The notes beneath the pieces were generated by a model, which did not search any database, had not been told where the DNA came from, and worked only from the letters and a program-made list of their open reading frames with translations. From Bacteroidia bacterium (lineage in GTDB: Bacteria > Bacteroidota > Ignavibacteria > UBA10030), in contig BQML01000029.1 of assembly GCA_022180565.1 (NCBI GenBank), forward strand, positions 18,174 to 82,173: a DNA stretch of 64,000 bases, given 5' to 3'. A program made the translations under genes and the position numbers. This document shows positions 1-64,000 of this stretch, piece by piece. The number at the start of each line of letters is the position of its first letter. Positions within the stretch are counted from its first letter, which is position 1.

Positions 1-167
1 AAATCATGGCCGTCAACCCGTTCCCCCTTAAGTGCAACAAACAGATCTCCTCGTCTTACAGTCCGAGAATCGATTGAGACACCCGTCACGGAAAGACGTG
101 ATCGAATGTCAAGGTCGATGGCTTTGACGTGTCTGACCTTCAGGATGTCCGATGCCGTCAGGTTCAC
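1..167 (-). CDS. murF: UDP-N-acetylmuramoyl-tripeptide--D-alanyl-D-alanine ligase MurF, N-terminal fragment (runs off the window)
   Basis: Minus-strand frame reads [56 protein letters not shown], matching the MurF N-terminus ([18 protein letters not shown]). GTG start overlaps the murE stop (GTGA). The tracked ORF 109..354(-) is in a different frame. Confidence 0.6.
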
Positions 168-1672
168 GAGTATGATTCCATGAATTCTTGAACGACTTCA
201 TGGTCGCTGAAATGGACCCTGGTGGTGCCGATGATCTGATACTCCTCATGTCCTTTGCCAGCGATGAGGACCACGTCGCCGGCTTTCGCCCGCGAGAGGG
301 CGGCACGAATGGCCTTACGTCGGTCTGGCTCAACAACAACCCGGCTTCGGTCACCCATCCCTTTCAGGATATCGTCGATAATTTTCCCGGGATCTTCCGT
401 TCGCGGATTATCCGAAGTGACGATGCACAAATCGGCCAGCTCTGCTGCTACGGCACCCATCAGCGGGCGTTTTGCGGCATCCCGATCGCCGCCGGCCCCA
501 AAGACCGCGAGGAGAGCACCGCGCCGCTCCCTTGGAAGGACTTCATGAATCGCACGGAGAGCTTTTTCAAGCGCATCTGGCGTGTGGGCATAATCAATGA
601 TGGCGGTCCATCCGAAAGGCGAAGGAATTCGTTCAAACCGGCCTTTAATAGCTGACACCCGTTCAAGGCCTTTTGCAATCTCATCGGGGGGGATCTCGAG
701 GCTGATACCCGCTGCGTAGGCGGCAAGAAGGTTGTAGATATTGAATCTCCCGAGCAAGGATGACCGAATCGCGGAGGTTCGGCCCCGATATTCAATGTTC
801 AACATCGTTCCGTCCAGCGACAGGTTCGCGCCTGCGACACGAACATCTGCTTCCGCGTCGTACCCATAGGATAGCGTCTTCGTTCGTGCCGCGGCAAAGA
901 TCCTTCTCCCCCAATCATCGTCTCGGTTTGTCACCGTGCAGGCGGACGGATCCAGGGTTTCAAAGAGGATTTGTTTTGCCGCGAAGTACTCCTCCATCGT
1001 CCTGTGATAGTCCAGATGGTCTTGCGTGAGGTTGGTGAAAACCGCGGTGGCAAAACGAATGCCGTGCACGCGGGACTGGTGCAGGGAATGCGAAGACACT
1101 TCCATGGACACGGCAGTGCATCCTTCCTCGACCATCTGTGCGAGAAGCTTGTTCAGTTCGAGCGACTCCGGCGTTGTGTGCGTGGCAGACAGGGAGCGGT
1201 TTCCGATCTGGTACCCGATTGTCCCGATCAAACCTGTCTTGCGGCCGGACACTTCCAGCATGGATTTAATCAAATGCGTCGTTGTTGTTTTTCCGTTTGT
1301 GCCCGTGACACCGACCATGATGAGCTTTTTCGACGGGTGGTCATAGAAGTTTGCCGAGAGCAGCGCGAGAGCCTTTCGTGTGTCTGCGACAACAATCTTG
1401 ATCACACCGTGGTGCATGCACAGGGAGTCCGGGATAGCGTTGTCGTCCTGCACCACCACAACCGCGGCTCCGCGCGAGATTGCATCCTGCAGATACCGAT
1501 GACCGTCTGTTCCCTGTCCTGCGATGGCGACGAAGCAATCCCCTTTTTCCACCAGCCTGGAATCGTACCTGATCCCGCGCACTTCAACATCGTGGGTTAC
1601 GACCATGCGGCCGAACATGGTTTGAAACAATTTGGTGACCGGAATTCCTGCCAGCAATGGTGACAGCTTCAT
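164..1672 (-). CDS. murE: UDP-N-acetylmuramoyl-L-alanyl-D-glutamate--2,6-diaminopimelate ligase
   Basis: 502 aa with the Mur ligase P-loop [12 protein letters not shown] and a DNPR motif; sits between ftsI and murF in the dcw cluster. Confidence 0.9.
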
Positions 1673-1709
1673 GGCTCCGTACTCCTCGCCCTCCCTCCGG
1701 TCTCCTGTG

Positions 1710-3884
1710 TCAATAGAGCACAGCTGAAATAATCTCGCGCGGCTCGCATAACAGACGAACGGTTGACCCCGGAGCTGCCTTTTGTCCCGGTGCGGGGGAT
1801 TGGCGAACCACCATGCCGGATCCCTCCAGAACGATATCGAATTCGTCGAGCATGAGCCTGTTGACCGCCCTGCGGACGCTGAGTCCGCGTACGTCCGGCA
1901 CGATTACGAGGTCCCCTTCCTCTGGGGGCTCATCGCGCACAACAAGCTTGATGGAAGATCCCTGCATCATGCGCGAGCCCGGCTGTGGGGATTGTTTGAT
2001 CACAAACCTCCCCCGTCCGAACACTTCGGGCTGAAGGCCCTGCCCGCGCAAAATGCGTTCGGCGATCGGAAGCATAACCGTCCGGACATCGGGAACGACA
2101 ACGGGTTTCACATCGTCCGACGGTGTGTCTGCCGGCGATGTCCGTTGAAATCGCGATGACGTCTGGAGAACGCGTTCTGCAACGGCGCGGAAAATCGGTC
2201 CGCTGGTTACACCACCATAGTATCCGCGGGCGCGTGGGTTCTCCATCATGACCAGACAGACCACCTGCGGGTCTTCCCCCGGGAAGTATCCGACGAAGGA
2301 CGCCGTGTAACTCCCGGGAGCGTACTTGCCGTCCACGATGCGCCGCGCCGTTCCTGTTTTTCCCGCGACCCGTACTCCGGGGATGCGAACCTCCTGCGCC
2401 GTGCCGCGCTCCACGGCACCTTCGAAAGCCTCAGTCAGCTTCACCGCCGTTTCCTTCGATACCACGCGACGGATTTTCTGCGGCCGGTTTTCGCGAATGA
2501 GAGCGCCGTCTTTGGTAAGAATTTGCCGCACAACGTACGGCTTCATCAGCACTCCGCCGTTTGCAATCGCGGCATAGGCAGCGGCAATCTGAAGAGGAGT
2601 GACGGCGACTTCGTAGCCGTACGCCATGGTCTGCATCGTAATACCCGACCATTCATGAGGTTTCTTCAGCCGTCCCCTCACTTCTCCGGGAAGCTCGACA
2701 CCGGTAGGGATGCCGAATCCGAAATCGCGGGCTTGGCGGTAAAAGCGCTCGGGACCAATAAGCTCGACGGCCTTAGCCATGACGATATTGCTGGATTGCT
2801 CCAGGCCTTCACGGAAGGTGAGACTTTCATGACTGTGCGTATCACGGATCTGGCGAACGACCCTCCCGCGCATCATCACTTTGTAGAGACCATTCTCCGC
2901 ATCAAACCGCTTCTCGGGTGAGATAACATCATGTTCATAGGCCGCGGCGGCCGTGACGATCTTGAATATCGAGCCGGGCTCAAACATGTCGGTGACCACC
3001 TTGTTTCTTGCTGTGCCCGACTCATACGACTCCGGCGTGTTGGGATTGATGGAAGGCACCGTTGCCAGCGCAAGAATCTCGCCGGTCTTCGGGTCCAACA
3101 TGACCGCCAGCCCGCCGTCGGCCTTATTGAGTGTAACCCCGGTCTTGAGTTCCTCTTCGAGGATCGCCTGATAGGACAGGTCAATGGTCAGGCGCACGTC
3201 ATGACCATCGACAGGTTCCACCGTGGGGTAATCTGCGGACGGGCGGGTGCGACCCAGACCGTCGCGCTGCATGACGACAGAACCAGCCGTTCCGCGAAGA
3301 TCCTCATCGCATACAAGCTCCATCCCGGCGATGCCGTTATTGTCGATGTCGGTGAAGCCGATGAGGGATGCTGCGAGTTCGTCGTAATGGTAGAGGCGTT
3401 TCGGTTCTTTGACCATGACGACGCCCTCGAGGGTCGCCGCGGAAAGCCGCCGGGCGACGGATGGATTCACCCGTCGCTCGAGCCAGACAAAGCGGCGGGA
3501 GGGATCAGTCCGGAGCCGGGAGAGATAGTGCGTAGCAGGCTTGTTGAAGACACGGGCGAATGCGTTGGCCACAGCCACGTCCTTGTCGCCCACGATTTTT
3601 GGATCGGCGGCAAAGGATACAAACATGGTGTTGGACACAAGGACCTGACCTGACCGGTCGTAAATATTTCCCCGCACGGCAGGAAGGGTGAATTTCTGCT
3701 CATATTGCTTGCGGGCAATGGCGCGGTACTTTGGCGCCTCAATAATCTGGATGGTCACAAGGCGTACGGCGATCACGACGAAGAACAGAGCCAGAAAAGC
3801 CTTCAACGCCAGCAGACGCCATGCGCCGCCGGAGGCACTCCGTCCGTTTTCTTCCGGCGCCTGAAAGAGGGGGGTGTGGTTCAT
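1710..3884 (-). CDS. ftsI: Division-specific class B penicillin-binding protein (transpeptidase) with C-terminal PASTA domains
   Basis: 724 aa; N-terminal TM helix, PBP dimerisation and transpeptidase regions (SxxK-like, KTGT), two C-terminal PASTA-like repeats; dcw-cluster position. Confidence 0.85.
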   Translation of the reverse strand: MNHTPLFQAPEENGRSASGGAWRLLALKAFLALFFVVIAVRLVTIQIIEAPKYRAIARKQYEQKFTLPAVRGNIYDRSGQVLVSNTMFVSFAADPKIVGDKDVAVANAFARVFNKPATHYLSRLRTDPSRRFVWLERRVNPSVARRLSAATLEGVVMVKEPKRLYHYDELAASLIGFTDIDNNGIAGMELVCDEDLRGTAGSVVMQRDGLGRTRPSADYPTVEPVDGHDVRLTIDLSYQAILEEELKTGVTLNKADGGLAVMLDPKTGEILALATVPSINPNTPESYESGTARNKVVTDMFEPGSIFKIVTAAAAYEHDVISPEKRFDAENGLYKVMMRGRVVRQIRDTHSHESLTFREGLEQSSNIVMAKAVELIGPERFYRQARDFGFGIPTGVELPGEVRGRLKKPHEWSGITMQTMAYGYEVAVTPLQIAAAYAAIANGGVLMKPYVVRQILTKDGALIRENRPQKIRRVVSKETAVKLTEAFEGAVERGTAQEVRIPGVRVAGKTGTARRIVDGKYAPGSYTASFVGYFPGEDPQVVCLVMMENPRARGYYGGVTSGPIFRAVAERVLQTSSRFQRTSPADTPSDDVKPVVVPDVRTVMLPIAERILRGQGLQPEVFGRGRFVIKQSPQPGSRMMQGSSIKLVVRDEPPEEGDLVIVPDVRGLSVRRAVNRLMLDEFDIVLEGSGMVVRQSPAPGQKAAPGSTVRLLCEPREIISAVLY

Positions 3885-3887
3885 AGG

Positions 3888-4373
3888 TCAGTCGTTGCGC
3901 CCAGTCTCGCGTTCGACAGCGCGGAGTCGTTCCGGATCAATTGAAAGCCATACGGGCGGTTCCCGCAGATTCTGAAGACCCAGCTCAAGGGCCTTGTCCT
4001 GAATCCGCTCAAGGCTGGCCAGTCGGTTGATTCGGGCCCTGAGAATCTCCTGTTCCATCAGCACCTGTCGATGTTCGTTTTCGAGCGCGTTCACGTCGTG
4101 CAAAAGCTGATTCACAGCAATGATGTTGCTGATGTACAGCACGATGGCAATTGCCGCTGCGATCAGCATGATCATAATATTGAAGGGGCTGATCTTGCGG
4201 CGTACGGCCGCCCGGTTCACACGGGGACGCAGATCGGTCCTTTCAGGTTCCCCAGGCGGCTCAACAGGATTGCCCAGAGGCATGTTGCCGGGGTAAATCG
4301 GTAACGGCGCCCGATCCGTGCGCGGATCCATCGCCAAGGTTTCTTCCGGGAGGCGTTGTTTTGCCATGGTCAA
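3888..4373 (-). CDS. ftsL: Cell division protein FtsL-like (single TM helix plus coiled coil)
   Basis: 161 aa with a hydrophobic helix (IMIMLIAAAIAIVLYI) followed by a heptad-rich region; between rsmH and ftsI; 4-nt overlap with rsmH. Confidence 0.55.
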   Translation of the reverse strand: MTMAKQRLPEETLAMDPRTDRAPLPIYPGNMPLGNPVEPPGEPERTDLRPRVNRAAVRRKISPFNIMIMLIAAAIAIVLYISNIIAVNQLLHDVNALENEHRQVLMEQEILRARINRLASLERIQDKALELGLQNLREPPVWLSIDPERLRAVERETGRND

Positions 4374-5302
4374 AGTCTCTCGACGGCGCGCATCTTTGCG
4401 CTTCGTGCGCGGGGGTTGCGTTTCACTTCCTGCGGCGACGCCCCCACGGGCTTTCTGGTCAGAATCCTCACGAGAGGGCGGAGGGGCGTGTCGGGAAGCA
4501 AACCCGTTGCATGACGACGCGTTGTCCGCGAAGCCTCACGGAACGCTTCCTTGACAATTCTGTCTTCCAGAGAATGATAGGAGATGACCACGATCCGTCC
4601 GCCTCCGCGGGTCAGCTGTATGGCCTGTTCAAGAGCCTCCGTGAGGCTCTCAAGCTCGTTGTTGACTTCAATGCGAATGGCCTGAAACACGCGTGCGAGC
4701 GATTTGACACCGGCCGCCTTGCCCAGCGCCCGTTTTATAACCGACGCGAGGTCTCCCGTGGTCGTAAAACGATGCCGGGCCCGATGCTGAACGATCGAAC
4801 GCGCGATCAGGCCCGCATAGCGCTCTTCACCAAACCGCCGGAGGATTTGAGCCAGTTCTCCGAGGTCATAGGTATTCACGACCTGCGCGGCATCCAGATG
4901 TTGTCGCCGATCCATTCTCATATCGAGAGGCTCATCAAACCGGAACGAAAAGCCTCTCGTGGGTTCGTCGAGCTGGTGAGACGACACGCCAAGGTCAAAC
5001 AGGATTCCATCGATGCGTTCAACAGACAGCCGCGCAAGTTCGGCCTCAAGGGCGTTGAAGTTCGCATGGACGGCAACGAAACGTTCGCCGGCCGGTCTCA
5101 GCCGCCGTGATGCTTCAGCCAGAGCCTCGGGGTCTGCGTCAAAACCAATGCATCTTCCGGAAGGAGACGTTCGTTCGAGGATGGCGCGAGCGTGACCTCC
5201 ACCGCCAAGCGTCGCGTCCACATATGTCCCGCCTGGAACGGGAGCAAGCAGGGCAAGCGCTTCCTCAAGAAGCACGGGTGTATGAAACCGGTTTGGTTCC
5301 AA
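4370..5302 (-). CDS. rsmH: 16S rRNA (cytosine1402-N4)-methyltransferase
   Basis: 310 aa starting HTPVLLEEAL...YVDATLGGGGHA, which is the MraW/RsmH signature; follows mraZ. Confidence 0.9.
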   Translation of the reverse strand: MEPNRFHTPVLLEEALALLAPVPGGTYVDATLGGGGHARAILERTSPSGRCIGFDADPEALAEASRRLRPAGERFVAVHANFNALEAELARLSVERIDGILFDLGVSSHQLDEPTRGFSFRFDEPLDMRMDRRQHLDAAQVVNTYDLGELAQILRRFGEERYAGLIARSIVQHRARHRFTTTGDLASVIKRALGKAAGVKSLARVFQAIRIEVNNELESLTEALEQAIQLTRGGGRIVVISYHSLEDRIVKEAFREASRTTRRHATGLLPDTPLRPLVRILTRKPVGASPQEVKRNPRARSAKMRAVERL

Positions 5303-5305
5303 CGC

Positions 5306-5755
5306 TCAGGCATTCGATTTCAGCACGGCTTCGGCCACCGTCTCATAGGTCGCCGGCTGGTTATTCATGTACTCTTCGTAGACCCTTGGATTCCAAATCT
5401 CAATCCGTTCGAGGACGCCGAGGATGAGCACCTCATTGTCAATGCCTGCAAACTTGAGCAGGTCCTGCGGCACGGTAATTCGCGCCTGACTGTCGAGCTG
5501 GCAGTCGCTGGACCACTGAAGGAGGGTTCGCACAAAAAACCGGTGCTGGGGATTGGAGGGGGAAAGATTGCGGATCGACTCTTCAAGCCGCATCCACTCG
5601 TCCTGCGGGTACAGGAAAAGGCACTGTTCAAATCCGCGTGTAAGAATGAAGGTATCGTTTGCCGCCGGAGAGACGCTCTTGCGCAACTTTGCCGGCAAGG
5701 CCACTCGTCCTTTATTGTCAACCGAGTATGAGTACCTTCCCTTGAAGGACGACAT
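5306..5755 (-). CDS. mraZ: Transcriptional regulator MraZ
   Basis: 149 aa starting MSSFKGRYSYSVDNKGRVALPAKLR, the duplicated MraZ/SpoVT-AbrB signature; first gene of the dcw cluster. Confidence 0.9.
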   Translation of the reverse strand: MSSFKGRYSYSVDNKGRVALPAKLRKSVSPAANDTFILTRGFEQCLFLYPQDEWMRLEESIRNLSPSNPQHRFFVRTLLQWSSDCQLDSQARITVPQDLLKFAGIDNEVLILGVLERIEIWNPRVYEEYMNNQPATYETVAEAVLKSNA

Positions 5756-5807
5756 CGATCTCGACAGCCTCCGAAGTCTTTGATTTTATTGCACCTGGCG
5801 AAACTCT

Positions 5808-5831
5808 CCCACATTCCCCACTTTTCCCCAC
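5808..5831 (-). promoter_or_regulatory. Putative MraZ operator: three GTGGG direct repeats at 9-10 bp periodicity
   Basis: The coding (minus) strand reads atGTGGGgaaaaGTGGGgaatGTGGGagag, 53-76 nt upstream of the mraZ ATG. This is the arrangement of MraZ-binding repeats described in E. coli and other bacteria. Confidence 0.45.
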
Positions 5832-5841
5832 ATGGCACTGC

Positions 5842-5870
5842 AATTTACGGAAAAGCGACTTAAAGTCAAG
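5842..5870 (-). promoter_or_regulatory. Candidate Pmra promoter (TTGACT-17-TAAATT) just upstream of the MraZ repeats
   Basis: On the minus strand: TTGACT, a 17-nt spacer, then TAAATT, with the GTGGG repeats starting about 10 nt downstream. Confidence 0.3.
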
Positions 5871-6118
5871 CGAAAAGTGCAATAAATACAGGGGTTTACG
5901 GATGTTGATAAATTCCGGGAGCGTGTGCATAAGTATGGATGGGTGAAAAAATCCCCACAGGTCCGGAAAAACAGTGGAAATTGAGCCAAATGAGAATGGC
6001 CCGGTCAAGGCACTATTCCTCTTTGAGCCGTGGAAAGGCCTAATTCAGCGAATTGACTCTGGCGAATCTTCTGGTTTTCTTACACCGCTTTCTGACGATC
6101 AACGAATTCAGGTGAGAA

Positions 6119-6787
6119 ATGACACGACGATTTTTCAGCTCTGAGGATCTCGAAAAAATCTCCCGGGCGGTGAAAGAGGCGGAGAAGAGAACCGCTGGGG
6201 AAATCGTACCATATTTCGTTGAGCGAAGTGACACGTACGACGTTGCGGCCTGGAGAGGCGGAGCGCTGTTTGCCTCAATTGCCGTGGTTGCCATCGCGCT
6301 CCTCCACCTTCTCACGGAGACTTGGCACGGGCTCGGCCCCCTCGAAATCGGCATCATCATCCTTGGTGCCTTGGGCTTGGGAGTGTTTATCACTCATCGG
6401 GTTGCTCCGCTGAAACGATTGCTTGCGGGAAACGACCTCCTGGAGCTCCGCGTTGCCCAGCGGGCAGCTCAGGCTTTCATTGCGGAAGAGGTGTTCAAGA
6501 CCCGGGACCGAACAGGCATTCTTTTGTTCCTCAGCTTGCTTGAGCACAAGGTTCTCGTCGTGGGCGACTCGGGGATCAGTGCGCGGGTGGAGCAATCTGA
6601 ATGGAGGGATGTGGTTGAAACCATCACACGCGGGATCCAGACCGGCAAACCCGCCGACGGACTGATCGAGGCCATTCGGAAGTGCGGTATTCTCCTTCAG
6701 AAGAAGGGCGTGCGCAGACACCGGGCGGACCGGAATGAGCTGGGGAACAAATTACGAATTGGAAAAACGCAGAGGAGGAAACCATGA
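6119..6787 (+). CDS. TPM-domain (TLP18.3/Psb32/MOLO-1-like, DUF477) membrane protein
   Basis: 222 aa; N-terminal region followed by TM helices; stop overlaps the start of the next TPM gene (ATGA). Confidence 0.5.
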   Translation: MTRRFFSSEDLEKISRAVKEAEKRTAGEIVPYFVERSDTYDVAAWRGGALFASIAVVAIALLHLLTETWHGLGPLEIGIIILGALGLGVFITHRVAPLKRLLAGNDLLELRVAQRAAQAFIAEEVFKTRDRTGILLFLSLLEHKVLVVGDSGISARVEQSEWRDVVETITRGIQTGKPADGLIEAIRKCGILLQKKGVRRHRADRNELGNKLRIGKTQRRKP

Positions 6788-7674
6788 CGAAGCTTCTTCT
6801 CCTTTGCATAATGGCGATGGCAACCGTTGCTCGCGCGCAAGATGTTCCCTACCTGTCCGGACGCGTCAATGACTATGCCGGGATGCTCTCTCCGGGCGTC
6901 GCCCGTGATCTCGAGGAGCGATTGCGGGCTCATGAAGAGCAAACGTCGAATCAGGTTGTGGTATTGACCGTGGCAAGCCTCGAAGGAAACGTGATTGAGG
7001 ATTTCTCCATCCGCGTTGCGGAGGCGTGGAAGCTGGGCCAGAGGGACAAGGACAATGGGGTGCTGTTTCTGATCGTGCGTGATGACAGGAAGTTGAGAAT
7101 CGAAGTCGGCGATGGATTGGAAGGCGTGTTGACCGATGCGCGGTGCAGTCAGATTATTCGCCACGAGGTGGTGCCGCGATTCAAAAACGGAGACTTTGAT
7201 GGAGGGATCACCGCGGGAGTCTCCGCGATTCTGGGAACGATCGAGGGAACTTACGTTGCCGAGGAAATCGAGGAAATGCCGGAGAGCGGTTTTGAATCCT
7301 TTCCGGAGAAAATCATGGCGCTGGGGATTTTCGGGTTTGTTGTCGGAACGTTCACGCTTATCGCTCTCATCCAACCTAAAGGTGTGGGTTGGTTTCTCTA
7401 TGTGTTCCTTATTCCTTTCTGGTTCACGTTTCCCTGGGCAATTCTGGGAACACTCATTCCAGGCATCGTATATCTGATTGGTTTTCCCGTTCTGAAGGTT
7501 CTCCTAGGCAGGAATCCCGCCGTCAAACGTTGGGCCGCAACGATGGCGACCAGCCGAGGGGGAAGCGGATGGACATCCGGCGGGGGGTGGTCATCCGGAG
7601 GCTTTTCGGGCGGAGGAGGATTTTCGGGCGGGGGCGGGAGCTTTTCGGGAGGAGGAAGCTCGGGGAGTTGGTAG
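6784..7674 (+). CDS. TPM-domain protein, YgcG-like, with TM segments and a Gly/Ser-rich C-terminal tail
   Basis: Signal peptide; core DNGVLFLIVRDDRKLRIEVGDGLEG is the TPM signature; two TM helices; tail GGSGWTSGGGWSSGGFSGGGGFSGGGG as in YgcG homologs. Confidence 0.7.
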   Translation: MTKLLLLCIMAMATVARAQDVPYLSGRVNDYAGMLSPGVARDLEERLRAHEEQTSNQVVVLTVASLEGNVIEDFSIRVAEAWKLGQRDKDNGVLFLIVRDDRKLRIEVGDGLEGVLTDARCSQIIRHEVVPRFKNGDFDGGITAGVSAILGTIEGTYVAEEIEEMPESGFESFPEKIMALGIFGFVVGTFTLIALIQPKGVGWFLYVFLIPFWFTFPWAILGTLIPGIVYLIGFPVLKVLLGRNPAVKRWAATMATSRGGSGWTSGGGWSSGGFSGGGGFSGGGGSFSGGGSSGSW

Positions 7675-7772
7675 ATACGTCATAGGATCTTGGACGTTCT
7701 GCAAAGGAAAGTGTTTCATGGCAAGAAAGAACCTGAATGTCCGGTCCTCTGTCGGTCGTCCAGAGTGAATGT

Positions 7773-8381
7773 TCAATCAGCACGTGAGACTACGCCCAAA
7801 TCCTGCAAAGCGTTTTCTAAACGTGCCGCTCCCTCAAACACTATCCCCACCATCCCTGCCTTCCGTGCCCCCTCCACATTTTCCGGAAGATCGTCGATAA
7901 AGGCGATGGTGTGCGCGGGAGCGCGAACGGTATCAAGAACGCGTGCGTAGTATTCGGGCGCCGGTTTCAGCGTTTTCATTTCCCACGAAAGAAAAAACCG
8001 CGGAATGAGGGAAAGAAAGCGAAATTGCCTGCGGCAATAGGCAAAATGCGTTTCATTCGTGTTGCTCGCCAGCGCAACAGGAACGGATGAACTGACGCGC
8101 TCAAGAAGTTCCGGCATTCCCGTAACCGCTTGCCCTATAACGCTTTCCATCGCCTCGGTAAGCTTCTCCCGTGCGTATTTTCCCTCGAAGATCTTATCCA
8201 GATTCCGGAAAAAGGTGTCAGAATCGATCTCTCCTTGTTCGTATCGGTGAATGAGGCGGAGAACGAGTGACCGGCGCATTTCCTTCCGTGCGTGATCCGT
8301 TCCGAGCGTTGCCGAAAACCGTTCGGGGTGGATTGTGACGAGGACATTTCCGAGGTCAAAGAGAACGTGAGAAATTCTGTT
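7773..8381 (-). CDS. HAD-superfamily hydrolase, subfamily IA (YihX-like sugar-phosphate phosphatase)
   Basis: Starts MNRISHVLFDLGNVLV (motif I, FDLGNV as in YihX) and has a C-terminal FIDDLPENVEGARKAGM motif IV. The ATG overlaps the stop of the upstream metallophosphoesterase (ATGA). The tracked ORF extends further 5' with no support. Confidence 0.7.
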   Translation of the reverse strand, partial: NRISHVLFDLGNVLVTIHPERFSATLGTDHARKEMRRSLVLRLIHRYEQGEIDSDTFFRNLDKIFEGKYAREKLTEAMESVIGQAVTGMPELLERVSSSVPVALASNTNETHFAYCRRQFRFLSLIPRFFLSWEMKTLKPAPEYYARVLDTVRAPAHTIAFIDDLPENVEGARKAGMVGIVFEGAARLENALQDLGVVSRAD

Positions 8382-9031
8382 CATCCCTTGAGCTCCACGC
8401 TCACGCCCTTTCCAACGGTCAATATCGCGTAGTACCCTTTCATCGCGGGTCCGCAATTGACGACTACGGTCGATCCGATGGCGTCGATGCCGCGCGCCTC
8501 GTGGATGTGTCCGCACACAACGGCGTCGGGATGGCATTGCTCCACGAATTTTCTGACGGCGGTGCTTCCGACGTGTTGACCCGTGCGGATGGCATCGACT
8601 TTCGTGCCGCGAGGCGGCGCATGGGGAACAAAGATCTTGATCCGGGCCGCCTGAACATCCTTCCATCCGCTGTGAGCACGCAGGGCAATCTCCTCTTCTG
8701 CAATTTCGTACGGCGTATTCATTGGTGTTGGGGGCGAGCCCGACACGCCAAAAATTCCCACGTCGTCCAAGAAAACGCCGCGGCCGTTGACCAAAGTGCT
8801 GTACCGGGAAAATGTATCCTCAAGGGAACGCGGGTCCATGTTGCCGGCGACGCTGTAGAGGGGAATTCCCGTTCTTGAAAATCGCTTCAAGGCTTCCGCG
8901 GCTTCCTCCGCAGTACCGTGCGTCGTCAAATCCCCGCCAAGGATCATCGCATGACATCCATGCTCGTCAGCAAGAATACGCTCGACGGTGTCGTATGCCG
9001 CATGGATATCGGTGAGGGCCAGGATCTTCAT
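8381..9031 (-). CDS. Metallophosphoesterase (calcineurin-like phosphoesterase)
   Basis: MKILALTDIH...GGDLTTHG...GNMD...VCGHIH metal-binding motifs. Start taken at MKIL; an upstream in-frame ATG at 9088 is possible. Confidence 0.65.
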   Translation of the reverse strand: MKILALTDIHAAYDTVERILADEHGCHAMILGGDLTTHGTAEEAAEALKRFSRTGIPLYSVAGNMDPRSLEDTFSRYSTLVNGRGVFLDDVGIFGVSGSPPTPMNTPYEIAEEEIALRAHSGWKDVQAARIKIFVPHAPPRGTKVDAIRTGQHVGSTAVRKFVEQCHPDAVVCGHIHEARGIDAIGSTVVVNCGPAMKGYYAILTVGKGVSVELKG

Positions 9032-9155
9032 GAGACTTTTGTGAGCAATGTTTTGTTCAAAATACGAAGATTTCCAATGATGATTCAAGGCGGTTGCATT
9101 TCCTTCCCTCGTTTTCTACCTTAGCCGTCGGATTTGAACGTGCTCTTTTGAGAAA

Positions 9156-10025
9156 ATGCCATCCCGCAAACGTATCTCCCGAACGCCACGGCTGAAAGCC
9201 GCCACCTGGAAGCCAAACAAGACGGCTCTCATCACGGGGGCTTCAAGCGGCATTGGGTACGATCTTGCCAGCATCTTCGCGGAAAACGGTTATAACGTCG
9301 TTCTTGTCGCCCGCAGGAAAGACAAACTCCTCGCTCTCGCGAACCAAGCTCAACAGATCTTTGGTGTTTCCGCTTACGTTCTTCAAAAAGATTTGACGAG
9401 GCCGGAATCCTCTGTCGAAATCCGGAGAGAGCTCGATCGCGCTGGCATTCACATCGATGTGCTTGTGAACAACGCCGGGTTCGGCTTGCTGGGGAGGTTC
9501 GCCACTTCCGCCAACGGGGAAGAGCTCGACATGATTCAAGTCAACGTTGTGACGCCGGTGCATCTTACAAAGCTGTTTCTGCCGGATATGCTTTTACGGG
9601 GCTCCGGAAAAATCCTCAATGTCGCGTCGACCGCCGGTTTTCAGCCGGGACCATACATGGCGAACTATTACGCCACAAAGGCATATCTGATCAGTTTTTC
9701 CCTGGGGCTTGCCGAGGAGGTGCGCGAGCGCGGAGTGACGGTGAGCGTGTTGTGCCCGGGTCCTACACCGACGGGATTCCGCGCCCGAGCGGGAATCAAG
9801 AAATCGGCCTTTGGTGGAATTGCCGACATGGATTCGCGCGTTGTCGCGCGCGCCGGCTTTGAAGGCCTTATAGCCGGAAGCCCCCTCATCGTTCCGGGCG
9901 TTTTCAACAAGCTGGGAACCATCGCCGTTCGCCTCCTTCCCGCAGGGCTTGCTGCACGCATTGTGGCCTCCGCGCAAAAAAGGCGAATGGATGATTCACA
10001 AGTCAGCGTTATCCGGCAACCATGA
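9156..10025 (+). CDS. SDR-family NAD(P)-dependent oxidoreductase
   Basis: TGASSGIGYDLA Rossmann motif, NNAG, and YxxxK (YYATKAY) catalytic motif. Confidence 0.8.
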   Translation: MPSRKRISRTPRLKAATWKPNKTALITGASSGIGYDLASIFAENGYNVVLVARRKDKLLALANQAQQIFGVSAYVLQKDLTRPESSVEIRRELDRAGIHIDVLVNNAGFGLLGRFATSANGEELDMIQVNVVTPVHLTKLFLPDMLLRGSGKILNVASTAGFQPGPYMANYYATKAYLISFSLGLAEEVRERGVTVSVLCPGPTPTGFRARAGIKKSAFGGIADMDSRVVARAGFEGLIAGSPLIVPGVFNKLGTIAVRLLPAGLAARIVASAQKRRMDDSQVSVIRQP

Positions 10026-10163
10026 GCCAATCCTCTTCAGGCAGGCGCGACGGTCCTCCGCAAAGGCGAATATGTCGCGCCGGCCTCGCTTCCTTGGGAG
10101 GGGCGCGGGCTTCCCCTGCCGTGACCGGACCCTCCGCCGAATTTTGGTCACCCATCAAACCCC

Positions 10164-10976
10164 ATGAATGATCCCATGAAAACCTTTCTGCAACGCTTTG
10201 GACTTTTCGCGGCCGTTGTTCTTATTCTCGGCCTCGCGGGAGGTCCTGTCGTTCCCTCGTCGCTCAACGAGCACGGGGTTATGTCTGTTCTCTGGTACCA
10301 GACTTCCGCGGAAATGCGGGCGATCAGCTACCAGACTTTTCAGTTCGCGAGATTCTTGATCGATGAATACGATGCAAAGAATGCAAAGAGCGCGCGAGGC
10401 CGCGCAGTGGTAGTGGATGTGGATGAAACGGTGCTGAATAACAGCCCTCATTCTGCAAAAATGATCCTTGAGGAGAAAACCTTTCCGTATGCATGGACAG
10501 ACTGGGTCAATCGCGCTGAGGCGGAGGCGCTTCCCGGTTCCGTGGAGTTTCTGAACTATGCTGTTTCGAAGGGATACGATGTTTTCTATGTCACAAACCG
10601 GCAGGCGCCGGAAGAATATGCGGGAACAGCGCGAAACCTGAAGCTCAGGGGATTCCCCCAAGCCGACAGTGCGCACATTCTCCTGAAAACGGTTGAATCC
10701 AGCAAGAAGGCAAGACGGGATTCGATTCGGAAGACTCATGATATCGTTCTGCTTATTGGTGACAATCTGAACGATCACGCCTCGGTGTTTGAGAAGAAAT
10801 CGATCAATGAGCGGATGGAGGAAGTGGACCGCTTGCGGGCAGAATTTGGGACGAGGTATCTCGTACTGCCAAATCCGATGTACGGCGAATGGGAAGGAGC
10901 GGTGTATGGCTATCGGTGGGGAGCAAGCGCGGAAGAAAAGGACCATATGAGAAAACACGCACTCAAGAGTTTCTGA
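10164..10976 (+). CDS. Class B acid phosphatase / 5'-nucleotidase, lipoprotein e(P4) family (HAD IIIB)
   Basis: Signal peptide; DVDETVLNNSP (DDDD-type motif I); YVTNR; GDNLNDH. Confidence 0.7.
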   Translation: MNDPMKTFLQRFGLFAAVVLILGLAGGPVVPSSLNEHGVMSVLWYQTSAEMRAISYQTFQFARFLIDEYDAKNAKSARGRAVVVDVDETVLNNSPHSAKMILEEKTFPYAWTDWVNRAEAEALPGSVEFLNYAVSKGYDVFYVTNRQAPEEYAGTARNLKLRGFPQADSAHILLKTVESSKKARRDSIRKTHDIVLLIGDNLNDHASVFEKKSINERMEEVDRLRAEFGTRYLVLPNPMYGEWEGAVYGYRWGASAEEKDHMRKHALKSF

Positions 10977-10977
10977 A

Positions 10978-11931
10978 ATGACCCGGCGCACCCGGCTTGT
11001 TTGTCCGCCCCGATTAAGGGCCAACGAAGTCATCGGGCTTATTTCCCCTGCGAGCACACCTTCATCGGCTGAAAAAGTGGAGAAGGCTGTTTCGTACCTT
11101 GAGCGGTGCGGGTACAGGGTCAGACTTGGAAAGCACGTGCTGGATGAGCGGGGCTATCTTGCCGGTTCCGATGAAGATCGGGCAAGTGACCTGAATGAGA
11201 TGCTGCGGGATCGATCCGTGCGCGCAATCATTGCTTTGCGCGGAGGCTATGGTACGCCGCGGATTCTCGATCGCGTCGATTACCGTGCGCTCAAAAAGGA
11301 TCCAAAGATTCTTGTCGGCTACAGCGATCTGACTGCCCTGCAGCTGGCGATCCTGCGACAGTCAAACCTCATCACGTTTTCCGGACCCATGGCGGCGGTT
11401 GAGATGTGGAATGGGATGGATCCGTTCACCGAAGAGCATTTTTGGAAGATGATTACTGAGCCAAAGCCGGCCGGGTTGTTGTCGAATCCGGCGGACGATC
11501 CCGTACGGACGTTTGGAACGGGAACCGTGCGCGGACGGCTGATGGGCGGAAACCTTTCCCTGGTAGTTTCGCTTCTGGGAACTCGGTTCTGCCCTCGCTT
11601 CGATGGAGCGATCCTCGTGGTGGAGGATGTCGATGAAGCGCCGCACCGCGTGGATCGCATGTTTGTCCAGCTGAAACATGCCGGCGTCCTGAACATCGTG
11701 CGCGCTTTGGTTTTAGGCCGATTCACTGATTGCGTGCCGTCCGACCCATCCAAACCGCATCTTACTATCGACGAGGTGCTTTCTGATGTCGTGGATTCGG
11801 TTGAGGTGCCGGTGCTTGCCAATCTCCAGTACGGTCACATTCCTAAAAAACTCACTATTCCCCTGGGTGCGCCTGCAGTGCTGGACGTATCGGAAGGAAC
11901 GCTTGAGGTGGTTGAAGCGGCTGTGTCGTAG
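10978..11931 (+). CDS. ldcA: LD-carboxypeptidase (peptidase S66, muramoyl-tetrapeptide carboxypeptidase)
   Basis: GLISPAS..., GYSDLTAL (Ser nucleophile region), and a C-terminal GHIPKKLTIPLG region typical of S66. Confidence 0.7.
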   Translation: MTRRTRLVCPPRLRANEVIGLISPASTPSSAEKVEKAVSYLERCGYRVRLGKHVLDERGYLAGSDEDRASDLNEMLRDRSVRAIIALRGGYGTPRILDRVDYRALKKDPKILVGYSDLTALQLAILRQSNLITFSGPMAAVEMWNGMDPFTEEHFWKMITEPKPAGLLSNPADDPVRTFGTGTVRGRLMGGNLSLVVSLLGTRFCPRFDGAILVVEDVDEAPHRVDRMFVQLKHAGVLNIVRALVLGRFTDCVPSDPSKPHLTIDEVLSDVVDSVEVPVLANLQYGHIPKKLTIPLGAPAVLDVSEGTLEVVEAAVS

Positions 11932-12018
11932 TGCTTCAAATCCCGCTAAATCATTGACAATCCTGCAAGTTATCGTTACATTCCTTTCGCCCGGATCACG
12001 ATTTCTCTCACCCCTTAC

Positions 12019-12636
12019 ATGAATGTAGCCGTTTTTGCCTCGGGGCGCGGATCAAACCTGAACGCGATCGTCGAGGCAATCCGCAAGGGTGTCTTGCCGG
12101 CCCGTCTTTCCATTGTCGTGAGCAATAATGCCTCGGCGGGCGCTCTGGAACTTGCCCGCTCACACAACATTCCGGCGCTCTGTATCCGGCAGAAAGATTT
12201 TTCATCCGAGGAAGACTTTACAGAAGAATTGCTCTCGTGTCTTGCACGACATGAAGCGGATTTCATAGCCCTTGCCGGTTACATGAAGAAGATCCCACCG
12301 CAGGTCATCGGTCGGTTTCACAACAGAATTACCAACATTCATCCGGCACTTCTCCCGGCGTTTGGGGGACCCGGGATGTACGGCATGCATGTGCATGAAG
12401 CTGTTCTGCATGCGGGAGTAAAAATCACTGGCGTAACGATACATCTTGTCGACGAAGAGTACGATCATGGACCGATTGTTCTCCAGAGGCCTGTGGAAGT
12501 GACGCCGCATGACGACGCGGTCTCGCTTGCCGCAAGGGTCCAGGCAGTGGAACACGAGGTCTATCCGTTGGTGCTCAAAGCGTTCGCCGAGGGACGCGTG
12601 ACGGTGGAAGGCGCGAGGGCCTGGATCAAGCCATGA
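12019..12636 (+). CDS. purN: Phosphoribosylglycinamide formyltransferase
   Basis: VFASGRGSNL...ALAGYMKKI...NIHPALLP...HEAV...GVTIHLVDEEYDHGPI, the PurN signature. Confidence 0.9.
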   Translation: MNVAVFASGRGSNLNAIVEAIRKGVLPARLSIVVSNNASAGALELARSHNIPALCIRQKDFSSEEDFTEELLSCLARHEADFIALAGYMKKIPPQVIGRFHNRITNIHPALLPAFGGPGMYGMHVHEAVLHAGVKITGVTIHLVDEEYDHGPIVLQRPVEVTPHDDAVSLAARVQAVEHEVYPLVLKAFAEGRVTVEGARAWIKP

Positions 12637-14213
12637 CGGCATCGGCGGAGAAGCAAGCGCCCCCCGTGTCTGAGAGAGCCCTTCGTATTCGGCGGGCACT
12701 GATCAGTGTGTCCGACAAACGCGGCATTGTGGACCTTGCCCGCGGGCTTACTTCCCTGGGCGTGGAGATCATCTCGACCGGCGGGACGGCGAAGAGCCTG
12801 AAAGACGCGGGAATACACGTTGTTTCGGTTTCGGAAGTCACGGGATTTCCGGAAATCCTCGATGGGCGCGTCAAAACTCTTCATCCAAACATCCATGCCG
12901 GTCTCCTTGCCGTGACGGAGAACGAGCGCCATCGCGAAGAACTGGACCGGCACGGAATCCGCCCGATTGATCTGGTTGTCGTCAATCTCTATCCGTTCGA
13001 ATCAACCGTGGCACAGCCCGGGGTCGGGATCGGGGAAGCCATTGAGAACATTGACATTGGAGGGCCCGCAATGGTGCGGGCTTCGGCGAAGAATTTCCTC
13101 TATACGGCGGTCGTGGTCAATCCGGACCGTTACGCGGCGCTGATGGAGGAATTAAGGAACTCCGGCGGCCTGATCAGCGAGCGGACGCGGTTTGAGCTTG
13201 CGCGCGAAGCGTTCGACCACACAGCACAGTATGACACAGCGATTGCGCGGTATCTGCACTCGCTTGACGGTTCGGAGGAACTTCCGGAGGTTCTGATGCT
13301 GGCAGAACGCCTGCACCTTCCCCTGCGATATGGCGAGAACCCGCATCAGGTTGGCGGATTCTATTCGTCGACAGAACCGGCGTTCGAAAAGATTCACGGC
13401 AAGGAACTTTCGTACAACAACATTCTTGATCTCAGCGCCGGGTGGGGATTGGTGAAAGAATTTGAAGAACCCGCGGTGGTGATCGTGAAACATAACAATC
13501 CCTGCGGAGTCGGCACAGGGAAGGATGTTGCGGAAGCGTTTGCGAAGGCGCTTGCGACCGATCCTAAGTCGGCGTTCGGGGGAATCGTCGCAGTCAACCG
13601 GCGTGTCGATCGCATCGCGGCCGAGGCGATGAACGAGCTGTTCCTTGAAGTGATCGCATCGAATGAGTTTTCTGAAGATGCACGCTCGGTGCTGCAGAAG
13701 AAGAAAGACCGCAGGCTGGTCACAATGAAAGAAAGCTCCGGTCTTCCCGCCTGGGAAGTGAGGAGTGCCGTGAACGGATTTCTTTTGCAGTCAAGCGACA
13801 GGCTTGTACTGTCGAAGGAATCGGTGAAGGTGGTCACGGCGCGAAAGCCTACAAATGACGAACTTGATGCATTGATGTTTGCGTGGCGGGTGGCGATGCA
13901 CGTTCGGTCCAACGCCATCGTCTATGCCCGTTCCGACAGAACCCTGGGGATTGGCGCCGGACAGATGTCCCGGCTGGATTCAGCCCGAATTGCCGCCCTG
14001 AAAGCCGAGGAGGCAGGGCTGGATCTCAAGGGGTGCGCAGTGGCCTCCGACGCTTTTTTCCCCTTTGCAGACGGTCTTTTAGAGGCCGTGCGGGCGGGGG
14101 CATCGACGGTTATTCAGCCCGGCGGGTCGGTCCGGGATGCCGAAGTCATTCGTGCAGCCGATGAGCACGGGATCGCCATGGTTTTTACCGGAATCCGACA
14201 TTTCCGTCACTGA
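12633..14213 (+). CDS. purH: Bifunctional AICAR formyltransferase / IMP cyclohydrolase
   Basis: 526 aa; [28 protein letters not shown]...[13 protein letters not shown]...; overlaps the purN stop. Confidence 0.95.
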
Positions 14214-14252
14214 GCACTATATTCTTCCCTCTAAACTGATTACATTCCTCCT

Positions 14253-15278
14253 ATGGGCCTTTTCTCTCTTTTTTCCGCCGACATAGCGATCGATCTCGGG
14301 ACAGCGAACACCGTGATCTGGATGAAGAGTAAAGGGATCGTTCTGAACGAACCTTCGATCGTCGCCTTTGATCGCAACACGAAAAAGATTATCGCGATCG
14401 GCAACGAAGCGCGTGAAATGCTGGGACGGACTCACCGTGATATCCGGACGATCAGACCGATGAAGGACGGGGTGATCGCGGACTTCGAGATCGCGGAGGG
14501 AATGCTCAGGGAGTTCATCAAGAAGATCAACTCGGCCTGGGTACCGGCAAAGCGCATTGTCGTTTCTGTACCCTCCGGAATTACGGAGGTTGAGAAGCGC
14601 GCGGTGCGCGACTCGGCGGAACATGCCGGTGCGAAGGAAGTCCATTTACTGGCGGAGCCCATGGCAGCCGCAATTGGCGTCGGCCTGGACGTGGATGCTC
14701 CGGTCGGCAACATGGTTGTGGATATCGGCGGCGGCACAACAGAAATCGCCGTGATCGCTCTTTCGGGCATTGTGAACGAAGAATCCATCCGCGTGGCCGG
14801 CGACGAAATGAACAATGCGATCATCCAGTTCTTCAAGCGCAATCACAATATCTTGATCGGGGAGAGGACTGCGGAAGCGATCAAGTGCGAAGTGGGATCG
14901 GCGATGCCTCTGAAAGAAGAGATCACGATCCAGGTGAAAGGGCGCGATCTCGTCAACGGTGTGCCGAAGACAACCGAAGTGAGTTCCGTGGAGATTCGCG
15001 AAGCGCTGAATGAACCGATCGCGCAAATTGTGGAAGCGGTGAAGATGACGCTGGAACGAACACCGCCGGAACTTTCGGCAGACATTCTCGATCGCGGAAT
15101 CATGCTGAGCGGGGGAGGCGCTCTGCTGAAAAGTCTGGATGAACGGCTGCGGCTCGAAACGAACCTTCCGGTCCACGTGTCGGAAGATCCCCTTACCGCA
15201 GTTGTGCGCGGAACGGGAAAAGTGCTGGAAAATCTTGATCAGTATTCCAAAGTACTGATCAAGAGCAAGCGATATTGA
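14253..15278 (+). CDS. mreB: Rod shape-determining protein MreB
   Basis: IAIDLGTANTVIW...MVVDIGGGTTEIAVI, the actin-fold MreB signature. Confidence 0.95.
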   Translation: MGLFSLFSADIAIDLGTANTVIWMKSKGIVLNEPSIVAFDRNTKKIIAIGNEAREMLGRTHRDIRTIRPMKDGVIADFEIAEGMLREFIKKINSAWVPAKRIVVSVPSGITEVEKRAVRDSAEHAGAKEVHLLAEPMAAAIGVGLDVDAPVGNMVVDIGGGTTEIAVIALSGIVNEESIRVAGDEMNNAIIQFFKRNHNILIGERTAEAIKCEVGSAMPLKEEITIQVKGRDLVNGVPKTTEVSSVEIREALNEPIAQIVEAVKMTLERTPPELSADILDRGIMLSGGGALLKSLDERLRLETNLPVHVSEDPLTAVVRGTGKVLENLDQYSKVLIKSKRY

Positions 15279-15333
15279 GGAGACCGGTAGAGGTCCGGGA
15301 TCCCTTCGGCTTTCTCCCCGCCAGAATTGTCCT

Positions 15334-16173
15334 ATGCTTGAACGCCTCTATACCCTGTTTCTGAATTTCCGCGAGTACGTGCTTCTTTCGCTTCTTGTGG
15401 TCCTCTCATTCCTTCTCCTGTCCCTCAACGACAGGCCCCAGATCAAAAGGCTCAGGAGCATCCTGACGGTTGCGCTCGGCGTTGTTCAGGAACAGGTATC
15501 GTTCGTTCCGCGGTACATAGGTTTGTCCAGCGAGAACGAAATTCTGCGCAGAACGAACATTGAGCTCGCCGATGAGGCAAGTCAACTGCGTGAAGCGAAA
15601 CTGGAGAACCTGCGGTTGCGGCGTCTCCTTGGTCTCAAAGGACGGCCGGAACATCGGTTTGTCGCCGCGAGCGTTGTCAGCAAGAACCTGACGCTCCTGC
15701 GGAATTCCCTGACGCTGGATGTCGGAGAAGCGGACGGCGTGCACGCTTCGATGCCTGTGGTGACTGATGCAGGCCTCGTGGGGCTGGTCGTCGCTTCCAG
15801 CCGCCACTATGCAGTGGCCAACATCCTGTTGAATGTGGATTTCCGTGCGTCGGCCAAAATTCAGAGAAGCCGCGTGGATGGTATTCTCGCGTGGGACGGC
15901 ACGAACCTCGTCCTGAAGAACATCGCAAAGACGCTTGATGTGCGTCCGGGAGACGTGGTGATCACGTCGGAATACAGCAGTACGTTTCCCGCCGGAATCA
16001 GGATCGGCATCGTCGACCATGTGAGCGAGCGGGAGGGCAGCCTCTTCAAGCATGTCGTAATCACCCCCGGAGTCGATTTCGTGAAACTCGAGGAAGCGTT
16101 CGTGATGATCACGCAGTCGGACTCTGAGAGGGTAGAGCTTGAACGGAACGTCCAGGGATTGTTGACGCCGTAG
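15334..16173 (+). CDS. mreC: Rod shape-determining protein MreC
   Basis: N-terminal TM helix, coiled coil, C-terminal beta domain; follows mreB. Confidence 0.8.
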   Translation: MLERLYTLFLNFREYVLLSLLVVLSFLLLSLNDRPQIKRLRSILTVALGVVQEQVSFVPRYIGLSSENEILRRTNIELADEASQLREAKLENLRLRRLLGLKGRPEHRFVAASVVSKNLTLLRNSLTLDVGEADGVHASMPVVTDAGLVGLVVASSRHYAVANILLNVDFRASAKIQRSRVDGILAWDGTNLVLKNIAKTLDVRPGDVVITSEYSSTFPAGIRIGIVDHVSEREGSLFKHVVITPGVDFVKLEEAFVMITQSDSERVELERNVQGLLTP

Positions 16174-16175
16174 CC

Positions 16176-16661
16176 ATGGACCATCGTCTCCGCGGCGCCC
16201 TGACGGTCTTTGTTCTTCTCGTGGCCCAGACGACGTTTCTGCCGTTTTTTTCCGTTGGCGGCTTCTTGCCCGATCTTGTGCTGATTTGGCTCGTATCCAC
16301 CGCAATACGCAAAGGTCAGGTGGAAGCTACGGTGGCGGGCTTTGTCGTGGGGCTGGCGGAGGATCTGCTTGCCACGCAGTTGTTGGGGCTGGCGGCGCTG
16401 TCGAAAACCATAACGGGTTTTTTTGCCGGATATTTCCATAACGAGAACAAGACCGACCAGACGCTGGGCTCGTATCGGTTTGTCTTGATTGTCGGGCTTG
16501 GCTCGCTCGTGCACAATGTCATCTTCTATACCATCTTTCTTCAGGCAACCGATGGGCCGCTGTTGTGGACTGTTCTGTACTACAGCACGGCAACAACCCT
16601 GTACACGGGAATCATAAGTGTGCTTCCCATGTTCGCATTCTCGAGACGCGTAACGGCATGA
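16176..16661 (+). CDS. mreD: Rod shape-determining protein MreD
   Basis: 161-aa polytopic membrane protein between mreC and mrdA; its stop overlaps the mrdA start (ATGA). Confidence 0.7.
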   Translation: MDHRLRGALTVFVLLVAQTTFLPFFSVGGFLPDLVLIWLVSTAIRKGQVEATVAGFVVGLAEDLLATQLLGLAALSKTITGFFAGYFHNENKTDQTLGSYRFVLIVGLGSLVHNVIFYTIFLQATDGPLLWTVLYYSTATTLYTGIISVLPMFAFSRRVTA

Positions 16662-18508
16662 CCGCAGTCATTCATCACGATGAAATCGGTTCCCCCGCCC
16701 GCCGGCGGGTTTTGCGGTACCTGGCCGTCGGTATTATTGGCGTTCTCTTCCTCAGACTCTATCAGCTTCAGATGCTGTACAACATCGAGCTGGGACGGAA
16801 ATCGACGGAAAACACCTTGAGGGCGATTGTGCGCGAACCGATTCGAGGCTACATGTTTGACCGCCACGGCGCGCTGCTGGTCGATGTGGGACCGTCCTAT
16901 TCCGTCACGGTCACCCCCGCCGAGTTCAGAGAGCCGGGCTTGACGCTTCTCTCCCGCATTCTCGGAATGGACCCTGCAGAAATCCGTGAGCGCATCGACA
17001 AGGGTCGAGCCTCTTCCCGCTTTTCACCCACGCGTGTTCGTCGCGATATCGATTTCAAAACCCTCTCGGCACTGGAGGAGCACCTCTATCTCCTGCCCGG
17101 CGTCGATTATCAGATCGATTCCAAACGCTATTATCCAACCAAGGCAAACGCCCCACACCTGCTGGGATACTGCAAGGAGATCAGCGATGCGCAACTTGCG
17201 CGCCTCGGCGACTATTACAAGCTTGGCGACCTGATCGGGTCAGCCGGTCTCGAAGCAAGTTACGAAACGATGCTTCGGGGTCAGAAGGGATATGAATTCC
17301 TGGCGGTGGATGCGAAAGGACGGGTGATCGGATCGTTTGAGAACGGCCAGAACGATATTTCTCCGAGGGAAGGATTCGATCTCGTCCTAAGCCTCGATGC
17401 GGGGCTCCAGGCCTTTGCGGAGTCGCTTATGACGAACTATCGCGGAGCCGCCGTGGCCCTCGATCCGTCGAACGGAGGCATCCTCTCTCTCGTCAGCAAG
17501 CCGGATTTTGATCCGTCGGTGTTCAGTGGCGTTACGCCGGTGGCGGAATGGGTGAGGCTAACGACGGATACCTTGAAACCTCTGTTCAACCGTGCAACCA
17601 TGACCCGCTATCCTCCGGGCTCGACGTTCAAAATGGTTCTGGCTGCAGCGGCGCTGGAAGAGGGAATCATTGACGAAGGGTACCGCATTACATGTCCCGG
17701 CGCGTACCGATTCGGAAACCGAATCTTCAGGGATCTCGGTGTCCATGGATCGGTCAACGTTGTTCAAGCGCTCCAGAAGAGCTGCAACGTGTTTTTCTAT
17801 CAGCTCATCCATAAGGTAGGATTGGAAACCTGGGCGGCCTATGCGCGGAAATTCGGTTTTGGTCAGAGTACGGGAGTTGATCTTGGAGAGGAGACGCAGG
17901 GATTGGTGCCTTCCACGGAATACTATGACAGAGTGTACGGCAAAGGCCGGTGGACACAAGGATACTTGGTCAGCCTTGCCGTGGGGCAGGGCGAGCTGGG
18001 TGTTTCCCCTCTGCAAATGGCCGCCTATGCGGCGGCGTTGGCGAATGGCGGAATTCTCCACCAACCTCATGCGGTCGAGGCGGTCCGGAACAAGCTCACA
18101 AACCGCATCGAGCAGTTTCAGCAGAGGAGCAAAGAACTGATGCTTTCTGAAAAAACCATGAGGCTTATCCGGGAGGGGATGAGGAGAGTGGTGAACGAGG
18201 AGCGAGGAACGGGGAGGGCCGCGGCGATTCCGGGCATTATGGTGGCAGGGAAGACGGGGACCGCTGAGAACCCTCATGGCAATGACCATGCCTGGTTTGT
18301 CGGGTTTGCCCCGTTTGACCAACCCGTCATTGCTGTGGCTGTGATGTTGGAAAACGCCGGCGGCGGCGGGGCGCATGCAGCCCCAATTGCCGGTCTCATA
18401 ATGGAACGCTACATCCATGGAGAAATCAAGCGCTACAAACCACGCCCGGTCGCGCCGAAAGCGACAAAACAGGATTCGACAGCCGTCATGACGGAAGCTC
18501 TGCGCTGA
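16658..18508 (+). CDS. mrdA: Penicillin-binding protein 2 (elongasome transpeptidase)
   Basis: TM helix, PBP dimerisation domain, transpeptidase motifs (STFK, SCN, KTGT). Start placed at the ATG at 16658 that overlaps the mreD stop, rather than at the tracked upstream in-frame ATG. Confidence 0.9.
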   Translation: MTAVIHHDEIGSPARRRVLRYLAVGIIGVLFLRLYQLQMLYNIELGRKSTENTLRAIVREPIRGYMFDRHGALLVDVGPSYSVTVTPAEFREPGLTLLSRILGMDPAEIRERIDKGRASSRFSPTRVRRDIDFKTLSALEEHLYLLPGVDYQIDSKRYYPTKANAPHLLGYCKEISDAQLARLGDYYKLGDLIGSAGLEASYETMLRGQKGYEFLAVDAKGRVIGSFENGQNDISPREGFDLVLSLDAGLQAFAESLMTNYRGAAVALDPSNGGILSLVSKPDFDPSVFSGVTPVAEWVRLTTDTLKPLFNRATMTRYPPGSTFKMVLAAAALEEGIIDEGYRITCPGAYRFGNRIFRDLGVHGSVNVVQALQKSCNVFFYQLIHKVGLETWAAYARKFGFGQSTGVDLGEETQGLVPSTEYYDRVYGKGRWTQGYLVSLAVGQGELGVSPLQMAAYAAALANGGILHQPHAVEAVRNKLTNRIEQFQQRSKELMLSEKTMRLIREGMRRVVNEERGTGRAAAIPGIMVAGKTGTAENPHGNDHAWFVGFAPFDQPVIAVAVMLENAGGGGAHAAPIAGLIMERYIHGEIKRYKPRPVAPKATKQDSTAVMTEALR

Positions 18509-19725
18509 TGTACGAATACTTCAAAGAATACTTCGATTTCAAGACTTTCTTTTTGACGCTCGGGCTCGTCGGCATTGGCCTGATCTCCGTCTACAGCGCC
18601 ACGTACGACGCAGGGGCCGGTGCGATCTTTCAGCGCCAGCTCATGTGGGCCGGCATCGGCTTGGTCGGCATGATCATTGCGATGGTCATTCCATTAAAGA
18701 CGATTCATCGGCTCACGATCCCTGCGTATGCAGTCGGTCTGTTGATTCTTCTCATCCTCCTGGGAGTGGGAAAAACAGTGTCCGGCTCCCGAAGCTGGAT
18801 CGGCGTCGCGGGACTGGGGGGCCAGCCGTCGGAATTTGCCAAGCTTGCGACGATTTTGGCCCTTGCCTTCTTTCTGGCAAAATCCACGACAATCATCTCC
18901 GATGCGCGTCACCTCTTTGTTGCCATTGCCCTCGTTGGTCTTCCCATGGCGTTCGTTCTGGCGCAACCCGACATCGGAACATCGCTGGTGTTCTTCGCTC
19001 TTCTGCTTCCGGTTCTTTACTGGGCCGGCGCAGATAATTTCGCGTTGGCAGCAATCCTGTCACCTGTCATTGTGGCGGCCGGGGCGCTCTTCGGAACTTC
19101 GTTCTTTGTTGCCAGCGTAATCGTGAGTGCGGTTCTGTTGTACTTCAGCAGACGCAATCGCTTTCTGGCGGCGACCGCTTTCGCCGTGACGCTGGCCGTG
19201 GGTCTTTCCGTTCAGTTTGTGTACGAGCGCATGCCCGCGTATCAGCAAAAACGCATTATGACGTTCCTCAATCCGGAAGCCGACCCGCTCGGTTCCGGCT
19301 ACAATGTGCTCCAGGCAAAAGTTGCGATCGGGTCCGGCGGCATCTTCGGCAAAGGGTATCTTCAGGGCACCCAGACCCAGCTGAACTTCATTCCGGAACA
19401 ATGGACCGATTTTATCTTCTGTGTACCCGGAGAGGAGTTCGGGTTCCTTGGCGCCTCGCTTGTGCTTCTCTTGTTCGGAGCCCTCCTGCTGCGCGGCATC
19501 ACGATTGCCTCGGTGTGCAAGAACAAGTTTGCCGGCATCACGGCCATCGGCATCACGGCCGTGTTTGCAACGCACGTCATGGTCAATGTCGGCATGTCCA
19601 TGGGGCTCATGCCGGTCGTGGGAATTCCGCTTCCGTTTCTGAGTTACGGAGGATCGGCCCTGCTCGTGAATATGGTGATGGCGGGACTCCTCATGAACTT
19701 CTGGGCAAATCGAAAAGAGTACTGA
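18508..19725 (+). CDS. rodA: Peptidoglycan glycosyltransferase RodA (SEDS family)
   Basis: 405-aa polytopic FtsW/RodA/SpoVE-family protein immediately after mrdA (TGATG overlap). Confidence 0.9.
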   Translation: MYEYFKEYFDFKTFFLTLGLVGIGLISVYSATYDAGAGAIFQRQLMWAGIGLVGMIIAMVIPLKTIHRLTIPAYAVGLLILLILLGVGKTVSGSRSWIGVAGLGGQPSEFAKLATILALAFFLAKSTTIISDARHLFVAIALVGLPMAFVLAQPDIGTSLVFFALLLPVLYWAGADNFALAAILSPVIVAAGALFGTSFFVASVIVSAVLLYFSRRNRFLAATAFAVTLAVGLSVQFVYERMPAYQQKRIMTFLNPEADPLGSGYNVLQAKVAIGSGGIFGKGYLQGTQTQLNFIPEQWTDFIFCVPGEEFGFLGASLVLLLFGALLLRGITIASVCKNKFAGITAIGITAVFATHVMVNVGMSMGLMPVVGIPLPFLSYGGSALLVNMVMAGLLMNFWANRKEY

Positions 19726-19764
19726 TACCGGTTTTTCCCGTCTGCGGAAAAGAAAACGATCCTC

Positions 19765-20973
19765 ATGAATCCGTTTTGGATGTTTACGATCTTCTTCCTC
19801 GTGGTTCTCTCCCTGTTCGGGCTGATGCAATACCGGTTGTACCGGCTGTATCAGTCATGGGCAAAGAAAGCTCTTGAGGAGGACGAACGAGGGGCGTGGG
19901 AGCGCCGCGGACGGCGGGTTCTAGTGATCTCCAACGCGGTGTTCCTTCTCCAAATCCTTTTCCGCTGGGGATCGTTGTATGACCTCCCCCCGGTCCAGTT
20001 TCTTATCGTCTATCCGGCCGGACTGTTCTTTGCCATTGTCGTTTTTTCATTCCTCATTGTTTTCCTCTCCGACGTGCTTCGCCTGCTTCTGCGGCCCTTG
20101 AAGCTCTTGGGAGGAAAAAAGGCCATCCAACACAGCAGCGGACGACGGGCATTCCTCCGCAAAAGCGGGTTGGGACTGGCGTCTGTCGTCGGATCGGTCC
20201 CGGTCGTTGCTTCGCTGGCCACTGCACGCGATTATCAGATCAATCGCTTGACGCTCACGTTTCCGGAATTCCCTCCTGCGCTAAGCGGTCTTACGATTGC
20301 CCATGTCAGCGACATCCATTCAGGGCTGTACATGACCGAAGCACATATGAAGGAAATCGTTGATATCGTGAACGGTCTGCAGCCCGACATCATGCTCATC
20401 ACAGGAGATTTTGTAGATTCCGCGGATTCGCAGATTGATCCGCTGGTGAACGCACTGAAGACCATCCGTCGCGGCTTGCCTGTCTACGGCTGTTTGGGAA
20501 ATCACGACCATTTTGCCACGGTGGAAAAAGTTGCCGCAGCCATTGAACGTACCGGCGTGATTCTCTTAAACAACAGCTCGGAGCGCCTCGTGATCGGTCA
20601 TCATGATCTCATGCTCGTGGGAATTGACGACGCCGGAAGAGGGGCGGCCAACTTCGCGCGTTTCGATGAGGCCCTGCGGCATGTGGAACCGGATGTGTTC
20701 AAGATCATGCTGACGCATCGGCCCGATGTGTGGGACGAGTGCCGCACAAAAGGGATTCATTTGACACTTGCAGGCCACACGCATGGAGGGCAAGTGGGAT
20801 TCAAACTCGGGCCGCTGAACCTGAATCCGGTCTATCTTGTGCACAAGTACGCGATGGGGATGTACGAAGAGCAAGGCAAGAAACTCTATGTCAATGTCGG
20901 CGTTGGGATGGTGGGCGTGCCGATCCGGATGGTAAAACCGGAAATCGCTATGCTGACTCTCAAGGCCGCGTGA
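19765..20973 (+). CDS. Membrane-anchored metallophosphoesterase (YkuE/YaeI-like)
   Basis: Several N-terminal TM helices, then HVSDIH...GDFVD...GNHD...GHTHGGQ phosphoesterase motifs. Confidence 0.7.
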   Translation: MNPFWMFTIFFLVVLSLFGLMQYRLYRLYQSWAKKALEEDERGAWERRGRRVLVISNAVFLLQILFRWGSLYDLPPVQFLIVYPAGLFFAIVVFSFLIVFLSDVLRLLLRPLKLLGGKKAIQHSSGRRAFLRKSGLGLASVVGSVPVVASLATARDYQINRLTLTFPEFPPALSGLTIAHVSDIHSGLYMTEAHMKEIVDIVNGLQPDIMLITGDFVDSADSQIDPLVNALKTIRRGLPVYGCLGNHDHFATVEKVAAAIERTGVILLNNSSERLVIGHHDLMLVGIDDAGRGAANFARFDEALRHVEPDVFKIMLTHRPDVWDECRTKGIHLTLAGHTHGGQVGFKLGPLNLNPVYLVHKYAMGMYEEQGKKLYVNVGVGMVGVPIRMVKPEIAMLTLKAA

Positions 20974-21028
20974 CCTCTCCTCAACTCATTCCCGCGCGCC
21001 ATCGCACCTCTGTCCCGCGGATTCTCTC

Positions 21029-21847
21029 ATGTCCGCTTGCCCTCTGATCTTAACGATACTCGGCGGAGTGGCCGCCGGTACGCTGGGCGCACTGCTCGGC
21101 TTGGGCGGAGGAGTGTTTCTGATTCCTTTTCTCGTGCTGGTACTTAATGTCCCCATGCACCAGGCAATTGCCACAAGCATTGTGGCGGTAATTGCCACCT
21201 CCAGTGCAGGTGCCGCCATGAACGTGGAGCGGGGAACGGTGAACATCCGGCTGGGAATGCTCTTGGAGATCGTCACGGTTCTTGGCGCACTGGCCGGAGG
21301 CGTCACAGCATCGGTCCTTCGTGGAGAGGTTCTGGCAAAGATCTTTGCGGCCCTTCTGTTGGTGATCTCGGGGACCATGGCCGTCAACAGACGATTTACG
21401 TCGGTACATCCCTATGAACCTCGCGGAGAACGGTCGCGGCTCGCAGGAGAGTATTACGACGAAGCAGCACGGGAAACGGTATCCTATCGTGTCCGAAATC
21501 TCCCTGCAACCATGGCCGTTTCCTTCGTGGCCGGGAACATTTCCGGGCTTCTGGGTCTGGGCGGAGGGATCTTCAAGGTGCCGGCGATGTATCTGCTGTC
21601 CGGAATTCCCATGAAGGCCGCCGCAGCAACAAGCAACTTTATGATCGGCGTTACTGCCGCCGCCGGGGCATTCATTTATCTGTCCGAAGGACATCTCAAC
21701 GTGCTTGTTGCCGCTCCCGCCGGCCTGGGCGTCCTCGCAGGTTCGATGCTGGGTGTGCGCTTGAGCCGTGTGCTTCGAGCCGAAAGCTTGAAGATGGTGT
21801 TTGTCGTTGTCCTGGCGCTTGCAGCTTTCCAGTTATTGATCCGATGA
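21029..21847 (+). CDS. Sulfite exporter TauE/SafE family membrane protein
   Basis: Two half-repeats with LGLGGGVFLIP / LGLGGGIFKVP motifs; 272 aa. Confidence 0.8.
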   Translation: MSACPLILTILGGVAAGTLGALLGLGGGVFLIPFLVLVLNVPMHQAIATSIVAVIATSSAGAAMNVERGTVNIRLGMLLEIVTVLGALAGGVTASVLRGEVLAKIFAALLLVISGTMAVNRRFTSVHPYEPRGERSRLAGEYYDEAARETVSYRVRNLPATMAVSFVAGNISGLLGLGGGIFKVPAMYLLSGIPMKAAAATSNFMIGVTAAAGAFIYLSEGHLNVLVAAPAGLGVLAGSMLGVRLSRVLRAESLKMVFVVVLALAAFQLLIR

Positions 21848-22197
21848 ACGAACAGAACCGTCAGGCGGAACGGTGGATCAGCTTCACGCTCAGAATCGGT
21901 GTGCTCACAAGCGCATTGCTTCTGGGAACAGGACTTGTCGTTGAATTTCTCCGACCGCATGCCGCAAACGAAGTCACGGACCCTCTCGAGATTCTGAGAG
22001 CCGTTCTTTCGCGGGAAGAGACGCCGCCGGGGATGATCCTCCTGTCGGCCGGTCTTCTTATTCTCATGTTCACTCCCGTCGTTCGCGTCATGACCGCCCT
22101 CGGTACGTTCATGCTGGAAAAGGATCGCGCGTTCAGTTTTGTGGCGATCATCGTTCTCGTAATGTTCATTCTTGAGCTTCTGATCTCCCTTGCGTAG
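21844..22197 (+). CDS. DUF1634-like small membrane protein (usual TauE/SafE partner)
   Basis: 117 aa with three TM helices; start overlaps the TauE stop. DUF1634 genes typically follow TauE genes. Confidence 0.55.
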   Translation: MNEQNRQAERWISFTLRIGVLTSALLLGTGLVVEFLRPHAANEVTDPLEILRAVLSREETPPGMILLSAGLLILMFTPVVRVMTALGTFMLEKDRAFSFVAIIVLVMFILELLISLA

Positions 22198-22765
22198 CCG
22201 GACTCCTGCCATTGTCCTGTTGGGATTCCTCACGGCGGCGTGGACCCGTCCCATGTCCGGACAGGAAATCGACTGGTCATCTTTGACCTTCTCGGTCGCA
22301 GGACAGTGGATCTTTCCTCAAAAGGGGTTTGGGACGTACTGGAACAACGGCCCGGGGCTTTCCCTGTACGCCGATGTTCCCGTGAACCATCCTCTTTCCC
22401 TCTTTGCCTCAGCAGTTGTTTCTCCGCATTCAGTGGCAGAGACGCCGAAGAAACAACAAATTCCTCCGCTTGTTCTTGTTCAACTGGGAGGTGGTTTCCT
22501 CGTCGGCACGAATCACAGGGCGCTTTTCCGCGTCGGCGTGGGGATACAACTCGTCAATAACACATTCATTTTTTCCGGACCAGCTGCACGGCCGGGATTC
22601 GAAAATGCGGTGGAATCTGAATTCGGGATTGCTTTCACAGGCATCATAACCTGGAAACCCGACGTTCTTCCCCCCCTTCAGGCCATCCTGTCGTATCAGC
22701 CCATTCTGGTCGGCCTGGAACCCGTGGCAGTGTTTTCGGTCGGACTGGGGGTAAGACTGGAATGA
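22190..22765 (+). CDS. Hypothetical secreted / outer-membrane protein
   Basis: Signal peptide; composition with alternating hydrophobic residues and C-terminal GVRLE; overlaps both flanking genes. Confidence 0.4.
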   Translation: MRSRTPAIVLLGFLTAAWTRPMSGQEIDWSSLTFSVAGQWIFPQKGFGTYWNNGPGLSLYADVPVNHPLSLFASAVVSPHSVAETPKKQQIPPLVLVQLGGGFLVGTNHRALFRVGVGIQLVNNTFIFSGPAARPGFENAVESEFGIAFTGIITWKPDVLPPLQAILSYQPILVGLEPVAVFSVGLGVRLE

Positions 22766-24684
22766 ACAGCCGAAAGCTTGTCATAATCCTCATCATGATG
22801 TCATGGTCTCTGAAGGCACAGCAGAACGACCAAAGCCTTGAACAGCGCATAAGCGATCAGCTCGCGCGATCCTCCCTCGCCCAGCTTCTTTCAGCAACCC
22901 GCTATGTACCCGTCCTCAGCCTCCGAGGACTTGGAAACTGGTCCGCTCCAGCGAACATTGTCGAACTCAAGGGCATGCCGTTTGAGACATTTCTGCTCAA
23001 CCTGGTTTCGCCTGACTACGTGCCGTTTGACCTGATCCAAGCCGACGCGATTCAGATGGATCCTCGCCCCTCACTCGCTGAAGCAGGGTCGTATCCATCA
23101 GGCCGGATTGTTCTCCAGAGCAGGTCGTTTCCCGACTCCCTGGAGGTGAGGGGACGCGCCTACGGGGGCAGTGAAACCGGGGATGTGATTCTGGACGAAT
23201 ATACCAAGGATAACCTGCCATTCTTTAACAGGAACAAGATCGGGTTTTCGGGTTCCGGCATGGTTGAAGGTCGGGCTGGCGACTACGGCTATCGCCTGAT
23301 GGTGGCAGGGTTCAACTACTTTTCGGTGGGGTATGAAGACAGAGATCGGATCATTCTTTCGTACATCGATGCGTCGACGTTTTCGCGTCCGAATAGGAAT
23401 TACGTGGGAGCCGCTGAACTGGAGTGGAAAGGAAAAAACGGGAAGAGCATCTCGGTGTACGCCGGAGTGAACGCCTTTACTGCGTGGGAACAGATTCCGT
23501 TTACGTCGACGTTCGGATTCTTCTCGGGATCAATTGGGACCATCCGGCTCTCGGCGCCAAACCTCCTCCCTTTTCTGACGCTGGGTATCCGAAGGGATGA
23601 AGGAATTGTTTCCATGCGGAACCAGAAAGGAACGGCTGGCGGGGAATACGATGAATCCGTGAGCGGAATTCATCTTCTTCCCCACTTTGATCTTGGCCGG
23701 TCATTCCGAATCTCCCTTCCGCTTGAATACGTCGTTCGTGAAATCACGATTCCGGCGGGAAATACTCAGTTCTTCACGCAGAACGATCTTCGAAAGGCGT
23801 GGGCGGTTGGGATTCGGGGGGAGGCCGGATTTTCGGACGGTCAACTCCTTGTGGCAGTAAGAGCGGAACGGGGGGGCAATGGTCAGGGGTGGTTTTCTGC
23901 CACCCTCGGGGCGCAGGTGCGGACATCCGATCATTCCCAAGTCGAAGTCACGGTATCCTCGCTTGCGCGGCCACCTTCCGCACTCGAACAGCACGGCATA
24001 TTTTCCGTTACAAGGGTTCGCCAGCCGTTAGGGGAGATCGATACCTTTACGGTCAAAGGGAACCCCGGACTCCTCGCGTCACGGACAACAGGAGGAGACG
24101 CAACATTCAGGATTTCAGGCGCCGTACGAACAACGTTTTCTGTCTTCGCTTATACGATCGAGAACGAAATCCGGCGAAGACCGACGATGAGTATCCGCTC
24201 AGCTTATCCCGGCGACCTTGTGTTTTCAGGGAAGTACGAAAACCATGATCGAGCATGGTATGGCGGATTTGAAGCCCGCTTGGGTGCGGATATTGGTGAG
24301 CGGATGGGTGCTGAAATCGGATATGCGTGGACTCAAAATCACGCACAGCTTCCGCGTCATCAATTAAGGCTCAGGGGGACTTGGAAGCTGACCGCGGGGA
24401 CAACCGGATCGGTGTCATTTCAAGGCATGACGCGCACACACTGGCCGGAGCTTGCCGTGAGTTCTGCAAACGATGAGTTCGCAGGCGCAGGTTCCGACGG
24501 TATGCTGCCGGAATATTGGAGCCTTGATTGCTCAGTGATTCAGGACCTGGGGGCGGTCTGGTTTCTCGGGCAACTTCAGGCAAGGTTGGAACTCCAGAAT
24601 CTTCTGAATCGCGAACTGCGAATGTTTCCCATCGGCGTGACGCGCGATTTTGCCGTCATTGGATACCTCACAATGAAGCTCTGA
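22762..24684 (+). CDS. Putative outer-membrane beta-barrel protein with a TonB-dependent-receptor plug-like N-terminal region
   Basis: 640 aa; signal peptide; N-terminal region resembles a TBDR plug (...LRGLGN....VELKGMPF...SGRIVLQSR); long beta-rich region. Confidence 0.45.
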   Translation: MNSRKLVIILIMMSWSLKAQQNDQSLEQRISDQLARSSLAQLLSATRYVPVLSLRGLGNWSAPANIVELKGMPFETFLLNLVSPDYVPFDLIQADAIQMDPRPSLAEAGSYPSGRIVLQSRSFPDSLEVRGRAYGGSETGDVILDEYTKDNLPFFNRNKIGFSGSGMVEGRAGDYGYRLMVAGFNYFSVGYEDRDRIILSYIDASTFSRPNRNYVGAAELEWKGKNGKSISVYAGVNAFTAWEQIPFTSTFGFFSGSIGTIRLSAPNLLPFLTLGIRRDEGIVSMRNQKGTAGGEYDESVSGIHLLPHFDLGRSFRISLPLEYVVREITIPAGNTQFFTQNDLRKAWAVGIRGEAGFSDGQLLVAVRAERGGNGQGWFSATLGAQVRTSDHSQVEVTVSSLARPPSALEQHGIFSVTRVRQPLGEIDTFTVKGNPGLLASRTTGGDATFRISGAVRTTFSVFAYTIENEIRRRPTMSIRSAYPGDLVFSGKYENHDRAWYGGFEARLGADIGERMGAEIGYAWTQNHAQLPRHQLRLRGTWKLTAGTTGSVSFQGMTRTHWPELAVSSANDEFAGAGSDGMLPEYWSLDCSVIQDLGAVWFLGQLQARLELQNLLNRELRMFPIGVTRDFAVIGYLTMKL

Positions 24685-24753
24685 CGCCGCCAGAACCTTG
24701 TCCTTGTTTCTCCCCAAATTCTTCGTACATTCAGCAATTCTTGCAGGAGTGCC

Positions 24754-25293
24754 ATGATTCTGACCGACAAGCAGATCCTTCGTGAAATGGAAACAGGGAC
24801 GATCGTCATCAAGCCGTTCAGCCGGAAGTATCTGGGTTCGAACAGTTATGACGTACACCTCGGGGAGTGGCTTGCCATGTATGACGAGGAGATCCTGGAT
24901 TGCCGCAGGCATAATTCGGTCCATTATTTCAAAATCCCGAGGGAAGGACTGATCCTTGTGCCCAGCAAGTTGTATCTGGGCGTGACCAAGGAATACACTG
25001 AAACTCACAAGCATGTTCCGTTTCTGGAAGGGAAGAGCAGTATCGGACGCCTCGGGATCGACATTCATGCCACAGCAGGAAAGGGGGATGTGGGATTCTG
25101 CAATACCTGGACTCTTGAGATTTCCGTCCGCCAACCCGTCCGGATCTATGCCGGAATGCCGATCGGTCAACTCATCTACTTTGAAGTCTCCGGTGAAGTC
25201 GAAGTCCCCTACACCCGCAAGAAAGGCGCGAAGTACAACAAGCGCAGTGTCAAACCGGTTGAATCCATGATGTGGAAGAATTTCAAGGACTGA
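24754..25293 (+). CDS. dcd: dCTP deaminase
   Basis: MILTDKQI...SYDVHLG...GKSSIGRLGI...PIGQLIYF, the Dcd signature. Confidence 0.85.
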   Translation: MILTDKQILREMETGTIVIKPFSRKYLGSNSYDVHLGEWLAMYDEEILDCRRHNSVHYFKIPREGLILVPSKLYLGVTKEYTETHKHVPFLEGKSSIGRLGIDIHATAGKGDVGFCNTWTLEISVRQPVRIYAGMPIGQLIYFEVSGEVEVPYTRKKGAKYNKRSVKPVESMMWKNFKD

Positions 25294-25387
25294 AACGGCA
25301 GTATTCTCAACCTCTCATTCTTGCTGAGTTCCTCTGTGTCCATCCGGGTCATGACACCGGGGAACAAACACAAAAGGGAAAAGCAAC

Positions 25388-26212
25388 GTGAGCTTCGCGG
25401 ATTCGTTGAGAAAAGTTCAACAGGAACAGAACTCTCTACTCTGCATCGGTCTTGATCCGGACCCCGACCGCCTTCCCACACACCTCGGCACCTCCCCCCG
25501 GGCTGTTCTCGAATTTAACAAACAGATTATTGAATCCACCGGCGACCTGGTCTGCGCCTACAAAATGAATCTTGCCTTTTACGAAGCGTTGGGGGACGAA
25601 GGCTGGTCGGTTATCCGAAAAACCGTTGAAGCAGTTCCGGGCAACGTTGTGACGATTGGTGATGCGAAACGGGGAGACATCGGAAACACGGCCGAACGGT
25701 CGGCCCTCGCGCTTTTTGGAGACTTGAAGTTCTCGGCGGTGACCGTCAATCCTTATATGGGATTCGATTCCGTGGAACCGTATTTGAAATATCGCGAACG
25801 CGGAGTCTTTCTTCTGGCACTCACGTCAAATCCCGGCTCGAAAGACTTTCAGCGGCTGAAAGCCGGCTTAAAACCCGTCTATGAACGGGTCGTGCGCGCG
25901 GCGCGAAAATGGAACGAAGGGGGGAATATTGGGCTTGTCGTGGGAGCAACGCACCCAAGGGAATTGAAGCGCATTCGAAAACTGGTTCCGACTATGCCTC
26001 TTCTTATTCCGGGGATTGGACATCAAGGCGGTGATGTGCGACAGGTTGTGCGATATGGGTGCGACCGGAAGGGCTTTTCCGCGGTGATCAACGTAGGCCG
26101 GTCGGTGATCTTTGCGTCGCGTGAGAAGGACTTTACCTCTGCTGTTCGTCGCGAGGCTATGATGGTCCGTGATGAGATCCGGATGATTCAGGCGGAGGCT
26201 TTCGGAGCGTAA
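25388..26212 (+). CDS. pyrF: Orotidine 5'-phosphate decarboxylase (type 2)
   Basis: LCIGLDPD...YKMNLAFYEALG...IGDAKRGDIGNT; length of 274 aa fits type-2 PyrF. Confidence 0.85.
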   Translation: MSFADSLRKVQQEQNSLLCIGLDPDPDRLPTHLGTSPRAVLEFNKQIIESTGDLVCAYKMNLAFYEALGDEGWSVIRKTVEAVPGNVVTIGDAKRGDIGNTAERSALALFGDLKFSAVTVNPYMGFDSVEPYLKYRERGVFLLALTSNPGSKDFQRLKAGLKPVYERVVRAARKWNEGGNIGLVVGATHPRELKRIRKLVPTMPLLIPGIGHQGGDVRQVVRYGCDRKGFSAVINVGRSVIFASREKDFTSAVRREAMMVRDEIRMIQAEAFGA

Positions 26213-26240
26213 ACCGCATTGTTCTTGGGGGTCATTCCTG

Positions 26241-27728
26241 ATGGGGGAAATTCCATTCCGAGAAAAATTTCTCCGGCATGTGTGGAGTAAAAAATCCCTG
26301 CGCACGCCCGGACTGGCAACGTTCGACAACCGGCCACTCGAGATCCTTGATCCCGGGGTTCTCAATGAAGGGAGTGGACCGGACTTCAGAGGAGCGCGCG
26401 TACGCATCGGTTCTGTTCTCTTCGCGGGCGATGTGGAGATTCACCGGAATGTTGCCGAGTGGATACAGCACGGTCACCAGAACGACCCTGCCTATAACCG
26501 TGTTATTCTGCATGTGGTATTCGAGGGAGATCCCTTGAGGTTCCCGACCCTCGCGCGAAGCGGACGTTCGATTCCCGTGCTCGTGGCTTCGGATTTCCTG
26601 ATGGATTCTCTTCAAACGGTTCTCGAGCATGGCCGCGAGGAAGAATTGGACCGTTGGAAACGCGCAATCCCTTGCGCCGGTCGGACGGCCGGGATTCCGC
26701 CGGATGTCCTTGAGAACTGGATCACGGTGCTTTCCGAGCAGAGGCTGGAATTCAAGATCCGACGCTTTGAAGAACGGTTGCGTGAATTGGCCTTTCAGGC
26801 AAGCCTGAGCGTACTGGAAGGATCCGCGCGATACCGCTTCGCGCCCGGTATTCCCGACGAGGTCCCACTGCCTGAAAGAGGCCTGCGCGATCTTGTTGCA
26901 AGAGAACTCTGGGATCAGGTGCTGTACGAGGGAATCATGGACGGCCTTGGATATTCCAGGAACCGAAAACCCTTTGTACGCCTCGCACGTTCTGTGACTC
27001 TTGAAGTACTGCGTTCTCACGGCATGGACGATCCGGTTCGGAGAGAGGCGATTCTGTTCGGCGTCGCAGGCCTCTTGCCTCAGACAAGCCGGTTCTCGGA
27101 CGATGAATCGGCGGTCTATGCGCGGCTTTTGTACAGCCATTGGAAAACCGTGGCTTATAGGCTTTCGTGCGAGCGATTGGATCGGGCCGACTGGAGCCGC
27201 TCGCCCGTCCGCCCTGCAAACGCGCCGGTGTTCCGGATCGCCGCCGCCGCCCGGATTGTCCGCACCATTTTGGACAACGACTTGTTCCGGCGCGTCGTAC
27301 AGAGTTTCAAGACGGCTGAAAACCCGAGGGCCCTCATCGAGGATCTGGTTCCACACATCGCCGTACATGCGGAGGGGTTCTGGGAGCGGCATTATGATTT
27401 CAACACACCCGTATCCCGTACGGGCAGGCTTGTCGGCCAGTCGCGTGCAGTAGACATTCTGGCCAATACGTTTCTCCCCCTGGTGCTCCTGTACGCCCGT
27501 CTGTTTCATGATCGGAGCCTGCGCGCGAATGCCCTTGTTCTCTATCAGTCATTCCCCCCGTTATCAGATAATGCCGTTCTGAGGCTCATGAAACGTCAAT
27601 TAACGGGTGACAAGATTCCGCTCGCGACTCTCAGGTTTCAGCAGGGAACACTCCAATTGTACCACCATTATTGCACGGAAGTGCGTTGTGCGGAATGTCC
27701 GATAGGAAAAATCGTTTTCACCGAGTAA
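26241..27728 (+). CDS. DUF2851-family protein (conserved in the FCB group, function unknown)
   Basis: 495 aa; N-terminal E.FL.HVW pattern and His-rich segment reminiscent of DUF2851; co-directional with its neighbours. The fully overlapping minus-strand ORF has antisense-like Arg/Pro/Gly-rich composition. Confidence 0.45.
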   Translation: MGEIPFREKFLRHVWSKKSLRTPGLATFDNRPLEILDPGVLNEGSGPDFRGARVRIGSVLFAGDVEIHRNVAEWIQHGHQNDPAYNRVILHVVFEGDPLRFPTLARSGRSIPVLVASDFLMDSLQTVLEHGREEELDRWKRAIPCAGRTAGIPPDVLENWITVLSEQRLEFKIRRFEERLRELAFQASLSVLEGSARYRFAPGIPDEVPLPERGLRDLVARELWDQVLYEGIMDGLGYSRNRKPFVRLARSVTLEVLRSHGMDDPVRREAILFGVAGLLPQTSRFSDDESAVYARLLYSHWKTVAYRLSCERLDRADWSRSPVRPANAPVFRIAAAARIVRTILDNDLFRRVVQSFKTAENPRALIEDLVPHIAVHAEGFWERHYDFNTPVSRTGRLVGQSRAVDILANTFLPLVLLYARLFHDRSLRANALVLYQSFPPLSDNAVLRLMKRQLTGDKIPLATLRFQQGTLQLYHHYCTEVRCAECPIGKIVFTE

Positions 27729-27763
27729 ATTGTGAACATGAAGGATGCAGTTCAGGAATCGGA

Positions 27764-28711
27764 ATGCCGGAATATCCTGACATACTCGTGTATCGTGAAG
27801 CGCTCGAACGGCGCATTCGAGGTAAGCGATTGATCGGAATCAGGTTCATGAATCCGTTTCTTTTGCGCTCGGTGATCCCCCGCCCGGAGGAGACCGCGGG
27901 AAGAACGATCGTCGGTGTGCATACCGTGGGAAAGAGAATCGTCATTGAGGCTGAGGGCTCATTCTATCTGGTATTGCATCTGATGATTGCGGGACGCCTT
28001 CACTGGAAACCCCCAGACACCGCCATTCCGAAAAAGAACGGGCATGCGGCGTTCGATTTTGCGCCGGGAACCCTGCTCTTCACGGAAACAGGAACAAAGA
28101 AACGTGCTTCCCTGCATATTCTGCAAGGATCTGCCGCTCTGAAGTCCATCGATCCGGGCGGAATGGACGTGTTTGAGGGTCACCTGGAGGAATTTGCCGC
28201 TCGTTTGCGGAAGGAGAATCATACGGTCAAACGATCGTTGACAGATCCGAGGCTGTTCAGCGGTATTGGAAATGCATATTCGGATGAGATTCTGCACCGC
28301 GCTCGCCTGTCGCCGCTCAAGCTGACGCAAAAGCTGAGCGACGAAGAGACCGAAATACTGTTTCGGGCCTGCCGGGACGTACTGCAAGAATGGACTGAAC
28401 GATTGAGGAAAGAAACAGGTGAGGGATTTCCGGAAAAGGTTACGGCGTTTCGGCCGGAGATGGCGGTTCATGGAAAATATAAGAGCCCATGCCCCGTTTG
28501 TGGGACACTCGTACAACGGATAGCGTATGCAGAGAACGAATGCAATTACTGTCCACGATGTCAGACGGACGGAAAGCTCCTGGCTGACAGGGCGTTCTCA
28601 AGATTGTTGAGAGATGATTGGCCGAAGACAATAGAGGAATGGGAGGAAGGAAGAAGGAGGTTGGTGGGGGAATCCCGGAATGATGGAATAACGGATGACG
28701 GCGGCGCATGA
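27764..28711 (+). CDS. Fpg/Nei-family DNA glycosylase / AP lyase
   Basis: MPEYPDILVY (Pro2/Glu3 catalytic N-terminus), an H2TH region (GIGNAYSDEILHRARLSP), a C-terminal zinc finger (CPVCG...16...CPRCQ), and an extra ~45-aa acidic C-terminal extension. Confidence 0.8.
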   Translation: MPEYPDILVYREALERRIRGKRLIGIRFMNPFLLRSVIPRPEETAGRTIVGVHTVGKRIVIEAEGSFYLVLHLMIAGRLHWKPPDTAIPKKNGHAAFDFAPGTLLFTETGTKKRASLHILQGSAALKSIDPGGMDVFEGHLEEFAARLRKENHTVKRSLTDPRLFSGIGNAYSDEILHRARLSPLKLTQKLSDEETEILFRACRDVLQEWTERLRKETGEGFPEKVTAFRPEMAVHGKYKSPCPVCGTLVQRIAYAENECNYCPRCQTDGKLLADRAFSRLLRDDWPKTIEEWEEGRRRLVGESRNDGITDDGGA

Positions 28712-29781
28712 CTCTTTCCTCCGTTGGTTGGAATGATTTCTTTGAACAGGCCTTTACCCCATTCCGGGGAAGCCCGCTCGTGCCTGCACGCGTCGCCCTT
28801 CAGCATCGGAACTATTACGTCCTGTATTCTGAGCTCGGTGAGTTGCGCGGTGAAACAACAGGCAAGATGCATTACATGGCTTCCGGACCCCAGGACCTGC
28901 CTGCTGTGGGTGACTGGGTGGTCATCAATCCGCGGCCGGACGAGGGAGCAGCCACGATCGTCGAGATCCTTCCGCGTCGAACAAAGTTCTCGCGTCAGGC
29001 TGCCGGCAGGAAGGCCGAAGAACAAATTGTTGCGGCTAATGTCGATTGGGTGTTCATCGTAAGCGGGCTTGACAATGATTTCAATTTGCGGCGCATTGAA
29101 CGGTATCTCGTGCTGGCTTCTGAGAGCGGAGCATCTCCCCTTGTTCTTCTAAACAAGGCAGATGTTTGCGAAGATCCGGACGGCGTACGCAAGGAGGTGG
29201 CGGCAATCAACCCCCACACACCTATCCATGTTCTGAGCGCGCTCAGAAACGAAGGCATCGATGTCATTCGGCACTATCTCCGGAACGGAGCCACGGGAGC
29301 CCTTCTGGGATCGTCCGGAGTCGGTAAAACCACAATCATCAATCGGCTGCTCGGTACGGACAAACGAGCGACTGCGGCGGTACGGGAAGCGGATGACCGG
29401 GGTCGACACACAACTTCGGCGCGCGAATTGATTCCCCTGCCGACCGGAGGCCTGCTGATTGATACGCCGGGCATGAGGGAACTCCAGCTCTGGAGTTCGC
29501 CCGACGCCGTGGGCAAGGTTTTTGACGACATTGAAGCGATCGCGGAGAACTGCCGGTTCAGGGATTGCTCGCACGAAGTCGAACCCGGTTGTGCCGTGCA
29601 GGAAGCCATTGAACAGGGCACAATCGATGGCGGCCGGTTCGAAAGTTACCGGAAATTACTCCGCGAATTGAACTATCAACGGCGCAAACATGATCCTTTG
29701 GAACAAAGGAAGGAAAAGGAGCGCTGGAAAAAGATCATGGCTGATTATAAGCGAAACAAGAAGAAGAAGGGAAAACCGTGA
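28708..29781 (+). CDS. rsgA: Ribosome small-subunit-dependent GTPase A
   Basis: OB-fold N-terminus; circularly permuted GTPase with G4 before G1 (LNKADV...GSSGVGKTT); zinc motif CRFRDCSHEVEPGC; Lys-rich C-terminal tail. Confidence 0.85.
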   Translation: MTLSSVGWNDFFEQAFTPFRGSPLVPARVALQHRNYYVLYSELGELRGETTGKMHYMASGPQDLPAVGDWVVINPRPDEGAATIVEILPRRTKFSRQAAGRKAEEQIVAANVDWVFIVSGLDNDFNLRRIERYLVLASESGASPLVLLNKADVCEDPDGVRKEVAAINPHTPIHVLSALRNEGIDVIRHYLRNGATGALLGSSGVGKTTIINRLLGTDKRATAAVREADDRGRHTTSARELIPLPTGGLLIDTPGMRELQLWSSPDAVGKVFDDIEAIAENCRFRDCSHEVEPGCAVQEAIEQGTIDGGRFESYRKLLRELNYQRRKHDPLEQRKEKERWKKIMADYKRNKKKKGKP

Positions 29782-30173
29782 AAAGAGCCCACATCAGTAC
29801 GGGGATCCTGACGCTTCTTGCGTTTCTTGGAACCGGAATGTACATGCGGGTCAATTTTCCGGAACTCTACGGTGATCGCGAAGCGATTAGATTCCTGTTT
29901 CGTGCAAACCATGTGTACATTCTGTTTTCAGCCCTTCTGAACATCATGGCGGGAATGATCCAGCATTCCCCCCAACAAAGCGGTGTTCTGCAAAAAGGGG
30001 ACGTTCCGGGCTCGATTGCCGTTTTGCTCTCTGCGCCTGTTTTCATTGCGGCCTTTTTCCTCGAGCCGCCGGAAGCCAGTCCCATGCGCCCGGTGACGAC
30101 TGCAGCAGCTTTTCTGGCGCTGGTTGGCGTCGTACTTCTTGTGCTTGCGAGAAAAGACGTCTGGAGACGGTGA
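29778..30173 (+). CDS. Hypothetical polytopic membrane protein
   Basis: 131 aa with about four TM helices; GTG start overlaps the rsgA stop (GTGA). Confidence 0.4.
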   Translation: MKRAHISTGILTLLAFLGTGMYMRVNFPELYGDREAIRFLFRANHVYILFSALLNIMAGMIQHSPQQSGVLQKGDVPGSIAVLLSAPVFIAAFFLEPPEASPMRPVTTAAAFLALVGVVLLVLARKDVWRR

Positions 30174-30383
30174 TCAGAACGAGCGCAGAAAACGGCCGGG
30201 GAGCAAGAGGATCGAACGGAGCAAATCGAACACCGCATCGATAGCGATTCCAAGAAGTCTGAACGGCAACAGCAAGAGCCAGGCGACGGGATAGAGAACG
30301 AGGGCAAGCAGGGCGAGTGGCCAGCAGACAACGAGAAGGAGTAACCAGAGAAGTAATGTTATCATACATGTTAATACGCACAT
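30174..30383 (-). CDS. Possible small (69-aa) Leu-rich membrane peptide; may be a compositional artefact
   Basis: ATG-initiated ORF encoding an almost wholly hydrophobic peptide, abutting the previous gene tail-to-tail. The plus strand here is strongly purine-rich, which alone would produce Leu/Pro codons in the antisense frame. Confidence 0.2.
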   Translation of the reverse strand: MCVLTCMITLLLWLLLLVVCWPLALLALVLYPVAWLLLLPFRLLGIAIDAVFDLLRSILLLPGRFLRSF

Positions 30384-30494
30384 GGGGGGCGCGGGTTTCG
30401 GTACCCCGGACGGGTGACAACATCAGCGGAAACTACCGAGAACTCAAGGAAGGACTCCTGGTGTGTGATTGCAGGCCGAAGGGACCGATGACCT

Positions 30495-32444
30495 TTATTG
30501 CTGAACGGCCTTCACGGCGATAATCGACTCCGTGATCTTCGTCCATTCCGTCTCCAGCTCCTCCAACACTTCCTGCAATTCCCGATGTTGCCTCAACACG
30601 TCCCGTGCCTCGTCTGAATTCTTGTAGAATTCCGGATCTGCCAGCTTCTCCTCCAGCTCCCTTTTTCTGTTCTCCTGTTCTTCGATTCGGCGTTCCACGT
30701 CAGCAAGCCGTCGTTCCATCGATCGAAGTTCCGCGGCTTTGCGACGGCGTTCTGCAGACTCCTGCCTCCGCCCTGTTCCCTCCCCGGGGGGTTTTCCTGT
30801 CGGTTCTTTGCTTTCCTGTACACCGGAAGCGCCGACCCCTTCCGTTTTTTTCTTCAGAAGATACTCGGTGACGGTTCCCAGATAGGTCCTTATTCCGGAA
30901 TGACTGACCTCAAGCACCTTGTTGACGATGGGATCAAGAAAGGCCCGGTCATGAGAAACAATGACGTACGTGCCTTCGTAATCGCTGAGCGCGTTCTGAA
31001 GTACAGCCTTCGAACGCATGTCCAGATGATTGGTCGGCTCATCCATGATCAGAACGTTGGCGGGCTGGAGAAGCATTTTGGCGAGAGCGAGCCGGCTTTT
31101 TTCACCCCCTGAAAGAACAGACACCTTCTTGAAGACATCATCGCCGTGAAACAAGAAAGATCCAAGAATCGTGCGGAGGTTGCTTCGAATTGCGCCGGAA
31201 GCGACCTCATCCACGATCGTCAGCACCTCCTTGCCGTGGTCGAGCTCTTCCGCCTGGTGTTGGGCAAAATAGGAAAGCGACACATTATGGCCGGTGATTC
31301 GTTCACCGGAATCGAAGGGTTCGACGCCTGCCAAAATACGCGAAAGCGTGGATTTTCCCGCTCCATTCGGACCGACAACCGCAATCCGGTCACCTCGTTC
31401 GATGCGGCAGTCCAGGTTCCGGAACACCTTGTGATCGCCGTACGACTTGGAGAGGTTCGTCAGCTCGAGCACCACGCGGCCGCTGGGAGCAGGCCGGGGA
31501 AAGCGGAAACGGATTTGCTCTTCGTCTGAATCGACCTGCACCAGTTCCATCTTCTCCAATTGCTTCATTCTGCTCTGAACCTGACGCGCTTTTGAGGCCT
31601 TGTAACGAAACCGATCGATGAACGCCTGGGTATGCCTGATTTTGTCCTGCTGGTTCTTGAAGGCGTTCTCCAGGAGCTCCTTTCGCACCTCCCTTTCCCG
31701 CTCATAGAATGAATAGTTGCCGGCGTATTCCTCGAGGGTCCCGCTTCGCAAGGCCAGCGTTCTTGTAGTCAGATTGTCGAGGAAGGAACGATCGTGCGAT
31801 ACAAGCATGATGGCGCCATGATAGCCGCGGAGGTATTCCTCCAGCCATTGGAGAGAATCGAGGTCCAGGTGATTGGTCGGCTCGTCAAGCAAAAGGAGGG
31901 AGGGTTCCGTGAGCAGGAGCTTCGCCAGAGCAATGCGCATCTGCCAGCCGCCGCTGAATTTCTCTGTCGGGCGACCGAAATCCGTCGTGGCAAACCCCAA
32001 TCCCATCAGCACGCGCTCGATTTTGGACTTCATGCGAAACGCGTCAAGATCCTCAAGTTTGTGCTGGAGCTCTCCAAGGACTTCCAACGTGTCGGCGTAT
32101 TCCGACGCCTGGGGATCAAGCGTTGCCAGGACTCGCTGTGCCTCCTCAAGTTCGCTCTGTACGGTGACGATATCTTCAAAAGCAGACTCGACCTCATGAT
32201 ACAATGAACGGCCCCTTGCCGTGATGCCGTCCTGTGGAAGGTATCCGACCGTGACGTAGTTGGCCTTGACTATCCGCCCTTTATCCGGAAGTACGTTTCC
32301 GGTGAGAATGCGGAGAAGGGTTGATTTCCCGGCGCCGTTCGCGCCGACAAGACCTATTCGGTCGTGCGGATTGACAAGGAAGGAAACATCTCTGAAGAGG
32401 ACCCTTCCGCCGTATTGCAGGGAAACATGTTCGAGGGCAATCAT
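30495..32444 (-). CDS. ABC-F family ATPase (Uup/YheS-like; two ABC domains plus C-terminal coiled coil)
   Basis: Two Walker A motifs (GANGAGKST, GPNGAGKST), two LSGG signatures, no TM domain, charged C-terminal coiled-coil tail. Confidence 0.9.
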   Translation of the reverse strand: MIALEHVSLQYGGRVLFRDVSFLVNPHDRIGLVGANGAGKSTLLRILTGNVLPDKGRIVKANYVTVGYLPQDGITARGRSLYHEVESAFEDIVTVQSELEEAQRVLATLDPQASEYADTLEVLGELQHKLEDLDAFRMKSKIERVLMGLGFATTDFGRPTEKFSGGWQMRIALAKLLLTEPSLLLLDEPTNHLDLDSLQWLEEYLRGYHGAIMLVSHDRSFLDNLTTRTLALRSGTLEEYAGNYSFYEREREVRKELLENAFKNQQDKIRHTQAFIDRFRYKASKARQVQSRMKQLEKMELVQVDSDEEQIRFRFPRPAPSGRVVLELTNLSKSYGDHKVFRNLDCRIERGDRIAVVGPNGAGKSTLSRILAGVEPFDSGERITGHNVSLSYFAQHQAEELDHGKEVLTIVDEVASGAIRSNLRTILGSFLFHGDDVFKKVSVLSGGEKSRLALAKMLLQPANVLIMDEPTNHLDMRSKAVLQNALSDYEGTYVIVSHDRAFLDPIVNKVLEVSHSGIRTYLGTVTEYLLKKKTEGVGASGVQESKEPTGKPPGEGTGRRQESAERRRKAAELRSMERRLADVERRIEEQENRKRELEEKLADPEFYKNSDEARDVLRQHRELQEVLEELETEWTKITESIIAVKAVQQ

Positions 32445-32488
32445 GCTGATCCTGCAAATATACGGAATCTTCTCTACATTCCCTGTGT

Positions 32489-33235
32489 ATGAACTTTCCC
32501 GACTTTGTACTCCTGTTTGGTGTCGGTGTCGTCTCTGCTTTTCTCAACGTCATGGCGGGAGGCGGCTCCGCCATCGCCTTGCCTGTCCTGATCTTCATGG
32601 GCCTTGATAGTGCTCTGGCAAACGGCACGAATAGAGTTGCAATTCTCCTTCAAAACATCTTTGCCGTCACGTCCTTTCGTTCGCTGGATGTTCATGCGTT
32701 TAGACAAAGCCTCTCCTTCACCCTCTGGGCTCTGCCGGGCGCGGTCGCAGGGGCCGTGGTTGGCGTAACGATCAGTGATATGTGGTTTCAGCGCATTCTG
32801 GCCGTCGTCATGATCGCCACGGTGGTCACGCTCCTGATTCCACAGAAATCGGCGGCGGAAGATCCCGAGATGTCCAAAAAACGCGAGCGATGGATCTATC
32901 CGATTATGATCGGCATCGGGTTTTACGGAGGATTCATTCAGGTGAGTGTAGGCTTCCTGTTCATGGCGGCCTTGTATCATGTGATGCGCATGAACCTCGT
33001 ACTCGTCAACATGCATAAGGTGACTATTGTCATGATCTATATGGTTCCAGCCCTGGCCGTGTACGCCTGGACGGGGAACGTGGATTGGCTGTCTGGATTG
33101 AGTCTGGGCGCGGGAAGTGCCGTTGGGGGGTGGTGGGCGGCCCGTGTGTCTGTCAGGGGTGGAGAAAAGGTTGTCCGCATCGTGCTTGTGGCAGCGATGC
33201 TTGTTATGGCCGCAAAGCTCGTTCGTATTTTCTAA
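32489..33235 (+). CDS. Sulfite exporter TauE/SafE family membrane protein (second copy)
   Basis: 248 aa with LNVMAGGGSAIALPVL and repeat-2 motifs; divergent from the ABC-F gene with a 44-bp spacer. Confidence 0.75.
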   Translation: MNFPDFVLLFGVGVVSAFLNVMAGGGSAIALPVLIFMGLDSALANGTNRVAILLQNIFAVTSFRSLDVHAFRQSLSFTLWALPGAVAGAVVGVTISDMWFQRILAVVMIATVVTLLIPQKSAAEDPEMSKKRERWIYPIMIGIGFYGGFIQVSVGFLFMAALYHVMRMNLVLVNMHKVTIVMIYMVPALAVYAWTGNVDWLSGLSLGAGSAVGGWWAARVSVRGGEKVVRIVLVAAMLVMAAKLVRIF

Positions 33236-33361
33236 GGAAAGAAAAGACAAAAAAAAGCGCAACAAACAGGCCGTTTTTTCGTCTCATTGTAGAATCGGCA
33301 GAAGATTGTTATATTAGTTCTTCATTCCCATTTCCCCATTTTCCAACTTCCGGAGGTTTGT

Positions 33362-34717
33362 ATGCGATTTCCGCGATGGCTGTTCCTGATGACGCTTGCA
33401 CTTCCGGTGCTCGCGGCCGGACAGGGAAGCTCATTCAAGGTCCCGGTTGAATACCACAAGCTCGACAATGGCCTCAAGGTTGTTCTTTCGCAGGATAAGA
33501 CTGCGCCGACGGTTGTCGTGGCTGTCTATTATAACATTGGGTTTCGAATCGAACCGCGCAACCGGACCGGCTTCGCGCATCTGTTCGAGCATATGATGTT
33601 CCAGGGCTCGCAGAACTTGGGAAAGATGGAGTTCATCCGGCTTGTGCAGAGCAACGGCGGAGTGTTGAACGGCTCTACGAGGTTCGACTTCACGAACTAT
33701 TTCGAAATCCTGCCCTCGCATAAGCTTGAAACGGCCCTTTGGGCGGAGGCTGACCGGATGAAAGGGCTTGCGATCACGCAGGACAACCTGACGAACCAGC
33801 AAGGAGTGGTCAAAAACGAAGTGAAGGTCAACGTGCTGAACAGGCCGTATGGAGGATTCCCCTGGCTCGATATGCCGCAATACGCCAACGAAAACTGGTA
33901 CAACGCGCACAACTTCTACGGCGAGTTGCATGATCTGGATGCGGCAACGCTGGAGGATGTCAAGAGTTTTTTTAAGACGTACTACGCTCCGAACAACGCG
34001 GCGCTTGTTGTGGTCGGCGACTTTGAACCGGCGGAAGCTCTCGGCATGATCAGGAAGTACTTCGGCTCCATTCCGTCTCAGCCGCAACCCGTCAAGCCGG
34101 ATCTGACCGAGCCGCGCCAGGAAAAGGCGAAATGGTTCACCAAGAATGACACGCTTGCTCATCGGCCCGCGATTGCCTTTGCATATCACATGCCCGAAAG
34201 GAATACCCCGGAATACTATGCGATGGGTCTTCTTGATCAGATCCTTCTTCAGGGGGATGACAGCAAGCTGATGCTGGAGCTCGCGAAGAAGAAAGGGTAC
34301 ACCGACAGGGTGATGGGCGGCATCAACCTGCTGGGGAACATGTTCAATTATAACGGACCGATGCTCTGGATGGGATGGCTCATCCATGATCCCTCCACAA
34401 AGCCGGAAGAGATCATGAAGACGGTCGATGAAGTGATCGAGGAAGCACGCACTCGGCCTGTGGCAAAAGCCGATCTGGATCGCGCGCTGGTCAAACTGCG
34501 CTCTGATCTCTACGACAACATGGGCGGGTTCTTTGGATTTGGCCGGGCAGACCTGCTGGCGGCGTTTGCGCTCTTTGACGACAATCCGTCGCGGATCAAC
34601 ACGCTTGAAGACGAGTTCAGAAAGATCACCCCGCAGCTTCTGCAAAAAACGGCGCAGGAGTACCTGCGGCCGACGAACCGGACCGTACTGGTTCTTCAAC
34701 CGAAAACAGGATCGTAA
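33362..34717 (+). CDS. M16-family zinc peptidase, catalytic subunit (HxxEH)
   Basis: Signal peptide; inverted zinc motif HLFEHMMFQGS with a downstream Glu; 451 aa. Confidence 0.85.
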   Translation: MRFPRWLFLMTLALPVLAAGQGSSFKVPVEYHKLDNGLKVVLSQDKTAPTVVVAVYYNIGFRIEPRNRTGFAHLFEHMMFQGSQNLGKMEFIRLVQSNGGVLNGSTRFDFTNYFEILPSHKLETALWAEADRMKGLAITQDNLTNQQGVVKNEVKVNVLNRPYGGFPWLDMPQYANENWYNAHNFYGELHDLDAATLEDVKSFFKTYYAPNNAALVVVGDFEPAEALGMIRKYFGSIPSQPQPVKPDLTEPRQEKAKWFTKNDTLAHRPAIAFAYHMPERNTPEYYAMGLLDQILLQGDDSKLMLELAKKKGYTDRVMGGINLLGNMFNYNGPMLWMGWLIHDPSTKPEEIMKTVDEVIEEARTRPVAKADLDRALVKLRSDLYDNMGGFFGFGRADLLAAFALFDDNPSRINTLEDEFRKITPQLLQKTAQEYLRPTNRTVLVLQPKTGS

Positions 34718-34723
34718 GGAGCG

Positions 34724-36115
34724 ATGACCATGAGATCGACAGGAATAGCCCTTGCACTTCTGCTGAGCGCATCCGTCGTTGTTGCCCAGAAAGAGCTTCC
34801 GCCCCCGGGCGGAAAGCCGAAGGACTTCACGCTTCCTCGCAAGACTCAAATAGCCCTTCCCAACGGCCTCACAGCCGTCCTTGTTCCATACGGCTCCCTG
34901 CCGAAAGTCACGGTGAGCGTTGTCGTCCGATCAGGGAACATCAATGAAAAAGAGAACGAGGTCTGGCTTGCGGATGTCATGGGAGACATGATGAAGGAGG
35001 GGACCAGAAGCCGGTCGGCTCAGCAAATTGCCGAAGAAGCAGCGTCCATGGGCGGTTCAGTGAACATTTCCACGGGTCTTGATCAAACAACGATCAACGG
35101 CGACGTTCTCACCGAGTACGGTCCCAACCTTGTGAATCTTCTGGCGGATATTGTCCGGAACCCTCTGTTTCCGGAGTCCGAGCTGCAGAGGATCAAGAAC
35201 GACCGGATCCGGCAGCTGACGGTGGCCAAATCATCTCCCCAGCAACAAACGCTGGAGCAGTTTCGACGCATCATCCACGGCAATCATGCGTATGGACGGA
35301 TCTTTCCGACGCAGGAAATGCTTGAAGGATACACCCTCGATCAAATCCGGAAATTCTATGAGAACAACTTCGGAGCCCGCCGCACCACCGTGTATGTCGC
35401 CGGTGTGTTCGATCTCGGAGTGATGGAGCAGGCGATTCGAAAGGAATTTTCGTCGTGGAAGTCTGGACCGGAGCCGCTGATCGACATTCCCACGCCTTCG
35501 ATGAAGAAGGCGTTTCATCTGATTGACAGGCCGGGGGCGCCCCAGTCCACCATCTACCTGGGACTCCCTGTTGCCAATCCGTATGACAAAGACTTTGTAC
35601 CTCTGGTCGTTACGAACGCCTTGCTGGGCGGATCATTCGGATCGAGGATTACGAGCAATATCAGGGAACAGAAAGGTTACACGTACTCGCCGTTCAGTCA
35701 ATTGTCCAGCCGGTATCGCGACGCCTACTGGGCCGAAGTGGCCGACGTGACGACGGACGTCACCGGTCCGGCTCTCAAGGAGATTTTCAAGGAGATCAGG
35801 AAGTTGCAGAATGAACCCCCGCCTGCCGAAGAATTGCAGGGGATCCAGAATTACCTGGCGGGAACCTTCGTGCTCCAGAACTCAAGCCCGGGCGGCATTA
35901 TTGGCCAGCTCGCATTTCTGAATCTCCACGGCCTCAGCGATGATTATCTCACGAAGTACGTTCAAAATGTCTACGCCGTGACGCCGCAGAAGGTATCGGA
36001 AATGACAAAGAAGTACATCCGGGAAGATAACATGACGCTGGTGATCACTGGCGACAAAAAGAAGATTGAATCGCAGATCGAGGAGTACGCGAAACCGGCG
36101 CCGGAGATGAAGTAA
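34724..36115 (+). CDS. M16-family peptidase, non-catalytic partner subunit
   Basis: Signal peptide; M16 fold features but no HxxEH; immediately downstream of the catalytic subunit. Confidence 0.8.
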   Translation: MTMRSTGIALALLLSASVVVAQKELPPPGGKPKDFTLPRKTQIALPNGLTAVLVPYGSLPKVTVSVVVRSGNINEKENEVWLADVMGDMMKEGTRSRSAQQIAEEAASMGGSVNISTGLDQTTINGDVLTEYGPNLVNLLADIVRNPLFPESELQRIKNDRIRQLTVAKSSPQQQTLEQFRRIIHGNHAYGRIFPTQEMLEGYTLDQIRKFYENNFGARRTTVYVAGVFDLGVMEQAIRKEFSSWKSGPEPLIDIPTPSMKKAFHLIDRPGAPQSTIYLGLPVANPYDKDFVPLVVTNALLGGSFGSRITSNIREQKGYTYSPFSQLSSRYRDAYWAEVADVTTDVTGPALKEIFKEIRKLQNEPPPAEELQGIQNYLAGTFVLQNSSPGGIIGQLAFLNLHGLSDDYLTKYVQNVYAVTPQKVSEMTKKYIREDNMTLVITGDKKKIESQIEEYAKPAPEMK

Positions 36116-36124
36116 CCGGTCTGT

Positions 36125-36230
36125 CCCCCTCCGGAGAAATCCGAAATCTTCCTCGAAATGACGGGGAGAGACTTCGGATTTCTTCGCGTGGAGGGGGTGA
36201 GTGCCTTGGAATCCCTCCTTATTTTTTCTT
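36125..36230 (+). promoter_or_regulatory. Structured leader / terminator: long imperfect hairpin overlapping a GC hairpin plus T-tract
   Basis: CCCCCTCCGGAGAAATCCGAAATCT ... AGACTTCGGATTTCTTCGCGTGGAGGGGG forms a ~22-bp interrupted stem. Its 3' arm shares GGAGGG with a second hairpin, GGAGGG-17nt-CCCTCC, which is followed by TTATTTTTTC. Confidence 0.3.
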
Positions 36231-36267
36231 ACACTTCTTGAACCTCCTTCCATCGTATGGTGAGCCC

Positions 36268-38427
36268 ATGAACCTTGGTCGTTTTCTTTCCGTTGTCTCA
36301 GGCCTCGTGCTTGTCATTCTTGCGGCAAGATTGGACGTTTTTGCCGATGAGGGCATGTACCCCATCAGCGAAATCCACAAACTGAATCTGAAAAGCCTTG
36401 GCTTTGAGCTTTCCGCCGACGAACTCTACCATCCGAACGGCGTGAGCCTTATCGACGCCATTGTGAACGTTGGAGGATGCACGGGATCCTTCGTTTCCGC
36501 AGAAGGGCTTGTCATCACAAACCATCATTGTGTTTTCGGTGCCCTCAGCAACGCCAGCTCCGCGGAGCATGATTATGTCACGCATGGCTTTCTCGCGGCG
36601 ACCCGGGCCGATGAACTCCGCGCAACCGGTATGACCATCAGAATCACGGAATCCTACCGTGACGTTTCGTCCGAGATTCTTTCGGACGTTACCGAATCGA
36701 TGCTTCCTGCCGAACGGACGAAGGCGATCCAAAAACGGATGCGCGAAGTGACCGAGGAAGCTGAAAAAGCTCATCCGGGAAAACAGGCGCTCGTTGCCGA
36801 GATGTTTGCAGGAAAAACCTATGTACTCTTCCTGTATGCGCAGATCCGCGATGTTCGGCTCGTTTATGTTCCGCAACGCGCGATCGGAGAATTCGGCGGT
36901 GAGGATGACAACTGGGTATGGCCGCGGCACACGGGCGACTTCTCCTTTGTGCGGGCCTATGTGGCGCCGGATGGATCTCCTGCCGAGTACTCCAAAGACA
37001 ACGTTCCCTACAAGCCTCGCCGATATCTGAAAGTAAATCCCAACGGCGTGGACGAGAACGACTTCGTGTTCATTCTGGGCTACCCCGGACGGACCTTCCG
37101 GCACCAACCGTCCGGCTTCATCCGTTATGACGAGCAAGTACGGCTAAAGACCATTGCCGACTTCTACGAATGGCAGATTCGCTTTCTCGAACAGCTCGGC
37201 AAAGACGACAGGGAGATCGCCCTGAAATTCGATTCCCGCATCAAGTCCCTCTCGAACGTCATGAAGAACTATCGCGGCAAGCTGAAGGGATTGAAACAAC
37301 TTCACCTCGTGCAGCGGAAATTGGAGGAAGAAAAGGCCCTGACAGAATTCATCGAAGGCTCTGCAGAGCGAAAGAGGACGTATGGATCCGTTCTGAAAAC
37401 ACTGAACGCCGTGTACGATGAGATGATTCAACAGGCTGACCGGGAGCTCCTCTTGGACCAGTTCGTGAGTACACCGACGCTCCTTTCACGGGCCGCGATG
37501 CTGTACCGTGCGGCGCTGGAACGGGCAAAACCTGAGGACGAACGTCCGGCGGCTTACAAGGACAAGAACTACGACCGCTTTAAACAGAACGCCATCCGTT
37601 CCCTCCAGCAATACTATGAACCGGCCGACAAGGGCCTGCTGAGGGAACTCTTGCGCCGAGCCGCCCTGTTGCCGGAGTCTGCTCGTATCAAAGAGCTTGA
37701 ATCCCTTACAAGGTCGGATCAAGCCATTGAAGATTTTCTTCAGAAGTCATATGGATCCACCGTCCTCACCTCGGAAGACAGGATCAAGGAACTCCTCGAT
37801 GCGTCACCCGACGGACTCGAATCGCTGCGCGACCCGTTCCTGAACCTGGCTGTCAAGCTGGAGCCGGTTTACAAGGCGCTGGCAGATGCTCGGGAACGCC
37901 GCTCCGGAATTTTGAGCAGAGAGTATCCGCTGTATGTGGATGTTAAGGAACAGTTCCAGAAAGCCAAATTCATTCCCGATGCCAATGGAACCCTGCGCCT
38001 GACATTCGGACGAATCAAGGGATATTCGCCCGCGGATGCCGTGTACTATAGCCCGATCTCGACGCTTGCCGGCGTCATCCAGAAGTCGAGCGGAGAGCCG
38101 CCATTCTACAACACCCCGGAAAAACTGCTGAAGCTGGCGAGGGAAGGCATGTACGGAAGGTATGCGCACAAGCGATTGAACAGCGTGCCGGTCGGAATAC
38201 TCTATAACACCGACACAACCGGCGGGAATTCGGGAAGTCCGGTCATGAATGCGCGGGGAGAACTCGTTGGCGTAAATTTCGATCGAGCGTATGAAGCGAC
38301 GATCAATGACTATGCCTGGAGCGACTCTTACAGCCGCTCCATCGCCGTTGACATCCGCTACGTTTTGTGGGTGACGAAGTATGTGGGCGGAGTTGATTAT
38401 CTGCTCAAAGAGATGGGAGTGGAATAG
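36268..38427 (+). CDS. S46-family dipeptidyl-peptidase (DPP7/DPP11-like serine peptidase)
   Basis: Signal peptide MNLGRF...; GLVITNHHC (catalytic His region); Asp region; GGNSGSPV (catalytic Ser) near the C-terminus; large helical insertion. ATG at 36268 preferred over the tracked TTG at 36238. Confidence 0.8.
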   Translation: MNLGRFLSVVSGLVLVILAARLDVFADEGMYPISEIHKLNLKSLGFELSADELYHPNGVSLIDAIVNVGGCTGSFVSAEGLVITNHHCVFGALSNASSAEHDYVTHGFLAATRADELRATGMTIRITESYRDVSSEILSDVTESMLPAERTKAIQKRMREVTEEAEKAHPGKQALVAEMFAGKTYVLFLYAQIRDVRLVYVPQRAIGEFGGEDDNWVWPRHTGDFSFVRAYVAPDGSPAEYSKDNVPYKPRRYLKVNPNGVDENDFVFILGYPGRTFRHQPSGFIRYDEQVRLKTIADFYEWQIRFLEQLGKDDREIALKFDSRIKSLSNVMKNYRGKLKGLKQLHLVQRKLEEEKALTEFIEGSAERKRTYGSVLKTLNAVYDEMIQQADRELLLDQFVSTPTLLSRAAMLYRAALERAKPEDERPAAYKDKNYDRFKQNAIRSLQQYYEPADKGLLRELLRRAALLPESARIKELESLTRSDQAIEDFLQKSYGSTVLTSEDRIKELLDASPDGLESLRDPFLNLAVKLEPVYKALADARERRSGILSREYPLYVDVKEQFQKAKFIPDANGTLRLTFGRIKGYSPADAVYYSPISTLAGVIQKSSGEPPFYNTPEKLLKLAREGMYGRYAHKRLNSVPVGILYNTDTTGGNSGSPVMNARGELVGVNFDRAYEATINDYAWSDSYSRSIAVDIRYVLWVTKYVGGVDYLLKEMGVE

Positions 38428-38445
38428 GAAAGCAGAGGAGTCAGG

Positions 38446-38907
38446 ATGCCGGAAACAGATCCGAGAGTAGCCGAGCTTCACGCACGGAAGATCACGCCGG
38501 AGGAATACCACGAAATCCGCCGGCTATGGCAGGTGCATTCGATTGCAGAGGATCGGAGAGACATCCCAGGCTTGATTTCAACTCTGACCGAGGACTGTGT
38601 GTACGAACTCGTGCAAACCGGACATCGCTGGCCGGGGCACGACGGTGCCCGCCGATTCTATACGGAAATGCTTGAGGCTTTTCCCGACATTCACTTTGTA
38701 TTGCGGAACATCGTGATTGGCCCGCAGGGAGTCTTCGAAGAAGCCCGCGTCACCGCCACCCACATAGGACGCTGGCTTCATTTTCCCCCCCCGTCGAACC
38801 GTCCGATAGAGTTCGACGTGCTGATCCTTTTTCCGTGGAATCCTCATCGAAAGAAATTCACCGGGGAACGCGTGTGGTTCAATCTTCCCCCCGCACGTTC
38901 CTTCTGA
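38446..38907 (+). CDS. SnoaL-like / NTF2-fold protein
   Basis: 153 aa; length and secondary-structure pattern of a ketosteroid-isomerase-like (alpha+beta cone) fold; weak motif support. Confidence 0.5.
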   Translation: MPETDPRVAELHARKITPEEYHEIRRLWQVHSIAEDRRDIPGLISTLTEDCVYELVQTGHRWPGHDGARRFYTEMLEAFPDIHFVLRNIVIGPQGVFEEARVTATHIGRWLHFPPPSNRPIEFDVLILFPWNPHRKKFTGERVWFNLPPARSF

Positions 38908-38911
38908 CCTC

Positions 38912-40432
38912 GTGCTCCTCCATCATCGTTTCATTGAACAGGCGAAGAAATTCGGATCGAAAGTTGCCGTCATCGACCGTACGCTCAATCGCCGGCTCAC
39001 CTATTCAAAGCTCCTCATCGCGTCCCTGATTCTCTCTCGGATGTTGAAGCAGTACGATGCGGGCTTTCTCGGCATCATGCTGCCGACATCTGCCGGTGCC
39101 GTGCTTTCCGTCCTGGGGACCCTGATGAGCGGACGTGTACCGGTCATGATCAACTACTCGACGGGCGCAGCACAGAATGCCGTCTACGCTCAGCGCAAAT
39201 GCGGTTTCCGCACGATCCTCACGTCCCGTGCCTTTCTGCAGAAGATCCAATGCCATCCGGTGCCCGGTATGATCTTTGTGGAAGACCTCTTCGAACGTGT
39301 GACGTTGAAGGATAAGTTCACCGCCGCTGTCCGTTCGAAACTTCCGTTGCCGGTTTTGCTCAAATCCGTCCATGGTGGCAATGAAGAGGACAGCAGTGTC
39401 ATCCTCTTTACGAGCGGGAGTGAAAAAGAGCCCAAGGCGGTCGAGCTGTCTCACGAAAACATTGCCTCGAACGTCCGGAGTATTTCTTCCATTTTGGAAA
39501 TTTCAGAGTCCGACGTCTTCCTTGCAAATCTTCCGTACTTTCATATTTTCGGCTACACGGGCAATCTCTGGGCGCCGCTGTATCATGGCATGACGATGGT
39601 GACGTATGCGAATCCCCTCGACTACGGAGGAATCTGTGACAGTGTACGGGAGGAGCAGTGCACTCTCATGCTCGGAACTCCAAGCTTCTTCTCGGGGTAC
39701 TTGCGAAAATCCCGACCGGGCGATTTCCGCAGTGTGCGTCTGGCCGTCGTGGGAGCGGATAAGTGCCCTGACACGTTGAGACGTGAGTTTCTTGAGCGGC
39801 ATTCGCTTTCATTGCTCGAGGCGTACGGAACCACGGAAACCAGTCCCGGGATCTCAGTGAACACGCCGTCTGCCAACAAGCCCGGAAGCGTGGGGAGACC
39901 CGTACCCGGTGTCGAGGTTCGGATCGAACACTATGAAACCGGAGAAGCATGTGCGCCCGGCGAGATCGGAAAGATCCTCGTGCGAGGAAAGAATGTCATG
40001 AAAGGATACTTTGACGATTTCGAACAAACCTCACTGCATATCCGGCATGGATGGTACGACACGGGGGATATGGGGTACATGGATGAGGACGGATTTCTGT
40101 GGCATGTCGGCAGACTAAGACGATTTCTGAAGATCGGCGGAGAAATGGTCTCGCTCATTCGTGTGGAAGATGTTCTTGAGAGGTTCCTTCCTTCGGACAC
40201 AGCGTGTTGCGTTGTGGAGGTGCCGGATAACATCAAGGGAGCAAAGATTGTCGCCGTTGTTACCCGACCCGTGGACGAACGGGCGATTCTCAGGAACATG
40301 GCTCGCAGTCTTCCGAATATTGCCCTGCCCCGCCAATTTGTGGTCATGGACGAACTTCCCAAAATGGCTTCAGGAAAGATCGATTTCAGAAAAATCACCC
40401 AAACCGTTGGGGAGTTGCTCCAGGGTTCGTAG
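38912..40432 (+). CDS. AMP-binding acyl-CoA / acyl-ACP synthetase family protein
   Basis: ILFTSGSEKEPKAVELSH (AMP-binding motif I), YGTTE, GWYDTGDMG, and a C-terminal K (MASGKIDFRK). Confidence 0.85.
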   Translation: MLLHHRFIEQAKKFGSKVAVIDRTLNRRLTYSKLLIASLILSRMLKQYDAGFLGIMLPTSAGAVLSVLGTLMSGRVPVMINYSTGAAQNAVYAQRKCGFRTILTSRAFLQKIQCHPVPGMIFVEDLFERVTLKDKFTAAVRSKLPLPVLLKSVHGGNEEDSSVILFTSGSEKEPKAVELSHENIASNVRSISSILEISESDVFLANLPYFHIFGYTGNLWAPLYHGMTMVTYANPLDYGGICDSVREEQCTLMLGTPSFFSGYLRKSRPGDFRSVRLAVVGADKCPDTLRREFLERHSLSLLEAYGTTETSPGISVNTPSANKPGSVGRPVPGVEVRIEHYETGEACAPGEIGKILVRGKNVMKGYFDDFEQTSLHIRHGWYDTGDMGYMDEDGFLWHVGRLRRFLKIGGEMVSLIRVEDVLERFLPSDTACCVVEVPDNIKGAKIVAVVTRPVDERAILRNMARSLPNIALPRQFVVMDELPKMASGKIDFRKITQTVGELLQGS

Positions 40433-40531
40433 TCCATGGGGTCCAACCGTGGACTCCAAGGCAAAACCCGCCGGGCGGATTCGGGCGAGGCCTTGTGCAA
40501 CCTCCCGAAGGTTTTAGCGTATACTCCATGA

Positions 40532-42376
40532 GTGCACTATCGAGGAATCACGAGCATGCGCTGGAATTCTCTGATCGGCGTGGTGGTGCTGAGTGTGACT
40601 TTTCTCCAGACCGGCACGGCGAATCCCTCCGATCCTTCTCCTTCACCTCCAACCCGTATTGTTTCCCTCAAAGACTTTACCGAAACCGAAGTGAAAGGGG
40701 CCGGTTTCACCCTGGTCTCAAAAACCCGGCTGCATATTTTCGCTCTCGGCGGAGGCGACAAGGTATTCTGGCGGGATGTTTTTAATGATCCGGACGTGTC
40801 GCGCATGTATGCCGCCGGCTGGATTATCGATGCCTCGACGCGCGAGGTTGTGTGGGAAATGACGATGGATAATACGAGTGGAAAGGCGCACAAGCGCACG
40901 TTCGATGGATTCCTTGAGCTCGAAGCGGGGGACTATGAGATCTATTACGCAGCGCATGGATATTTTGAGAGTGGCGCGTTTTCCCATTCATCAATCAACA
41001 TCGACCGCCGGCCCGCTCATCGCTCTCACCGCACCGGATTTCGCTTCTTCGATTTTTTTTCCGACGACAGAGAGGACCTCTTCGATGAGTTCATGGACAA
41101 TGCCCGTGAATACGGGATTGAGCTTTTCGTGGATGAATCGGCCCGCGGGGTTGTGCGGATGTTTGATGTTCCGCGTGCGCTTCCAAACACGGTCTTCGAG
41201 GCCACAGGGCTTGGCGACAAAGTGTTTCTGCGACGGGGCCTGAAAGTGCTTGCCCCCACCGTGGTTCAGGTGTACGCGCTGGGCGAGGGACGCCGCCGTG
41301 GCGAGATCTCCGATCACGGGTGGATCGTCAATGCCGTCACACGGGAGCGTGTGTGGGACATGAATGATCGCAGTGTCCGGCATGCGGGCGGAGCGTCGAA
41401 GAACATCGTGTGGCGGGGTAACGTGGTCCTGGCGAAAGGAACGTACGAACTGTATTACGTAACCGATGATTCTCATTCGAACGACGATTGGAATGCAAAG
41501 CCGCCGTATGACCCTTTCAAGTACGGCGTCACACTCTCGGTGGAGCGACCATCGGACCGAAACAATATTGTACAGACCGACCGTTGGGAGCCGCCGAGCC
41601 AAACCATCGTTTCCCTTACGCGGGTCCGCGATGATGAATTTGTGAGCGCCGGTTTCACGCTGACGAAAGACATGCCTCTTTGGGTCTATGCGATCGGGGA
41701 ACGATCGGGGCGCCGGGCGTTTGCGGATTACGGGTGGATCGTTCGGGCCAGCGACCGCACTCGCGTGTGGTCCATGGAAAATCGTGAATCCCATCACGCA
41801 GGGGGTGCGGCCAAGAACCAGATGGTGGACGAGATCATCACCCTGCCTGCGGGGAGTTATATCGCCTACTATCAAACAGACGACTCGCACGCCTATGGAG
41901 AGTGGAACTCCGATCCTCCGTTCGACGAGGAAGCGTATGGCCTGAGCATCAGCGCGGTCGGTGAAGGATTCGACCCAAAGACCGTGAAGAAATTTGAAGA
42001 AGGTGAAGAAGAAGGCGTCATCGCCCAAATCATTCGCGTTCGGAACGACAGCCACATCAGAAAACGGTTCACGATCAAAAGCCCTACGAAGATTCAAATT
42101 TATGCGCTTGGGGAAGGAGTGGACCGGAGCATGGCGGATTATGGATGGATTGAGAACGTCAGCACGGGAAAGGTGGTGTGGGAAATGACCTATGGCATGA
42201 CCGACCGGGCGGGCGGGGCAAGGAAGAATCGGATGGTACGAACAGCGCTGATTCTTGATCCCGGTGAGTACGAGCTTCATTACCGGACAGACGGCTCACA
42301 TTCGTATAGCGCCTGGAACGACGATCCACCGGACGACAGGATGCATTGGGGAATCACAGTTTATAGGAGCGACTAG
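40532..42376 (+). CDS. Secreted protein of four tandem ~140-aa homologous repeats (unrecognised domain)
   Basis: Signal peptide, then four repeats sharing [FL]T[LI]...[VI]YA[LI]GEG...DYGWI.N..T..VVWEM......AGGA.KN.........G.YEL.Y.TD.SH....WN..PP.D....G[IL]. The tracked start is 40532; the ATG at 40556 (MRWNSLIGVVVLSV) is equally possible. Confidence 0.6.
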   Translation: MHYRGITSMRWNSLIGVVVLSVTFLQTGTANPSDPSPSPPTRIVSLKDFTETEVKGAGFTLVSKTRLHIFALGGGDKVFWRDVFNDPDVSRMYAAGWIIDASTREVVWEMTMDNTSGKAHKRTFDGFLELEAGDYEIYYAAHGYFESGAFSHSSINIDRRPAHRSHRTGFRFFDFFSDDREDLFDEFMDNAREYGIELFVDESARGVVRMFDVPRALPNTVFEATGLGDKVFLRRGLKVLAPTVVQVYALGEGRRRGEISDHGWIVNAVTRERVWDMNDRSVRHAGGASKNIVWRGNVVLAKGTYELYYVTDDSHSNDDWNAKPPYDPFKYGVTLSVERPSDRNNIVQTDRWEPPSQTIVSLTRVRDDEFVSAGFTLTKDMPLWVYAIGERSGRRAFADYGWIVRASDRTRVWSMENRESHHAGGAAKNQMVDEIITLPAGSYIAYYQTDDSHAYGEWNSDPPFDEEAYGLSISAVGEGFDPKTVKKFEEGEEEGVIAQIIRVRNDSHIRKRFTIKSPTKIQIYALGEGVDRSMADYGWIENVSTGKVVWEMTYGMTDRAGGARKNRMVRTALILDPGEYELHYRTDGSHSYSAWNDDPPDDRMHWGITVYRSD

Positions 42377-42518
42377 GCTGATCACGGGGTCAGAAATCCA
42401 AGGCGGAGAACCGAATACCCGCGGCCTAAGGCGGAAGGTTCTGTGAGTTCACATCGTTTGAGATGAATTTCCGTTCGCTGTCCTTCGGCGAACAACTGGT
42501 GCACCGGAGCAGGATATG

Positions 42519-42546
42519 CAGTGATGCTTCGGTGCATCTTTCTTTT
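42519..42546 (+). terminator. Candidate intrinsic terminator after the repeat-protein gene
   Basis: GATGC-ttcggt-GCATC hairpin followed by TTTCTTTTTCGC. Confidence 0.35.
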
Positions 42547-42573
42547 TCGCACGTTCCCCTGTATATTGTACCG

Positions 42574-43041
42574 ATGGTAATCTTCACGCTCTGTTTGTGG
42601 ATGTTCACGTCATTTTCTCTGGCCGCTCAGGAGCCGGAGATCCATGTCGTCATAAGAAAGGGCGGCTACACATTGACGGTTTTCAGGGGAGATTCCGCGT
42701 TGCGCGTGTTCCGCGTCGCCGTCGGCAAGAATCCCGGAAACAAACAACAACGGGGAGATTGGAGAACACCGGAGGGAACCTTCTCCATTGCGCACATCCA
42801 GCGATCCAACCACTGGGTTCATGATTTTGGCGACGGAAAAGGGGAGGTCAAGGGGGCATACGGACCGTGGTTTATCAGATTGCAAACCGGCCGGTGGACA
42901 GGCATCGGAATCCACGGCACCCATGATCCGGCTTCCCTTGGTACGATGGTAACCGAAGGGTGCGTGAGGCTTCGCAATGAGGATTTGGAGGAACTTCAGA
43001 CCATGGTGACGATCGGCACGCGCGTTGCTATTCTTCCGTAA
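42574..43041 (+). CDS. L,D-transpeptidase (YkuD domain) with N-terminal signal/anchor
   Basis: ...GIHGTHDPASLGTMVTEGCVRLRNEDL, the His/Cys catalytic motif of L,D-transpeptidases. Start set at the ATG downstream of the terminator-like hairpin; the tracked ORF starts at 42463. Confidence 0.75.
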   Translation: MVIFTLCLWMFTSFSLAAQEPEIHVVIRKGGYTLTVFRGDSALRVFRVAVGKNPGNKQQRGDWRTPEGTFSIAHIQRSNHWVHDFGDGKGEVKGAYGPWFIRLQTGRWTGIGIHGTHDPASLGTMVTEGCVRLRNEDLEELQTMVTIGTRVAILP

Positions 43042-43090
43042 CTGCATTCATTGCTTCTGCTTTCTCCTTCCCCTATATTCGTCGAGCACC

Positions 43091-43564
43091 ATGGCCATTC
43101 AAATCCGACAAGCGAGGCCTGAAGACGCTCCTCTGATTGCTCAGTACAACGCCTTCATGGCGTTGGAAACCGAAAACCGGGTTTTGGATCAGGACACGTT
43201 ACGGAAAGGCGTGGAAACGGTCCTGACCAATCCGGTGTGCGGAGTGTACTACCTCGCCGAGATCGACGGCCGTCTTGCGGGACAGCTGATGATCACATAC
43301 GAATGGAGCGATTGGCGCAATGGCACGTTCTGGTGGATCCAGAGCGTATACGTGAGGGAAGAGTATCGACAAAAAGGCGTCTTCAAGGCACTCTATCGTT
43401 TTGTGGAATCACAGGCGCGTTCGAAGCCGGATGTCTGTGGTCTCCGCCTCTACGTGGAGCATGACAATGCCAAGGCGAAACGTATTTATGAGAACCTCGG
43501 CATGAAAAAGACGGCCTATGAGCTCTATGAGCTGGATTTTGTGCTCGGGAAGGGCTCTTCATGA
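43091..43564 (+). CDS. GNAT-family N-acetyltransferase
   Basis: 157 aa; acetyl-CoA-binding motif region (V..EYRQKGVFKALY); start at ATG 43091. Confidence 0.7.
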   Translation: MAIQIRQARPEDAPLIAQYNAFMALETENRVLDQDTLRKGVETVLTNPVCGVYYLAEIDGRLAGQLMITYEWSDWRNGTFWWIQSVYVREEYRQKGVFKALYRFVESQARSKPDVCGLRLYVEHDNAKAKRIYENLGMKKTAYELYELDFVLGKGSS

Positions 43565-44208
43565 ATTGTTGCCCGGTGTCCCCATGTCCCGGCACAAACC
43601 GGTTCTTCACCCGCTGGGCGAAGAATTACGCGAAGCAATTCAGAAAAAAAGGGCTCGACAAAGCTCAGCAATATCTTCTTGAAGGCATTGCCCGCGTGCC
43701 GATTGCCGCACCGGAGGTTTTGGACATCGGTTGCGGCGTGGGTGCAGTCCATTTGGTCCTGCTCCAACAAGGCGCATCGCGGGTGACGGGTGTTGATATG
43801 GCTGAAGGCATGCTGGCCGAGGCAAGGCGGCTGGCGGAAGAGAAACAGCTCGCCGATAGAACATCCTACATTCAAAACGATTTCATCACAATCTCTCATC
43901 AGGTTCCCCAGGCCGACATTACCATCCTGGACAAGGTCGTGTGTTGTTATGAAAAAGCCGACGACCTTGTCGAAGGTTCACTGAATAAGACAAAACGAAT
44001 TTACGCCGTCACGCATCCAAGAGAATCCTTCATCGTTCGCTGGGGGTTCCTGCTGTATATCGCATTCTCCCAATTTGTTCGAGCCGCATTCCACCCCTAC
44101 TGGCACAACTGGCAGAACCTTCGATCCGCGATCTCTGCACGCGGGTTCAGGCTTGTCTATGAGAACTCCACTTTTTTCTGGAACGTCCTGGTATTTGAGC
44201 GCGCCTAG
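43561..44208 (+). CDS. Class I SAM-dependent methyltransferase
   Basis: VLDIGCGVGAV (motif I) and an acidic residue at the end of beta2; overlaps the GNAT stop (ATGA). Confidence 0.65.
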   Translation: MNCCPVSPCPGTNRFFTRWAKNYAKQFRKKGLDKAQQYLLEGIARVPIAAPEVLDIGCGVGAVHLVLLQQGASRVTGVDMAEGMLAEARRLAEEKQLADRTSYIQNDFITISHQVPQADITILDKVVCCYEKADDLVEGSLNKTKRIYAVTHPRESFIVRWGFLLYIAFSQFVRAAFHPYWHNWQNLRSAISARGFRLVYENSTFFWNVLVFERA

Positions 44209-44220
44209 CGGACTCCCCAG

Positions 44221-45525
44221 ATGAATTCCCTCGACACCCCAGCGTCACCCGGCGGGTACCATTCGGAAAACATCATTCTGATCGCGGCTGTGGCAATTCA
44301 TTGTTGTATGCTCCTGTCGCTCGGGATGGGGTTCCTCAATCCCCTCTTCGATGATGCCATGCACCGATCCGGGCAGGCCGCGGATTTTTTTGCCGTGTAC
44401 CAAGCCGGTACGAATCTTGTTGACGGCGTGAGTGTCTATTCGACATCGCCGGACCGTCAGTCGGTTCCCTATTACTATCCCTATCGATACCATCCGTTCG
44501 TGGCTCTTACTCTTGGGTTAGCGATCCAGCCGCTTCCGCCCTTTGTTGCGTACGGAATCTGGATCGTCCTCCTGGAGCTTATCCTCCTTGTCAATCTTAA
44601 ACTGACATGGTCGTTGTTCGACCGGAAATCCGACGCGGTGAAAGCTCTGGTCCTCTGGCTGGTGTTCTCGCCCATGTACCTTGAGCTCTATATGGGCCAA
44701 TTCTCTTACGCTATGGCGAGCATCATGTTCTGGTGCATCATCGCCTGGGCGCGGGGAAAGAGACTTCAAGGTGACCTGTGGTGGTCGCTCTCCCTTGTCC
44801 TGAAGTCCAATTCTGCGCTGTTCGCTCCCGTGTTGCTCCGCGAACGGAAGTGGCTCTCCATTTTCGCGGCAGGAGGGGCAGCCGTACTTGCCGGCCTGCC
44901 GTATTTTCTGGCGGTTCCCGGCAGTTACCCGGAATTCGCCCAAAACTACACTGCCCGTATGACGGTATCGACGCTTCTCGGAAACCAGGGATTTGCCGCC
45001 CTGATGGGGATGATGATCGTTCGAGCGTCGGGACTGTGGACGGGGGACCTTCACGTGCTGGGTCAGAGGGTTCCCCAGATGGACCAACTTATGGAAGTGC
45101 CGATTTTGATGTGGACCATGCTGATCATCGGAACGGCCCTGTATGTGACTTTCAAGTCTCAACGCCCCGAGGGACCTGAATTCTATCTCCTCTGGCTTCT
45201 GGCATACGTTCTCTTCTACAAGCACGTTTGGGAACATCAGTACGTCATGCTGCTTCCGGTCTTTGCGCTTTTGTACTGGCGAATGACCAGAGGGGGATTG
45301 AATCTCTCGCCGGTAATCTTTTGGTCCGTGTTTGCAGTTGTCGCCCTTCCGACGGTGTTCGTGTTTCTCGACCGCGCCCAGGTTCTGTTCGACCCCGAAC
45401 TGTCCTGGAATATCTGGGAAAGCGTGGCTTTCCATGCTCCCAAGCCGCTGGCTGTCCTTGTCCTGTTTGCGCATCTTTCCTCTGTCCTCTTGAAACCCTT
45501 CCCCCGGTTTGATCCTGCTCCATGA
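44221..45525 (+). CDS. Polytopic membrane protein, DUF2029 / GT87-like (putative glycosyltransferase)
   Basis: 434 aa with about 10 TM helices; early loop with aromatic/Pro-rich motif (YYYPYRYHPF) as in DUF2029 mannosyltransferase-like proteins. Confidence 0.5.
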   Translation: MNSLDTPASPGGYHSENIILIAAVAIHCCMLLSLGMGFLNPLFDDAMHRSGQAADFFAVYQAGTNLVDGVSVYSTSPDRQSVPYYYPYRYHPFVALTLGLAIQPLPPFVAYGIWIVLLELILLVNLKLTWSLFDRKSDAVKALVLWLVFSPMYLELYMGQFSYAMASIMFWCIIAWARGKRLQGDLWWSLSLVLKSNSALFAPVLLRERKWLSIFAAGGAAVLAGLPYFLAVPGSYPEFAQNYTARMTVSTLLGNQGFAALMGMMIVRASGLWTGDLHVLGQRVPQMDQLMEVPILMWTMLIIGTALYVTFKSQRPEGPEFYLLWLLAYVLFYKHVWEHQYVMLLPVFALLYWRMTRGGLNLSPVIFWSVFAVVALPTVFVFLDRAQVLFDPELSWNIWESVAFHAPKPLAVLVLFAHLSSVLLKPFPRFDPAP

Positions 45526-47459
45526 GGCTGAAGCAACAGCATATCGCGATCGTCGTCGCCGTGTTTGTGTGCATCGTCTTTTCCGCTGCAACGGGATCGT
45601 TCGCCTACTTTTCGAACAAAGGGTTCGGTTTTCCCCTGGATGATCCATGGATCCATCTCCAGTTCGCGAAGAATCTCGCTGAGCACGGAAGCTTCTCGTA
45701 CTACAAAGATGAAATGCCGACATCGGGCTCGACGGCGCCTCTCTATACTCTCCTGGCGGCCGCAGGATTCCTGGTGACGCATCACGAGATGATCCTGAGT
45801 TATGTCCTCGGTGTACTGGCCTATATTGTCGCGATCGTGTATTTCTTCAAGCTCACGGAGCGCGTGTTCGACGGCGCAATTCTTCCCGCACTTGCAGGCA
45901 CGGTCCTGTTCGCCCTCGAGCCGCGTCTGCACTGGGCCGCGCTTTCCGGAATGGAAACAACGCTTTTCATCGCGCTCTTGCTTGCGGCCGTTCATTCCTA
46001 TCAGTCGCAAAAAGGCATCATGCTCGGCATTGTGAGCGGATTACTGCTCTGGACACGGCCCGAAGCAGTTATCCTCTACGCGGCGATGGCGGCAGATTGG
46101 GGATTCCGACGGTTAACCGTACCCGGAGCTGAACGGAAGGCCTTATGGTCACGGTCTCCCTGGCTGGTCCAGGCAGGGGCAATCGCCTGTGTGCTGGGCT
46201 TGGGATATGCCGGCTTCAACCTCTCTCTCTCGGGATCCATTCTTCCAAACACCTATGCCGCCAAACTTGCGTACTACAGCGGTACCGGGACAGATTTTCC
46301 TCGTGCTGTCTTTCACTGGCTTACCGGCAACCACATTGTTATTGTTTCTGTCCTTGCAGGCGGAGGAATTCTTCAGTCTCTTTTTCAAGCGGTTCGACGA
46401 CAACCGTCGGACACCGTCCTTCCCCTTCTGTTCACTGTTGGCCTCTTCACCTCATACTGGATGAAGCTCCCCTATTTGTATCAGAACGGACGTTACATGA
46501 TGCCGATTCTGCCGTTTGTCATCCTCCTCGGCCTGTCGGGTCTGCACTGGATGTCGACGCGAGCGGGAGAGAGATTTTCCCGTCTGTTGTCTGCGCGTAC
46601 GATCCGAGCTGTACAGATAACCTTGATGGCCTTTCTCATCATCCAGTTCGCTCTGGGCGTCTGGGACGGAAGAGTTCTCTATCAGGAATCATGCAAGTAC
46701 ATCTCTGATCGCCAGGTCCGCACAGCTTTGTGGATTCGCGATCACCTTCCGCAGGATGCCATTGTCGCAACCCACGACGTGGGGGCGCTTGCATATTATT
46801 CGGAGAGACGCATTGTGGATATGGTAGGATTGATCTCCCCCGAAATCATTGATCATCTTAAGAACCTTTCCGCCACAAAGGAGTTTCTCGTTCGACACAA
46901 TGTCACCCACCTGGCTGTTCTTCGAAACTGGTTTGAAGTTGTGAATGTGAATCCGATCTTCCAGACCAGGGAAGCAACGCCGGAGATTATGGAGGTGTTC
47001 AGGTTCGAGCCGGACAGCCTCCATTTTACCTCGCCTTTCGTCGCGTGGCTGACCTCTCGCGCATGGTCATATCTCTCACGCGGTGATGTGCGCGAGGGAA
47101 AACCTCTGGCAGAACGAGCCGTTCAGCTTGATTCCCTTTCTTCGCGGGCGCACCATCACCTTGGATGGGCTTTGATGATGGAGGGGGATTTGGACGGGGC
47201 GGAGCACGAATTTCACGCCGCACTTCGTCTTCATCCGGAATACTGGTCAGCCCATTTTGCCCTGACTCAGGTGCCTCTGCGAAGGGGCCAGCCGCTTGAG
47301 GCCGTTCGGCGCCTGAAACTCTTGCTCAAGGCGAATCCAAATATGCTTGCAGCCTATCAGGCGATTGCCCAGATTTACGGGCAGATGGGGGAAAACGAGA
47401 AGGCGGCGCAGGCGGCCCGTGAGTATCAGACGAGAATTGCCGCACAACAGAACGATTGA
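45522..47459 (+). CDS. GT-C-fold-like polytopic membrane protein (ArnT/PMT-like N-terminal region) with C-terminal TPR repeats
   Basis: 645 aa; about 11 TM helices with an Asp-rich first loop (PLDDPW); the C-terminal ~150 aa contain TPR-like repeats. Confidence 0.5.
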   Translation: MRLKQQHIAIVVAVFVCIVFSAATGSFAYFSNKGFGFPLDDPWIHLQFAKNLAEHGSFSYYKDEMPTSGSTAPLYTLLAAAGFLVTHHEMILSYVLGVLAYIVAIVYFFKLTERVFDGAILPALAGTVLFALEPRLHWAALSGMETTLFIALLLAAVHSYQSQKGIMLGIVSGLLLWTRPEAVILYAAMAADWGFRRLTVPGAERKALWSRSPWLVQAGAIACVLGLGYAGFNLSLSGSILPNTYAAKLAYYSGTGTDFPRAVFHWLTGNHIVIVSVLAGGGILQSLFQAVRRQPSDTVLPLLFTVGLFTSYWMKLPYLYQNGRYMMPILPFVILLGLSGLHWMSTRAGERFSRLLSARTIRAVQITLMAFLIIQFALGVWDGRVLYQESCKYISDRQVRTALWIRDHLPQDAIVATHDVGALAYYSERRIVDMVGLISPEIIDHLKNLSATKEFLVRHNVTHLAVLRNWFEVVNVNPIFQTREATPEIMEVFRFEPDSLHFTSPFVAWLTSRAWSYLSRGDVREGKPLAERAVQLDSLSSRAHHHLGWALMMEGDLDGAEHEFHAALRLHPEYWSAHFALTQVPLRRGQPLEAVRRLKLLLKANPNMLAAYQAIAQIYGQMGENEKAAQAAREYQTRIAAQQND

Positions 47460-47460
47460 A

Positions 47461-49338
47461 ATGATTCCGATGTTGAGGAACAACATGAAGAACGGCCGCT
47501 GGATCCTGATGATCGTTCTTGTGCTCGCCGTCCATCGCGTGCCTCTGATGGGACAGGAGCCCGAAGCGATCGTGAAATTGCGCCTGGCTCAGAGTTTCGA
47601 AAGGGCGGGCGACTGGGAACGCGCCGTGCCCATCTATGAATCACTTCTCCTGACCGATCCGCGAAACTACGTTTATTTTGAGGCACTTCGCCGTGGCTAC
47701 GTTCAGCTTCGGGAGTATGACAAGGCGGTTGAATTGATCGAATATCGCCTCACGTTGGAGCAAAACAACCCCCAACTGCTCGCCACGCTGGGGAGCGTGT
47801 ACTACCAAATGGGGAAAGAATCTACGGCTGATTCGCTCTGGCAGGCCGTGGTACGGCTTGATTCAAAGAACCCCTCCATGTACCGGCTGATCGCCGGTCA
47901 GATGCTGGAATTCCGTCTGTATGACCGGGCAATTGACCTGTTCACGCGGGCACGCAAGATCACGGGTGACCCACACCTGTTTCTCAGTGAACTCGCCAAC
48001 CTCTATGGAGCCTTTCAACAGTACGGCAGGGCGGCGGAGGAATTCGTGCAGTTGCTCGTGCTTCAACCCGCCCAGCTCTCCGACATACAGTCAAGGATAT
48101 CTGTGTTCTTCGGCCGGCCTGAAGCGATCACGGCAACACGAGAAGTCGTTGCGCGAGCACTCACCAAGCGCGAGGATTTCGTTCCTCTCCGACAGTTCTA
48201 TGCCTGGGTGTTGATGGAAGAGAAGCGGTACGACGCAGCGTTGGAACAGTACCGGATTATTGACAGGACAATGCGGGCGAGGGGAGCGCAGTTGTTCAAG
48301 TTTGCGGAGCGGGCCGCGGACGAGGGGGAGTATCGCATTGCAGCGTCTGCCTGCGATGAAGCGTTGAAAGCAGATCCCCCGACCGAACTTATCCCGCTCA
48401 TCCGTCTGAAGTATGCGCGTGCCATTGAAGAGTTGACGATCGACCAAGACACGACGGCGGCTCCTCCCGCACCGCGAAGGGCAATTCCGGAAAGCGCCCT
48501 CTCTTCCGGAACAGCCCTGAAGCTGTATGCTTCGGTTGCACAGGAGTACTCCGGCACGCGGCATGCAGCACAAGCATATTTTCGGATGGGGATTCTTCAG
48601 AGAGACCGTTTCCGTGATCTGGATGCAGCTTTGGCAGCTTTTAATGAGGCGGTTCGGGCCGGAGCGGGTCTCCCAGTCGCCGAGAAAGCCCTCCTGGAGA
48701 GGGCCGATGTTTTGGTGGCGAAGAATGATCTCGAAAAGGCACGCGAAACGTACACGTTATTGTCGTCATCTCGATCGGCCGACATGCGCGACCGCGCATT
48801 GTTTCATCTGGCGGAACTGGACTACTACACGGCGGAATTCGATTCCGCTCTGGCAGTGCTGGGCCGTCTGGCCGCCCAGCCGGCTACAGACCTGGCAAAC
48901 GATGCGCTGAGCCTGCGGTATTTTATTGAAGAGAATCACGGGCTGTTCACAGAAGCATTGAAGGCTTATGCTTCGGCGGACTTGCTCTGTCGACAGAAAA
49001 GAGACTCGGAGGCGCTTGAAGCCTTCCGGTCCATTCTGCGTCGGTTTCCAACCGCCCTCCTCGCGGACGATGCAGCGTTCACCGTGGGCGAACTCCTCGT
49101 TCGCCTGCGCCGGTACGACGACGCAGTGAAAGCCTTTCGGAGCATAGCCGACGATATGCCGTCAAGTATTCTGCGGGATCTGGCTTTGATGAGGATAGGT
49201 GAGGTTTACGAAAGGGAAATGCATGTTTCTCCCCTGGCCATTGAAACATATGAGGAACTCCTCAGATTGTTTCCGGGTTCCATCCACGCAGAAGAGGCGC
49301 GGAAACGTATCCGGCGACTCAGGGGGGATGTGTTATGA
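47461..49338 (+). CDS. Tetratricopeptide-repeat protein with N-terminal signal/anchor
   Basis: About 625 aa consisting almost entirely of TPR-like helical repeats; start at ATG 47461, overlapping the previous stop. Confidence 0.6.
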   Translation: MIPMLRNNMKNGRWILMIVLVLAVHRVPLMGQEPEAIVKLRLAQSFERAGDWERAVPIYESLLLTDPRNYVYFEALRRGYVQLREYDKAVELIEYRLTLEQNNPQLLATLGSVYYQMGKESTADSLWQAVVRLDSKNPSMYRLIAGQMLEFRLYDRAIDLFTRARKITGDPHLFLSELANLYGAFQQYGRAAEEFVQLLVLQPAQLSDIQSRISVFFGRPEAITATREVVARALTKREDFVPLRQFYAWVLMEEKRYDAALEQYRIIDRTMRARGAQLFKFAERAADEGEYRIAASACDEALKADPPTELIPLIRLKYARAIEELTIDQDTTAAPPAPRRAIPESALSSGTALKLYASVAQEYSGTRHAAQAYFRMGILQRDRFRDLDAALAAFNEAVRAGAGLPVAEKALLERADVLVAKNDLEKARETYTLLSSSRSADMRDRALFHLAELDYYTAEFDSALAVLGRLAAQPATDLANDALSLRYFIEENHGLFTEALKAYASADLLCRQKRDSEALEAFRSILRRFPTALLADDAAFTVGELLVRLRRYDDAVKAFRSIADDMPSSILRDLALMRIGEVYEREMHVSPLAIETYEELLRLFPGSIHAEEARKRIRRLRGDVL

Positions 49339-50609
49339 AGCGGATGATTTCGGGGATGATGCTTCTTCTCTGCATCGTGGTGACCGGCGCAAGGGCGCAG
49401 TCGAGGCTTCTCATCCCGATGGATGGGGTCCAGGGGAATCATCTGAAATCGTACGGCGTTGCCTTTTGGTTTCTGGAGCGCGGCGGTACTGTGGATTGGT
49501 TGCTGAATTATCGGGGGGGATCGTTTGTCATGGAGTACAGCGAAGTGCTCGCGCGGGAGTGCAGGATACGAGGGGTGCTTTTTGAAGCACTGGAGGGAGC
49601 GGCGGCGACACGGATCTATGCCGACGTGCAGAGGGAAGACAGCAACACCGATGTGGTCCGGCTGGAGAAGGCGCCCAGAATAGCCGTTTACGTTCCGCCG
49701 AACTTCAAACCGTGGGATGATGCCGTAACGCTCGCGCTGGAATACGCAGAGATTCCCTATACCAAAGTATGGGACGAGGACGTTCTTTCGGGAAAGATAA
49801 CGGAATACGATTGGCTCCATCTTCACCACGAGGACTTCACGGGGCAATACGGCAAATTCTATGCGAGTTACCGGAATGCCCAGTGGTACATTTCCCAACA
49901 ACTTCTGTACGAGCGGGAAGCTCACAGATTGGGATTCAAGAAGGTGTCTGAAGAGAAGAAAGCGGTTGCGCGGGCAATCAGGGATTACATAGGACAGGGG
50001 GGATTCATGTTTGCAATGTGTTCCGCGACGGACAGCTATGATGTCGCTCTTGCTGCGGAGGGGGTGGACATTTGTGACGTCATGTTCGATGGTGATCCGC
50101 CGGACAGGAACGCCCAGGAAGCTCTGGACTTCGGCAAGACTTTGGCGTTTGAGGGATTCACTCTCGATATGAATCCTTTGCGTTACGAGTATTCCGATAT
50201 CGATATTCCTTCGAGTGATCCGCCGCCCCTGCGGGATCCGAACACCGACTATTTTACTCTGTTCGAATTCTCTGCGAAGTATGATCCTGTACCGTCCATG
50301 TTGACACAGAACCATGTGAACATTGTGCGGGGTTTTATGGGCCAGACCACGGCGTTCCGAAAGAGCCTCATCAAACGAACGGTGGTGATCCTCGCAGAGA
50401 GGGAGGGAACGGAGGAAGTGAAATATCTGCACGGAAATTTCGGTCGGGGGACCTTTACGTGGTACGGAGGCCACGATCCCGAAGATTACCAGCATGCCGT
50501 CGGTGACCCGCCGACGGATCTGAATTTGTACAAAAACTCACCCGGGTACCGGCTGATCCTCAACAATATTCTCTTTCCCGCCGCAAAGAAGAAACAGCAG
50601 AAAACGTAG
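49335..50609 (+). CDS. Secreted hypothetical protein (possible class-I glutamine-amidotransferase-like fold with a Cys in a nucleophile-elbow-like context)
   Basis: Signal peptide; GGFMFAMCSAT resembles a nucleophile elbow; no confident family assignment. Confidence 0.45.
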   Translation: MKRMISGMMLLLCIVVTGARAQSRLLIPMDGVQGNHLKSYGVAFWFLERGGTVDWLLNYRGGSFVMEYSEVLARECRIRGVLFEALEGAAATRIYADVQREDSNTDVVRLEKAPRIAVYVPPNFKPWDDAVTLALEYAEIPYTKVWDEDVLSGKITEYDWLHLHHEDFTGQYGKFYASYRNAQWYISQQLLYEREAHRLGFKKVSEEKKAVARAIRDYIGQGGFMFAMCSATDSYDVALAAEGVDICDVMFDGDPPDRNAQEALDFGKTLAFEGFTLDMNPLRYEYSDIDIPSSDPPPLRDPNTDYFTLFEFSAKYDPVPSMLTQNHVNIVRGFMGQTTAFRKSLIKRTVVILAEREGTEEVKYLHGNFGRGTFTWYGGHDPEDYQHAVGDPPTDLNLYKNSPGYRLILNNILFPAAKKKQQKT

Positions 50610-50637
50610 CGAAGGCAGACTCGCCTTGCAATGGAAA

Positions 50638-50683
50638 GGGCCGGCCCTTGAAGGAGGAAGAGGACCGGCCCTTTTTTGTTTCT
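50638..50683. terminator. Bidirectional terminator between convergent genes
   Basis: GGGCCGG ... CCGGCCC stem followed by TTTTTTGTTTCTC on the plus strand; a weaker T-tract on the minus side. Confidence 0.45.
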
Positions 50684-50695
50684 CTGTTAAGGTGT

Positions 50696-51739
50696 CTACA
50701 ATCCGAGCTTGATGCCGAACACGTGATTATCGTCGAAGAACTCTGTGGCTTGGTAGCCATAGTCCACGGCGATGTTCATGGTCGGACTCAGATTAAACTT
50801 GACACCTGCGCCTACCGTGAACGTGTACATCGCTTCCTCCGTCGGTAGGTCCGGAGAGAGCGAATAACCGCCTCGCACGAACAGCGTGTTGTCGTACGAC
50901 CATTCTCCGCCGATTCTGAAATCATCGTAGGAAAAGTTGTTGTGGACGAAGGTTCCGGTAAGGACAAGACTCGATTGTGCCATCAGGGATATCTCATAGG
51001 ATGTCCCGAATTCGAGGGTTGACGGCAGGTCGAACTCCTGTGCGGTGATCCGCAAGGGCCGGGGCTGTGATCCCGGCTCGGTGCCGGGAATTTGTACGGT
51101 CTGTTCCAGGTCCGGTCCATCGAACCGCATGTTCGGCCCGAGGTTCTTCATGGCCACACCGAACTTGAACCCGCGCAAGCCCGTCTGATACTGCAGACCG
51201 AAATCAAATGCGATGCCCGTTGCGCTTTCTCTCATGATGGTTTCCGACACCACTTTGAGGTTGAGTCCAAAAGCAATACGGTCGGTCATCATTTTGGAAA
51301 AATTCAGCGCGAGCGTGATGTAGTTCGGCGAGTAGGTCTCACCTGTCCCGTCGGGATAGGCGGTCGTCGTAATGGGGATGTCTCCGAAGTTGAGCGTTTG
51401 AATGCTGAATCCCAACGTGCCGAATTCGCCCAGTCTTGCAGCGACCGCGGCATATTCAACGCTCACATCAGCCATATAGTTCATGTGCGTGAACATTGCC
51501 TCCGCAGAGCCCGGGAGAATGGCCACGCCGGCAGGATTCCAATACATAGCCTCCACGCCCTGGATTCCAGAGGTGTAGGAACCCGAGAGCCCGATGCCGC
51601 GGGCACCGAGCGGAATCAACAACTCCTGTGCACCCGAGGTCCCTTTCCGCCTTCCGGTTCCCGCCTCAACGACAGCCACACTGCCGGCCAGCACGCTGAG
51701 GAGGAGCGCCCAGACCGTTGTCCGAGAGATTGTTTTCAT
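50696..51739 (-). CDS. PorV/PorQ-like outer-membrane beta-barrel protein (T9SS-associated, FadL-like)
   Basis: Signal peptide; N-terminal ...ARGIGLSGSYTSGIQGVEAMYWNPAGVAIL resembles the PorV N-terminal motif (AR.GGMG...YWNPA); beta-strand-rich; C-terminal GIKLGL. Confidence 0.5.
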   Translation of the reverse strand: MKTISRTTVWALLLSVLAGSVAVVEAGTGRRKGTSGAQELLIPLGARGIGLSGSYTSGIQGVEAMYWNPAGVAILPGSAEAMFTHMNYMADVSVEYAAVAARLGEFGTLGFSIQTLNFGDIPITTTAYPDGTGETYSPNYITLALNFSKMMTDRIAFGLNLKVVSETIMRESATGIAFDFGLQYQTGLRGFKFGVAMKNLGPNMRFDGPDLEQTVQIPGTEPGSQPRPLRITAQEFDLPSTLEFGTSYEISLMAQSSLVLTGTFVHNNFSYDDFRIGGEWSYDNTLFVRGGYSLSPDLPTEEAMYTFTVGAGVKFNLSPTMNIAVDYGYQATEFFDDNHVFGIKLGL

Positions 51740-51819
51740 GATACACTCCTTAGGATTTTCTTTCGTGTCATGGCAAAACGTTCGAGAGGCCGGAGCCAGG
51801 AGCCTCCGGCCGCACGATC

Positions 51820-54800
51820 TTAAAGTCGATCCAACCGCTCCTCGGGCTGGATCACCCCGAGTTTCAGGATCTTGGTTCCGACATCTTTGATGTCTACTTC
51901 GATCAGGTACATGCCGCTGGCAACCGGAATGCCGTCTGTGTTGCGTAAGTCCCAGCGCTCGAAGGTCGAGCCGGGGGAGTGCTCGAGCTGACGCACAAGC
52001 ACACCGGAGACCGTAAAGATCCGAATGACCACCCTCCCTTGTTCCGGGAGGCGAGAGAACGTGACAAACCGATTCAGCGGATCGCGTTCGTTTACCTGAG
52101 CTCCGAAGTATGGATTCGGGAACACATTGATCTTCGCAACGTCGGACTTTGCCAGCTCTGGACTGACGGTAGGTTGGTAACCTGCTGTTGTGAATGTGAA
52201 CCGGTCGTTCTCAGTGTTCACAAAATTCGGGACAATCGTGAACACCTGGCCGTCTTGGGGATTGAACGGCATCGTTCCACGCTGCAGGGGCCACAGCGCG
52301 TATAACGTCGGCATGGTCGCAGCTCCCGAAAGGGCGTTCACACCCGTATAGAGGGCATCCGGCGTCGCAGTGTAATCCGTATTGAAGATGAACAGGTACT
52401 CCCGGTCTGCACTGCTTGCCGTGGGCTGCCAGAGATTATTGTTGGCCGCCGAGCCCGCTTGCTCAACATAACCGGCCGCCAACTGGCGTTCAGGATTGGA
52501 GGTGACATCCCAAACGGAGAAATGCTGAAGTTCGTAACTGACATATCCGTAACTGGGTGTTCCTCCGCGGAGGTACATGTACGCCCGCTGTCCGTCGGCA
52601 ACGTTGGTATGAAAGCGGATCTCCACGGTCACGTATTGAGCCGGTGTGATGCTGCTGCCGAAGAAGTTGACGCCAAGATCGAGTCCGCCGAAGAATTCGT
52701 GCCCTCCCCAGTTGACCCCGGTGAACCATCGGTCGCCGGCCGGCTCGAAGGACCACTCCTTGATAGCAAGCGGAGGACCGGCAACCTTCATCTGCAATCC
52801 GTCAACAAAAGGAGCCGTTCCATCCCCGGCCTGAGTCATGTTCACCAGTCTATTCGAGTTTGTTGTGAGGTCCTTCAGCGTCCATTTGTAGTCATCATCA
52901 ACCGCGCTGTAGGCAAAGGTGACTTCGTAGTCGTGTCCGGTCACTCTGGTCGGATCAACGACAATGGGTGTCACGGTACCGTCGCTCAATCCGGCGGCGT
53001 GAATCGCACGGATGGTGTCGCCCACCGCCGCGTTCCATCGTGTGCCCGGCGGAGGCGCGTGCGGACGAACGGTAATAATTGATCGGGAGCTCTCCAGCAT
53101 GTGAGGGACACCCCATTCGTTGTACGCGTAGGATGTTATGATGAAGTAATAGGGATTTCCGTTGACCAGCGGAAGTCCCGAGAGGGCATCCATTTTCGTG
53201 GAGTACTTCCTCTGTAACCCGGAGTTGGTTCCCTTAACAACAGTGACTTCGACATTCTCACCGTAGTTTGGGTCGTACTTGAAGTCCTTGATCGCCAGAA
53301 CCATGTTGTCCAGATCATACGTCGCCAACGTTCGATAGATCGTGGGAGCCGTCGGGTGATCAACCTGATAGACGACATAACCCTCAAAAACATACTGGGT
53401 CGTATTTCCAGATGTATCCTTTTTGATCAGGTCCTGAGCAACGTAACTCTCGGCGTTGTCTTCCCAGGCAAAGGATACTTCCCCGTCGAGCTCCGTCACC
53501 GTGACGTTCGGTGCCGGAGGAGACGGGGGCAGGGCGAAGTTAACGTCGTAAGCCGTCTGCGCCATGGCATCGATTTCCTTCAGCACGGCAACACTGTTCT
53601 TGTTATTTGCGCCGAGGGCAATCAACACACCGAACACAACTTCCTGAGTGTCACCTGGATTGAACGTAAACGGACCGGAAGACATCAAGAATCGCCTGTC
53701 GCCGGGTGAAAGAATCGTTGGATTGATTTCACTCCAACCTGATCCGGCGACCGGATCGCCCGGGAACACGAACCGTGTTGGTTGTGAAGTCATCGGATTG
53801 ATGAACGGAGAACCATCCTGATACCGCCCGGTCATGTAGTTGAAGGCCTCTTGAGCATTCTCAGGATCACGCCGGGGATAGGTTGCACCGTTGATATAGT
53901 AGGCAAACGAGTACATCGGCAGATTCTTGTAGCCCGGAATGCGGCGACCGGATACAAGGGCGGTGTCTCCAGGCGAAGGGACAATGGGACCCTGAAAGAA
54001 ATCACGACCAATGGCGGGAGGCTGTGTGCCGTAATACCCCACGTCATTGTTGTCCGCGTTCCAGCAGTACCCGAGACTCAGCGTCGTGTCACAGCCGACG
54101 TAATCGTCTCCCGCGTCGCCAAGATCCGGATCATCCCACAAAGCGATGAACGTGGAATCGATCGTCGCCGTGCCTTTGTGAATGATCTTGGCCTTGATGA
54201 ACATCATGTCGCCAAAGGCATCCGGCCGATCATATCCCCAAACCGTGAGCTGGACTTCGATCCCAAGGGGCTGGGTTCCGAAGATGTTCGCGTGGCGCGC
54301 TCCATCCATGTCGTTGAAGACACACCACATGGTCATATCGCCCATCAACAGTGGATTTCCGAGGGAATCTACAGGTGCGCCGTCGCCTACGGGCCAGTTC
54401 TGATAATCGTCGCCGGGCGTGATAAGGTCTGCCCGTGTGATCTTATACCACCGATAGTGGGGCTTTGTGGCGTCATCTGCCACGCCACCCACGATCTTGC
54501 CCGGGGTGAACTCCGAGGCATACTCCGCTGCCGCGGTCCTGAATTCGTTACCGACCTTGCCGGCTACCCAGACGCCTGCAGCATAATCAATGGTTTTGAA
54601 TGTGCCCTTGGGCCATTCCATGCCGGAATTTCCGGTCACAACCTGGGATACATATTGACCATCGTTACCCATGATCGCGTTGATGCGATTCCCGTCGAAG
54701 TTCTTGTATTCGAGAACGCCCGTTTTTTCAAGCCGCGTCACAGGCTTCTTGTCTTTTCGGTCGCCGCCGTCGGCGATTGTCAGACCAATCCCAAGGAACA

Positions 54801-54846
54801 GGATGACCGCCATCGCCAGCCGGCTTCGATTCAAGATTGTTTTCAT
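51820..54846 (-). CDS. Large secreted protein with T9SS type-A C-terminal sorting domain (function unknown)
   Basis: 1008 aa; signal peptide; C-terminal ~80 aa (INVFPNPYF...VIRIFTVSGVLVRQL...GMYLIEVDIKD...KLGVIQ) matches the Por secretion CTD. Confidence 0.75.
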   Translation of the reverse strand: MKTILNRSRLAMAVILFLGIGLTIADGGDRKDKKPVTRLEKTGVLEYKNFDGNRINAIMGNDGQYVSQVVTGNSGMEWPKGTFKTIDYAAGVWVAGKVGNEFRTAAAEYASEFTPGKIVGGVADDATKPHYRWYKITRADLITPGDDYQNWPVGDGAPVDSLGNPLLMGDMTMWCVFNDMDGARHANIFGTQPLGIEVQLTVWGYDRPDAFGDMMFIKAKIIHKGTATIDSTFIALWDDPDLGDAGDDYVGCDTTLSLGYCWNADNNDVGYYGTQPPAIGRDFFQGPIVPSPGDTALVSGRRIPGYKNLPMYSFAYYINGATYPRRDPENAQEAFNYMTGRYQDGSPFINPMTSQPTRFVFPGDPVAGSGWSEINPTILSPGDRRFLMSSGPFTFNPGDTQEVVFGVLIALGANNKNSVAVLKEIDAMAQTAYDVNFALPPSPPAPNVTVTELDGEVSFAWEDNAESYVAQDLIKKDTSGNTTQYVFEGYVVYQVDHPTAPTIYRTLATYDLDNMVLAIKDFKYDPNYGENVEVTVVKGTNSGLQRKYSTKMDALSGLPLVNGNPYYFIITSYAYNEWGVPHMLESSRSIITVRPHAPPPGTRWNAAVGDTIRAIHAAGLSDGTVTPIVVDPTRVTGHDYEVTFAYSAVDDDYKWTLKDLTTNSNRLVNMTQAGDGTAPFVDGLQMKVAGPPLAIKEWSFEPAGDRWFTGVNWGGHEFFGGLDLGVNFFGSSITPAQYVTVEIRFHTNVADGQRAYMYLRGGTPSYGYVSYELQHFSVWDVTSNPERQLAAGYVEQAGSAANNNLWQPTASSADREYLFIFNTDYTATPDALYTGVNALSGAATMPTLYALWPLQRGTMPFNPQDGQVFTIVPNFVNTENDRFTFTTAGYQPTVSPELAKSDVAKINVFPNPYFGAQVNERDPLNRFVTFSRLPEQGRVVIRIFTVSGVLVRQLEHSPGSTFERWDLRNTDGIPVASGMYLIEVDIKDVGTKILKLGVIQPEERLDRL

Positions 54847-54895
54847 TGTGAAATCTCCTCAGCGAATCAAGAAATTGACCATATTCAAAAGCCGG

Positions 54896-57727
54896 TTAAA
54901 AATCCACGCGCACTCCAAGACGCGTTTGACGCGGCGTTCCATAGTTGCCTGGGGCGGCAAGCCTGTACCGATATCCATCAACCGCCGCCTGACCGTTCTC
55001 CGCCGCATACGCCTGCCCGTCTGTCGTACGGAAATACCCGTCGTCGTTCGGTAGCCCCGTCTGGTTGTACACAAAGGTCACGTTCTTGGCATTCGTGACA
55101 TTGAGCATCCACAAATAAACATTGACCGTGGCTGGTCCCACCGAGAAGGTCTTATCGACCTTGAGGTCAAGTTGGAAGTTCCACGGTGAATATGTCTGAT
55201 TCATGGCCGCAACAGGTTGTTCCCATCCCGGTCCGAAGAGGACCGTGCTTGGGCGGGCCGGCGTGTATGGACGGCCACTGCCGAAGGTCAGCAACAGGTT
55301 GACGCCGACCTGCTCTAGGGGCTTCATGTCGTACAGGATGGGCCCGTCGCCGGCCTCGGTGCGGAAATCGACGTTCACGCTCCCCGTGTGCCGCTGATCG
55401 AAATCAAGGGGTGAGACAAAGGTCGGGAAGTTCGTGCCAAGCCATGCAATATTGAAATTTGTATTGGCTCCCGATCCGGTTCCGGATGCATATTGAAGCG
55501 TGTAATTCACCATCGCCGAAACACGGTTTGTTCGGCGCAAATTGAATGAGAAAGAAAGTCCCTTAACCGTCCCAAAATCACCGTTCGTATACTGGGCATA
55601 CGCAACCGGTTTCGCAAACACGTTGCGCAACTGGACCAGGTCACGGATGTCCTTGTAGTACGTCGTAATGTCGAGGCTGGCATTGGGGCCGATTTGCTGG
55701 CTAAAACCAACCTCATAGGTGATGGTTCTTTCCGGTTTCAGGCTTGGGTTACCCACCGTGACATAGTTTCCAGCAGTCAGCTCCTGGACCAGCCTCGTTG
55801 TGCTCGTGTACAGCCTGTTCAATTCGACATGCTGAATGAAATGGCCGTACTGAGCATGGAAGACGGTCTGGTCGGTGACAGGGAAGGAGAACCCGAGCCG
55901 GGGGCTGAAGGATGTCGTTGCTTCACCCGGTTCGAAGTTGTCCTCCGCGATCATCTGATAATTACCGGAGGGATGAGATACAATATGAATGTTGGTCGGG
56001 TCTTTGATCCTGTCCACATTCGCATTAATGTAATCCCATCGCAAACCGATGTTCAGAACGAGATCGGGAAGTTCCAGCTTATTCTGGGCATAGATGGCCG
56101 CGATGATCGGATGAGGCGCGCTGTTCCGGCTGCCGTCATCGAGGAAGGTCTTCTTGCCCTTTGCTACCCCATCCACCGTCAACCCGAGATTGGCTGTGTA
56201 CGAATTTCGAAGAAGCTCCTCGCGCGTGAAAGAAGGACTGGCGGCCTTTGCGAGCGCGAACCGCGCCGGAAGCGTGGACCAGTATCGAATTGTATTGTAC
56301 CGGTATTCGCCTCCGACCTTAAGCAGATTCGAACGATCGAGCTGATGGGTCAGATCAACCTTCACGCTCCAGTATGAGGAGCGGTTGTATTCGTACGCAA
56401 AATTGACGTACCCGGGACCCGCAAAGAGGTTTGCAAACCTGTTCGGAGGATTGCGGCCCGGCCCGCTGAGGACCGGGTTCTTCACGGGGTCCCCATACGA
56501 ATCAATGTCATCAAACCAGACCGGATCGCCCTGCTCATGCTCCGTTTGGAAAAAGCTCAGCATAACGGAATAGAAAGTCGAAGCTCCAAGCGTGTGAGTT
56601 CCTCTCAGATAATATGCATGAGTTGAGCGCTCGCGTTTCAGGTTCCGTTCGGAATTGAACACCGAATGATACTGATTGGGAATCCGGTCGTTGGTGAAGC
56701 TTGTGAAGCCCCCGAGGCGGAGATTGAACGGCTTGATGTCCCAAATCAGATTCGAATTGAGTGTCAAGATCTTCGAGGTGTTATTCGGAAGATAGAATTT
56801 GCGCCCGACACTTGGATTCCCGTCGAGGGCATACGTGTATTCCGTCCCCACATGAAAACGAAGAGCAGATCCGACGCCGGGAAAGGGCCCGCCGGCTGAC
56901 AAATGGAAGGTGGATGTTCCATAGGAGCGGAATCCGTGAGGAGCCTGCAAACCGTCGCGGACAAACTGAAGCGAATCCTTAGGAGCCGCACGCTTGTAGA
57001 ACATCTCATCGGAAATCACACCGACCGAGAATGTGTAGCGCTCGGTGCCGCCCTTGGTCGTCGCGCTGACAAGCCCGGCATTCGCGAACCCATACTCAGC
57101 ACTGAATCCCCCCGCCTGATACGTGACCTCTTCTATGGATTCATTGACCACAGCCCCTGCATTGGTGCTGTTGTACGGATTGTTGACGATCATGCCATCG
57201 ATGAAATAGGCAACTTCATCCGAACGGCCTCCGCGCACGTAGAGATTGTTCCCAAGCTTGACGATGCCGGGCTGGAGGGCGACAACGTCAAGGTATCCGC
57301 GGGTGGGGATGTTCTTGATTTCCTCCGAGCGGATCGTCATGATCGCATTCGTCGCGCTCTTGCTGACAAGAGGACGCTCGGCCACGATCTCGACTTCAGG
57401 CACGGCAATCGCTTCGCTCGAGAGTTCTGCATTGACCTCGGTTGTCAATTCCGACGTGACAATGACGTTGGAGACCGTCAGAGTTTGATAACCGATGTAG
57501 CTGAACCGGAGGGTGTAACTTCCAGGACGAACATCCAGAATGTAGTAATTGCCCTCAATGTCCGTGGCGGAACCTTGTGTTGAGCCCGCGATGATCACGT
57601 TGGCGCCAATGAGGGGTTCTCCCGACTGGGAGTCCGTGACCTTGCCGGCGATCTTTCCCGGGCCTTGCGCAACGAGCAGGGAGGAGGAGATGAAGACAAG
57701 GCACAAAACTGAAAGGAAATATTTCAT
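54896..57727 (-). CDS. TonB-dependent receptor with N-terminal carboxypeptidase-regulatory-like domain
   Basis: Signal peptide MKYFLSVLCLVFISSSLLVAQG; CarbopepD_reg-like (KIAGKVTD...GANVII...TDIEGNYYI); plug region; long beta-barrel; C-terminal ...RLGVRVDF. Start at ATG 57727 rather than the tracked 57811. Confidence 0.85.
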   Translation of the reverse strand: MKYFLSVLCLVFISSSLLVAQGPGKIAGKVTDSQSGEPLIGANVIIAGSTQGSATDIEGNYYILDVRPGSYTLRFSYIGYQTLTVSNVIVTSELTTEVNAELSSEAIAVPEVEIVAERPLVSKSATNAIMTIRSEEIKNIPTRGYLDVVALQPGIVKLGNNLYVRGGRSDEVAYFIDGMIVNNPYNSTNAGAVVNESIEEVTYQAGGFSAEYGFANAGLVSATTKGGTERYTFSVGVISDEMFYKRAAPKDSLQFVRDGLQAPHGFRSYGTSTFHLSAGGPFPGVGSALRFHVGTEYTYALDGNPSVGRKFYLPNNTSKILTLNSNLIWDIKPFNLRLGGFTSFTNDRIPNQYHSVFNSERNLKRERSTHAYYLRGTHTLGASTFYSVMLSFFQTEHEQGDPVWFDDIDSYGDPVKNPVLSGPGRNPPNRFANLFAGPGYVNFAYEYNRSSYWSVKVDLTHQLDRSNLLKVGGEYRYNTIRYWSTLPARFALAKAASPSFTREELLRNSYTANLGLTVDGVAKGKKTFLDDGSRNSAPHPIIAAIYAQNKLELPDLVLNIGLRWDYINANVDRIKDPTNIHIVSHPSGNYQMIAEDNFEPGEATTSFSPRLGFSFPVTDQTVFHAQYGHFIQHVELNRLYTSTTRLVQELTAGNYVTVGNPSLKPERTITYEVGFSQQIGPNASLDITTYYKDIRDLVQLRNVFAKPVAYAQYTNGDFGTVKGLSFSFNLRRTNRVSAMVNYTLQYASGTGSGANTNFNIAWLGTNFPTFVSPLDFDQRHTGSVNVDFRTEAGDGPILYDMKPLEQVGVNLLLTFGSGRPYTPARPSTVLFGPGWEQPVAAMNQTYSPWNFQLDLKVDKTFSVGPATVNVYLWMLNVTNAKNVTFVYNQTGLPNDDGYFRTTDGQAYAAENGQAAVDGYRYRLAAPGNYGTPRQTRLGVRVDF

Positions 57728-58244
57728 GACAAAATCCTTTCTTCTGAGTTGAACAACAAACCTGTCTGTGATGAAACCATGGCTCATCGGTAGAGGGAGT
57801 GTCGTGGGCAATCAGGAATGAATCTGAAAACCTCGACGAACCACCATGTGTCGTGCGGGTCAAACTCCACAAAAATTGTGCCTTTGAGGGATAAGTGATT
57901 TCGCCGGTGAAAGCGCAATCTCTCTTTAGGTTGCGCGATCATTTTTCTTGTTTCAGGAATCCGAAAGCCAAAAGGAAGATCCTCCAGGGAAAATGAAAAT
58001 GCCGCCCGCGGTGTGACAAGGGAACATCATCAAGTGATGAACGGCGGAGGGACTACTCAAGAGAGACCACAGTGTAGAGAAAATGGTCAACCATGAGATC
58101 CAGGATGATGAAAAAATCTACCTTCCTGATCTTGCAAATGCGCGGGATAAGCTGTTCTCAAAAGACGGAAAGCCACGAGCTTTACTTTTCACGAACTAAT
58201 CTGTATTCTGAACCGGATTTGAACAAATTCTCGGAGAAGAATGT

Positions 58245-59606
58245 ATGAAAAGCTGGCCCCTGGCGTTCTTGATTCCCCTCTTTGTCCTTTCGGCCCAGGA
58301 CAGCGGTTTGACGGTACCCTACGAAATGTTCAGGCTGAACAATGGGCTGACGGTTATTCTGCATGAGGACCATACAGTTCCCCGCGTAGCCGTCAACATG
58401 TGGTACCATGTCGGATCGGGACATGAAAAGCCCGGACGGACAGGTTTTGCCCATCTGTTTGAACATATCATGTTTGAAGGATCGGCCAATGTGCCTGAAG
58501 GCATGTTCGACGTGTGGCTCGAAGCGGCGGGAGGAGACAACAACGGATCAACCACGACAGACCGCACGAACTACTATGAGAACCTTCCGAGCAACGCGCT
58601 CGAACTGGCCCTGTTTCTTGAATCCGACCGGATGGGCTATCTGCTCGACGCCATGTCTCCGGCAAAGGTGGATGGACAGAGAGATGTCGTCAAGAACGAA
58701 CGGCGCCAGCGTTACGAAAATCAGCCCTACGGCATGGTATGGATCGTCATGGCAAGATCTCTGTATCCTGAGAACCACCCCTATTCATGGCCGACGATCG
58801 GATCCATGGAAGATCTCTCGGCGGCAAGCTACGAAGATGTGGTTGAGTTCTTCAAGAAGTATTATGTTCCAAACAACGCCAGTCTTGTCGTGGCGGGAGA
58901 TATTGATCCGAAAACAACCCGGGCCCTGGTGGAAAAATGGTTTAACGAGATACCTCGGGGAAAGCCGACCGAACCACTTGATCCCCCCGCGACATTTCTC
59001 GCATCGGAGAAACGCTTGCTCATGGAGGATCGCGTCCAGCTTCCGCGGCTCACGATGGCATGGCTGACGCCGCCGGCGTACCATCCCGGGGATGCGGAAA
59101 TGGACCTTGCGGCTCATATCCTCGCCGGTGGAAAAAATTCCCGGTTGTACAAGCGCCTCGTTTACGACATGCAGATTGCGCAGGACGTATCGGCCTTTCA
59201 GTGGTCCGCAGCTCTCGCATCGTCTTTCTGGATCGTCGCAACCGCGCGTGAAGGACATACCCTGGCAGAAATCGAGGCGGTGATTCAGGAGGAAATCGAC
59301 AAGCTAAAGACGGAACAACCCGCAACCCGGGAACTTCAGAGGGCGGTGAACCAGTTTGAGGCGGGGTTTCTTGACGGTCTTGAGACTTCGTCGAGAAAGG
59401 CGGATCAACTGAACGCGTACTATGTCCGAACCGGAAATCCGGATTACTTCAACGAAGATCTGGCTCGCTATAAAGCCGTTGCCCCGCCCGATATTCGGGC
59501 AATGATTCAAACCTATCTACGGGATGAAGCGCGTGTGGTGCTGAGCATTGTTCCGACGGGTAAGAAGGAGCTTGCGGCCGCAAAAAGCACGGAGATAAAA
59601 CCATGA
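58245..59606 (+). CDS. M16-family zinc peptidase, catalytic subunit (HxxEH), paralog of 33362..34717
   Basis: Signal peptide; HLFEHIMFEGS; same architecture as the first pair. Confidence 0.85.
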   Translation: MKSWPLAFLIPLFVLSAQDSGLTVPYEMFRLNNGLTVILHEDHTVPRVAVNMWYHVGSGHEKPGRTGFAHLFEHIMFEGSANVPEGMFDVWLEAAGGDNNGSTTTDRTNYYENLPSNALELALFLESDRMGYLLDAMSPAKVDGQRDVVKNERRQRYENQPYGMVWIVMARSLYPENHPYSWPTIGSMEDLSAASYEDVVEFFKKYYVPNNASLVVAGDIDPKTTRALVEKWFNEIPRGKPTEPLDPPATFLASEKRLLMEDRVQLPRLTMAWLTPPAYHPGDAEMDLAAHILAGGKNSRLYKRLVYDMQIAQDVSAFQWSAALASSFWIVATAREGHTLAEIEAVIQEEIDKLKTEQPATRELQRAVNQFEAGFLDGLETSSRKADQLNAYYVRTGNPDYFNEDLARYKAVAPPDIRAMIQTYLRDEARVVLSIVPTGKKELAAAKSTEIKP

Positions 59607-61048
59607 GAAAGAAACTGACGCTTGCGATCATCACCAGCTTTGTTCTGGGCTCTCCGGCAACCGGCCAAGTTCCCGACCGCAGTTCACCGCCGGCTCTGGC
59701 AGCCCCGCGGCCCCTCCAACTGCCTGCCATCCAACGGTTCAGGCTTTCCAATGGACTCCCCGTCGTGTTCATGGAAAAACGCGGGGTGCCGATCATTCAG
59801 GTTAACCTGATGATCAAAACCGGTTCCGCCATGGATCCTCCGAATCAGAATGGCCTGGCAAGCCTTACGGCGGCCATGCTGGATGAGGGCGCCGGCGCCC
59901 TTTCAGCCCTCGAATTGGCAGATGCGATCGATTTCCTGGGTGCCCGAATCTCTACGGGAGCAGGAGCGCATACCAGTTCTGTCGCGCTTCACACGCCGGT
60001 TTCGAAACTGGCAGAGGCGCTTGCGCTCATGGCAGACATTGCCGTGAGACCCCGGTTTGCAGTTGAGGAACTGGAAAGGCTTCGAAAGGAACGTCTGACC
60101 TTACTGCTTCAATGGCATGATCAGCCTTCAACAATTGCTTCAATCACCTTCAGCCGAAAGCTGTTCGGTCCGAGGCACCCGTATGGAATTCCGAGTATCG
60201 GGAATGAGCAATCGCTAAGGGCCATGAAGGTGGCGGATTTAAAGAGGTTCCATGAAACGTATTACCATCCCAACAATGCCGCGCTGATCGTCGTGGGGGA
60301 AATCGGCCGTCGCGAGCTTGAGAAGCAGCTGGAGGCGGTGTTCGGATCCTGGAAGGGGCGGACAACGGCCACCGTCAACTGGCCCGATGCGGCGCAGGTA
60401 GAACAAAGGACTGTGTATATCGTGGACAAGCCCGGCGCCGCACAGTCGGAGATCCGCATGGGACGGATCGGGGTCGCCAGAACAACGAAGGACTATTTTC
60501 CGCTGGTGGTGATGAACACCATGCTGGGAGGATCCTTTACGTCGAGGCTCAATCAGAATCTTCGGGAAACGCACGGCTATTCCTATGGAGCCGGTTCGTT
60601 CTTTGATATGCGACCGCTTCCCGGGCCATTTATGGCCTCCTCAGCCGTTCACACCGCCGTGACAGACAGTGCCTTGGCCGAATTCTTTAAGGAATTCAAA
60701 GGCATTCTCAAGCCAATCCCGGAGGACGAGTTTGAAAAGGCCAAGAACTATCTTGCCCTCGGCTATGCGGACAATTTCGAATCGGTGGGTCAAATCGCCG
60801 GGATGCTTGCCGACATGATTCTCTACGGCCTCCCCGACGATTACTTCAACACGTATGTGAAAAACGTCCTCGCGGTGAAAAAAGAAGATGTTGAGAGAGT
60901 GGCGCGGGAATATATTGTCCCCGGAAAAATGTTGGTGGTTGTGGTGGGAGACAAAGCCGTTGTGGAGCGGGGAATCAGAAATCTCAATCTTGGAAGGGTG
61001 GAAGTACTGAGCGTTGAGGATGTACTCGGGAAGAAACCCAAGCTGTAG
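59603..61048 (+). CDS. M16-family peptidase, non-catalytic partner subunit, paralog of 34724..36115
   Basis: Signal peptide; no HxxEH; overlaps the upstream stop (ATGA). Confidence 0.8.
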   Translation: MRKKLTLAIITSFVLGSPATGQVPDRSSPPALAAPRPLQLPAIQRFRLSNGLPVVFMEKRGVPIIQVNLMIKTGSAMDPPNQNGLASLTAAMLDEGAGALSALELADAIDFLGARISTGAGAHTSSVALHTPVSKLAEALALMADIAVRPRFAVEELERLRKERLTLLLQWHDQPSTIASITFSRKLFGPRHPYGIPSIGNEQSLRAMKVADLKRFHETYYHPNNAALIVVGEIGRRELEKQLEAVFGSWKGRTTATVNWPDAAQVEQRTVYIVDKPGAAQSEIRMGRIGVARTTKDYFPLVVMNTMLGGSFTSRLNQNLRETHGYSYGAGSFFDMRPLPGPFMASSAVHTAVTDSALAEFFKEFKGILKPIPEDEFEKAKNYLALGYADNFESVGQIAGMLADMILYGLPDDYFNTYVKNVLAVKKEDVERVAREYIVPGKMLVVVVGDKAVVERGIRNLNLGRVEVLSVEDVLGKKPKL

Positions 61049-61140
61049 AGGTCATTCCGTCCGAGGCTCTTCCTTGGAGAAGCAATTTGGAAGAGTCATG
61101 GTCTGCGTCATCAGCGCAATCAGCAATCTGCGAATGTTCT

Positions 61141-62238
61141 TCAGACATTGAACCTAAAGTACACCACATCTCCATCCTGAATCGTGTACTCTTTCCCCTC
61201 GATTCTCAAGAGGCCGTGCTCTTTGACGGCAGTCTCAGAACCGAGGCGGTCCAAATCAGCAAATGCCATAATCTCCGCGCGGATGAAACCGCGCTCAAAG
61301 TCTGAGTGAATAACACCCGCCGCTTGGGGAGCTGCGGTGCCGCGCTCAACCGTCCATGCATGCACCTCCTTCGGCCCGGCCGTGAAGAAGGTGACAAGGT
61401 GAAGCATGTCGTATCCCTCCCGGATAACTTTCGAGAGGCCGGATTCCTTCAATCCCAATTCCGCGAGAAACGGAAGGCGTTCTCCCTCCGGCAATTCGGC
61501 CACTTCGGCTTCCACCGCCGCTGACACGACAACCACGCGCGCGTCTTCGCGGGCCGCAATCGAGCGAACTGCGGCAACGTAGGGATTTTCCGAGAGGAGG
61601 TCGCGTTCGTGCACGTTGCAGACGTACATCACAGGTTTGCGCGTGAGAAGATGGAGATCACGCATCCAGAGGACCTCTTCGTTTCCCTCCGCGGTGAAGT
61701 ATCGAGCGAGTCGCCCCGTGGCAAAATGCGCTCGTAGACGCTCATAGAATCGCATCTCGTCTTTTGCCTTCTTGTCGGTACTCCTCATTCGCCTCTCCGC
61801 ATCTGCGAGCTTCTTCTCCACGGTTTCCAGGTCTTTCAGAATCAGCTCTGTCTCGACGACCTCGATGTCGCGTTGTGGATTGACCGATCCGTCCACATGG
61901 ACGACGTTGGGATCGTCGAAGCATCGGACTACATGGGCAATGGCATCGACCATTCGTATGTGGCCGAGGAACTGATTTCCAAGGCCCTCACCCTTGCTGG
62001 CGCCCTTCACCAGACCGGCGATGTCGAGGAATTCAATTGTGGTCGGAACAATCTTGCCGGGGTTGTACAATTCAGCCAGACGACGCAACCGGACGTCCGG
62101 AACAGGTACGACGCCAACGTTGGGATCAATCGTGCAAAACGGATAATTGGCGACATCAGCCCCGGCGGCGGTAATAGCATTGAAAATGGTGGACTTGCCC
62201 ACATTGGGAAGTCCGACAATTCCACACGTGAATCCCAT
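61141..62238 (-). CDS. ychF: Ribosome-binding ATPase YchF (Obg-family)
   Basis: [17 protein letters not shown]...; C-terminal TGS domain ([14 protein letters not shown]). Start at MGF, matching the E. coli YchF N-terminus. Confidence 0.9.
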
Positions 62239-62445
62239 GGATACAGCCTTTCTCAGAGTAGAAATCACAAAAATCTCATCAAGATAATGAAGATTGTGTG
62301 AAAATGCGTTAAGAATTCGGGTTTTTTGCAGATCTTAGGAACGTGACACACGTCAAGTAAGCAAGTTGTGGCCCATCTTTTTTGCGATTATATTGCTCAC
62401 ACTCAAACAGCAATATCCTCCCACAACAAAAAGGATCCCATTTGT

Positions 62446-63825
62446 ATGAACAGATACCTGAGTACCGTCGTCGCTTTCTTTTTGGTTCTTGGTACGGTTG
62501 TTTCCCAGGAAAAGCCCAAGGCAGTGAGCGGCGGTCTTGGCCGCACAGCTGCTCTGGGCGGGAATCCAACCAATCCGTATATTCAGGATTTCACAGATGT
62601 TTTTGTGAATCCCGCATATGCGGCCTGGAACAAGGACCTCCTCTTCGGTGAGCTTGGCAACAGTTTTGGAAACCAGTACTTCGCGCCCGGGCAATATGCG
62701 GCGTACACATTGGGTCTCGGGAACCTGGCAGTCGGCGTTGCGATTGGCAAGCGGGAAGGGCCTATGTTCGCTGAGAATTCGTACGGCGCAGGACTGTTTG
62801 CCAATTCCGATTACATGATCCCTTCCATTAATGGGTATGCCGGATTCGGGACGGGCGAGCCTCAGGCCCCGTTTCATGTTTTTGCCGCGTACCGGGCCGG
62901 TTTTCTGACTATTGGTGGCGCACTCTACCGGTCGTCATGGAGTTACACCGACGACGGCACGGGAACTGTGGGAGCCATGCAAAAATTTGAGGTCTCGAAC
63001 AATCAGACGGGATTCAAGGCCGGGATGTTGCTGGAATTGAGTTCGAGTTTCCTTGTGGATGCCGGTGTCCTCTTTCGGCTGAATTCTTCTACGGCGGATT
63101 TTTCAGATGCCAATCCCGGAGCCAATCCGACGGCGGCTTCCTACGATGCCACAGGGACTGAAATCGGCGTCAACGGCCGCGCTTTCATGAAATTTTCGGA
63201 CAAACTCACCCTTGTACCCCAGGTGCGGTTTGCGACATTCGGCTATGAGCCCGAAATCGCCGACAATTCGACACCGGCTCCTCCATCGCCGGTATTGACC
63301 AAACCCAATGACTTCGGGCGCACGGAGTTCGAGGTTGGAGTGGGCGTGAATTCAACTTTTGAAGGCGGATGGGTGTCGGTAGGTGCAGCGGTCCAGAGCA
63401 TTTCGTTGACGAATGATGTCACGACTCAGCCGGGAGGCCCGGGGAATCCCTTGCAGACGACAAAGAACAAGATGAGCTGGTTCGATTTGCCGAAGCTGAA
63501 TGTCGGAGCCGAGTTTGAACTGCTCTCCTGGCTCTATGGCCGTCTGGGGTATTTCAAGCGGATTTCCTCGGTAACCACGACCTCAGAGCCGCCGGCGCCC
63601 GGCCAGAAATCGGAAAACACGATTTCCTCGGAGCCGGGGTATATCCCTTCCCTCGGCTTCACACCGGCTCAGCAACAGGTTTCTCTCGGTCTCGGTATCC
63701 TTGTGAACCGAATTTCGATTGACGGATATGTGGGAGAGCGGGTACTGGCGTCCGGGACGTGGCTCCTGAGCGGCCGGTTGCAGGACATTTTCGGGGTTTT
63801 GTCGATCAGCGTTAAATTCGACTGA
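62446..63825 (+). CDS. Hypothetical outer-membrane protein
   Basis: Signal peptide MNRYLSTVVAFFLVLGTVVSQ; beta-rich Gly/aromatic composition; ends ...LSISVKFD; followed by a strong terminator. Confidence 0.5.
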   Translation: MNRYLSTVVAFFLVLGTVVSQEKPKAVSGGLGRTAALGGNPTNPYIQDFTDVFVNPAYAAWNKDLLFGELGNSFGNQYFAPGQYAAYTLGLGNLAVGVAIGKREGPMFAENSYGAGLFANSDYMIPSINGYAGFGTGEPQAPFHVFAAYRAGFLTIGGALYRSSWSYTDDGTGTVGAMQKFEVSNNQTGFKAGMLLELSSSFLVDAGVLFRLNSSTADFSDANPGANPTAASYDATGTEIGVNGRAFMKFSDKLTLVPQVRFATFGYEPEIADNSTPAPPSPVLTKPNDFGRTEFEVGVGVNSTFEGGWVSVGAAVQSISLTNDVTTQPGGPGNPLQTTKNKMSWFDLPKLNVGAEFELLSWLYGRLGYFKRISSVTTTSEPPAPGQKSENTISSEPGYIPSLGFTPAQQQVSLGLGILVNRISIDGYVGERVLASGTWLLSGRLQDIFGVLSISVKFD

Positions 63826-63853
63826 TCCCTTCAATCTGACAGAGATCCTCTCC

Positions 63854-63888
63854 AGCCCCGCGCTTCCCGCGGGGCTTTTTTTTGCCGA
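63854..63888 (+). terminator. Rho-independent terminator
   Basis: AGCCCCGCG-cttcc-CGCGGGGCT (9-bp GC stem) followed by T8. Confidence 0.8.
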
Positions 63889-63896
63889 TTTTGTTC

Positions 63897-63925
63897 TTGC
63901 ATATTTATACACTATTTCGTATAAT
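63897..63925 (+). promoter_or_regulatory. Consensus sigma70-type promoter TTGCAT-17-TATAAT directly abutting the argC ATG (implies leaderless or near-leaderless mRNA)
   Basis: TTGCAT at 63897-63902, a 17-nt spacer, TATAAT at 63920-63925, and the ATG at 63931, which is 6 nt after the -10 element. Confidence 0.35.
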
Positions 63926-63930
63926 TATGC

Positions 63931-64000
63931 ATGCCAAGCGCCGTGGTTTCTATTCTTGGCGCCTCGGGGTATTCAGGCGCCGAGCTTCTTTCCATTCTCG
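63931..64000 (+). CDS. argC: N-acetyl-gamma-glutamyl-phosphate reductase, N-terminal fragment (runs off the window)
   Basis: MPSAVVSILGASGYSGAELLSIL, which is the ArgC N-terminal Rossmann signature (cf. E. coli ...IVGASGYAGAEL...). Confidence 0.6.
   Translation, partial: MPSAVVSILGASGYSGAELLSIL

Follow-up and report, generated by a model that had tools for sequence, protein, structure and literature searches.

An exported protein of four tandem jelly-roll modules represents a large family without a Pfam or NCBIfam entry and may be a multivalent binding protein

The window (the whole 64-kb stretch of DNA analysed here) contains, on the + strand, an open reading frame at 40532–42376 whose mechanically assigned start is GTG 40532. 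A previous interpretation, made from the letters alone (the sequence-only reading), took this frame to encode 614 residues. The frame is as described, but its start is likely to be ATG 40556, because a GAGGA motif precedes that codon by 9 nt and because an identical database protein (P0001, 100% identity, N-terminus MRWNS) is 606 residues long; inspection of the sequence ahead of GTG 40532 revealed no Shine-Dalgarno-like motif. The product is a protein of ~66 kDa with no cysteine. No σ70-type promoter was found in 40300–42600 with a consensus that may not be that of these phyla. The terminator-like hairpin proposed to follow the gene is not borne out, as a scan for terminator patterns between 42377 and 42462 is negative and the spacer 3′ of the stop codon folds no more stably than shuffled sequence (z = −0.10). 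The downstream gene was correctly read as an L,D-transpeptidase gene, and it begins after a spacer of 86 nt (Table 1). Spacers of 85–200 nt would fit a monocistronic gene.

Table 1. Positions of the four-repeat gene, its parts and its downstream neighbour in the window
Feature	Position	Strand	Basis and remarks
GAGGA Shine-Dalgarno-like motif	40542–40546	+	Read from sequence; 9 nt upstream of ATG 40556
Four-repeat protein CDS	40556–42376	+	606 aa plus stop; ORF list and translation, identity to P0001
Signal-peptide-like N-terminus (MRWNSLIGVVVLSVTFLQTGTA)	40556–40621	+	Sequence; predicted cleavage site; without lipobox Cys
R1, degenerate jelly-roll copy	40652–41131	+	Self-BLAST, unit HMM, per-unit consensus; AF2 strands 33–148 and 187–192
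R1 insert (~40 aa, about 151–186 in 606-aa numbering)	41006–41113	+	AF2; alignment gap relative to R2–R4
R2, canonical	41186–41545	+	Unit HMM, 163.9 bits; self-BLAST
R3, canonical	41597–41959	+	Unit HMM, 165.6 bits; self-BLAST
R4, canonical	42005–42370	+	Unit HMM, 170.2 bits; single-unit AF2 model
YkuD L,D-transpeptidase gene	42463–43041	+	Pfam YkuD, 82 bits; genomic context, not a demonstrated functional partner

Apart from its signal peptide, the protein consists only of four units (R1–R4), with R4 forming the C-terminal end. Each quarter of the protein, aligned by BLAST against the whole, recovers the remaining three units, confirming the four-fold periodicity, and an HMM of the unit, trained on homologues, detects precisely four domains (residues 42–143, 219–338, 356–476 and 492–613 in 614-aa numbering; 51, 164, 166 and 170 bits). 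In the BLAST comparison, R2, R3 and R4 share 40–44% identity with one another over 103–117 residues (90–100 bits), while R1 shares 30–36% with the other units (44–50 bits). A unit is ~120 residues long and R2–R4 are spaced by ~137 residues; the four tandem repeats of the sequence-only reading therefore stand, but not their size of ~140 residues. R1 spans ~160 residues because of an insert, which in the AF2 model falls below a pLDDT of 50 at residues 156–169 and forms a helix at 170–183, followed by the last R1 strand at 187–192. R1 retains GWI, R, VW and L..G.YE, lacks GE, D, AGGxxKN, DxSH and WN, and carries an invariant INIDRR of its own, with N148, D150, R151 and R152 (606-aa numbering) invariant. 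The blocks originally ascribed to all four units (YA[LI]GEG, DYGWI, AGGA.KN, G.YEL.Y.TD.SH and WN..PP.D) are thus present, but most of them are absent from R1.

The full-length AF2 model has a pLDDT of 84.8 and a pTM of 0.78, and R4 modelled alone has a pLDDT of 93, a pTM of 0.87 and eight strands. In these models, each unit is a jelly-roll β-sandwich of the PPC, collagen-binding or CUB type, an ordinary fold. The top structural matches are non-catalytic modules, of which PPC, collagen-binding domains and the C-terminal domains of secreted proteases are the nearest. Across 255 diverse proteins, with three units from each, the pattern GE..D..W..W..AGG..KN..D.SH..WN..P is conserved at 90% or more in R2–R4, the full set at that level being G and E; D and W; W; A, G, G, K and N; L, G and Y; D, S and H; W and N; P; and G. 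Specifically, the canonical units carry a Glu after YAxG, Asp-x-Gly-Trp, a Trp, Ala-Gly-Gly-x-x-Lys-Asn, Asp-x-Ser-His, Trp-Asn and a Pro. The conserved polar and aromatic residues lie in or beside the β3–β4, β5–β6 and β7–β8 connections, which should share one end of the sandwich as judged by strand parity only, and the strand order suggests that these residues are clustered in one site; in R4 (unit numbering) the candidates for it are E38, D46, K75, N76, D97, S99, H100, W105, N106 and D112. The opposite end holds two conserved residues, L and G at the β6–β7 turn, both of a structural type. The conservation of acidic, His and Trp positions noticed in the single sequence is real across the 255 proteins, in R2–R4, and fits a functional site, for binding or catalysis, rather than a low-complexity repeat.

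The domain had been said to belong to no recognised family, and searches of Pfam, NCBIfam and PDB sequences agree. The whole protein has no match in Pfam (E ≤ 0.1) or NCBIfam; 36 isolated units searched against Pfam at E ≤ 1 return scattered noise only (AMPK1_CBM, DUF5013, WD40_Prp19 and Transthyretin, one or two units each); and phmmer and unit-profile hmmsearch against PDB sequences return chance matches only (E of 0.45 and 1.4). Precomputed 'PF25942' and JGI 'transthyretin family' labels on a few homologues did not reappear in an hmmscan search at E ≤ 10 and were treated as faint or noise. No profile match to a characterised family was thus found, but the fold is an ordinary one, so that the domain is unrecognised in sequence, not in architecture.

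Clustering at 50% identity divides the family into 1179 clusters, and 426 GTDB species genomes contain it; homologues number more than 2116, and over 2000 sequences are included at the 90% level. Its members are found in Ignavibacteria, Balneolales, Zixibacteria and Eiseniibacteriota, and the source names seen are all 'hypothetical protein' except for two automatic 'transthyretin family' labels. Across a class, members retain 45–50% identity with fixed length and unit order. Copy number ranges from 3 to 6 and varies by gain of canonical units: R1 comes first in all four complete proteins among the five with 5 or 6 units, and in two multi-unit members scanned the extra length consists of additional repeat units. 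A Pfam search of 10 longer family members revealed no fused informative domain.

The sequence-only reading of a secreted protein with a signal peptide is upheld by the signal-peptide-like N-terminus and, across the family, by a hydrophobic N-terminal segment in 234 of 262 members, as scored by a crude hydrophobicity test; AF2 places a low-confidence helix at residues 7–16. A bacterial lipoprotein was rejected, since the protein contains no Cys and only 12 of 262 homologues show anything like a lipobox. A type IX secretion cargo was likewise rejected: because the protein ends with R4 and matches nothing in Pfam, there is no Por_Secre_tail or type B sorting domain, although the Por_Secre_tail profile is detected in neighbouring genes of other loci and is thus detectable in these genomes. 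A TpsA exoprotein was dismissed for want of a match to the haemagglutination-activity (TPS) domain, for a β-sandwich in place of a β-helix, and for an Omp85-type neighbour that is present in 6 loci only and absent from the window. We infer that the protein is Sec-exported and soluble and resides either in the periplasm or on the cell surface.

Our preferred reading, which we hold tentatively and place a little short of probable, is a non-catalytic, multivalent binding protein of the periplasm or surface, with four exported jelly-roll modules and three equivalent predicted sites. The repeats themselves, a signal for export, the jelly-roll fold, conservation throughout the family and the absence of a match to any catalytic family are all shown. 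The protein would pass through Sec to the periplasm or surface of an Ignavibacteria-type bacterium, where three equivalent loop-apex sites, one in each of R2–R4, would bind a glycan or peptide polymer of repetitive structure, from the envelope or from outside the cell, possibly assisted by a bound metal such as Ca2+, while R1 would be a structural or adaptor module. Binding as the activity, and the part of a metal in it, are inferred. Gain of canonical units behind a constant R1 is typical of avidity-driven binding arrays. On the other side, no conserved gene neighbour indicates a substrate, and the conservation is unusually high for a lectin-like protein and could instead mean a housekeeping or enzymatic role.

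The same residues allow for enzymes, and the canonical units might, singly or jointly, be small catalysts, for example an envelope-polymer hydrolase or lyase with catalytic Asp-x-Ser-His, Glu, Lys and Asn. To judge from the sequence, the invariant D-x-S-H, K and E would also suit catalysis; charged and nucleophilic residues are extremely conserved in the three canonical units of the 255 proteins, and the conservation is housekeeping-like with an architecture fixed across several phyla. However, the best structural matches are non-catalytic, no enzyme family was matched in Pfam, NCBIfam or PDB sequences, and three tandem catalytic jelly-rolls of 120 residues would be unusual, so that we regard enzymatic units as unlikely. 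Other explanations start from the neighbourhood, which we compared at 93 places (86 loci and the window, clustered, plus six further loci of distant members) without finding a universally conserved neighbour. The previously proposed cell-envelope role, in which the protein would be a peptidoglycan or envelope factor acting alongside the neighbouring L,D-transpeptidase and a GNAT/MTase/GT87/GT-C cluster, draws on the proximity of YkuD, in an order retained in relatives at 54–87% identity, and on an Eiseniibacteriota member flanked by a PMT_2/TPR GT-C gene and a GT9 gene. However, that neighbourhood is limited to the clade of the window: YkuD lies directly downstream at only 7 of the 93 places, all in one clade (one counted twice, L001 = L007), and outside it the repeat gene is found in no fewer than five other contexts, with quite different neighbours. 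Moreover, the 86-nt spacer lacks operon-like tightness and Pfam detects no LysM, SPOR or PG_binding domain in the protein, which leaves the envelope role very improbable.

An accessory protein that captures substrates for, or regulates, periplasmic peptidases, like a free-standing PPC or collagen-binding module, is improbable to a lesser degree. Such modules are normally fused to secreted proteases, and the fold is nearest to them and to the C-terminal domains of such proteases; just upstream in the window lie genes for signal-peptide-bearing M16, M16 and S46 peptidases. S46 occurs within four genes of the repeat gene in 10 loci and the M16 pair in 8 places, in differing arrangements, and two loci of very distant members have TldD/PmbA pairs at their flanks, in differing orientations. 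Against this, the M16/S46 neighbourhood may be inherited synteny within one class, and roughly one locus in four (~25 of 86) lacks a nearby peptidase and has the Bat operon and transketolase instead. TldD/PmbA were rejected as partners because these proteins have no signal peptide and so would not meet an exported repeat protein. The only tightly spaced neighbour common to two classes (6 loci) is a gene of ~470–520 codons for an Omp85/DUF5686-like barrel (Pfam DUF5686, 8.7e-9; Omp85, 3.2e-8). It lies directly downstream in five Ignavibacteria loci (L070, L078, L082, L083 and L084), with spacers of 16–47 nt in four and 160 nt in one, and directly upstream in a Balneolales MAG (L088), with a 13-nt spacer, where DUF4097, a Tricorn/PD40 propeller and another Omp85 gene follow. 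Between the two classes the barrels are orthologues (36–42% identity, E of 1e-69 to 1e-80), with the gene order reversed. The repeat protein might thus be cargo for, or a partner to, an orphan outer-membrane barrel of the Omp85 family (DUF5686-type) that exports it or anchors it at the surface, a role compatible with binding. We consider this unlikely, since the pairing occurs at only 6 of the 93 places, is absent from the 64-kb window and contrasts with the unrelated contexts of most members; in addition, the repeat protein has neither a TPS-type secretion domain nor a β-helix, and the barrel family is itself uncharacterised, a literature search on DUF5686 yielding nothing useful. Still a little less likely is the fuller proposal that the uncatalogued domain family and the orphan barrel form a new two-partner surface system, confined in its domain to Ignavibacteria, Balneolales, Zixibacteria and Eiseniibacteriota, in which export or anchoring by the barrel would serve a protein whose three identical sites would bind a polymer of the envelope or the environment with the help of a metal.

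In the sources examined, this large and well-conserved family has no Pfam or NCBIfam entry and no informative name, and its host phyla are known almost entirely from metagenomes. The unit boundaries, the architecture of one degenerate and three canonical units, and the signature residues provide what a new domain model needs, and such a model would improve how Ignavibacteria-type genomes are annotated. Should a ligand or metal bind at the conserved apex, the family would constitute a new specificity class among PPC/CUB-like jelly-roll modules, and the Omp85/DUF5686 pairing is a testable lead on an uncharacterised barrel family. Otherwise, an exported tandem β-sandwich is an ordinary type of protein and answers no long-standing question.

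Among known systems, the AMPK β/CBM48 module (PF16561) gives sub-threshold Pfam matches in several homologues on the R4 hairpin G-x-Y-E-L-x-Y-x-T-D-x-S-H..DWN. It was rejected, as even the best homologue, with 25.3 bits over profile positions 23–61 of 85, stays below the cut-off of 26.8, and AMPK1_CBM does not match the window protein and reaches E ≤ 1 in only 2 of 36 units. CBM6, CBM35, PA-IL/PllA-like lectins and porphyran- and alginate-binding CBMs give no profile match and rank no better than protein-binding jelly-rolls; unlike such loop-site CBMs and lectins, the repeat protein has no glycoside hydrolase fused to it or consistently beside it. CUB domains (complement C1r/C1s, MASP, neuropilin, cubilin and Kremen) are eukaryotic, disulfide-bonded and covered by PF00431, whereas the repeat protein has no Cys, with a family median of one, and no Pfam match. 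With PPC (PF04151) and the collagen-binding domains of clostridial collagenases (ColG s3a/s3b and ColH s3), the units share a jelly-roll of ~100–120 residues. The Ca2+ site of PPC is formed by acidic residues; the repeat units carry conserved E, D, D and N. Identity to these modules is only 15–16%, and none of the 36 units matches PPC at E ≤ 1. Moreover, whereas PPC sits C-terminal to a secreted peptidase, the repeat protein contains no peptidase domain, is fixed at one degenerate and three canonical units, and has its own invariant AGGxxKN, DxSH and WN..PP.

The repeat gene encodes an apparently exported protein built from four β-sandwich units. The GTG at the head of its open reading frame is a mechanical start, and ATG 40556 appears to be the better one, since GAGGA lies 9 nt upstream and the resulting 606-aa protein is present in the public collection (P0001, 606 aa, 100% identical). 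The N-terminus, MRWNSLIGVVVLSVTFLQTGTA, comprises a basic residue, a hydrophobic core and a c-region of small residues. In a crude hydrophobicity test, 234 of 262 full-length homologues have a hydrophobic N-terminal segment, while a lipobox-like pattern occurs in only 12 of the 262. The mature protein (~66 kDa, pI ~5.4) has no cysteine, and membership tests found neither a T9SS tail nor a lipobox in it. The hairpin 3′ of the stop codon, taken as terminator-like in the sequence-only reading, carries no terminator pattern, and its folding stability is that of shuffled sequence (z = −0.10). A 429-aa ORF lies antisense, wholly within the gene; it is most likely a shadow ORF, because homologues of the plus-strand frame number in the thousands and its GC content by codon position is as expected (GC3 0.64 versus GC2 0.44).

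BLAST of each quarter of the protein recovers the other three, verifying the four-fold repeat that had been proposed, although the unit measures ~120 aa rather than ~140 aa. The canonical units R2–R4 are 40–44% identical to one another (90–100 bits), while the degenerate first unit, R1, is 30–36% identical to the others (44–50 bits). A unit HMM places the four domains at residues 42–143, 219–338, 356–476 and 492–613 (614-aa numbering), and R1 is longer than R2–R4 because ~40 residues are inserted ahead of its last strand.

No Pfam or NCBIfam family matches the protein, a family search with 36 isolated units from diverse homologues returned only noise at E ≤ 1, and PDB sequences gave no match with either a single sequence or the unit profile; by sequence, the unit family is uncatalogued. 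Sub-threshold matches to AMPK1_CBM (CBM48) in some homologues are confined to the G-x-Y-x-L-x-Y-x-T-D hairpin; we read these partial matches as a shared hairpin motif and rejected CBM48 membership. The AlphaFold2 models are confident for the full-length protein (pLDDT 84.8, pTM 0.78, 92 homologues) and very confident for a single unit (pLDDT 93, pTM 0.87, 36 pooled units), which is predicted to form an eight-stranded β-sandwich. Structural matches of the unit, all at 8–19% identity, include the pre-peptidase C-terminal (PPC) and collagen-binding domains of Bacillus and clostridial collagenases, C-terminal jelly-rolls of secreted proteases and one lipase, CUB and GOLD domains, the C-terminal domain of C. 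perfringens enterotoxin, a PllA-like lectin domain and two CBMs. Foldseek is concordant (E ~5e-4, TM-scores mostly <0.5), adding CBM6, CBM35 and viral haemagglutinin receptor-binding domains for the unit and matching the full-length model to multi-CUB and multi-CBM proteins. On these matches, the modelled fold class is that of a common jelly-roll binding or accessory module.

An alignment to the unit HMM of 1074 units, drawn from 269 proteins, was analysed by unit position in the four-unit proteins, with strand positions taken from the single-unit model. In R2, R3 and R4, the residues conserved at ≥90% are G-E at the end of β3, D-x-x-W in β4, W in β5, A-G-G-x-x-K-N just before β6, L-x-x-G-x-Y in the β6–β7 turn and β7, D-x-S-H just after β7, W-N and P in the long β7–β8 loop, and G at the start of β8. 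R1 retains only the framework (W-I, R, W and L..G.Y-E) and has an invariant INIDRR stretch of its own. Reading the strands as alternately up and down places the β3–β4, β5–β6 and β7–β8 connections at one end of the sandwich and the β6–β7 turn, with its L and G, at the opposite end. Since the three connections share one end, we infer that each canonical unit has a single predicted apex site, made up of the invariant polar and aromatic residues. Same-position units across species are somewhat more alike (36–49%) than units at different positions (27–42%). In four of the five proteins with five or six units, an R1-type unit comes first and extra canonical units follow; the fifth, P0123, is a partial record.

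A word-indexed search found at least 2116 homologous proteins, the best 120 of which are almost all 590–640 aa long and 48–87% identical; among the matches listed, every source name is 'hypothetical protein' except two automatic 'transthyretin family' labels. At the 50% identity level, an exhaustive unit-profile search matched the representatives of 1179 clusters (417 with E ≤ 1e-30), and the best 150 have three to six units, mostly four. GTDB species genomes contain 426 loci with a relative of the gene, the best 80 of which are all from metagenome-assembled genomes (MAGs) titled, with few exceptions, Ignavibacteria, Ignavibacteriota or 'Bacteroidota bacterium'. A few of these 80 bear automatic labels such as Chitinophagaceae, Chlorobiaceae or Synechococcus; L016, L018, L026, L027, L034, L040 and L044 are labelled Chitinophagaceae, 'Chitinophaga pinensis' or 'Synechococcus sp. 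UW140' despite Ignavibacteria-like synteny. We suspect that such labels are wrong, because readable flanks (for example, L016, L018, L040 and L044) show the Bat-operon/transketolase synteny of Ignavibacteria loci. Among more distant members, the names are those of Fodinibius/Aliifodinibius (Balneolales), Zixibacteria and Candidatus Eiseniibacteriota. Two members 46% identical to each other, in L049 and L059, lie on contigs assigned to one MAG (isolate OBJ_0618_7090110_39) and could be paralogues in one genome or a binning artefact.

Coordinates of the repeat gene, its neighbours and related loci
Feature	Sequence	Coordinates	Strand	Remark
Repeat-gene ORF	window	40532..42376	+	GTG 40532, mechanical start
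Antisense ORF	window	40991-42280	−	
Upstream run	window	33362-40432	as repeat gene	M16, M16, S46, SnoaL-like, AMP-binding enzyme
YkuD L,D-transpeptidase	window	42463..43041	+	
Block 3′ of YkuD	window	43025-50609		
Large TPR protein	window	45522-47459		weak PMT_2 (GT-C) match
Family member	L049	1185-2930		
Family member	L059	6001-7776		
TldD/PmbA pair	L091 (Zixibacteria)	3744-6532		
TldD/PmbA pair	L092	9162-11866		
Barrel gene downstream of repeat gene	L070, L078, L082, L083, L084			Ignavibacteria
Barrel gene upstream of repeat gene	L088 (Balneolales)	6429-7988		13 nt

The gene order of the window is kept wholly or partly in relatives at 54–87% identity, the nearest being an Ignavibacterium sp. 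MAG (87%, identical synteny), which places the window in an Ignavibacteria bacterium. In the upstream run, the two M16 proteins and the S46 (DPP7/DPP11-like) dipeptidyl-peptidase all have signal-peptide-like N-termini, and the AMP-binding enzyme best matches the acyl-ACP synthetase half of Aas-type acyltransferases (PRK08633, 493 bits, under that model's cut-off). YkuD is followed by GNAT, a SAM methyltransferase, a GT87-like membrane glycosyltransferase, the TPR/GT-C-like protein and two more long ORFs, whose syntenic counterparts in L001 encode a second TPR protein and a product without a Pfam match. This block, conserved in relatives at 64–87% identity (L001, L006), looks like an envelope glycosylation cluster and is linked to the repeat gene only inside the window's clade.

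We called ORFs in 86 loci and the window and clustered the neighbours; the loci of six distant members add to the contexts. The commonest arrangement (~25 loci) is Bat aerotolerance operon, AHSA1-like gene, repeat gene, transketolase, DUF1761 and phosphodiesterase, with spacers of ~100–200 nt and the transketolase 3′ of the repeat gene. In L002–L004 and ~20 further loci, a complete same-strand Bat-type operon (MoxR ATPase, DUF58, BatA/BatB VWA proteins, BatD and a TPR-SH3 protein) precedes the repeat gene, often with the AHSA1-like gene between. Other arrangements comprise an oppositely oriented upstream ABC transporter (12 loci), S46–TauE–repeat gene–FkpA (~5 loci; FkpA immediately follows the repeat gene in seven), a divergent M16 pair (three loci) and a downstream Omp85/DUF5686-like gene (five loci). 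Distant contexts include radical SAM and MazG genes (L087), amino-acid metabolism genes (L089), and PMT_2/TPR and GT9 glycosyltransferase genes (L090, Eiseniibacteriota). Spacers on both sides are usually 85–300 nt, suggesting that the gene has its own transcription signals. The very distant members in L091 and L092 (~30% identical to each other) adjoin differently oriented TldD/PmbA pairs; these proteins have no signal peptides, so co-localisation with the exported repeat protein is unlikely.

Our preferred reading, held tentatively and with slightly less than even confidence, is that the repeat protein is exported and soluble and acts as a multivalent binder. Each canonical jelly-roll would contribute one of three equivalent loop-apex sites that hold a repeating ligand, possibly assisted by a bound metal, and R1 may serve as a structural cap or adaptor. 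This reading is based on the fold neighbours, almost all of them binding or accessory modules, on the conserved residue types (Trp, Asp, Glu, Asn, His and Lys), on a tandem array whose copy number varies, and on the lack of any enzyme-family signal. That lack also argues against an enzyme acting through D-x-S-H, E and K, which the very strict residue conservation would favour and which we consider unlikely.

Compatible with binding, though improbable as an account of function, is that the protein is cargo or partner of the Omp85/DUF5686 barrel, an uncharacterised ~470–520-aa protein in which Pfam found no POTRA domain. No other tightly spaced neighbour is shared by two classes, and the Ignavibacteria and Balneolales barrels are orthologous (36–42% identity, E down to 1e-80) with inverted gene order; yet the barrel adjoins the repeat gene in just six loci and is absent from the 64-kb window. 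In L088, the run reads Omp85, repeat protein, DUF4097, Tricorn/PD40 propeller, Omp85. A role as peptidase accessory, beside the M16 and S46 genes of the window, is less probable still. The peptidoglycan partnership with YkuD proposed by the sequence-only reading is very improbable: the L,D-transpeptidase and glycosyltransferase neighbours it noted are present in the window and relatives, but YkuD lies directly downstream in only seven of 93 places.

The binding protein proposed here resembles PPC, collagen-binding, CUB and loop-site CBM modules in fold and, putatively, in mode of action. However, it fails the sequence-profile test of every one of them, lacks the cysteines of CUB, and carries no fused peptidase or glycosidase. 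We rate it an uncatalogued sequence family with a familiar fold, set apart by its signature and by a fixed one-plus-three architecture; a specialist would find it no surprise, but it merits a domain model.

Follow-up and report, generated by a model that had tools for sequence, protein, structure and literature searches.

A clade-restricted gene block around two putative periplasm-facing glycosyltransferases in an Ignavibacteria-like bacterium

Do the seven consecutive genes considered here (g1-g7) form one dedicated pathway for decorating a cell-surface polymer, as an earlier note on this DNA had proposed? GT-C enzymes are poorly charted beyond model systems (e.g., non-actinobacterial GT87 enzymes and bacterial GT-C-TPR fusions), and a conserved operon that pairs two such enzymes would offer a concrete starting point, in the Ignavibacteria/UBA10030 branch of the FCB bacteria, for finding glycosylation of periplasmic proteins or of the envelope. 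Within the window (the whole stretch of 64,000 nucleotides that was analysed), our preferred reading, which we hold tentatively and somewhat short of probable, is a lineage-restricted operon of six genes (g2-g7), assembled from three modules around two glycosyltransferases that would face the periplasm and use lipid-linked sugars. Judging from the sequences compared, the operon appears restricted to one Bacteroidota/Ignavibacteria-like clade, with one related contig labelled UBA10030. We regard it as a moderately interesting envelope-glycosylation locus and not as a new kind of system.

All seven open reading frames were found in the same orientation and at the positions previously described (Table 1). 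ATGA overlaps read directly from the sequence join g2 to g3 (43561-43564), g4 to g5 (45522-45525), and g6 to g7 (49335-49338), and a single base separates the g5 TGA, ending at 47459, from the g6 ATG at 47461, which bears out the overlapping or near-overlapping boundaries claimed at 43561, 45522, 47461, and 49335; the remaining spacings are 12 nt (g3/g4) and 49 nt (g1/g2). The co-directional run is longer than the seven genes to which it had been limited: it comprises 13 genes starting at 33362 and extends six genes upstream of g1, which makes the left boundary at g1 arbitrary. At the other end, the hairpin downstream of g7 (MFE -35.1 kcal/mol, z -2.0 by RNA folding) is likely the operon terminator and the right end of the run. 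Start and stop codons that overlap or adjoin, together with this terminal hairpin, were counted in favor of an operon, and g2-g7 are presumably co-transcribed. The Pfam-scanned parts of the window contained no sugar-donor synthase (GT2), flippase, or other glycan genes, and the absence of a donor synthase and flippase there counts against reading the locus as a glycosyltransferase operon.

Table 1. Coordinates and supporting evidence for the genes and the downstream hairpin, in positions of the window
Feature	Position	Strand	Evidence or remark
g1: exported L,D-transpeptidase (YkuD), 155 aa	42574..43041	+	Pfam YkuD 82 bits
g2: cytoplasmic GNAT acetyltransferase, 157 aa	43091..43564	+	Acetyltransf_1 53.7 bits
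g3: class I SAM-dependent methyltransferase, 215 aa	43561..44208	+	Methyltransf_25 47.6 bits
g4: GT87-family polytopic glycosyltransferase, 434 aa	44221..45525	+	PF09594 44.5 bits
g5: GT-C fold glycosyltransferase, 645 aa	45522..47459	+	Fold by structure
g6: exported all-TPR protein, 625 aa	47461..49338	+	TPR families (Pfam)
g7: exported protein, 424 aa, near-invariant Cys229 in GGFMFAMCSATD	49335..50609	+	Highly conserved
GC-rich hairpin then UUUUUUGUUU (U-run)	50633-50684	+	Between convergent g7 and PorV/PorQ-family gene

The first gene is a genuine L,D-transpeptidase by motif, with the His and Cys of the YkuD catalytic signature (HGT...GCVR, in IHGTHDPASLGTMVTEGCVRL) and a signal peptide that ends in AA ahead of Q. 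Its start at 42574 is preferable to that of the longest open reading frame (42463) because orthologues span 153-163 aa, in agreement with the previous choice. However, among 13 related loci (GT87 at least 40% identical), YkuD lies upstream of the block in just 5 and is missing from 8; we therefore treat g1 as a neighbor outside the conserved block and not as a member of the system.

The conserved block begins with g2, and block counts cover loci in which GT87 is at least 40% identical and enough flank is available. The acetyltransferase is kept in 16/17 loci and the methyltransferase in 17/19, and the order GNAT-methyltransferase-GT87-GT-C/TPR-TPR-g7 continues with g5 in 11/12, g6 in 10/11, and g7 in 8/8. 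The relatives present g2-g7 between three different flank types (at one locus, g2 comes after a divergent CLC channel gene), and the block persists even though both flanks have changed three times independently and the PBP2-RodA region is inverted with respect to it. Two observations count against the operon reading: a locus whose GT87 is 43% identical lacks the block entirely, and one assembly carries g5 and g6-g7 on separate contigs. In close relatives, the upstream S46, SnoaL, and AMP-ligase genes are also order-conserved. Farther upstream, the genes for M16 and S46 peptidases are likewise kept, so that conservation within one clade may partly reflect shared ancestry. Clustering despite changed surroundings was thus found for g2-g7 in one clade only; of the seven-gene cluster whose conservation in relatives was previously put forward as a check, these six stay together within the clade, while g1 does not belong and the cluster fails beyond the clade.

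Two of the six products are cytoplasmic enzymes of generic type. The acetyltransferase and methyltransferase calls made earlier hold at the Pfam scores in Table 1; g2 has no hydrophobic segments, g3 carries CCPxxxC at its N-terminus, and every match of g3 to an NCBIfam equivalog fell far under its cut-off. That GNAT and methyltransferase are generic folds counts against the preferred reading.

Both membrane proteins had been described as glycosyltransferase-like, and this description stands, for g4 by sequence family and for g5 by structure. The GT87 assignment of g4 is upheld by its match to PF09594 (E 2e-11, cut-off 25 bits, profile positions 3-233 of 237), and its homologues at NCBI are named glycosyltransferase 87 family or DUF2029, with PF09594 in the precomputed annotation. 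Among 34 homologues, D55 (loop 1), Q160, K195, and W337-E338-H339 are invariant. GT87 includes polyprenyl-phosphate-mannose-dependent mannosyltransferases such as mycobacterial PimE, in which the catalytic Asp lies at the tip of the first juxtamembrane helix and Lys and His residues bind phosphate. The characterized GT87 enzyme PimE makes a glycolipid; its catalytic residue is D58, and K195, W319, and H321/H322 are essential (PMC12041525). Like PimE, g4 is polytopic, and the conserved Asp of its first extracytoplasmic loop, its Lys195, and its W-x-H motif may correspond to the PimE residues; g4 has no sequence match to any solved structure in the PDB, even by family profile. The host of PimE is actinobacterial, whereas g4 belongs to an FCB bacterium. 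Given this host, a phosphatidylinositol-mannoside acceptor for g4 presumably can be considered unlikely. Beyond the clade, distant GT87 homologues (30-37% identity) are followed in 12 loci by the gene of another large polytopic protein, immediately downstream and with a motif resembling the ArnT/PMT loop-1 motif, and have a TPR-less g5 homologue nearby in seven further loci; PMT_2, TPR, and methyltransferase families are recurrent among their neighbors. The pairing of GT87 with a second GT-C protein thus recurs in unrelated metagenomic lineages.

For g5, the earlier GT-C/TPR assignment was confirmed in its fold and its repeats, whereas Pfam gives only a sub-threshold match to PMT_2 (PF13231; 16.9 bits, cut-off 26.1), which does not qualify g5 for that family. 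When 40 g5 family members were scanned, PMT_2 did not rank within the 25 Pfam families found most often, and the Pfam listing for g5 itself contained neither a TMTC-specific family nor DUF2723. The structural model has about 11 transmembrane helices in a GT-C-fold membrane module, a small alpha/beta domain (residues 414-503), and, after transmembrane helix 11, eight helices that make up four C-terminal TPRs (505-644). The N-terminus is predicted to lie inside and the C-terminus outside, placing the alpha/beta domain and the TPRs (the latter by positive-inside counts) in the periplasm. An acidic pair, D40-D41, is invariant in 40 sequences (41-100% identity) and stands just before model helix 41-55, the first juxtamembrane helix, on the predicted periplasmic side, i.e., in loop 1. 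In architecture alone, g5 resembles TMTC1-4 (GT105) and TMEM260, with a GT-C core and extracytoplasmic TPRs, the architecture of protein O-mannosyltransferases (PMC10214176); it differs from the TMTC/TMEM260 and PMT/POMT (GT39) enzymes in its Pfam profile, in being bacterial, and in the extra conserved alpha/beta domain (THDVGA...DMVGL) between membrane core and TPRs. Its best structural matches include ArnT (GT83) and the mycobacterial arabinosyltransferases AftA and AftB; these share 9-15% sequence identity with g5, carry no TPRs, and have lipids or polysaccharides as acceptors. The context of g5 elsewhere is different: sister lineages have the order tsaD-g5-mltG-Big_5 in 5/6 sampled contigs, an arrangement that hints at a housekeeping role for this enzyme in the cell envelope, and Ignavibacteria-type genomes carry g5 homologues in a housekeeping context with no GT87 nearby, which counts against the operon reading.

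The last two genes encode an exported pair. In g6, residues 501-616 match TIGR02795 with 89.6 bits, just under the cut-off of 90.1, indicating a C-terminal TPR module like that of the Tol-Pal-associated CpoB/YbgF. Like CpoB/YbgF, g6 is periplasmic; it differs from these proteins in its length, in having TPRs throughout, and in the lack of adjacent tol-pal genes. In 39/80 loci, spread over many FCB phyla, a full-length g6 homologue lies immediately 5' of g7; the pair often follows DUF4159 and DUF4175 genes. None of g1-g5 was found in these 80 g7 loci (GTDB species representatives), which counts against the preferred reading. The order DUF4159-DUF4175-g6-g7, in which the pair directly follows a DUF4159 protein and a DUF4175 membrane protein of ~1100 aa, occurs in 10-16 loci of Latescibacterota, Marinimicrobia, KSB1, Krumholzibacteriota, and others. 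These envelope operons differ from the window, where neither DUF gene is present, and a literature search on DUF4159/DUF4175 function returned nothing relevant.

Among the components, g7 is the most unusual. This exported, highly conserved protein, whose C-terminal tail is basic (KKKQQKT), lacks a Pfam family: it had no Pfam or NCBIfam match (E <= 0.01) and no PDB sequence match, and its AF2 model (pLDDT 39.8) was too poor for fold assignment. It has more than 8000 homologues, with 78-94% identity among the best 120 and 57-83% among FCB phyla, and ranks among the most conserved exported proteins both of this neighborhood and across those phyla. Many database records of its homologues carry the NCBI name "asparagine synthetase B", which would call for a cytoplasmic protein with a glutamine amidotransferase domain and an Asn_synthase domain containing the SGGxDS loop and which we reject on the missing family matches, the lack of an SGGxDS motif, and the presence of a signal peptide; correcting this name and finding the function of g7 would help genome annotation. 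The nucleophile-elbow-like Cys suggested previously is plausible: conservation at Cys229 is 90% or higher, and GGFxFAMC around it aligns weakly, in a common register, with BPL_N and DUF4159 (for BPL_N, sub-threshold in 4/21 members, three of them in the same register; for DUF4159, a 16-column hhalign match at 31% probability). With DUF4159, g7 has the local motif 'a..lr.Yl..GGFlfA' in common. We take BPL_N and DUF4159 to have a class I glutamine-amidotransferase-like (GATase1-like) fold.

In our preferred reading, a first module would comprise the acetyltransferase, the methyltransferase, and GT87 (g2-g4), a second the GT-C enzyme with periplasmic TPRs that sits between tsaD and mltG in sister lineages (g5), and a third the FCB-wide exported TPR protein and Cys-containing protein (g6-g7); these modules would evolve separately elsewhere and have been joined in the present lineage. 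Both g4 and g5 would be inner-membrane proteins whose acidic loop-1 motifs point to the periplasm, and they may move sugars from polyprenyl-phosphate carriers onto an envelope acceptor. For g5, a protein acceptor is suggested because of its TPR domain, as in the eukaryotic TMTC/TMEM260 O-mannosyltransferases; GT87 may add or extend a hexose, and the two cytoplasmic enzymes, acetyltransferase and methyltransferase, may modify either the sugar or its carrier. The analysis shows how the genes are laid out, the folds, motifs, and topology of their products, and that gene order is conserved; co-transcription, the donor, the acceptor, and any functional tie of g4-g5 with g6-g7 are inferred. Counted for this reading were also the GT87 score, D55 and K195 of g4, D40-D41 and the periplasmic TPRs of g5, the GT-C/TPR architecture known from protein O-mannosyltransferases, the retention of g2-g7 in three flank contexts, and the pairing of GT87 with a second GT-C protein.

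A genuine but lesser possibility is that these neighbors merely share a transcription unit or an inherited order and work in different processes with no common pathway, g2-g3 in the metabolism of the cytoplasm, g5 in murein turnover (with MltG), and g6-g7 in the envelope module of DUF4159/DUF4175. The independent and better-conserved contexts of g5 and g6-g7 elsewhere point this way, as do the 80 g7 loci free of g1-g5 and the order-conserved but unrelated S46, SnoaL, and AMP-ligase genes; persistence through the flank changes and the inversion, overlapping start and stop codons, and the recurrent GT87/GT-C pairing argue against it. At the other extreme, a single decoration pathway that includes all seven genes, the L,D-transpeptidase and the secreted Cys protein among them, seems very improbable: the genes are co-directional and tightly spaced, and g1, g4, g5, g6, and g7 are all envelope-located, but g1 is missing in 8/13 related blocks, g6-g7 occur far more widely than g2-g5 and with different partners, and the run goes on upstream. 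A dedicated pathway conserved as a unit is likewise not supported, as g5 has another, well-conserved place at tsaD-g5-mltG in sister lineages.

The acceptor itself may also be of another kind. We think it unlikely that g4 and g5 modify a lipid or the cell wall instead of proteins, with the TPRs docking g5 to murein or outer-membrane machinery and with lipid A/LPS core (ArnT-like), a glycolipid (PimE-like), or a peptidoglycan-linked polymer as candidates. The ArnT, AftA, and AftB matches of g5, the glycolipid product of PimE, the translational coupling of g5 to mltG with SPOR-domain genes nearby in Ignavibacteria-type loci, the YkuD gene upstream in the window, and the CpoB/YbgF-like C-terminus of g6 are consistent with such acceptors; however, g5 matches the folds of the protein-modifying enzymes AglB, STT3, Pmt4, and PglB equally strongly, the characterized GT-C and TPR fusions considered here are protein O-mannosyltransferases (PMC10214176), and LPS or lipid genes are absent from the block.

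As a more speculative extension, in our view rather doubtful, g6-g7 with DUF4159/DUF4175 could be the core of an FCB-wide envelope system in which g7 would act as a Cys-dependent, GATase1-like periplasmic or surface enzyme, coupled here to the GT-C pair through the same glycosylated envelope substrate. If so, some g7 homologues would be type IX secretion cargo; T9SS sorting-domain variants exist among the homologues.

Our best-supported reading of this locus is that six plus-strand genes, g2 to g7, form a lineage-specific operon joining the modules GNAT-methyltransferase-GT87 (g2-g4), a GT-C/TPR protein (g5) and a TPR protein paired with an exported Cys protein (g6-g7). An ORF check on the window recovered all seven plus-strand frames that an earlier note had claimed, g1 included (see table), and reading the sequence bore out its overlapping or near-overlapping boundaries, with ATGA overlaps at g2/g3, g4/g5 and g6/g7, a TGA-A-ATG junction at g5/g6, and gaps of 12 nt (g3-g4) and 49 nt (g1-g2). 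The start chosen for g1 (155 aa) agrees with orthologue lengths of 153-163 aa. All seven genes do share one strand, but the co-directional run starts at 33362 rather than at g1; upstream of g1 it comprises two M16 peptidases, an S46 peptidase, a SnoaL-like protein, an AMP-dependent ligase and a 614-aa unknown protein, and its widest intergenic gap (197 nt) lies immediately 5' of g1. At the other end, the 86 nt between the g7 stop and the convergent gene contain a GC-rich hairpin (MFE -35.1 kcal/mol, z-score -2.0 by RNA folding) and then UUUUUUGUUU. Terminator-like matches internal to the cluster were disregarded, as every one falls within coding sequence, and a sigma-70 promoter scan, whose model does not cover Bacteroidota promoters, returned 3 sites versus 4.4 expected.

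Positions of the features discussed (L numbers are homologous loci on other contigs or MAGs)
Feature	Sequence	Position	Strand
PBP2-RodA	window	16565-19725	
M16 pair	window	33362-36115	
TATATTGT box	window	42562-42569	
g1, YkuD	window	42574-43041	+
TATATTCG box	window	43073-43080	
g2, GNAT	window	43091-43564	+
g3, methyltransferase	window	43561-44208	+
g4, GT87	window	44221-45525	+
Antisense ORF, 401 aa	window	44518-45723	-
g5, GT-C/TPR	window	45522-47459	+
g6, TPR protein	window	47461-49338	+
Antisense ORF, 429 aa	window	49206-50495	-
g7, exported Cys protein	window	49335-50609	+
Hairpin 3' of g7	window	50633-50684	
PorV/PorQ family	window	50696-51739	-
Three genes convergent to g7	window	50696-57811	-
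M16 pair	window	58245-61048	
PBP2-RodA, inverted	L089	19969-21338	
M16 pair between g6 and g7	L001	7248-9994	
M16 pair directly after g7	L094	16754-19596	
clpX between g6 and g7	L012-L034	~8650-9930	
DUF4159-DUF4175-TPR (g6 homologue)-g7 homologue	L039, L042, L050, L054, L057, L060, L075, L078	~4000-11300 each	
tsaD beside g7 homologue	L076, L079	~8925-9896	-
tsaD-g5 homologue-yceG/mltG-Big_5	L083-L088, L173, L174	~6000-14900	

Located 5-18 nt 5' of where g1 and g2 start, the TATATTGT and TATATTCG boxes resemble the Bacteroidota -7 promoter element, TAnnTTTG; if they were such elements, the leaders would be very short. Antisense ORFs run over g7 and over g4/g5, the former exceeding g7 in length and being chosen by a naive longest-ORF gene caller, and both were rejected as artefacts because their translations are rich in Arg, His and Ser.

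Conservation delimits the unit. Among close relatives (g5 56-86% identical) the entire order from the S46 peptidase to g7 is kept, which is uninformative because unrelated genes are kept too. Loci further off in this clade (GT87 44-55% identical) retain g2-g3-g4-g5-g6-g7 with overlapping boundaries while both flanks have changed. The flank types comprise a CLC channel gene upstream with DUF2179 downstream (L089, L090), large minus-strand genes on both sides (L096, L099, L109), and the arrangement of the window (L081, L082, L092, L094); one related contig is labelled Bacteroidota_UBA10030. The position and orientation of PBP2-RodA relative to the block also differ between loci, and its placement in the window and in L089 reveals rearrangement around an intact g2-g7 block. 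In the window it lies ~25 kb upstream of the cluster, and in L089 just downstream of g7. Where GT87 was at least 40% identical and flanking sequence sufficed, g2 was kept in 16/17 loci, g3 in 17/19, g5 in 11/12, g6 in 10/11 and g7 in 8/8, versus only 5/13 for g1, which we therefore regard as a neighbour of the conserved unit. The conservation of a seven-gene cluster in relatives thus holds for g2-g7 within one clade; it fails for g1, and the unit dissolves outside the clade. At 80 g7-anchored loci (one genome per GTDB species), g1-g5 were found at none, and g6 lay directly upstream of g7 at 39.

g4 clears the Pfam threshold for GT87 (44.5 bits, cut-off 25). In a MAG labelled "Bacteroidia bacterium" at NCBI, HBSIN02_19670 and HBSIN02_19680 match g4 and g5, respectively, at 100% identity. 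The GT87 homologues of g4 form a small family (76 matches in a word-indexed search). Residues invariant among 34 homologues (25-100% identity) include the first-loop D55 as well as Q160, K195 and W337-E338-H339. The structurally characterised member of GT87, PimE, uses D58 as its catalytic base, and its K195, W319 and H321/H322 matter for function (PMC12041525). The likeness of the conserved residues is suggestive, although the g4 family profile matches no PDB sequence, and PDB sequence and profile searches with g4 gave no meaningful match.

For g5, Pfam returned C-terminal TPRs and a PMT_2 match that falls short of its threshold (16.9 bits versus 26.1), and PDB sequence and profile searches returned TPR proteins alone. 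Its predicted model matched many GT-C structures (ALG12 27.0, AglB 26.3, Pmt4 24.7, STT3B 23.7, ArnT 23.5, AftA 22.4, PIG-M 21.8, Pmt2 21.5, AftB 21.1, ALG9 19.9, PglB 19.5), and the Foldseek result was consistent with these. The family alignment contains an invariant motif, F37-P-L-D40-D41-x-W-I-H-L-Q-F-A-x-N51, whose DD pair sits in the model in the first loop directly ahead of the first juxtamembrane helix, the location of the catalytic acid in GT-C enzymes (PMC12041525, PMC10214176). Across eleven TM helices, Lys and Arg are concentrated in alternate short loops (12/46 residues predicted cytoplasmic versus 1/15 on the other side), which places the N-terminus inside and the DD loop, a small alpha/beta domain (414-503) and four TPRs (505-644) in the predicted periplasm. 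Fold matches, position of the DD loop and topology together make the "GT-C-like/TPR" call for g5 correct. The architecture is similar to that of the TMTC/TMEM260 protein O-mannosyltransferases (PMC10214176), but sequence membership is absent.

Both glycosyltransferases recur elsewhere. Among distant metagenomic GT87 loci (30-37% identity), 12 carry another large polytopic protein directly downstream with the motif SDPYCYVQMA..L.E.G, like the loop-1 motif of ArnT/PMT, and 7 further loci have a TPR-less g5 homologue nearby on the opposite strand with the same PLDDxxIHLQ motif. PMT_2, TPR and methyltransferase were the commonest families in a Pfam census of 107 neighbours, each with 3-4 proteins. 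These neighbours lend modest independent support to the idea that g4 and a second GT-C enzyme are functionally paired. An apparently conserved neighbour of the distant GT87 genes ("cluster 7") proved to be a spurious antisense ORF. Outside the clade, g5 homologues of 44-49% identity lie in the order tsaD-g5-yceG(mltG)-Big_5 in 5/6 sampled contigs with varying outer flanks, often with a 4-nt overlap between g5 and mltG and with SPOR-domain genes following; the sixth contig shows a different context and belongs to the same assembly as L050, whose g6-g7 sit on another contig. This conserved cluster of Ignavibacteria-type contigs suggests a housekeeping role for g5 in the envelope, tied to murein synthesis. 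A search of the window for tsaD, mltG, DUF4159 and DUF4175 found none. In two Ignavibacteria MAGs (L076, L079) tsaD lies divergent beside the g7 homologue, which, set against its position upstream of g5 elsewhere, could be a remnant of an earlier common neighbourhood or a coincidence.

The remaining assignments are less specific. The YkuD L,D-transpeptidase g1 (82 bits) begins with a signal peptide and contains the His and Cys motif. The GNAT g2 (53.7 bits) and the class I SAM methyltransferase g3 (47.6 bits) are both without a hydrophobic segment, and their substrates cannot be named because all scores against specific NCBIfam equivalogs were far under the cut-offs. TPRs cover the entire length of g6, and on the YbgF/CpoB model its C-terminal 115 residues reach 89.6 bits (cut-off 90.1). 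In g1, g6 and g7 alike, Gln directly follows the predicted signal peptide, in agreement with a rule published for Bacteroidetes signal peptidase I substrates (PMC5837995). As candidate glycosylation clients g6 and g7 were rejected, since the Bacteroidota sequon D-(S/T)-(A/I/L/V/M/T) occurs 0 times in g7 and 3 times in g6, about chance by rough estimate.

The g6-g7 pair is far more widespread, occurring in MAGs labelled Ignavibacteria, Calditrichaceae, Neomarinimicrobiota, Latescibacterota, KSB1, Gemmatimonadetes and Krumholzibacteria, among others, and g6 matches its homologues in such pairs over the full protein length. At 10-16 loci the pair follows DUF4159 (208 bits) and a membrane protein of ~1100 aa assigned to DUF4175 (33.1 bits, cut-off 27.3), which includes an extended, probably coiled-coil stretch rich in glutamine; this arrangement was found in MAGs labelled Latescibacterota, Neomarinimicrobiota, KSB1, Krumholzibacteriota and Lentisphaeria. 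A literature search on DUF4159/DUF4175 found nothing relevant. In 11 Ignavibacterium-type loci clpX is inserted between g6 and g7. In 7 loci, drawn from several phyla, g7 is followed by a UPF0047 (YjbQ-like) gene. M16 (insulinase-like) pairs recur between g6 and g7 (L001, L009) or directly after g7 (L094); in the window such pairs lie on both sides of the cluster.

As a highly conserved, FCB-wide exported protein with no family and an unsupported database name, g7 may surprise specialists. It has more than 8000 homologues, the best 120 at 78-94% identity, with 57-83% in comparisons across phyla and an overall span of 57-94% in the FCB group, and is 78% identical to its L089 homologue versus only 40-54% for g2-g6 there. 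Neither Pfam, NCBIfam nor PDB (sequence and profile) gave a match. An exhaustive profile search with g7 against 1.8 billion representatives (50% identity clusters) put only close relatives and fragments among its top 150 matches, about 20 of them full length, and so offered no bridge to another superfamily. Conserved segments include LIPMD..Q.NHLKAYG, WLLNYRGGSF, YDWLHLHHEDFTGQ, GHDPEDY, GGF(L/M)FAMCSATD (Cys229 at least 90% conserved) and a C-terminus SPGYRLILNNVLFPAAKKKxxKT. The structure model is poor (pLDDT 39.8, from 24 sequences of 79-89% identity) and shows a strand-Cys-helix pattern; hhalign against DUF4159 gave a 16-column local match only, at the Cys229 motif (probability 31%), and 4/21 members have sub-threshold BPL_N matches, three of them in one register. 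BPL_N and DUF4159 both belong to the class I glutamine-amidotransferase-like fold, and the model pattern and the two sets of matches weakly suggest a putative central domain of this kind, with Cys229 on the nucleophile elbow. The NCBI name "asparagine synthetase B" is unsupported, because g7 carries a signal peptide and has neither an Asn_synthase or amidotransferase domain match nor an SGGxDS loop; a literature search on that family in Bacteroidota found nothing relevant.

The defensible mechanistic core would be g4 and g5 as a pair of periplasm-facing GT-C transferases with lipid-linked sugars as predicted donors. If TMTC and TMEM260 are a guide, the g5 TPR domain would point to a protein acceptor, which we prefer only slightly over the lipid or cell-wall acceptor that the mltG linkage of g5 and the ArnT, Aft and PimE relatives favour. 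In the parts of the window covered by the Pfam scans, neither a donor synthase nor a flippase nor any other glycan gene is present, so the "dedicated pathway" of the earlier note is at best incomplete at this locus. The main rival reads the gene order as a historical mosaic with no shared pathway, and a tie of g6-g7 to g4-g5 would have adjacency, codon overlap and one-clade retention as its sole basis. The enzymatic components are all of known kinds, GT-C+TPR and DUF2029/GT87 proteins being already annotated in databases; the particular g2-g7 operon is new, though restricted to a single uncultured lineage.

The host probably has a type IX secretion system, judging by the PorV/PorQ-family gene convergent to g7 (179 bits, cut-off 90), and a type IX sorting domain replaces the basic tail KKKxxKT of g7 in 7/21 diverse members. 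Two more genes run convergent to g7. One encodes a 1008-aa protein that gives a weak PorZ C-terminal-like match and may be a type IX cargo, the other a TonB-dependent receptor of the CarboxypepD_reg type. Outside the nearest relatives (L081, L092), neither the PorV/PorQ gene nor the 1008-aa gene is conserved.

Follow-up and report, generated by a model that had tools for sequence, protein, structure and literature searches.

A TonB-dependent receptor, a secreted protein with a T9SS-type C-terminal domain and a PorV/PorQ-family barrel form a conserved gene triad in FCB bacteria

Three adjacent minus-strand genes in the 64-kb stretch of DNA analysed here (the window) form a triad that, judged by its conservation at the sequence level, is a functional unit of FCB (Fibrobacteres-Chlorobi-Bacteroidetes) bacteria. 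We propose, with a probability of about 0.5, that a surface protein delivered by the T9SS and held by its own PorQ-like barrel feeds a ligand, probably a glycan, to the receptor. The genes are as follows, stop codons included:

54896..57727, minus strand: TonB-dependent receptor, 943 aa (ORF and Pfam domains)
51820..54846, minus strand: secreted multidomain 'cargo' protein, 1008 aa (ORF, translation and model)
50696..51739, minus strand: PorV/PorQ-family outer-membrane barrel, 347 aa (NF033709)

The list of open reading frames and their translations placed all three ORFs where the first-pass annotation had put them, with gaps of 49 bp between the receptor and the 1008-aa protein (50 bp in that annotation) and 80 bp between the latter and the barrel. 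Each gene has its own Shine-Dalgarno site (AAGGA, GAGGAG and AAGGAG, respectively, for the receptor, second and third genes). The triad is bounded upstream by a divergent neighbour across 517 bp and downstream by a convergent gene 86 bp away. The receptor ORF could also start at TTG 57811, but ATG 57727 is preferred because its AAGGA ribosome site and start context are kept in the two closest genomes (L001 and L002). Three non-coding features accompany the genes:

57728..58244, no strand assigned: divergent intergenic region of 517 bp upstream of the receptor, presumed promoter/regulatory region
51788..51811, minus strand: 8-bp GC hairpin GGCCGGAG / CTCCGGCC with an 8-nt loop, read from the sequence, in the gap between cargo stop and barrel start
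50635..50674, no strand assigned: 10-bp GC hairpin AAAGGGCCGG ... CCGGCCCTTT, read from the sequence, within the 86-bp convergent gap

The 517-bp region shares a few short patches with the same two genomes and has no match to Rfam families; no riboswitch or regulator pointing to a substrate was identified. The hairpin between the cargo and barrel genes has no T run after its stem and is possibly an attenuator or RNA-stability element. The one in the convergent gap probably terminates transcription from both sides, more strongly for the plus-strand gene.

Related loci occur in at least 579 species; among the 80 best, 62 have a complete colinear triad with order and strand unchanged. One related locus (L069) is from an uncultured Melioribacter sp. 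The carriers of the triad span the Ignavibacteria, Kryptonia, KSB1, Zixibacteria, Latescibacteria, Eisenbacteria and Marinimicrobia, and the loci without a complete triad are mostly contig ends. Median gaps within the related triads, based on ORFs, are 17-20 bp. No neighbour beyond the three genes is conserved among these loci. The triad is therefore not a chance association; the notion that the genes are mere neighbours with unrelated roles is contradicted by synteny in many phyla, where all other neighbours vary, and its probability is close to nil. The unit proposed in the first-pass annotation thus recurs in related genomes, with order and strand kept across many FCB phyla. The cargo gene's most constant partner is the receptor gene, which lies directly upstream of it in nearly all loci, across phyla. 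The module also duplicates: at one locus (L071) the triad is accompanied by an additional receptor and cargo, and at another (L075) two triads follow each other, the cargo of the second having diverged and its barrel passing Pfam PorV. Distance correlation yielded no clear sign that CTD and barrel co-evolve, and no T9SS core genes were seen within the 64-kb window.

The receptor has a signal peptide with predicted cleavage at ...LVA/QG, and its matches to CarbopepD_reg_2 (75.8 bits), Plug (32.0 bits) and TonB_dep_Rec_b-barrel (84.8 bits) all exceed the Pfam cut-offs. Its parts are:

57392..57652, minus strand: N-terminal extension, a carboxypeptidase-regulatory-like domain, residues 26-112 (PF13715, 75.8 bits; PF13620, 65.4 bits)
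57371..57397, minus strand: TonB-box-like motif EVEIVAERP, residues 111-119, between the N-terminal extension and the plug
57074..57358, minus strand: plug domain, residues 124-218 (PF07715, 32.0 bits vs. cut-off 23.9)
54899..57022, minus strand: beta-barrel region, residues 236-943, with a C-terminal Phe (PF00593, 84.8 bits over residues 436-861; OMP_b-brl_4; OMP_b-brl_3)

PDB sequence matches to the N-terminal extension are isolated N-terminal domains of SusC-type proteins (6ytc, 9hfj) and also RagA (6sli). The EVEIVAERP motif, with the consensus 'v.v.AerPl' in 55 aligned triad receptors, is by position and motif a putative TonB box, and the receptor C-terminus is kept across the family. A SusC-type identity was rejected (87 vs. 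a cut-off of 368 for the SusC/RagA model), and no SusD-like partner gene is present at the triad, as had been noted at first sight. The triad resembles the SusC/SusD utilisomes of Bacteroidota in combining a TonB-dependent transporter that has the same N-terminal extension with a co-encoded, surface-exposed partner that is a probable glycan binder, and in that the loci duplicate and diversify. It differs not only in its receptor and the lack of SusD, but also in that the partner is a protein with a T9SS-type CTD instead of a lipoprotein, and in that a PorV/PorQ-family barrel is an integral third gene.

The 1008-aa protein has more than 2000 homologues and matches no Pfam or NCBIfam family above its cut-off. 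Its signal peptide (residues 1-25) has no lipobox cysteine; together with the AF2 model (pLDDT 84.7) this points to a secreted, all-beta, surface-type non-lipoprotein with a predicted T9SS-type CTD. Domain and structure prediction for 51820..54846, a check suggested in the first-pass annotation, returned a supersandwich of the GH15/GH65/GH94 N-domain type, Ig/Fn3-like domains and the CTD:

53527..54714, minus strand: N-terminal beta-supersandwich, residues 45-440, the best conserved part of the protein
52162..53514, minus strand: Ig/Fn3-like beta domains of the middle region, residues 445-895, from the secondary structure of the model; the least conserved part
51823..52149, minus strand: T9SS type-A-like CTD, residues 900-1008 (TIGR04183, PorZ C-terminus, hhalign, Foldseek)
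51823..51852, minus strand: family-specific C-terminal tail IQPEERLDRL, residues 999-1008, with a predicted short helix at 1002-1007 in the model

In the model and by Foldseek, the supersandwich of about 400 residues resembles the carbohydrate-binding N-domains of GH15, GH65 and GH94 enzymes, a likeness to known structures at the level of fold only (5-12% identity). The fold is also known in non-glycan proteins, e.g. the P1 domain of YidC and amine oxidases. Outlier proteins have the same N-domain fused with CBM9, CBM20, ConA-like lectin, BNR and cohesin modules and with canonical Por_Secre_tail domains, and CTD proteins adjoining the triad in Marinimicrobia loci carry CBM56. From the supersandwich fold, the CBM9, CBM20 and ConA-like fusions and the PUL-like duplication we infer both substrate uptake by the module and a glycan as the substrate.

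The supersandwich might itself be catalytic (a glycan hydrolase, lyase or epimerase-like enzyme), in which case the 1008-aa protein would be a surface enzyme whose products are imported by the receptor, with the barrel serving only as an anchor. The invariant polar residues of the N-domain (N178, H185, E197, K224, D239, D241, D248, D253, D364, D383, R385 and Q401) speak for this possibility. It is nevertheless rather unlikely, since no enzyme family is matched at the sequence level in Pfam, NCBIfam or the PDB, and the DxDxDG-like acidic cluster (W237, D239, D241, G243, D248, D253) resembles a calcium site more than a catalytic pair. In GH15, GH65 and GH94 enzymes the supersandwich is a non-catalytic N-domain and a separate (alpha/alpha)6 domain is catalytic; the 1008-aa protein has no such domain. 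The earlier remark that no catalytic motif could be recognised by eye agrees with Pfam, NCBIfam and the AF2 model, in which no catalytic domain was recognised.

Foldseek matches of the middle region (column identity 0.36-0.54) are tandem Fn3 arrays, and an Fn3/Ig-like stalk with a distal domain is an architecture typical of adhesins; one relative also has a cohesin fusion. The 1008-aa protein could thus be an adhesin or surface-layer component shown via the small barrel, with the receptor tied to it only by co-regulation or shared assembly and no hand-over of substrate. We consider this very unlikely, since the constancy of the receptor and its co-duplication with the cargo are hard to explain without functional coupling.

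By sequence comparison the CTD is homologous to type-A CTDs at the family level. It carries the motifs FPNPY, RLP, IRIFTVSG.LV, WDLRN..G.PVASGMY and KILKLGV, aligns with canonical Por_Secre_tail domains in hhalign (95.8% probability, E=7e-9) and has PorZ (5m11) as its top Foldseek match. The window CTD scores 15.7 bits with TIGR04183, under the cut-off of 23, and 27 bits with the PorZ C-terminus; among 26 relatives, 20 match TIGR04183 at E<=0.01 and 25 match the PorZ C-terminus. The domain is divergent, with an insert and a conserved C-terminal 'PEERLD' tail: canonical CTDs stop directly after the last strand, whereas the IQPEERLDRL tail, in which E1003 and L1005 are near invariant in the family, extends beyond it. 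The type-A homology claimed in the first-pass annotation therefore stands, but the term 'canonical' does not, given the score, the insert and the tail. With its atypical tail and sub-cut-off score, the domain might be recognised less well by the T9SS instead of more specifically.

The barrel scores 179 bits against the NCBIfam PorV/PorQ family NF033709 (cut-off 90) and matches F. johnsoniae PorV (6h3i_F, E=4e-8). With the narrower models it scores 87 for PorQ (cut-off 220), 73 for PorV2 (cut-off 325) and 62 for PorV (cut-off 250); orthology to PorV or PorQ was rejected on these scores, and PorP/SprF identity because no PorP/SprF HMM matched. The barrel is best classed as a separate PorV/PorQ-family paralogue, somewhat closer in score to PorQ than to PorV. 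As it passes neither cut-off and lies nearer PorQ, the dedicated anchoring of PorZ by PorQ offers a closer parallel than PorV as a general shuttle. What had been described as a PorV/FadL-like barrel is thus a family member and no unrelated porin, but a shuttle role suits it less well than a dedicated anchor.

The P. gingivalis T9SS attachment complex likewise combines a PorV/PorQ-family barrel with a CTD protein in its sub-complexes PorQ-PorZ and PorV-PorU. In these known cases the CTD protein stays on its barrel with the CTD uncleaved, and PorZ needs neither PorU nor PorV for its anchoring on PorQ (PMC10947112). The window CTD and barrel score best against the PorZ C-terminus and PorQ, respectively, but they are not orthologous: the triad passenger consists of a supersandwich and Ig-like domains, PorZ of beta-propellers, and the triad pair shares its locus with a TonB-dependent receptor and occurs outside the class Bacteroidia. 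PorP/SprF-like barrels (SprF-SprB; PorP-PG1035) are also dedicated, co-encoded barrels that receive and anchor one T9SS cargo, although they belong to another family and PorP binds type-B cargo (PMC12704123), whereas the triad CTD is type-A-like. The arrangement proposed here has a structural precedent in BamA-BamG-BamH of the Bacteroidota BAM complex, where a FadL/PorV-like 14-stranded barrel stands beside a larger barrel and provides the platform on which an extracellular protein sits (PMC12578637); this case differs in that the triad barrel scores 23 bits vs. the BamG cut-off of 250, and in that the BAM partners are lipoproteins and function in barrel assembly.

The PorQ and PorZ scores also fit an envelope or T9SS accessory device, an FCB counterpart of P. 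gingivalis PorF, PorZ and PorQ that would deal with a glycan or LPS-linked molecule required for surface attachment. All three are late-stage components in P. gingivalis, where PorZ delivers anionic LPS and keeps its CTD, and PorQ is the barrel that holds PorZ. PorF (PG0534), a TonB-receptor-like outer-membrane protein, contains a plug domain, and the porF mutant has a phenotype similar to those of the porQ and porZ mutants (PMC12704123). It shares the architecture of carboxypeptidase-regulatory-like N-terminal extension plus plug with the window receptor (25% identity, E=2e-14 over the N-terminal 255 residues). An LPS glycan would suit the carbohydrate-binding-type fold, and the cargo is more conserved between phyla (about 40-50% identity) than is usual for a nutrient binder, which would also be consistent with a housekeeping role in the envelope. 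In 8 loci the triad is followed by lipid A/LPS genes, which we take, by eye, to encode an LpxL-like acyltransferase and a GT9 heptosyltransferase. However, the PorF HMM matches only the N-terminal extension and plug, never the barrel (the barrels are unalignable), and scores non-triad receptors of the same loci equally. The equivalog cut-offs are far off (PorQ 87 vs. 220; PorZ 27 vs. 260, for the CTD only), the passenger is unlike that of PorZ, and the module duplicates and diversifies in the manner of a nutrient locus. The genes porF, porZ and porQ are also presumably non-adjacent in P. gingivalis, to go by the locus tags PG0534, PG1604 and PG0602. Taken with these objections, the accessory device is improbable.

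In the uptake reading that we favour, all three proteins would cross the inner membrane by Sec because of their signal peptides, and the receptor and small barrel would insert into the outer membrane. The T9SS would export the 1008-aa protein by way of its type-A-like CTD, and the adjacently encoded barrel would receive it and hold it non-covalently, bypassing the general PorV/PorU attachment route; specificity for the barrel may come from the family-specific tail. With the Ig/Fn3-like domains as a stalk, the N-terminal supersandwich would bind, and possibly process, an extracellular ligand, most likely a glycan, which the receptor would take over for TonB-energised import. The T9SS protein and its barrel would thereby fill the role of the SusD-type lipoprotein in phyla lacking SusD. 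Our literature search found no published description of such a receptor-cargo-barrel unit. The triad, carried by many little-studied phyla, thus suggests an undescribed route by which extracellular material is captured and imported.

ORF calling and translation of the window recovered the three minus-strand genes that the first-pass annotation had read as an operon, with the same boundaries:

54896-57727, minus strand: gene 1, TonB-dependent receptor, 943 aa from the ATG
51820-54846, minus strand: gene 2, big secreted protein (the cargo), 1008 aa
51823-51852, within gene 2: family-specific C-terminal tail IQPEERLDRL, about 10 residues, a predicted helix with 'PEERLD' lying past the end of canonical type-A C-terminal domains (CTDs)
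50696-51739, minus strand: gene 3, PorV/PorQ-family barrel, 347 aa

The gaps are 49 bp (gene 1/gene 2) and 80 bp (gene 2/gene 3), the latter containing an 8-bp GC hairpin, and ribosome sites precede both gene 2 (GAGGAG) and gene 3 (AAGGAG). The receptor ATG at 57727 has AAGGA upstream and a start context kept in the two closest genomes; a TTG at 57811 is an alternative upstream start. On its 5′ side the triad is bordered by a 517-bp divergent intergenic region opposite an M16 peptidase gene pair, and on its 3′ side by a convergent 424-aa ORF that ends at a distance of 86 bp; this gap contains a 10-bp GC hairpin. To judge from the sequence, the three genes are arranged as a transcription unit of their own. 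Scans for generic promoters and terminators gave counts no higher than the shuffled expectation. In the region upstream of the receptor (57728-58244) there was no Rfam match, and no riboswitch or other RNA that could name a ligand. This region shares a few short patches with two related loci, L001 and L002 (e.g. GTTCATCAC, GTCACA and ATTCCTG), which could be candidate regulator sites.

By its predicted domains, gene 1 encodes a full TonB-dependent receptor, with a carboxypeptidase-regulatory-like N-terminal extension (NTE; 75.8 bits, above the Pfam cut-off), a plug (PF07715, 32.0 bits, cut-off 23.9), a barrel (PF00593, 84.8 bits, cut-off 27) and a C-terminal Phe. Between the NTE and the plug, where a TonB box is expected, lies EVEIVAERP, a motif-level match seen as 'v.v.AerPl' in 55 orthologues. 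The receptor does not qualify as SusC/RagA (TIGR04056, 87 bits vs. a cut-off of 368, with the best match confined to the NTE), and its sequence matches to solved structures fall only in the NTE, which is common to SusC-type receptors. As had been noticed at first pass, the unit has no SusD-like partner, nor is a SusD-like gene conserved among the related loci. Predicted cleavage of the receptor at LVA/QG (57640-57727) would give a mature N-terminal Gln, a feature that the other two triad proteins lack; this Gln fits the 'Q-rule' for Bacteroidetes signal peptidase I substrates (PMC5837995).

The gene 3 product matched the PorV/PorQ family model NF033709 over its full length (residues 34-345; 179.3 bits vs. 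a cut-off of 90), and matched F. johnsoniae PorV (6h3i_F) by sequence with E=4e-8. Its equivalog scores for PorQ (87/220), PorV2 (73/325) and PorV (62/250) were all below cut-off, and it was likewise rejected as BamG (23 bits vs. 250). Since it passes the family model and fails the equivalogs, the barrel is a distinct paralogue within the PorV/PorQ family, somewhat nearer PorQ. No PorP/SprF model appeared among the HMM matches at E<=0.1. The choice between PorV and PorP/SprF, which the original assignment had left to be checked by HMM, thus falls to the PorV/PorQ family, and the protein is not an unrelated porin either.

The cargo had been credited with a canonical T9SS CTD. By score the term 'canonical' does not hold (TIGR04183, 15.7 bits vs. 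23), but homology to type-A CTDs is well supported. PF18962 was not reported for the window's CTD; some relatives of the cargo carry it or bear the NCBI annotation of a T9SS type-A sorting-domain protein. Among 26 relatives, TIGR04183 matched at E<=0.01 in 20 and the PorZ C-terminus in 25, and alignment of the family C-terminal block with canonical Por_Secre_tail domains by hhalign gave 95.8% probability (E=7e-9). Type-A CTDs were taken as beta-sandwiches that occupy roughly the last 80-100 residues of the protein and have PNPF, G..V, SG.Y and a K-rich last strand. The cargo CTD is a seven-strand sandwich with type-A motifs (FPNPY, RLP, IRIF..SG.LV, WDL.N..G.PVASGMY and KILKLGV), but PNPY is followed by an insert, and a conserved tail, whose 'PEERLD' is kept throughout the cargo family, extends beyond the last strand. 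PorZ (5m11) was the top Foldseek match of the whole cargo model. The cargo was nonetheless rejected as PorZ: NF052228 gave 27 bits vs. 260 and covered the C-terminal 80 residues only, and the passenger consists of supersandwich and Ig-like domains, with no beta-propellers. No T9SS core genes were found within the 64-kb window; the system has been reported across the Fibrobacteres-Chlorobi-Bacteroidetes (FCB) superphylum (PMC11205867).

Pfam and NCBIfam scans of the cargo, which has a type I signal peptide without a lipobox cysteine, returned no family above any cut-off and weak matches in the CTD region only; a sequence-profile search against the PDB gave a marginal match to the PorZ CTD as its sole hit. 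An AlphaFold2 model built from 26 homologues (pLDDT 84.7, pTM 0.67) was confident and all-beta. It shows a beta-supersandwich as in GH15, GH65 and GH94 N-domains (residues 45-440), Ig/Fn3-like domains (445-895) and the C-terminal beta-sandwich (900-1008). The helical catalytic domains of supersandwich enzymes are missing from the structure prediction, which bears out the earlier impression, gained by eye, that the cargo has no recognisable catalytic motif. A GH15, GH65, GH94 or GH116 enzyme was accordingly rejected from the model and Foldseek, the (alpha/alpha)6 or equivalent catalytic domain being absent. It is possible that the supersandwich domain is itself catalytic, as its many invariant polar residues might suggest, but the Pfam, NCBIfam and PDB profile searches provided no sequence evidence for this.

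Homologues of the cargo number more than 2000, with 40-50% identity; almost all are without Pfam annotation, and they belong to Kryptonia, KSB1, Calditrichota, Ignavibacteria, Marinimicrobia and unclassified Bacteroidota-lineage MAGs. Conservation within the cargo is highest in the N-domain (the supersandwich) and the CTD (column identity 0.6-0.7) and lowest in the middle region. Carriers numbered at least 579 species in a scan with one genome per species. The first-pass annotation had allowed that the three genes might simply be neighbours and had proposed a search for the triad in related genomes. Receptor, cargo and barrel were complete, in the same order and on one strand in 62 of the best 80 loci, with most of the others broken by contig ends; median ORF-based gaps in related loci were 17-20 bp. 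Clustering of all flank ORFs of these loci revealed no other conserved neighbours beyond lineage-specific extras. The colinearity of the triad, while other neighbours vary, excludes the idea of mere neighbours. Pairwise-distance partial correlations between domains, used as a test of co-evolution, were weak (0.22 for CTD-barrel and 0.34 for CTD-NTE/plug) and dominated by shared phylogeny and unequal region lengths.

Around the triad, a DUF4397 protein is encoded upstream of the receptor in 16 loci, and 13 loci have a downstream GWxTD protein. Two further downstream genes, present in 8 loci, were identified by eye as what we take to be an LpxL-like acyltransferase and a GT9 heptosyltransferase (lipid A/LPS genes). 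In an Ignavibacteria/Bacteroidota-lineage group (L006, L009, L010, L012, L042, L068 and L080; about 12300-15800), downstream of the triad come a GWxTD-domain protein and two lipid A/LPS-like genes. The window's M16 pair and 424-aa neighbour are common only to the two closest genomes, and the M16 pair was discarded as a system component because its synteny extends just to these two.

The window holds two M16 (insulinase-type) peptidase gene pairs and an S46 dipeptidyl-peptidase gene (33362-38427, 58245-61048), which suggests a lifestyle of protein degradation; of the two pairs, the one at 58245-61048 is divergent from the receptor. A GT87-type membrane glycosyltransferase and two large TPR proteins follow one another on the plus strand (44221-49338), ahead of the convergent 424-aa ORF (49335-50609), which has no family match. 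Three other ORFs gave no Pfam match: 22762-24684 (640 aa), 40532-42376 (614 aa) and 62368-63825 (485 aa), the last with a weak PopA porin-like match (28.6 bits vs. a cut-off of 150).

Some loci are duplicated or extended. L071 carries another receptor-cargo pair after its triad, and tandem cargo paralogues occur at L004, L023 and L062. A Marinimicrobia MAG (L075) has two consecutive triads, the second of which (8084-14445) encodes a receptor with NTE and plug, a diverged 791-aa protein with CTD-level similarity only, and a barrel passing Pfam PorV. Because of this diverged cargo, the layout of receptor, CTD protein and PorV-like barrel may be more general than one cargo family. Further downstream, Marinimicrobia loci encode more proteins with canonical T9SS CTDs, one of which has CBM56, and additional receptors with a plug (L037, 10573-15257; also L029, L038, L067 and L077); these loci resemble larger clusters of the polysaccharide-utilisation type that lack SusD. 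When 1.84 billion representative proteins were searched with the N-domain, 6568 clusters were returned, 2067 of them at E<=1e-30; in nearly all cases the domain begins near residue 45 of a protein of about 1000 aa. In rare exceptions it is fused to CBM9, CBM20, ConA-like lectin, BNR/sortilin, FG-GAP or cohesin modules; of the five fusion proteins scanned, four have a canonical Por_Secre_tail. Together, the fusions and the polysaccharide-utilisation-like expansion of the loci favour an extracellular glycan-related role with T9SS export.

The best-supported overall model is that of a T9SS cargo, its own barrel and a TonB receptor. The T9SS would export the big protein, which would be anchored to its dedicated PorQ-like barrel with the supersandwich domain displayed atop the Ig-like stalk; the ligand, probably a glycan, would then be handed to the TonB-dependent receptor. 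We propose the anchoring step because of published precedents: PorZ retains its CTD, and its sub-complex with PorQ is independent of PorU and PorV (PMC10947112); barrels of the PorP/SprF type bind and anchor the type-B cargo encoded with them (PMC12704123); and a FadL/PorV-like barrel beside BamA in the Bacteroidota BAM complex is a platform for extracellular proteins (PMC12578637). In its boldest form, to which we give roughly three chances in ten, the model describes one stable outer-membrane machine, in which the retained CTD would be plugged with its tail into a PorQ-like barrel docked beside the receptor, and the supersandwich would cap the receptor. Such a machine would represent a new class of TonB-dependent transporter, a SusD-independent counterpart of the utilisome across SusD-less FCB phyla and the first T9SS-dependent transporter assembly.

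The triad might instead be a functional parallel of P. gingivalis PorF, PorZ and PorQ, an analogy for which the very high conservation of the cargo speaks most. PorF is a TonB-receptor-like T9SS component, and a porF mutant resembles porQ and porZ mutants (PMC12704123). With PorF sequences taken from the supplement of PMC7323717, BLASTP aligned the window receptor over the first 255 residues only, at 25% identity (residues 4-248), and a PorF HMM matched triad receptors in the NTE and plug only (50-72 bits), the same scores as for non-triad receptors. The receptor was thus rejected as a PorF (PG0534-like) orthologue, its barrel being unaligned and its HMM scores no better than those of unrelated receptors. 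Together with the missed PorQ and PorZ equivalog cut-offs and a passenger fold that differs from that of PorZ, this leaves PorF/PorZ/PorQ orthology unsupported, and we consider the functional parallel improbable.

Each component of the triad is a known kind of protein. Literature searches on the triad, on PorV-like proteins with TonB and on the T9SS in these phyla turned up no description of the triad or of the cargo family. What appears new is the conserved combination, the dedication of a PorV/PorQ-family barrel to a type-A-like cargo, and an unannotated supersandwich domain family. What is understood of TonB-dependent uptake involving surface partners comes mainly from the SusCD systems of Bacteroidia, and the triad would bear on how non-Bacteroidia FCB phyla supply their receptors. 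These phyla include Ignavibacteria, Kryptonia, KSB1, Zixibacteria, Latescibacteria, Eisenbacteria and Marinimicrobia, groups that abound in sediments, hot springs and oceans. The signature supersandwich domain, with about 6500 protein clusters, has no Pfam family and no solved relative, and its recognition would allow better annotation of thousands of 'hypothetical proteins' in environmental genomes. If the proposed model is true, it would tie T9SS protein secretion directly to nutrient import, give a type-A-like cargo the first dedicated anchor of the PorV/PorQ type, and define a concrete complex for structural study in cultured carriers.
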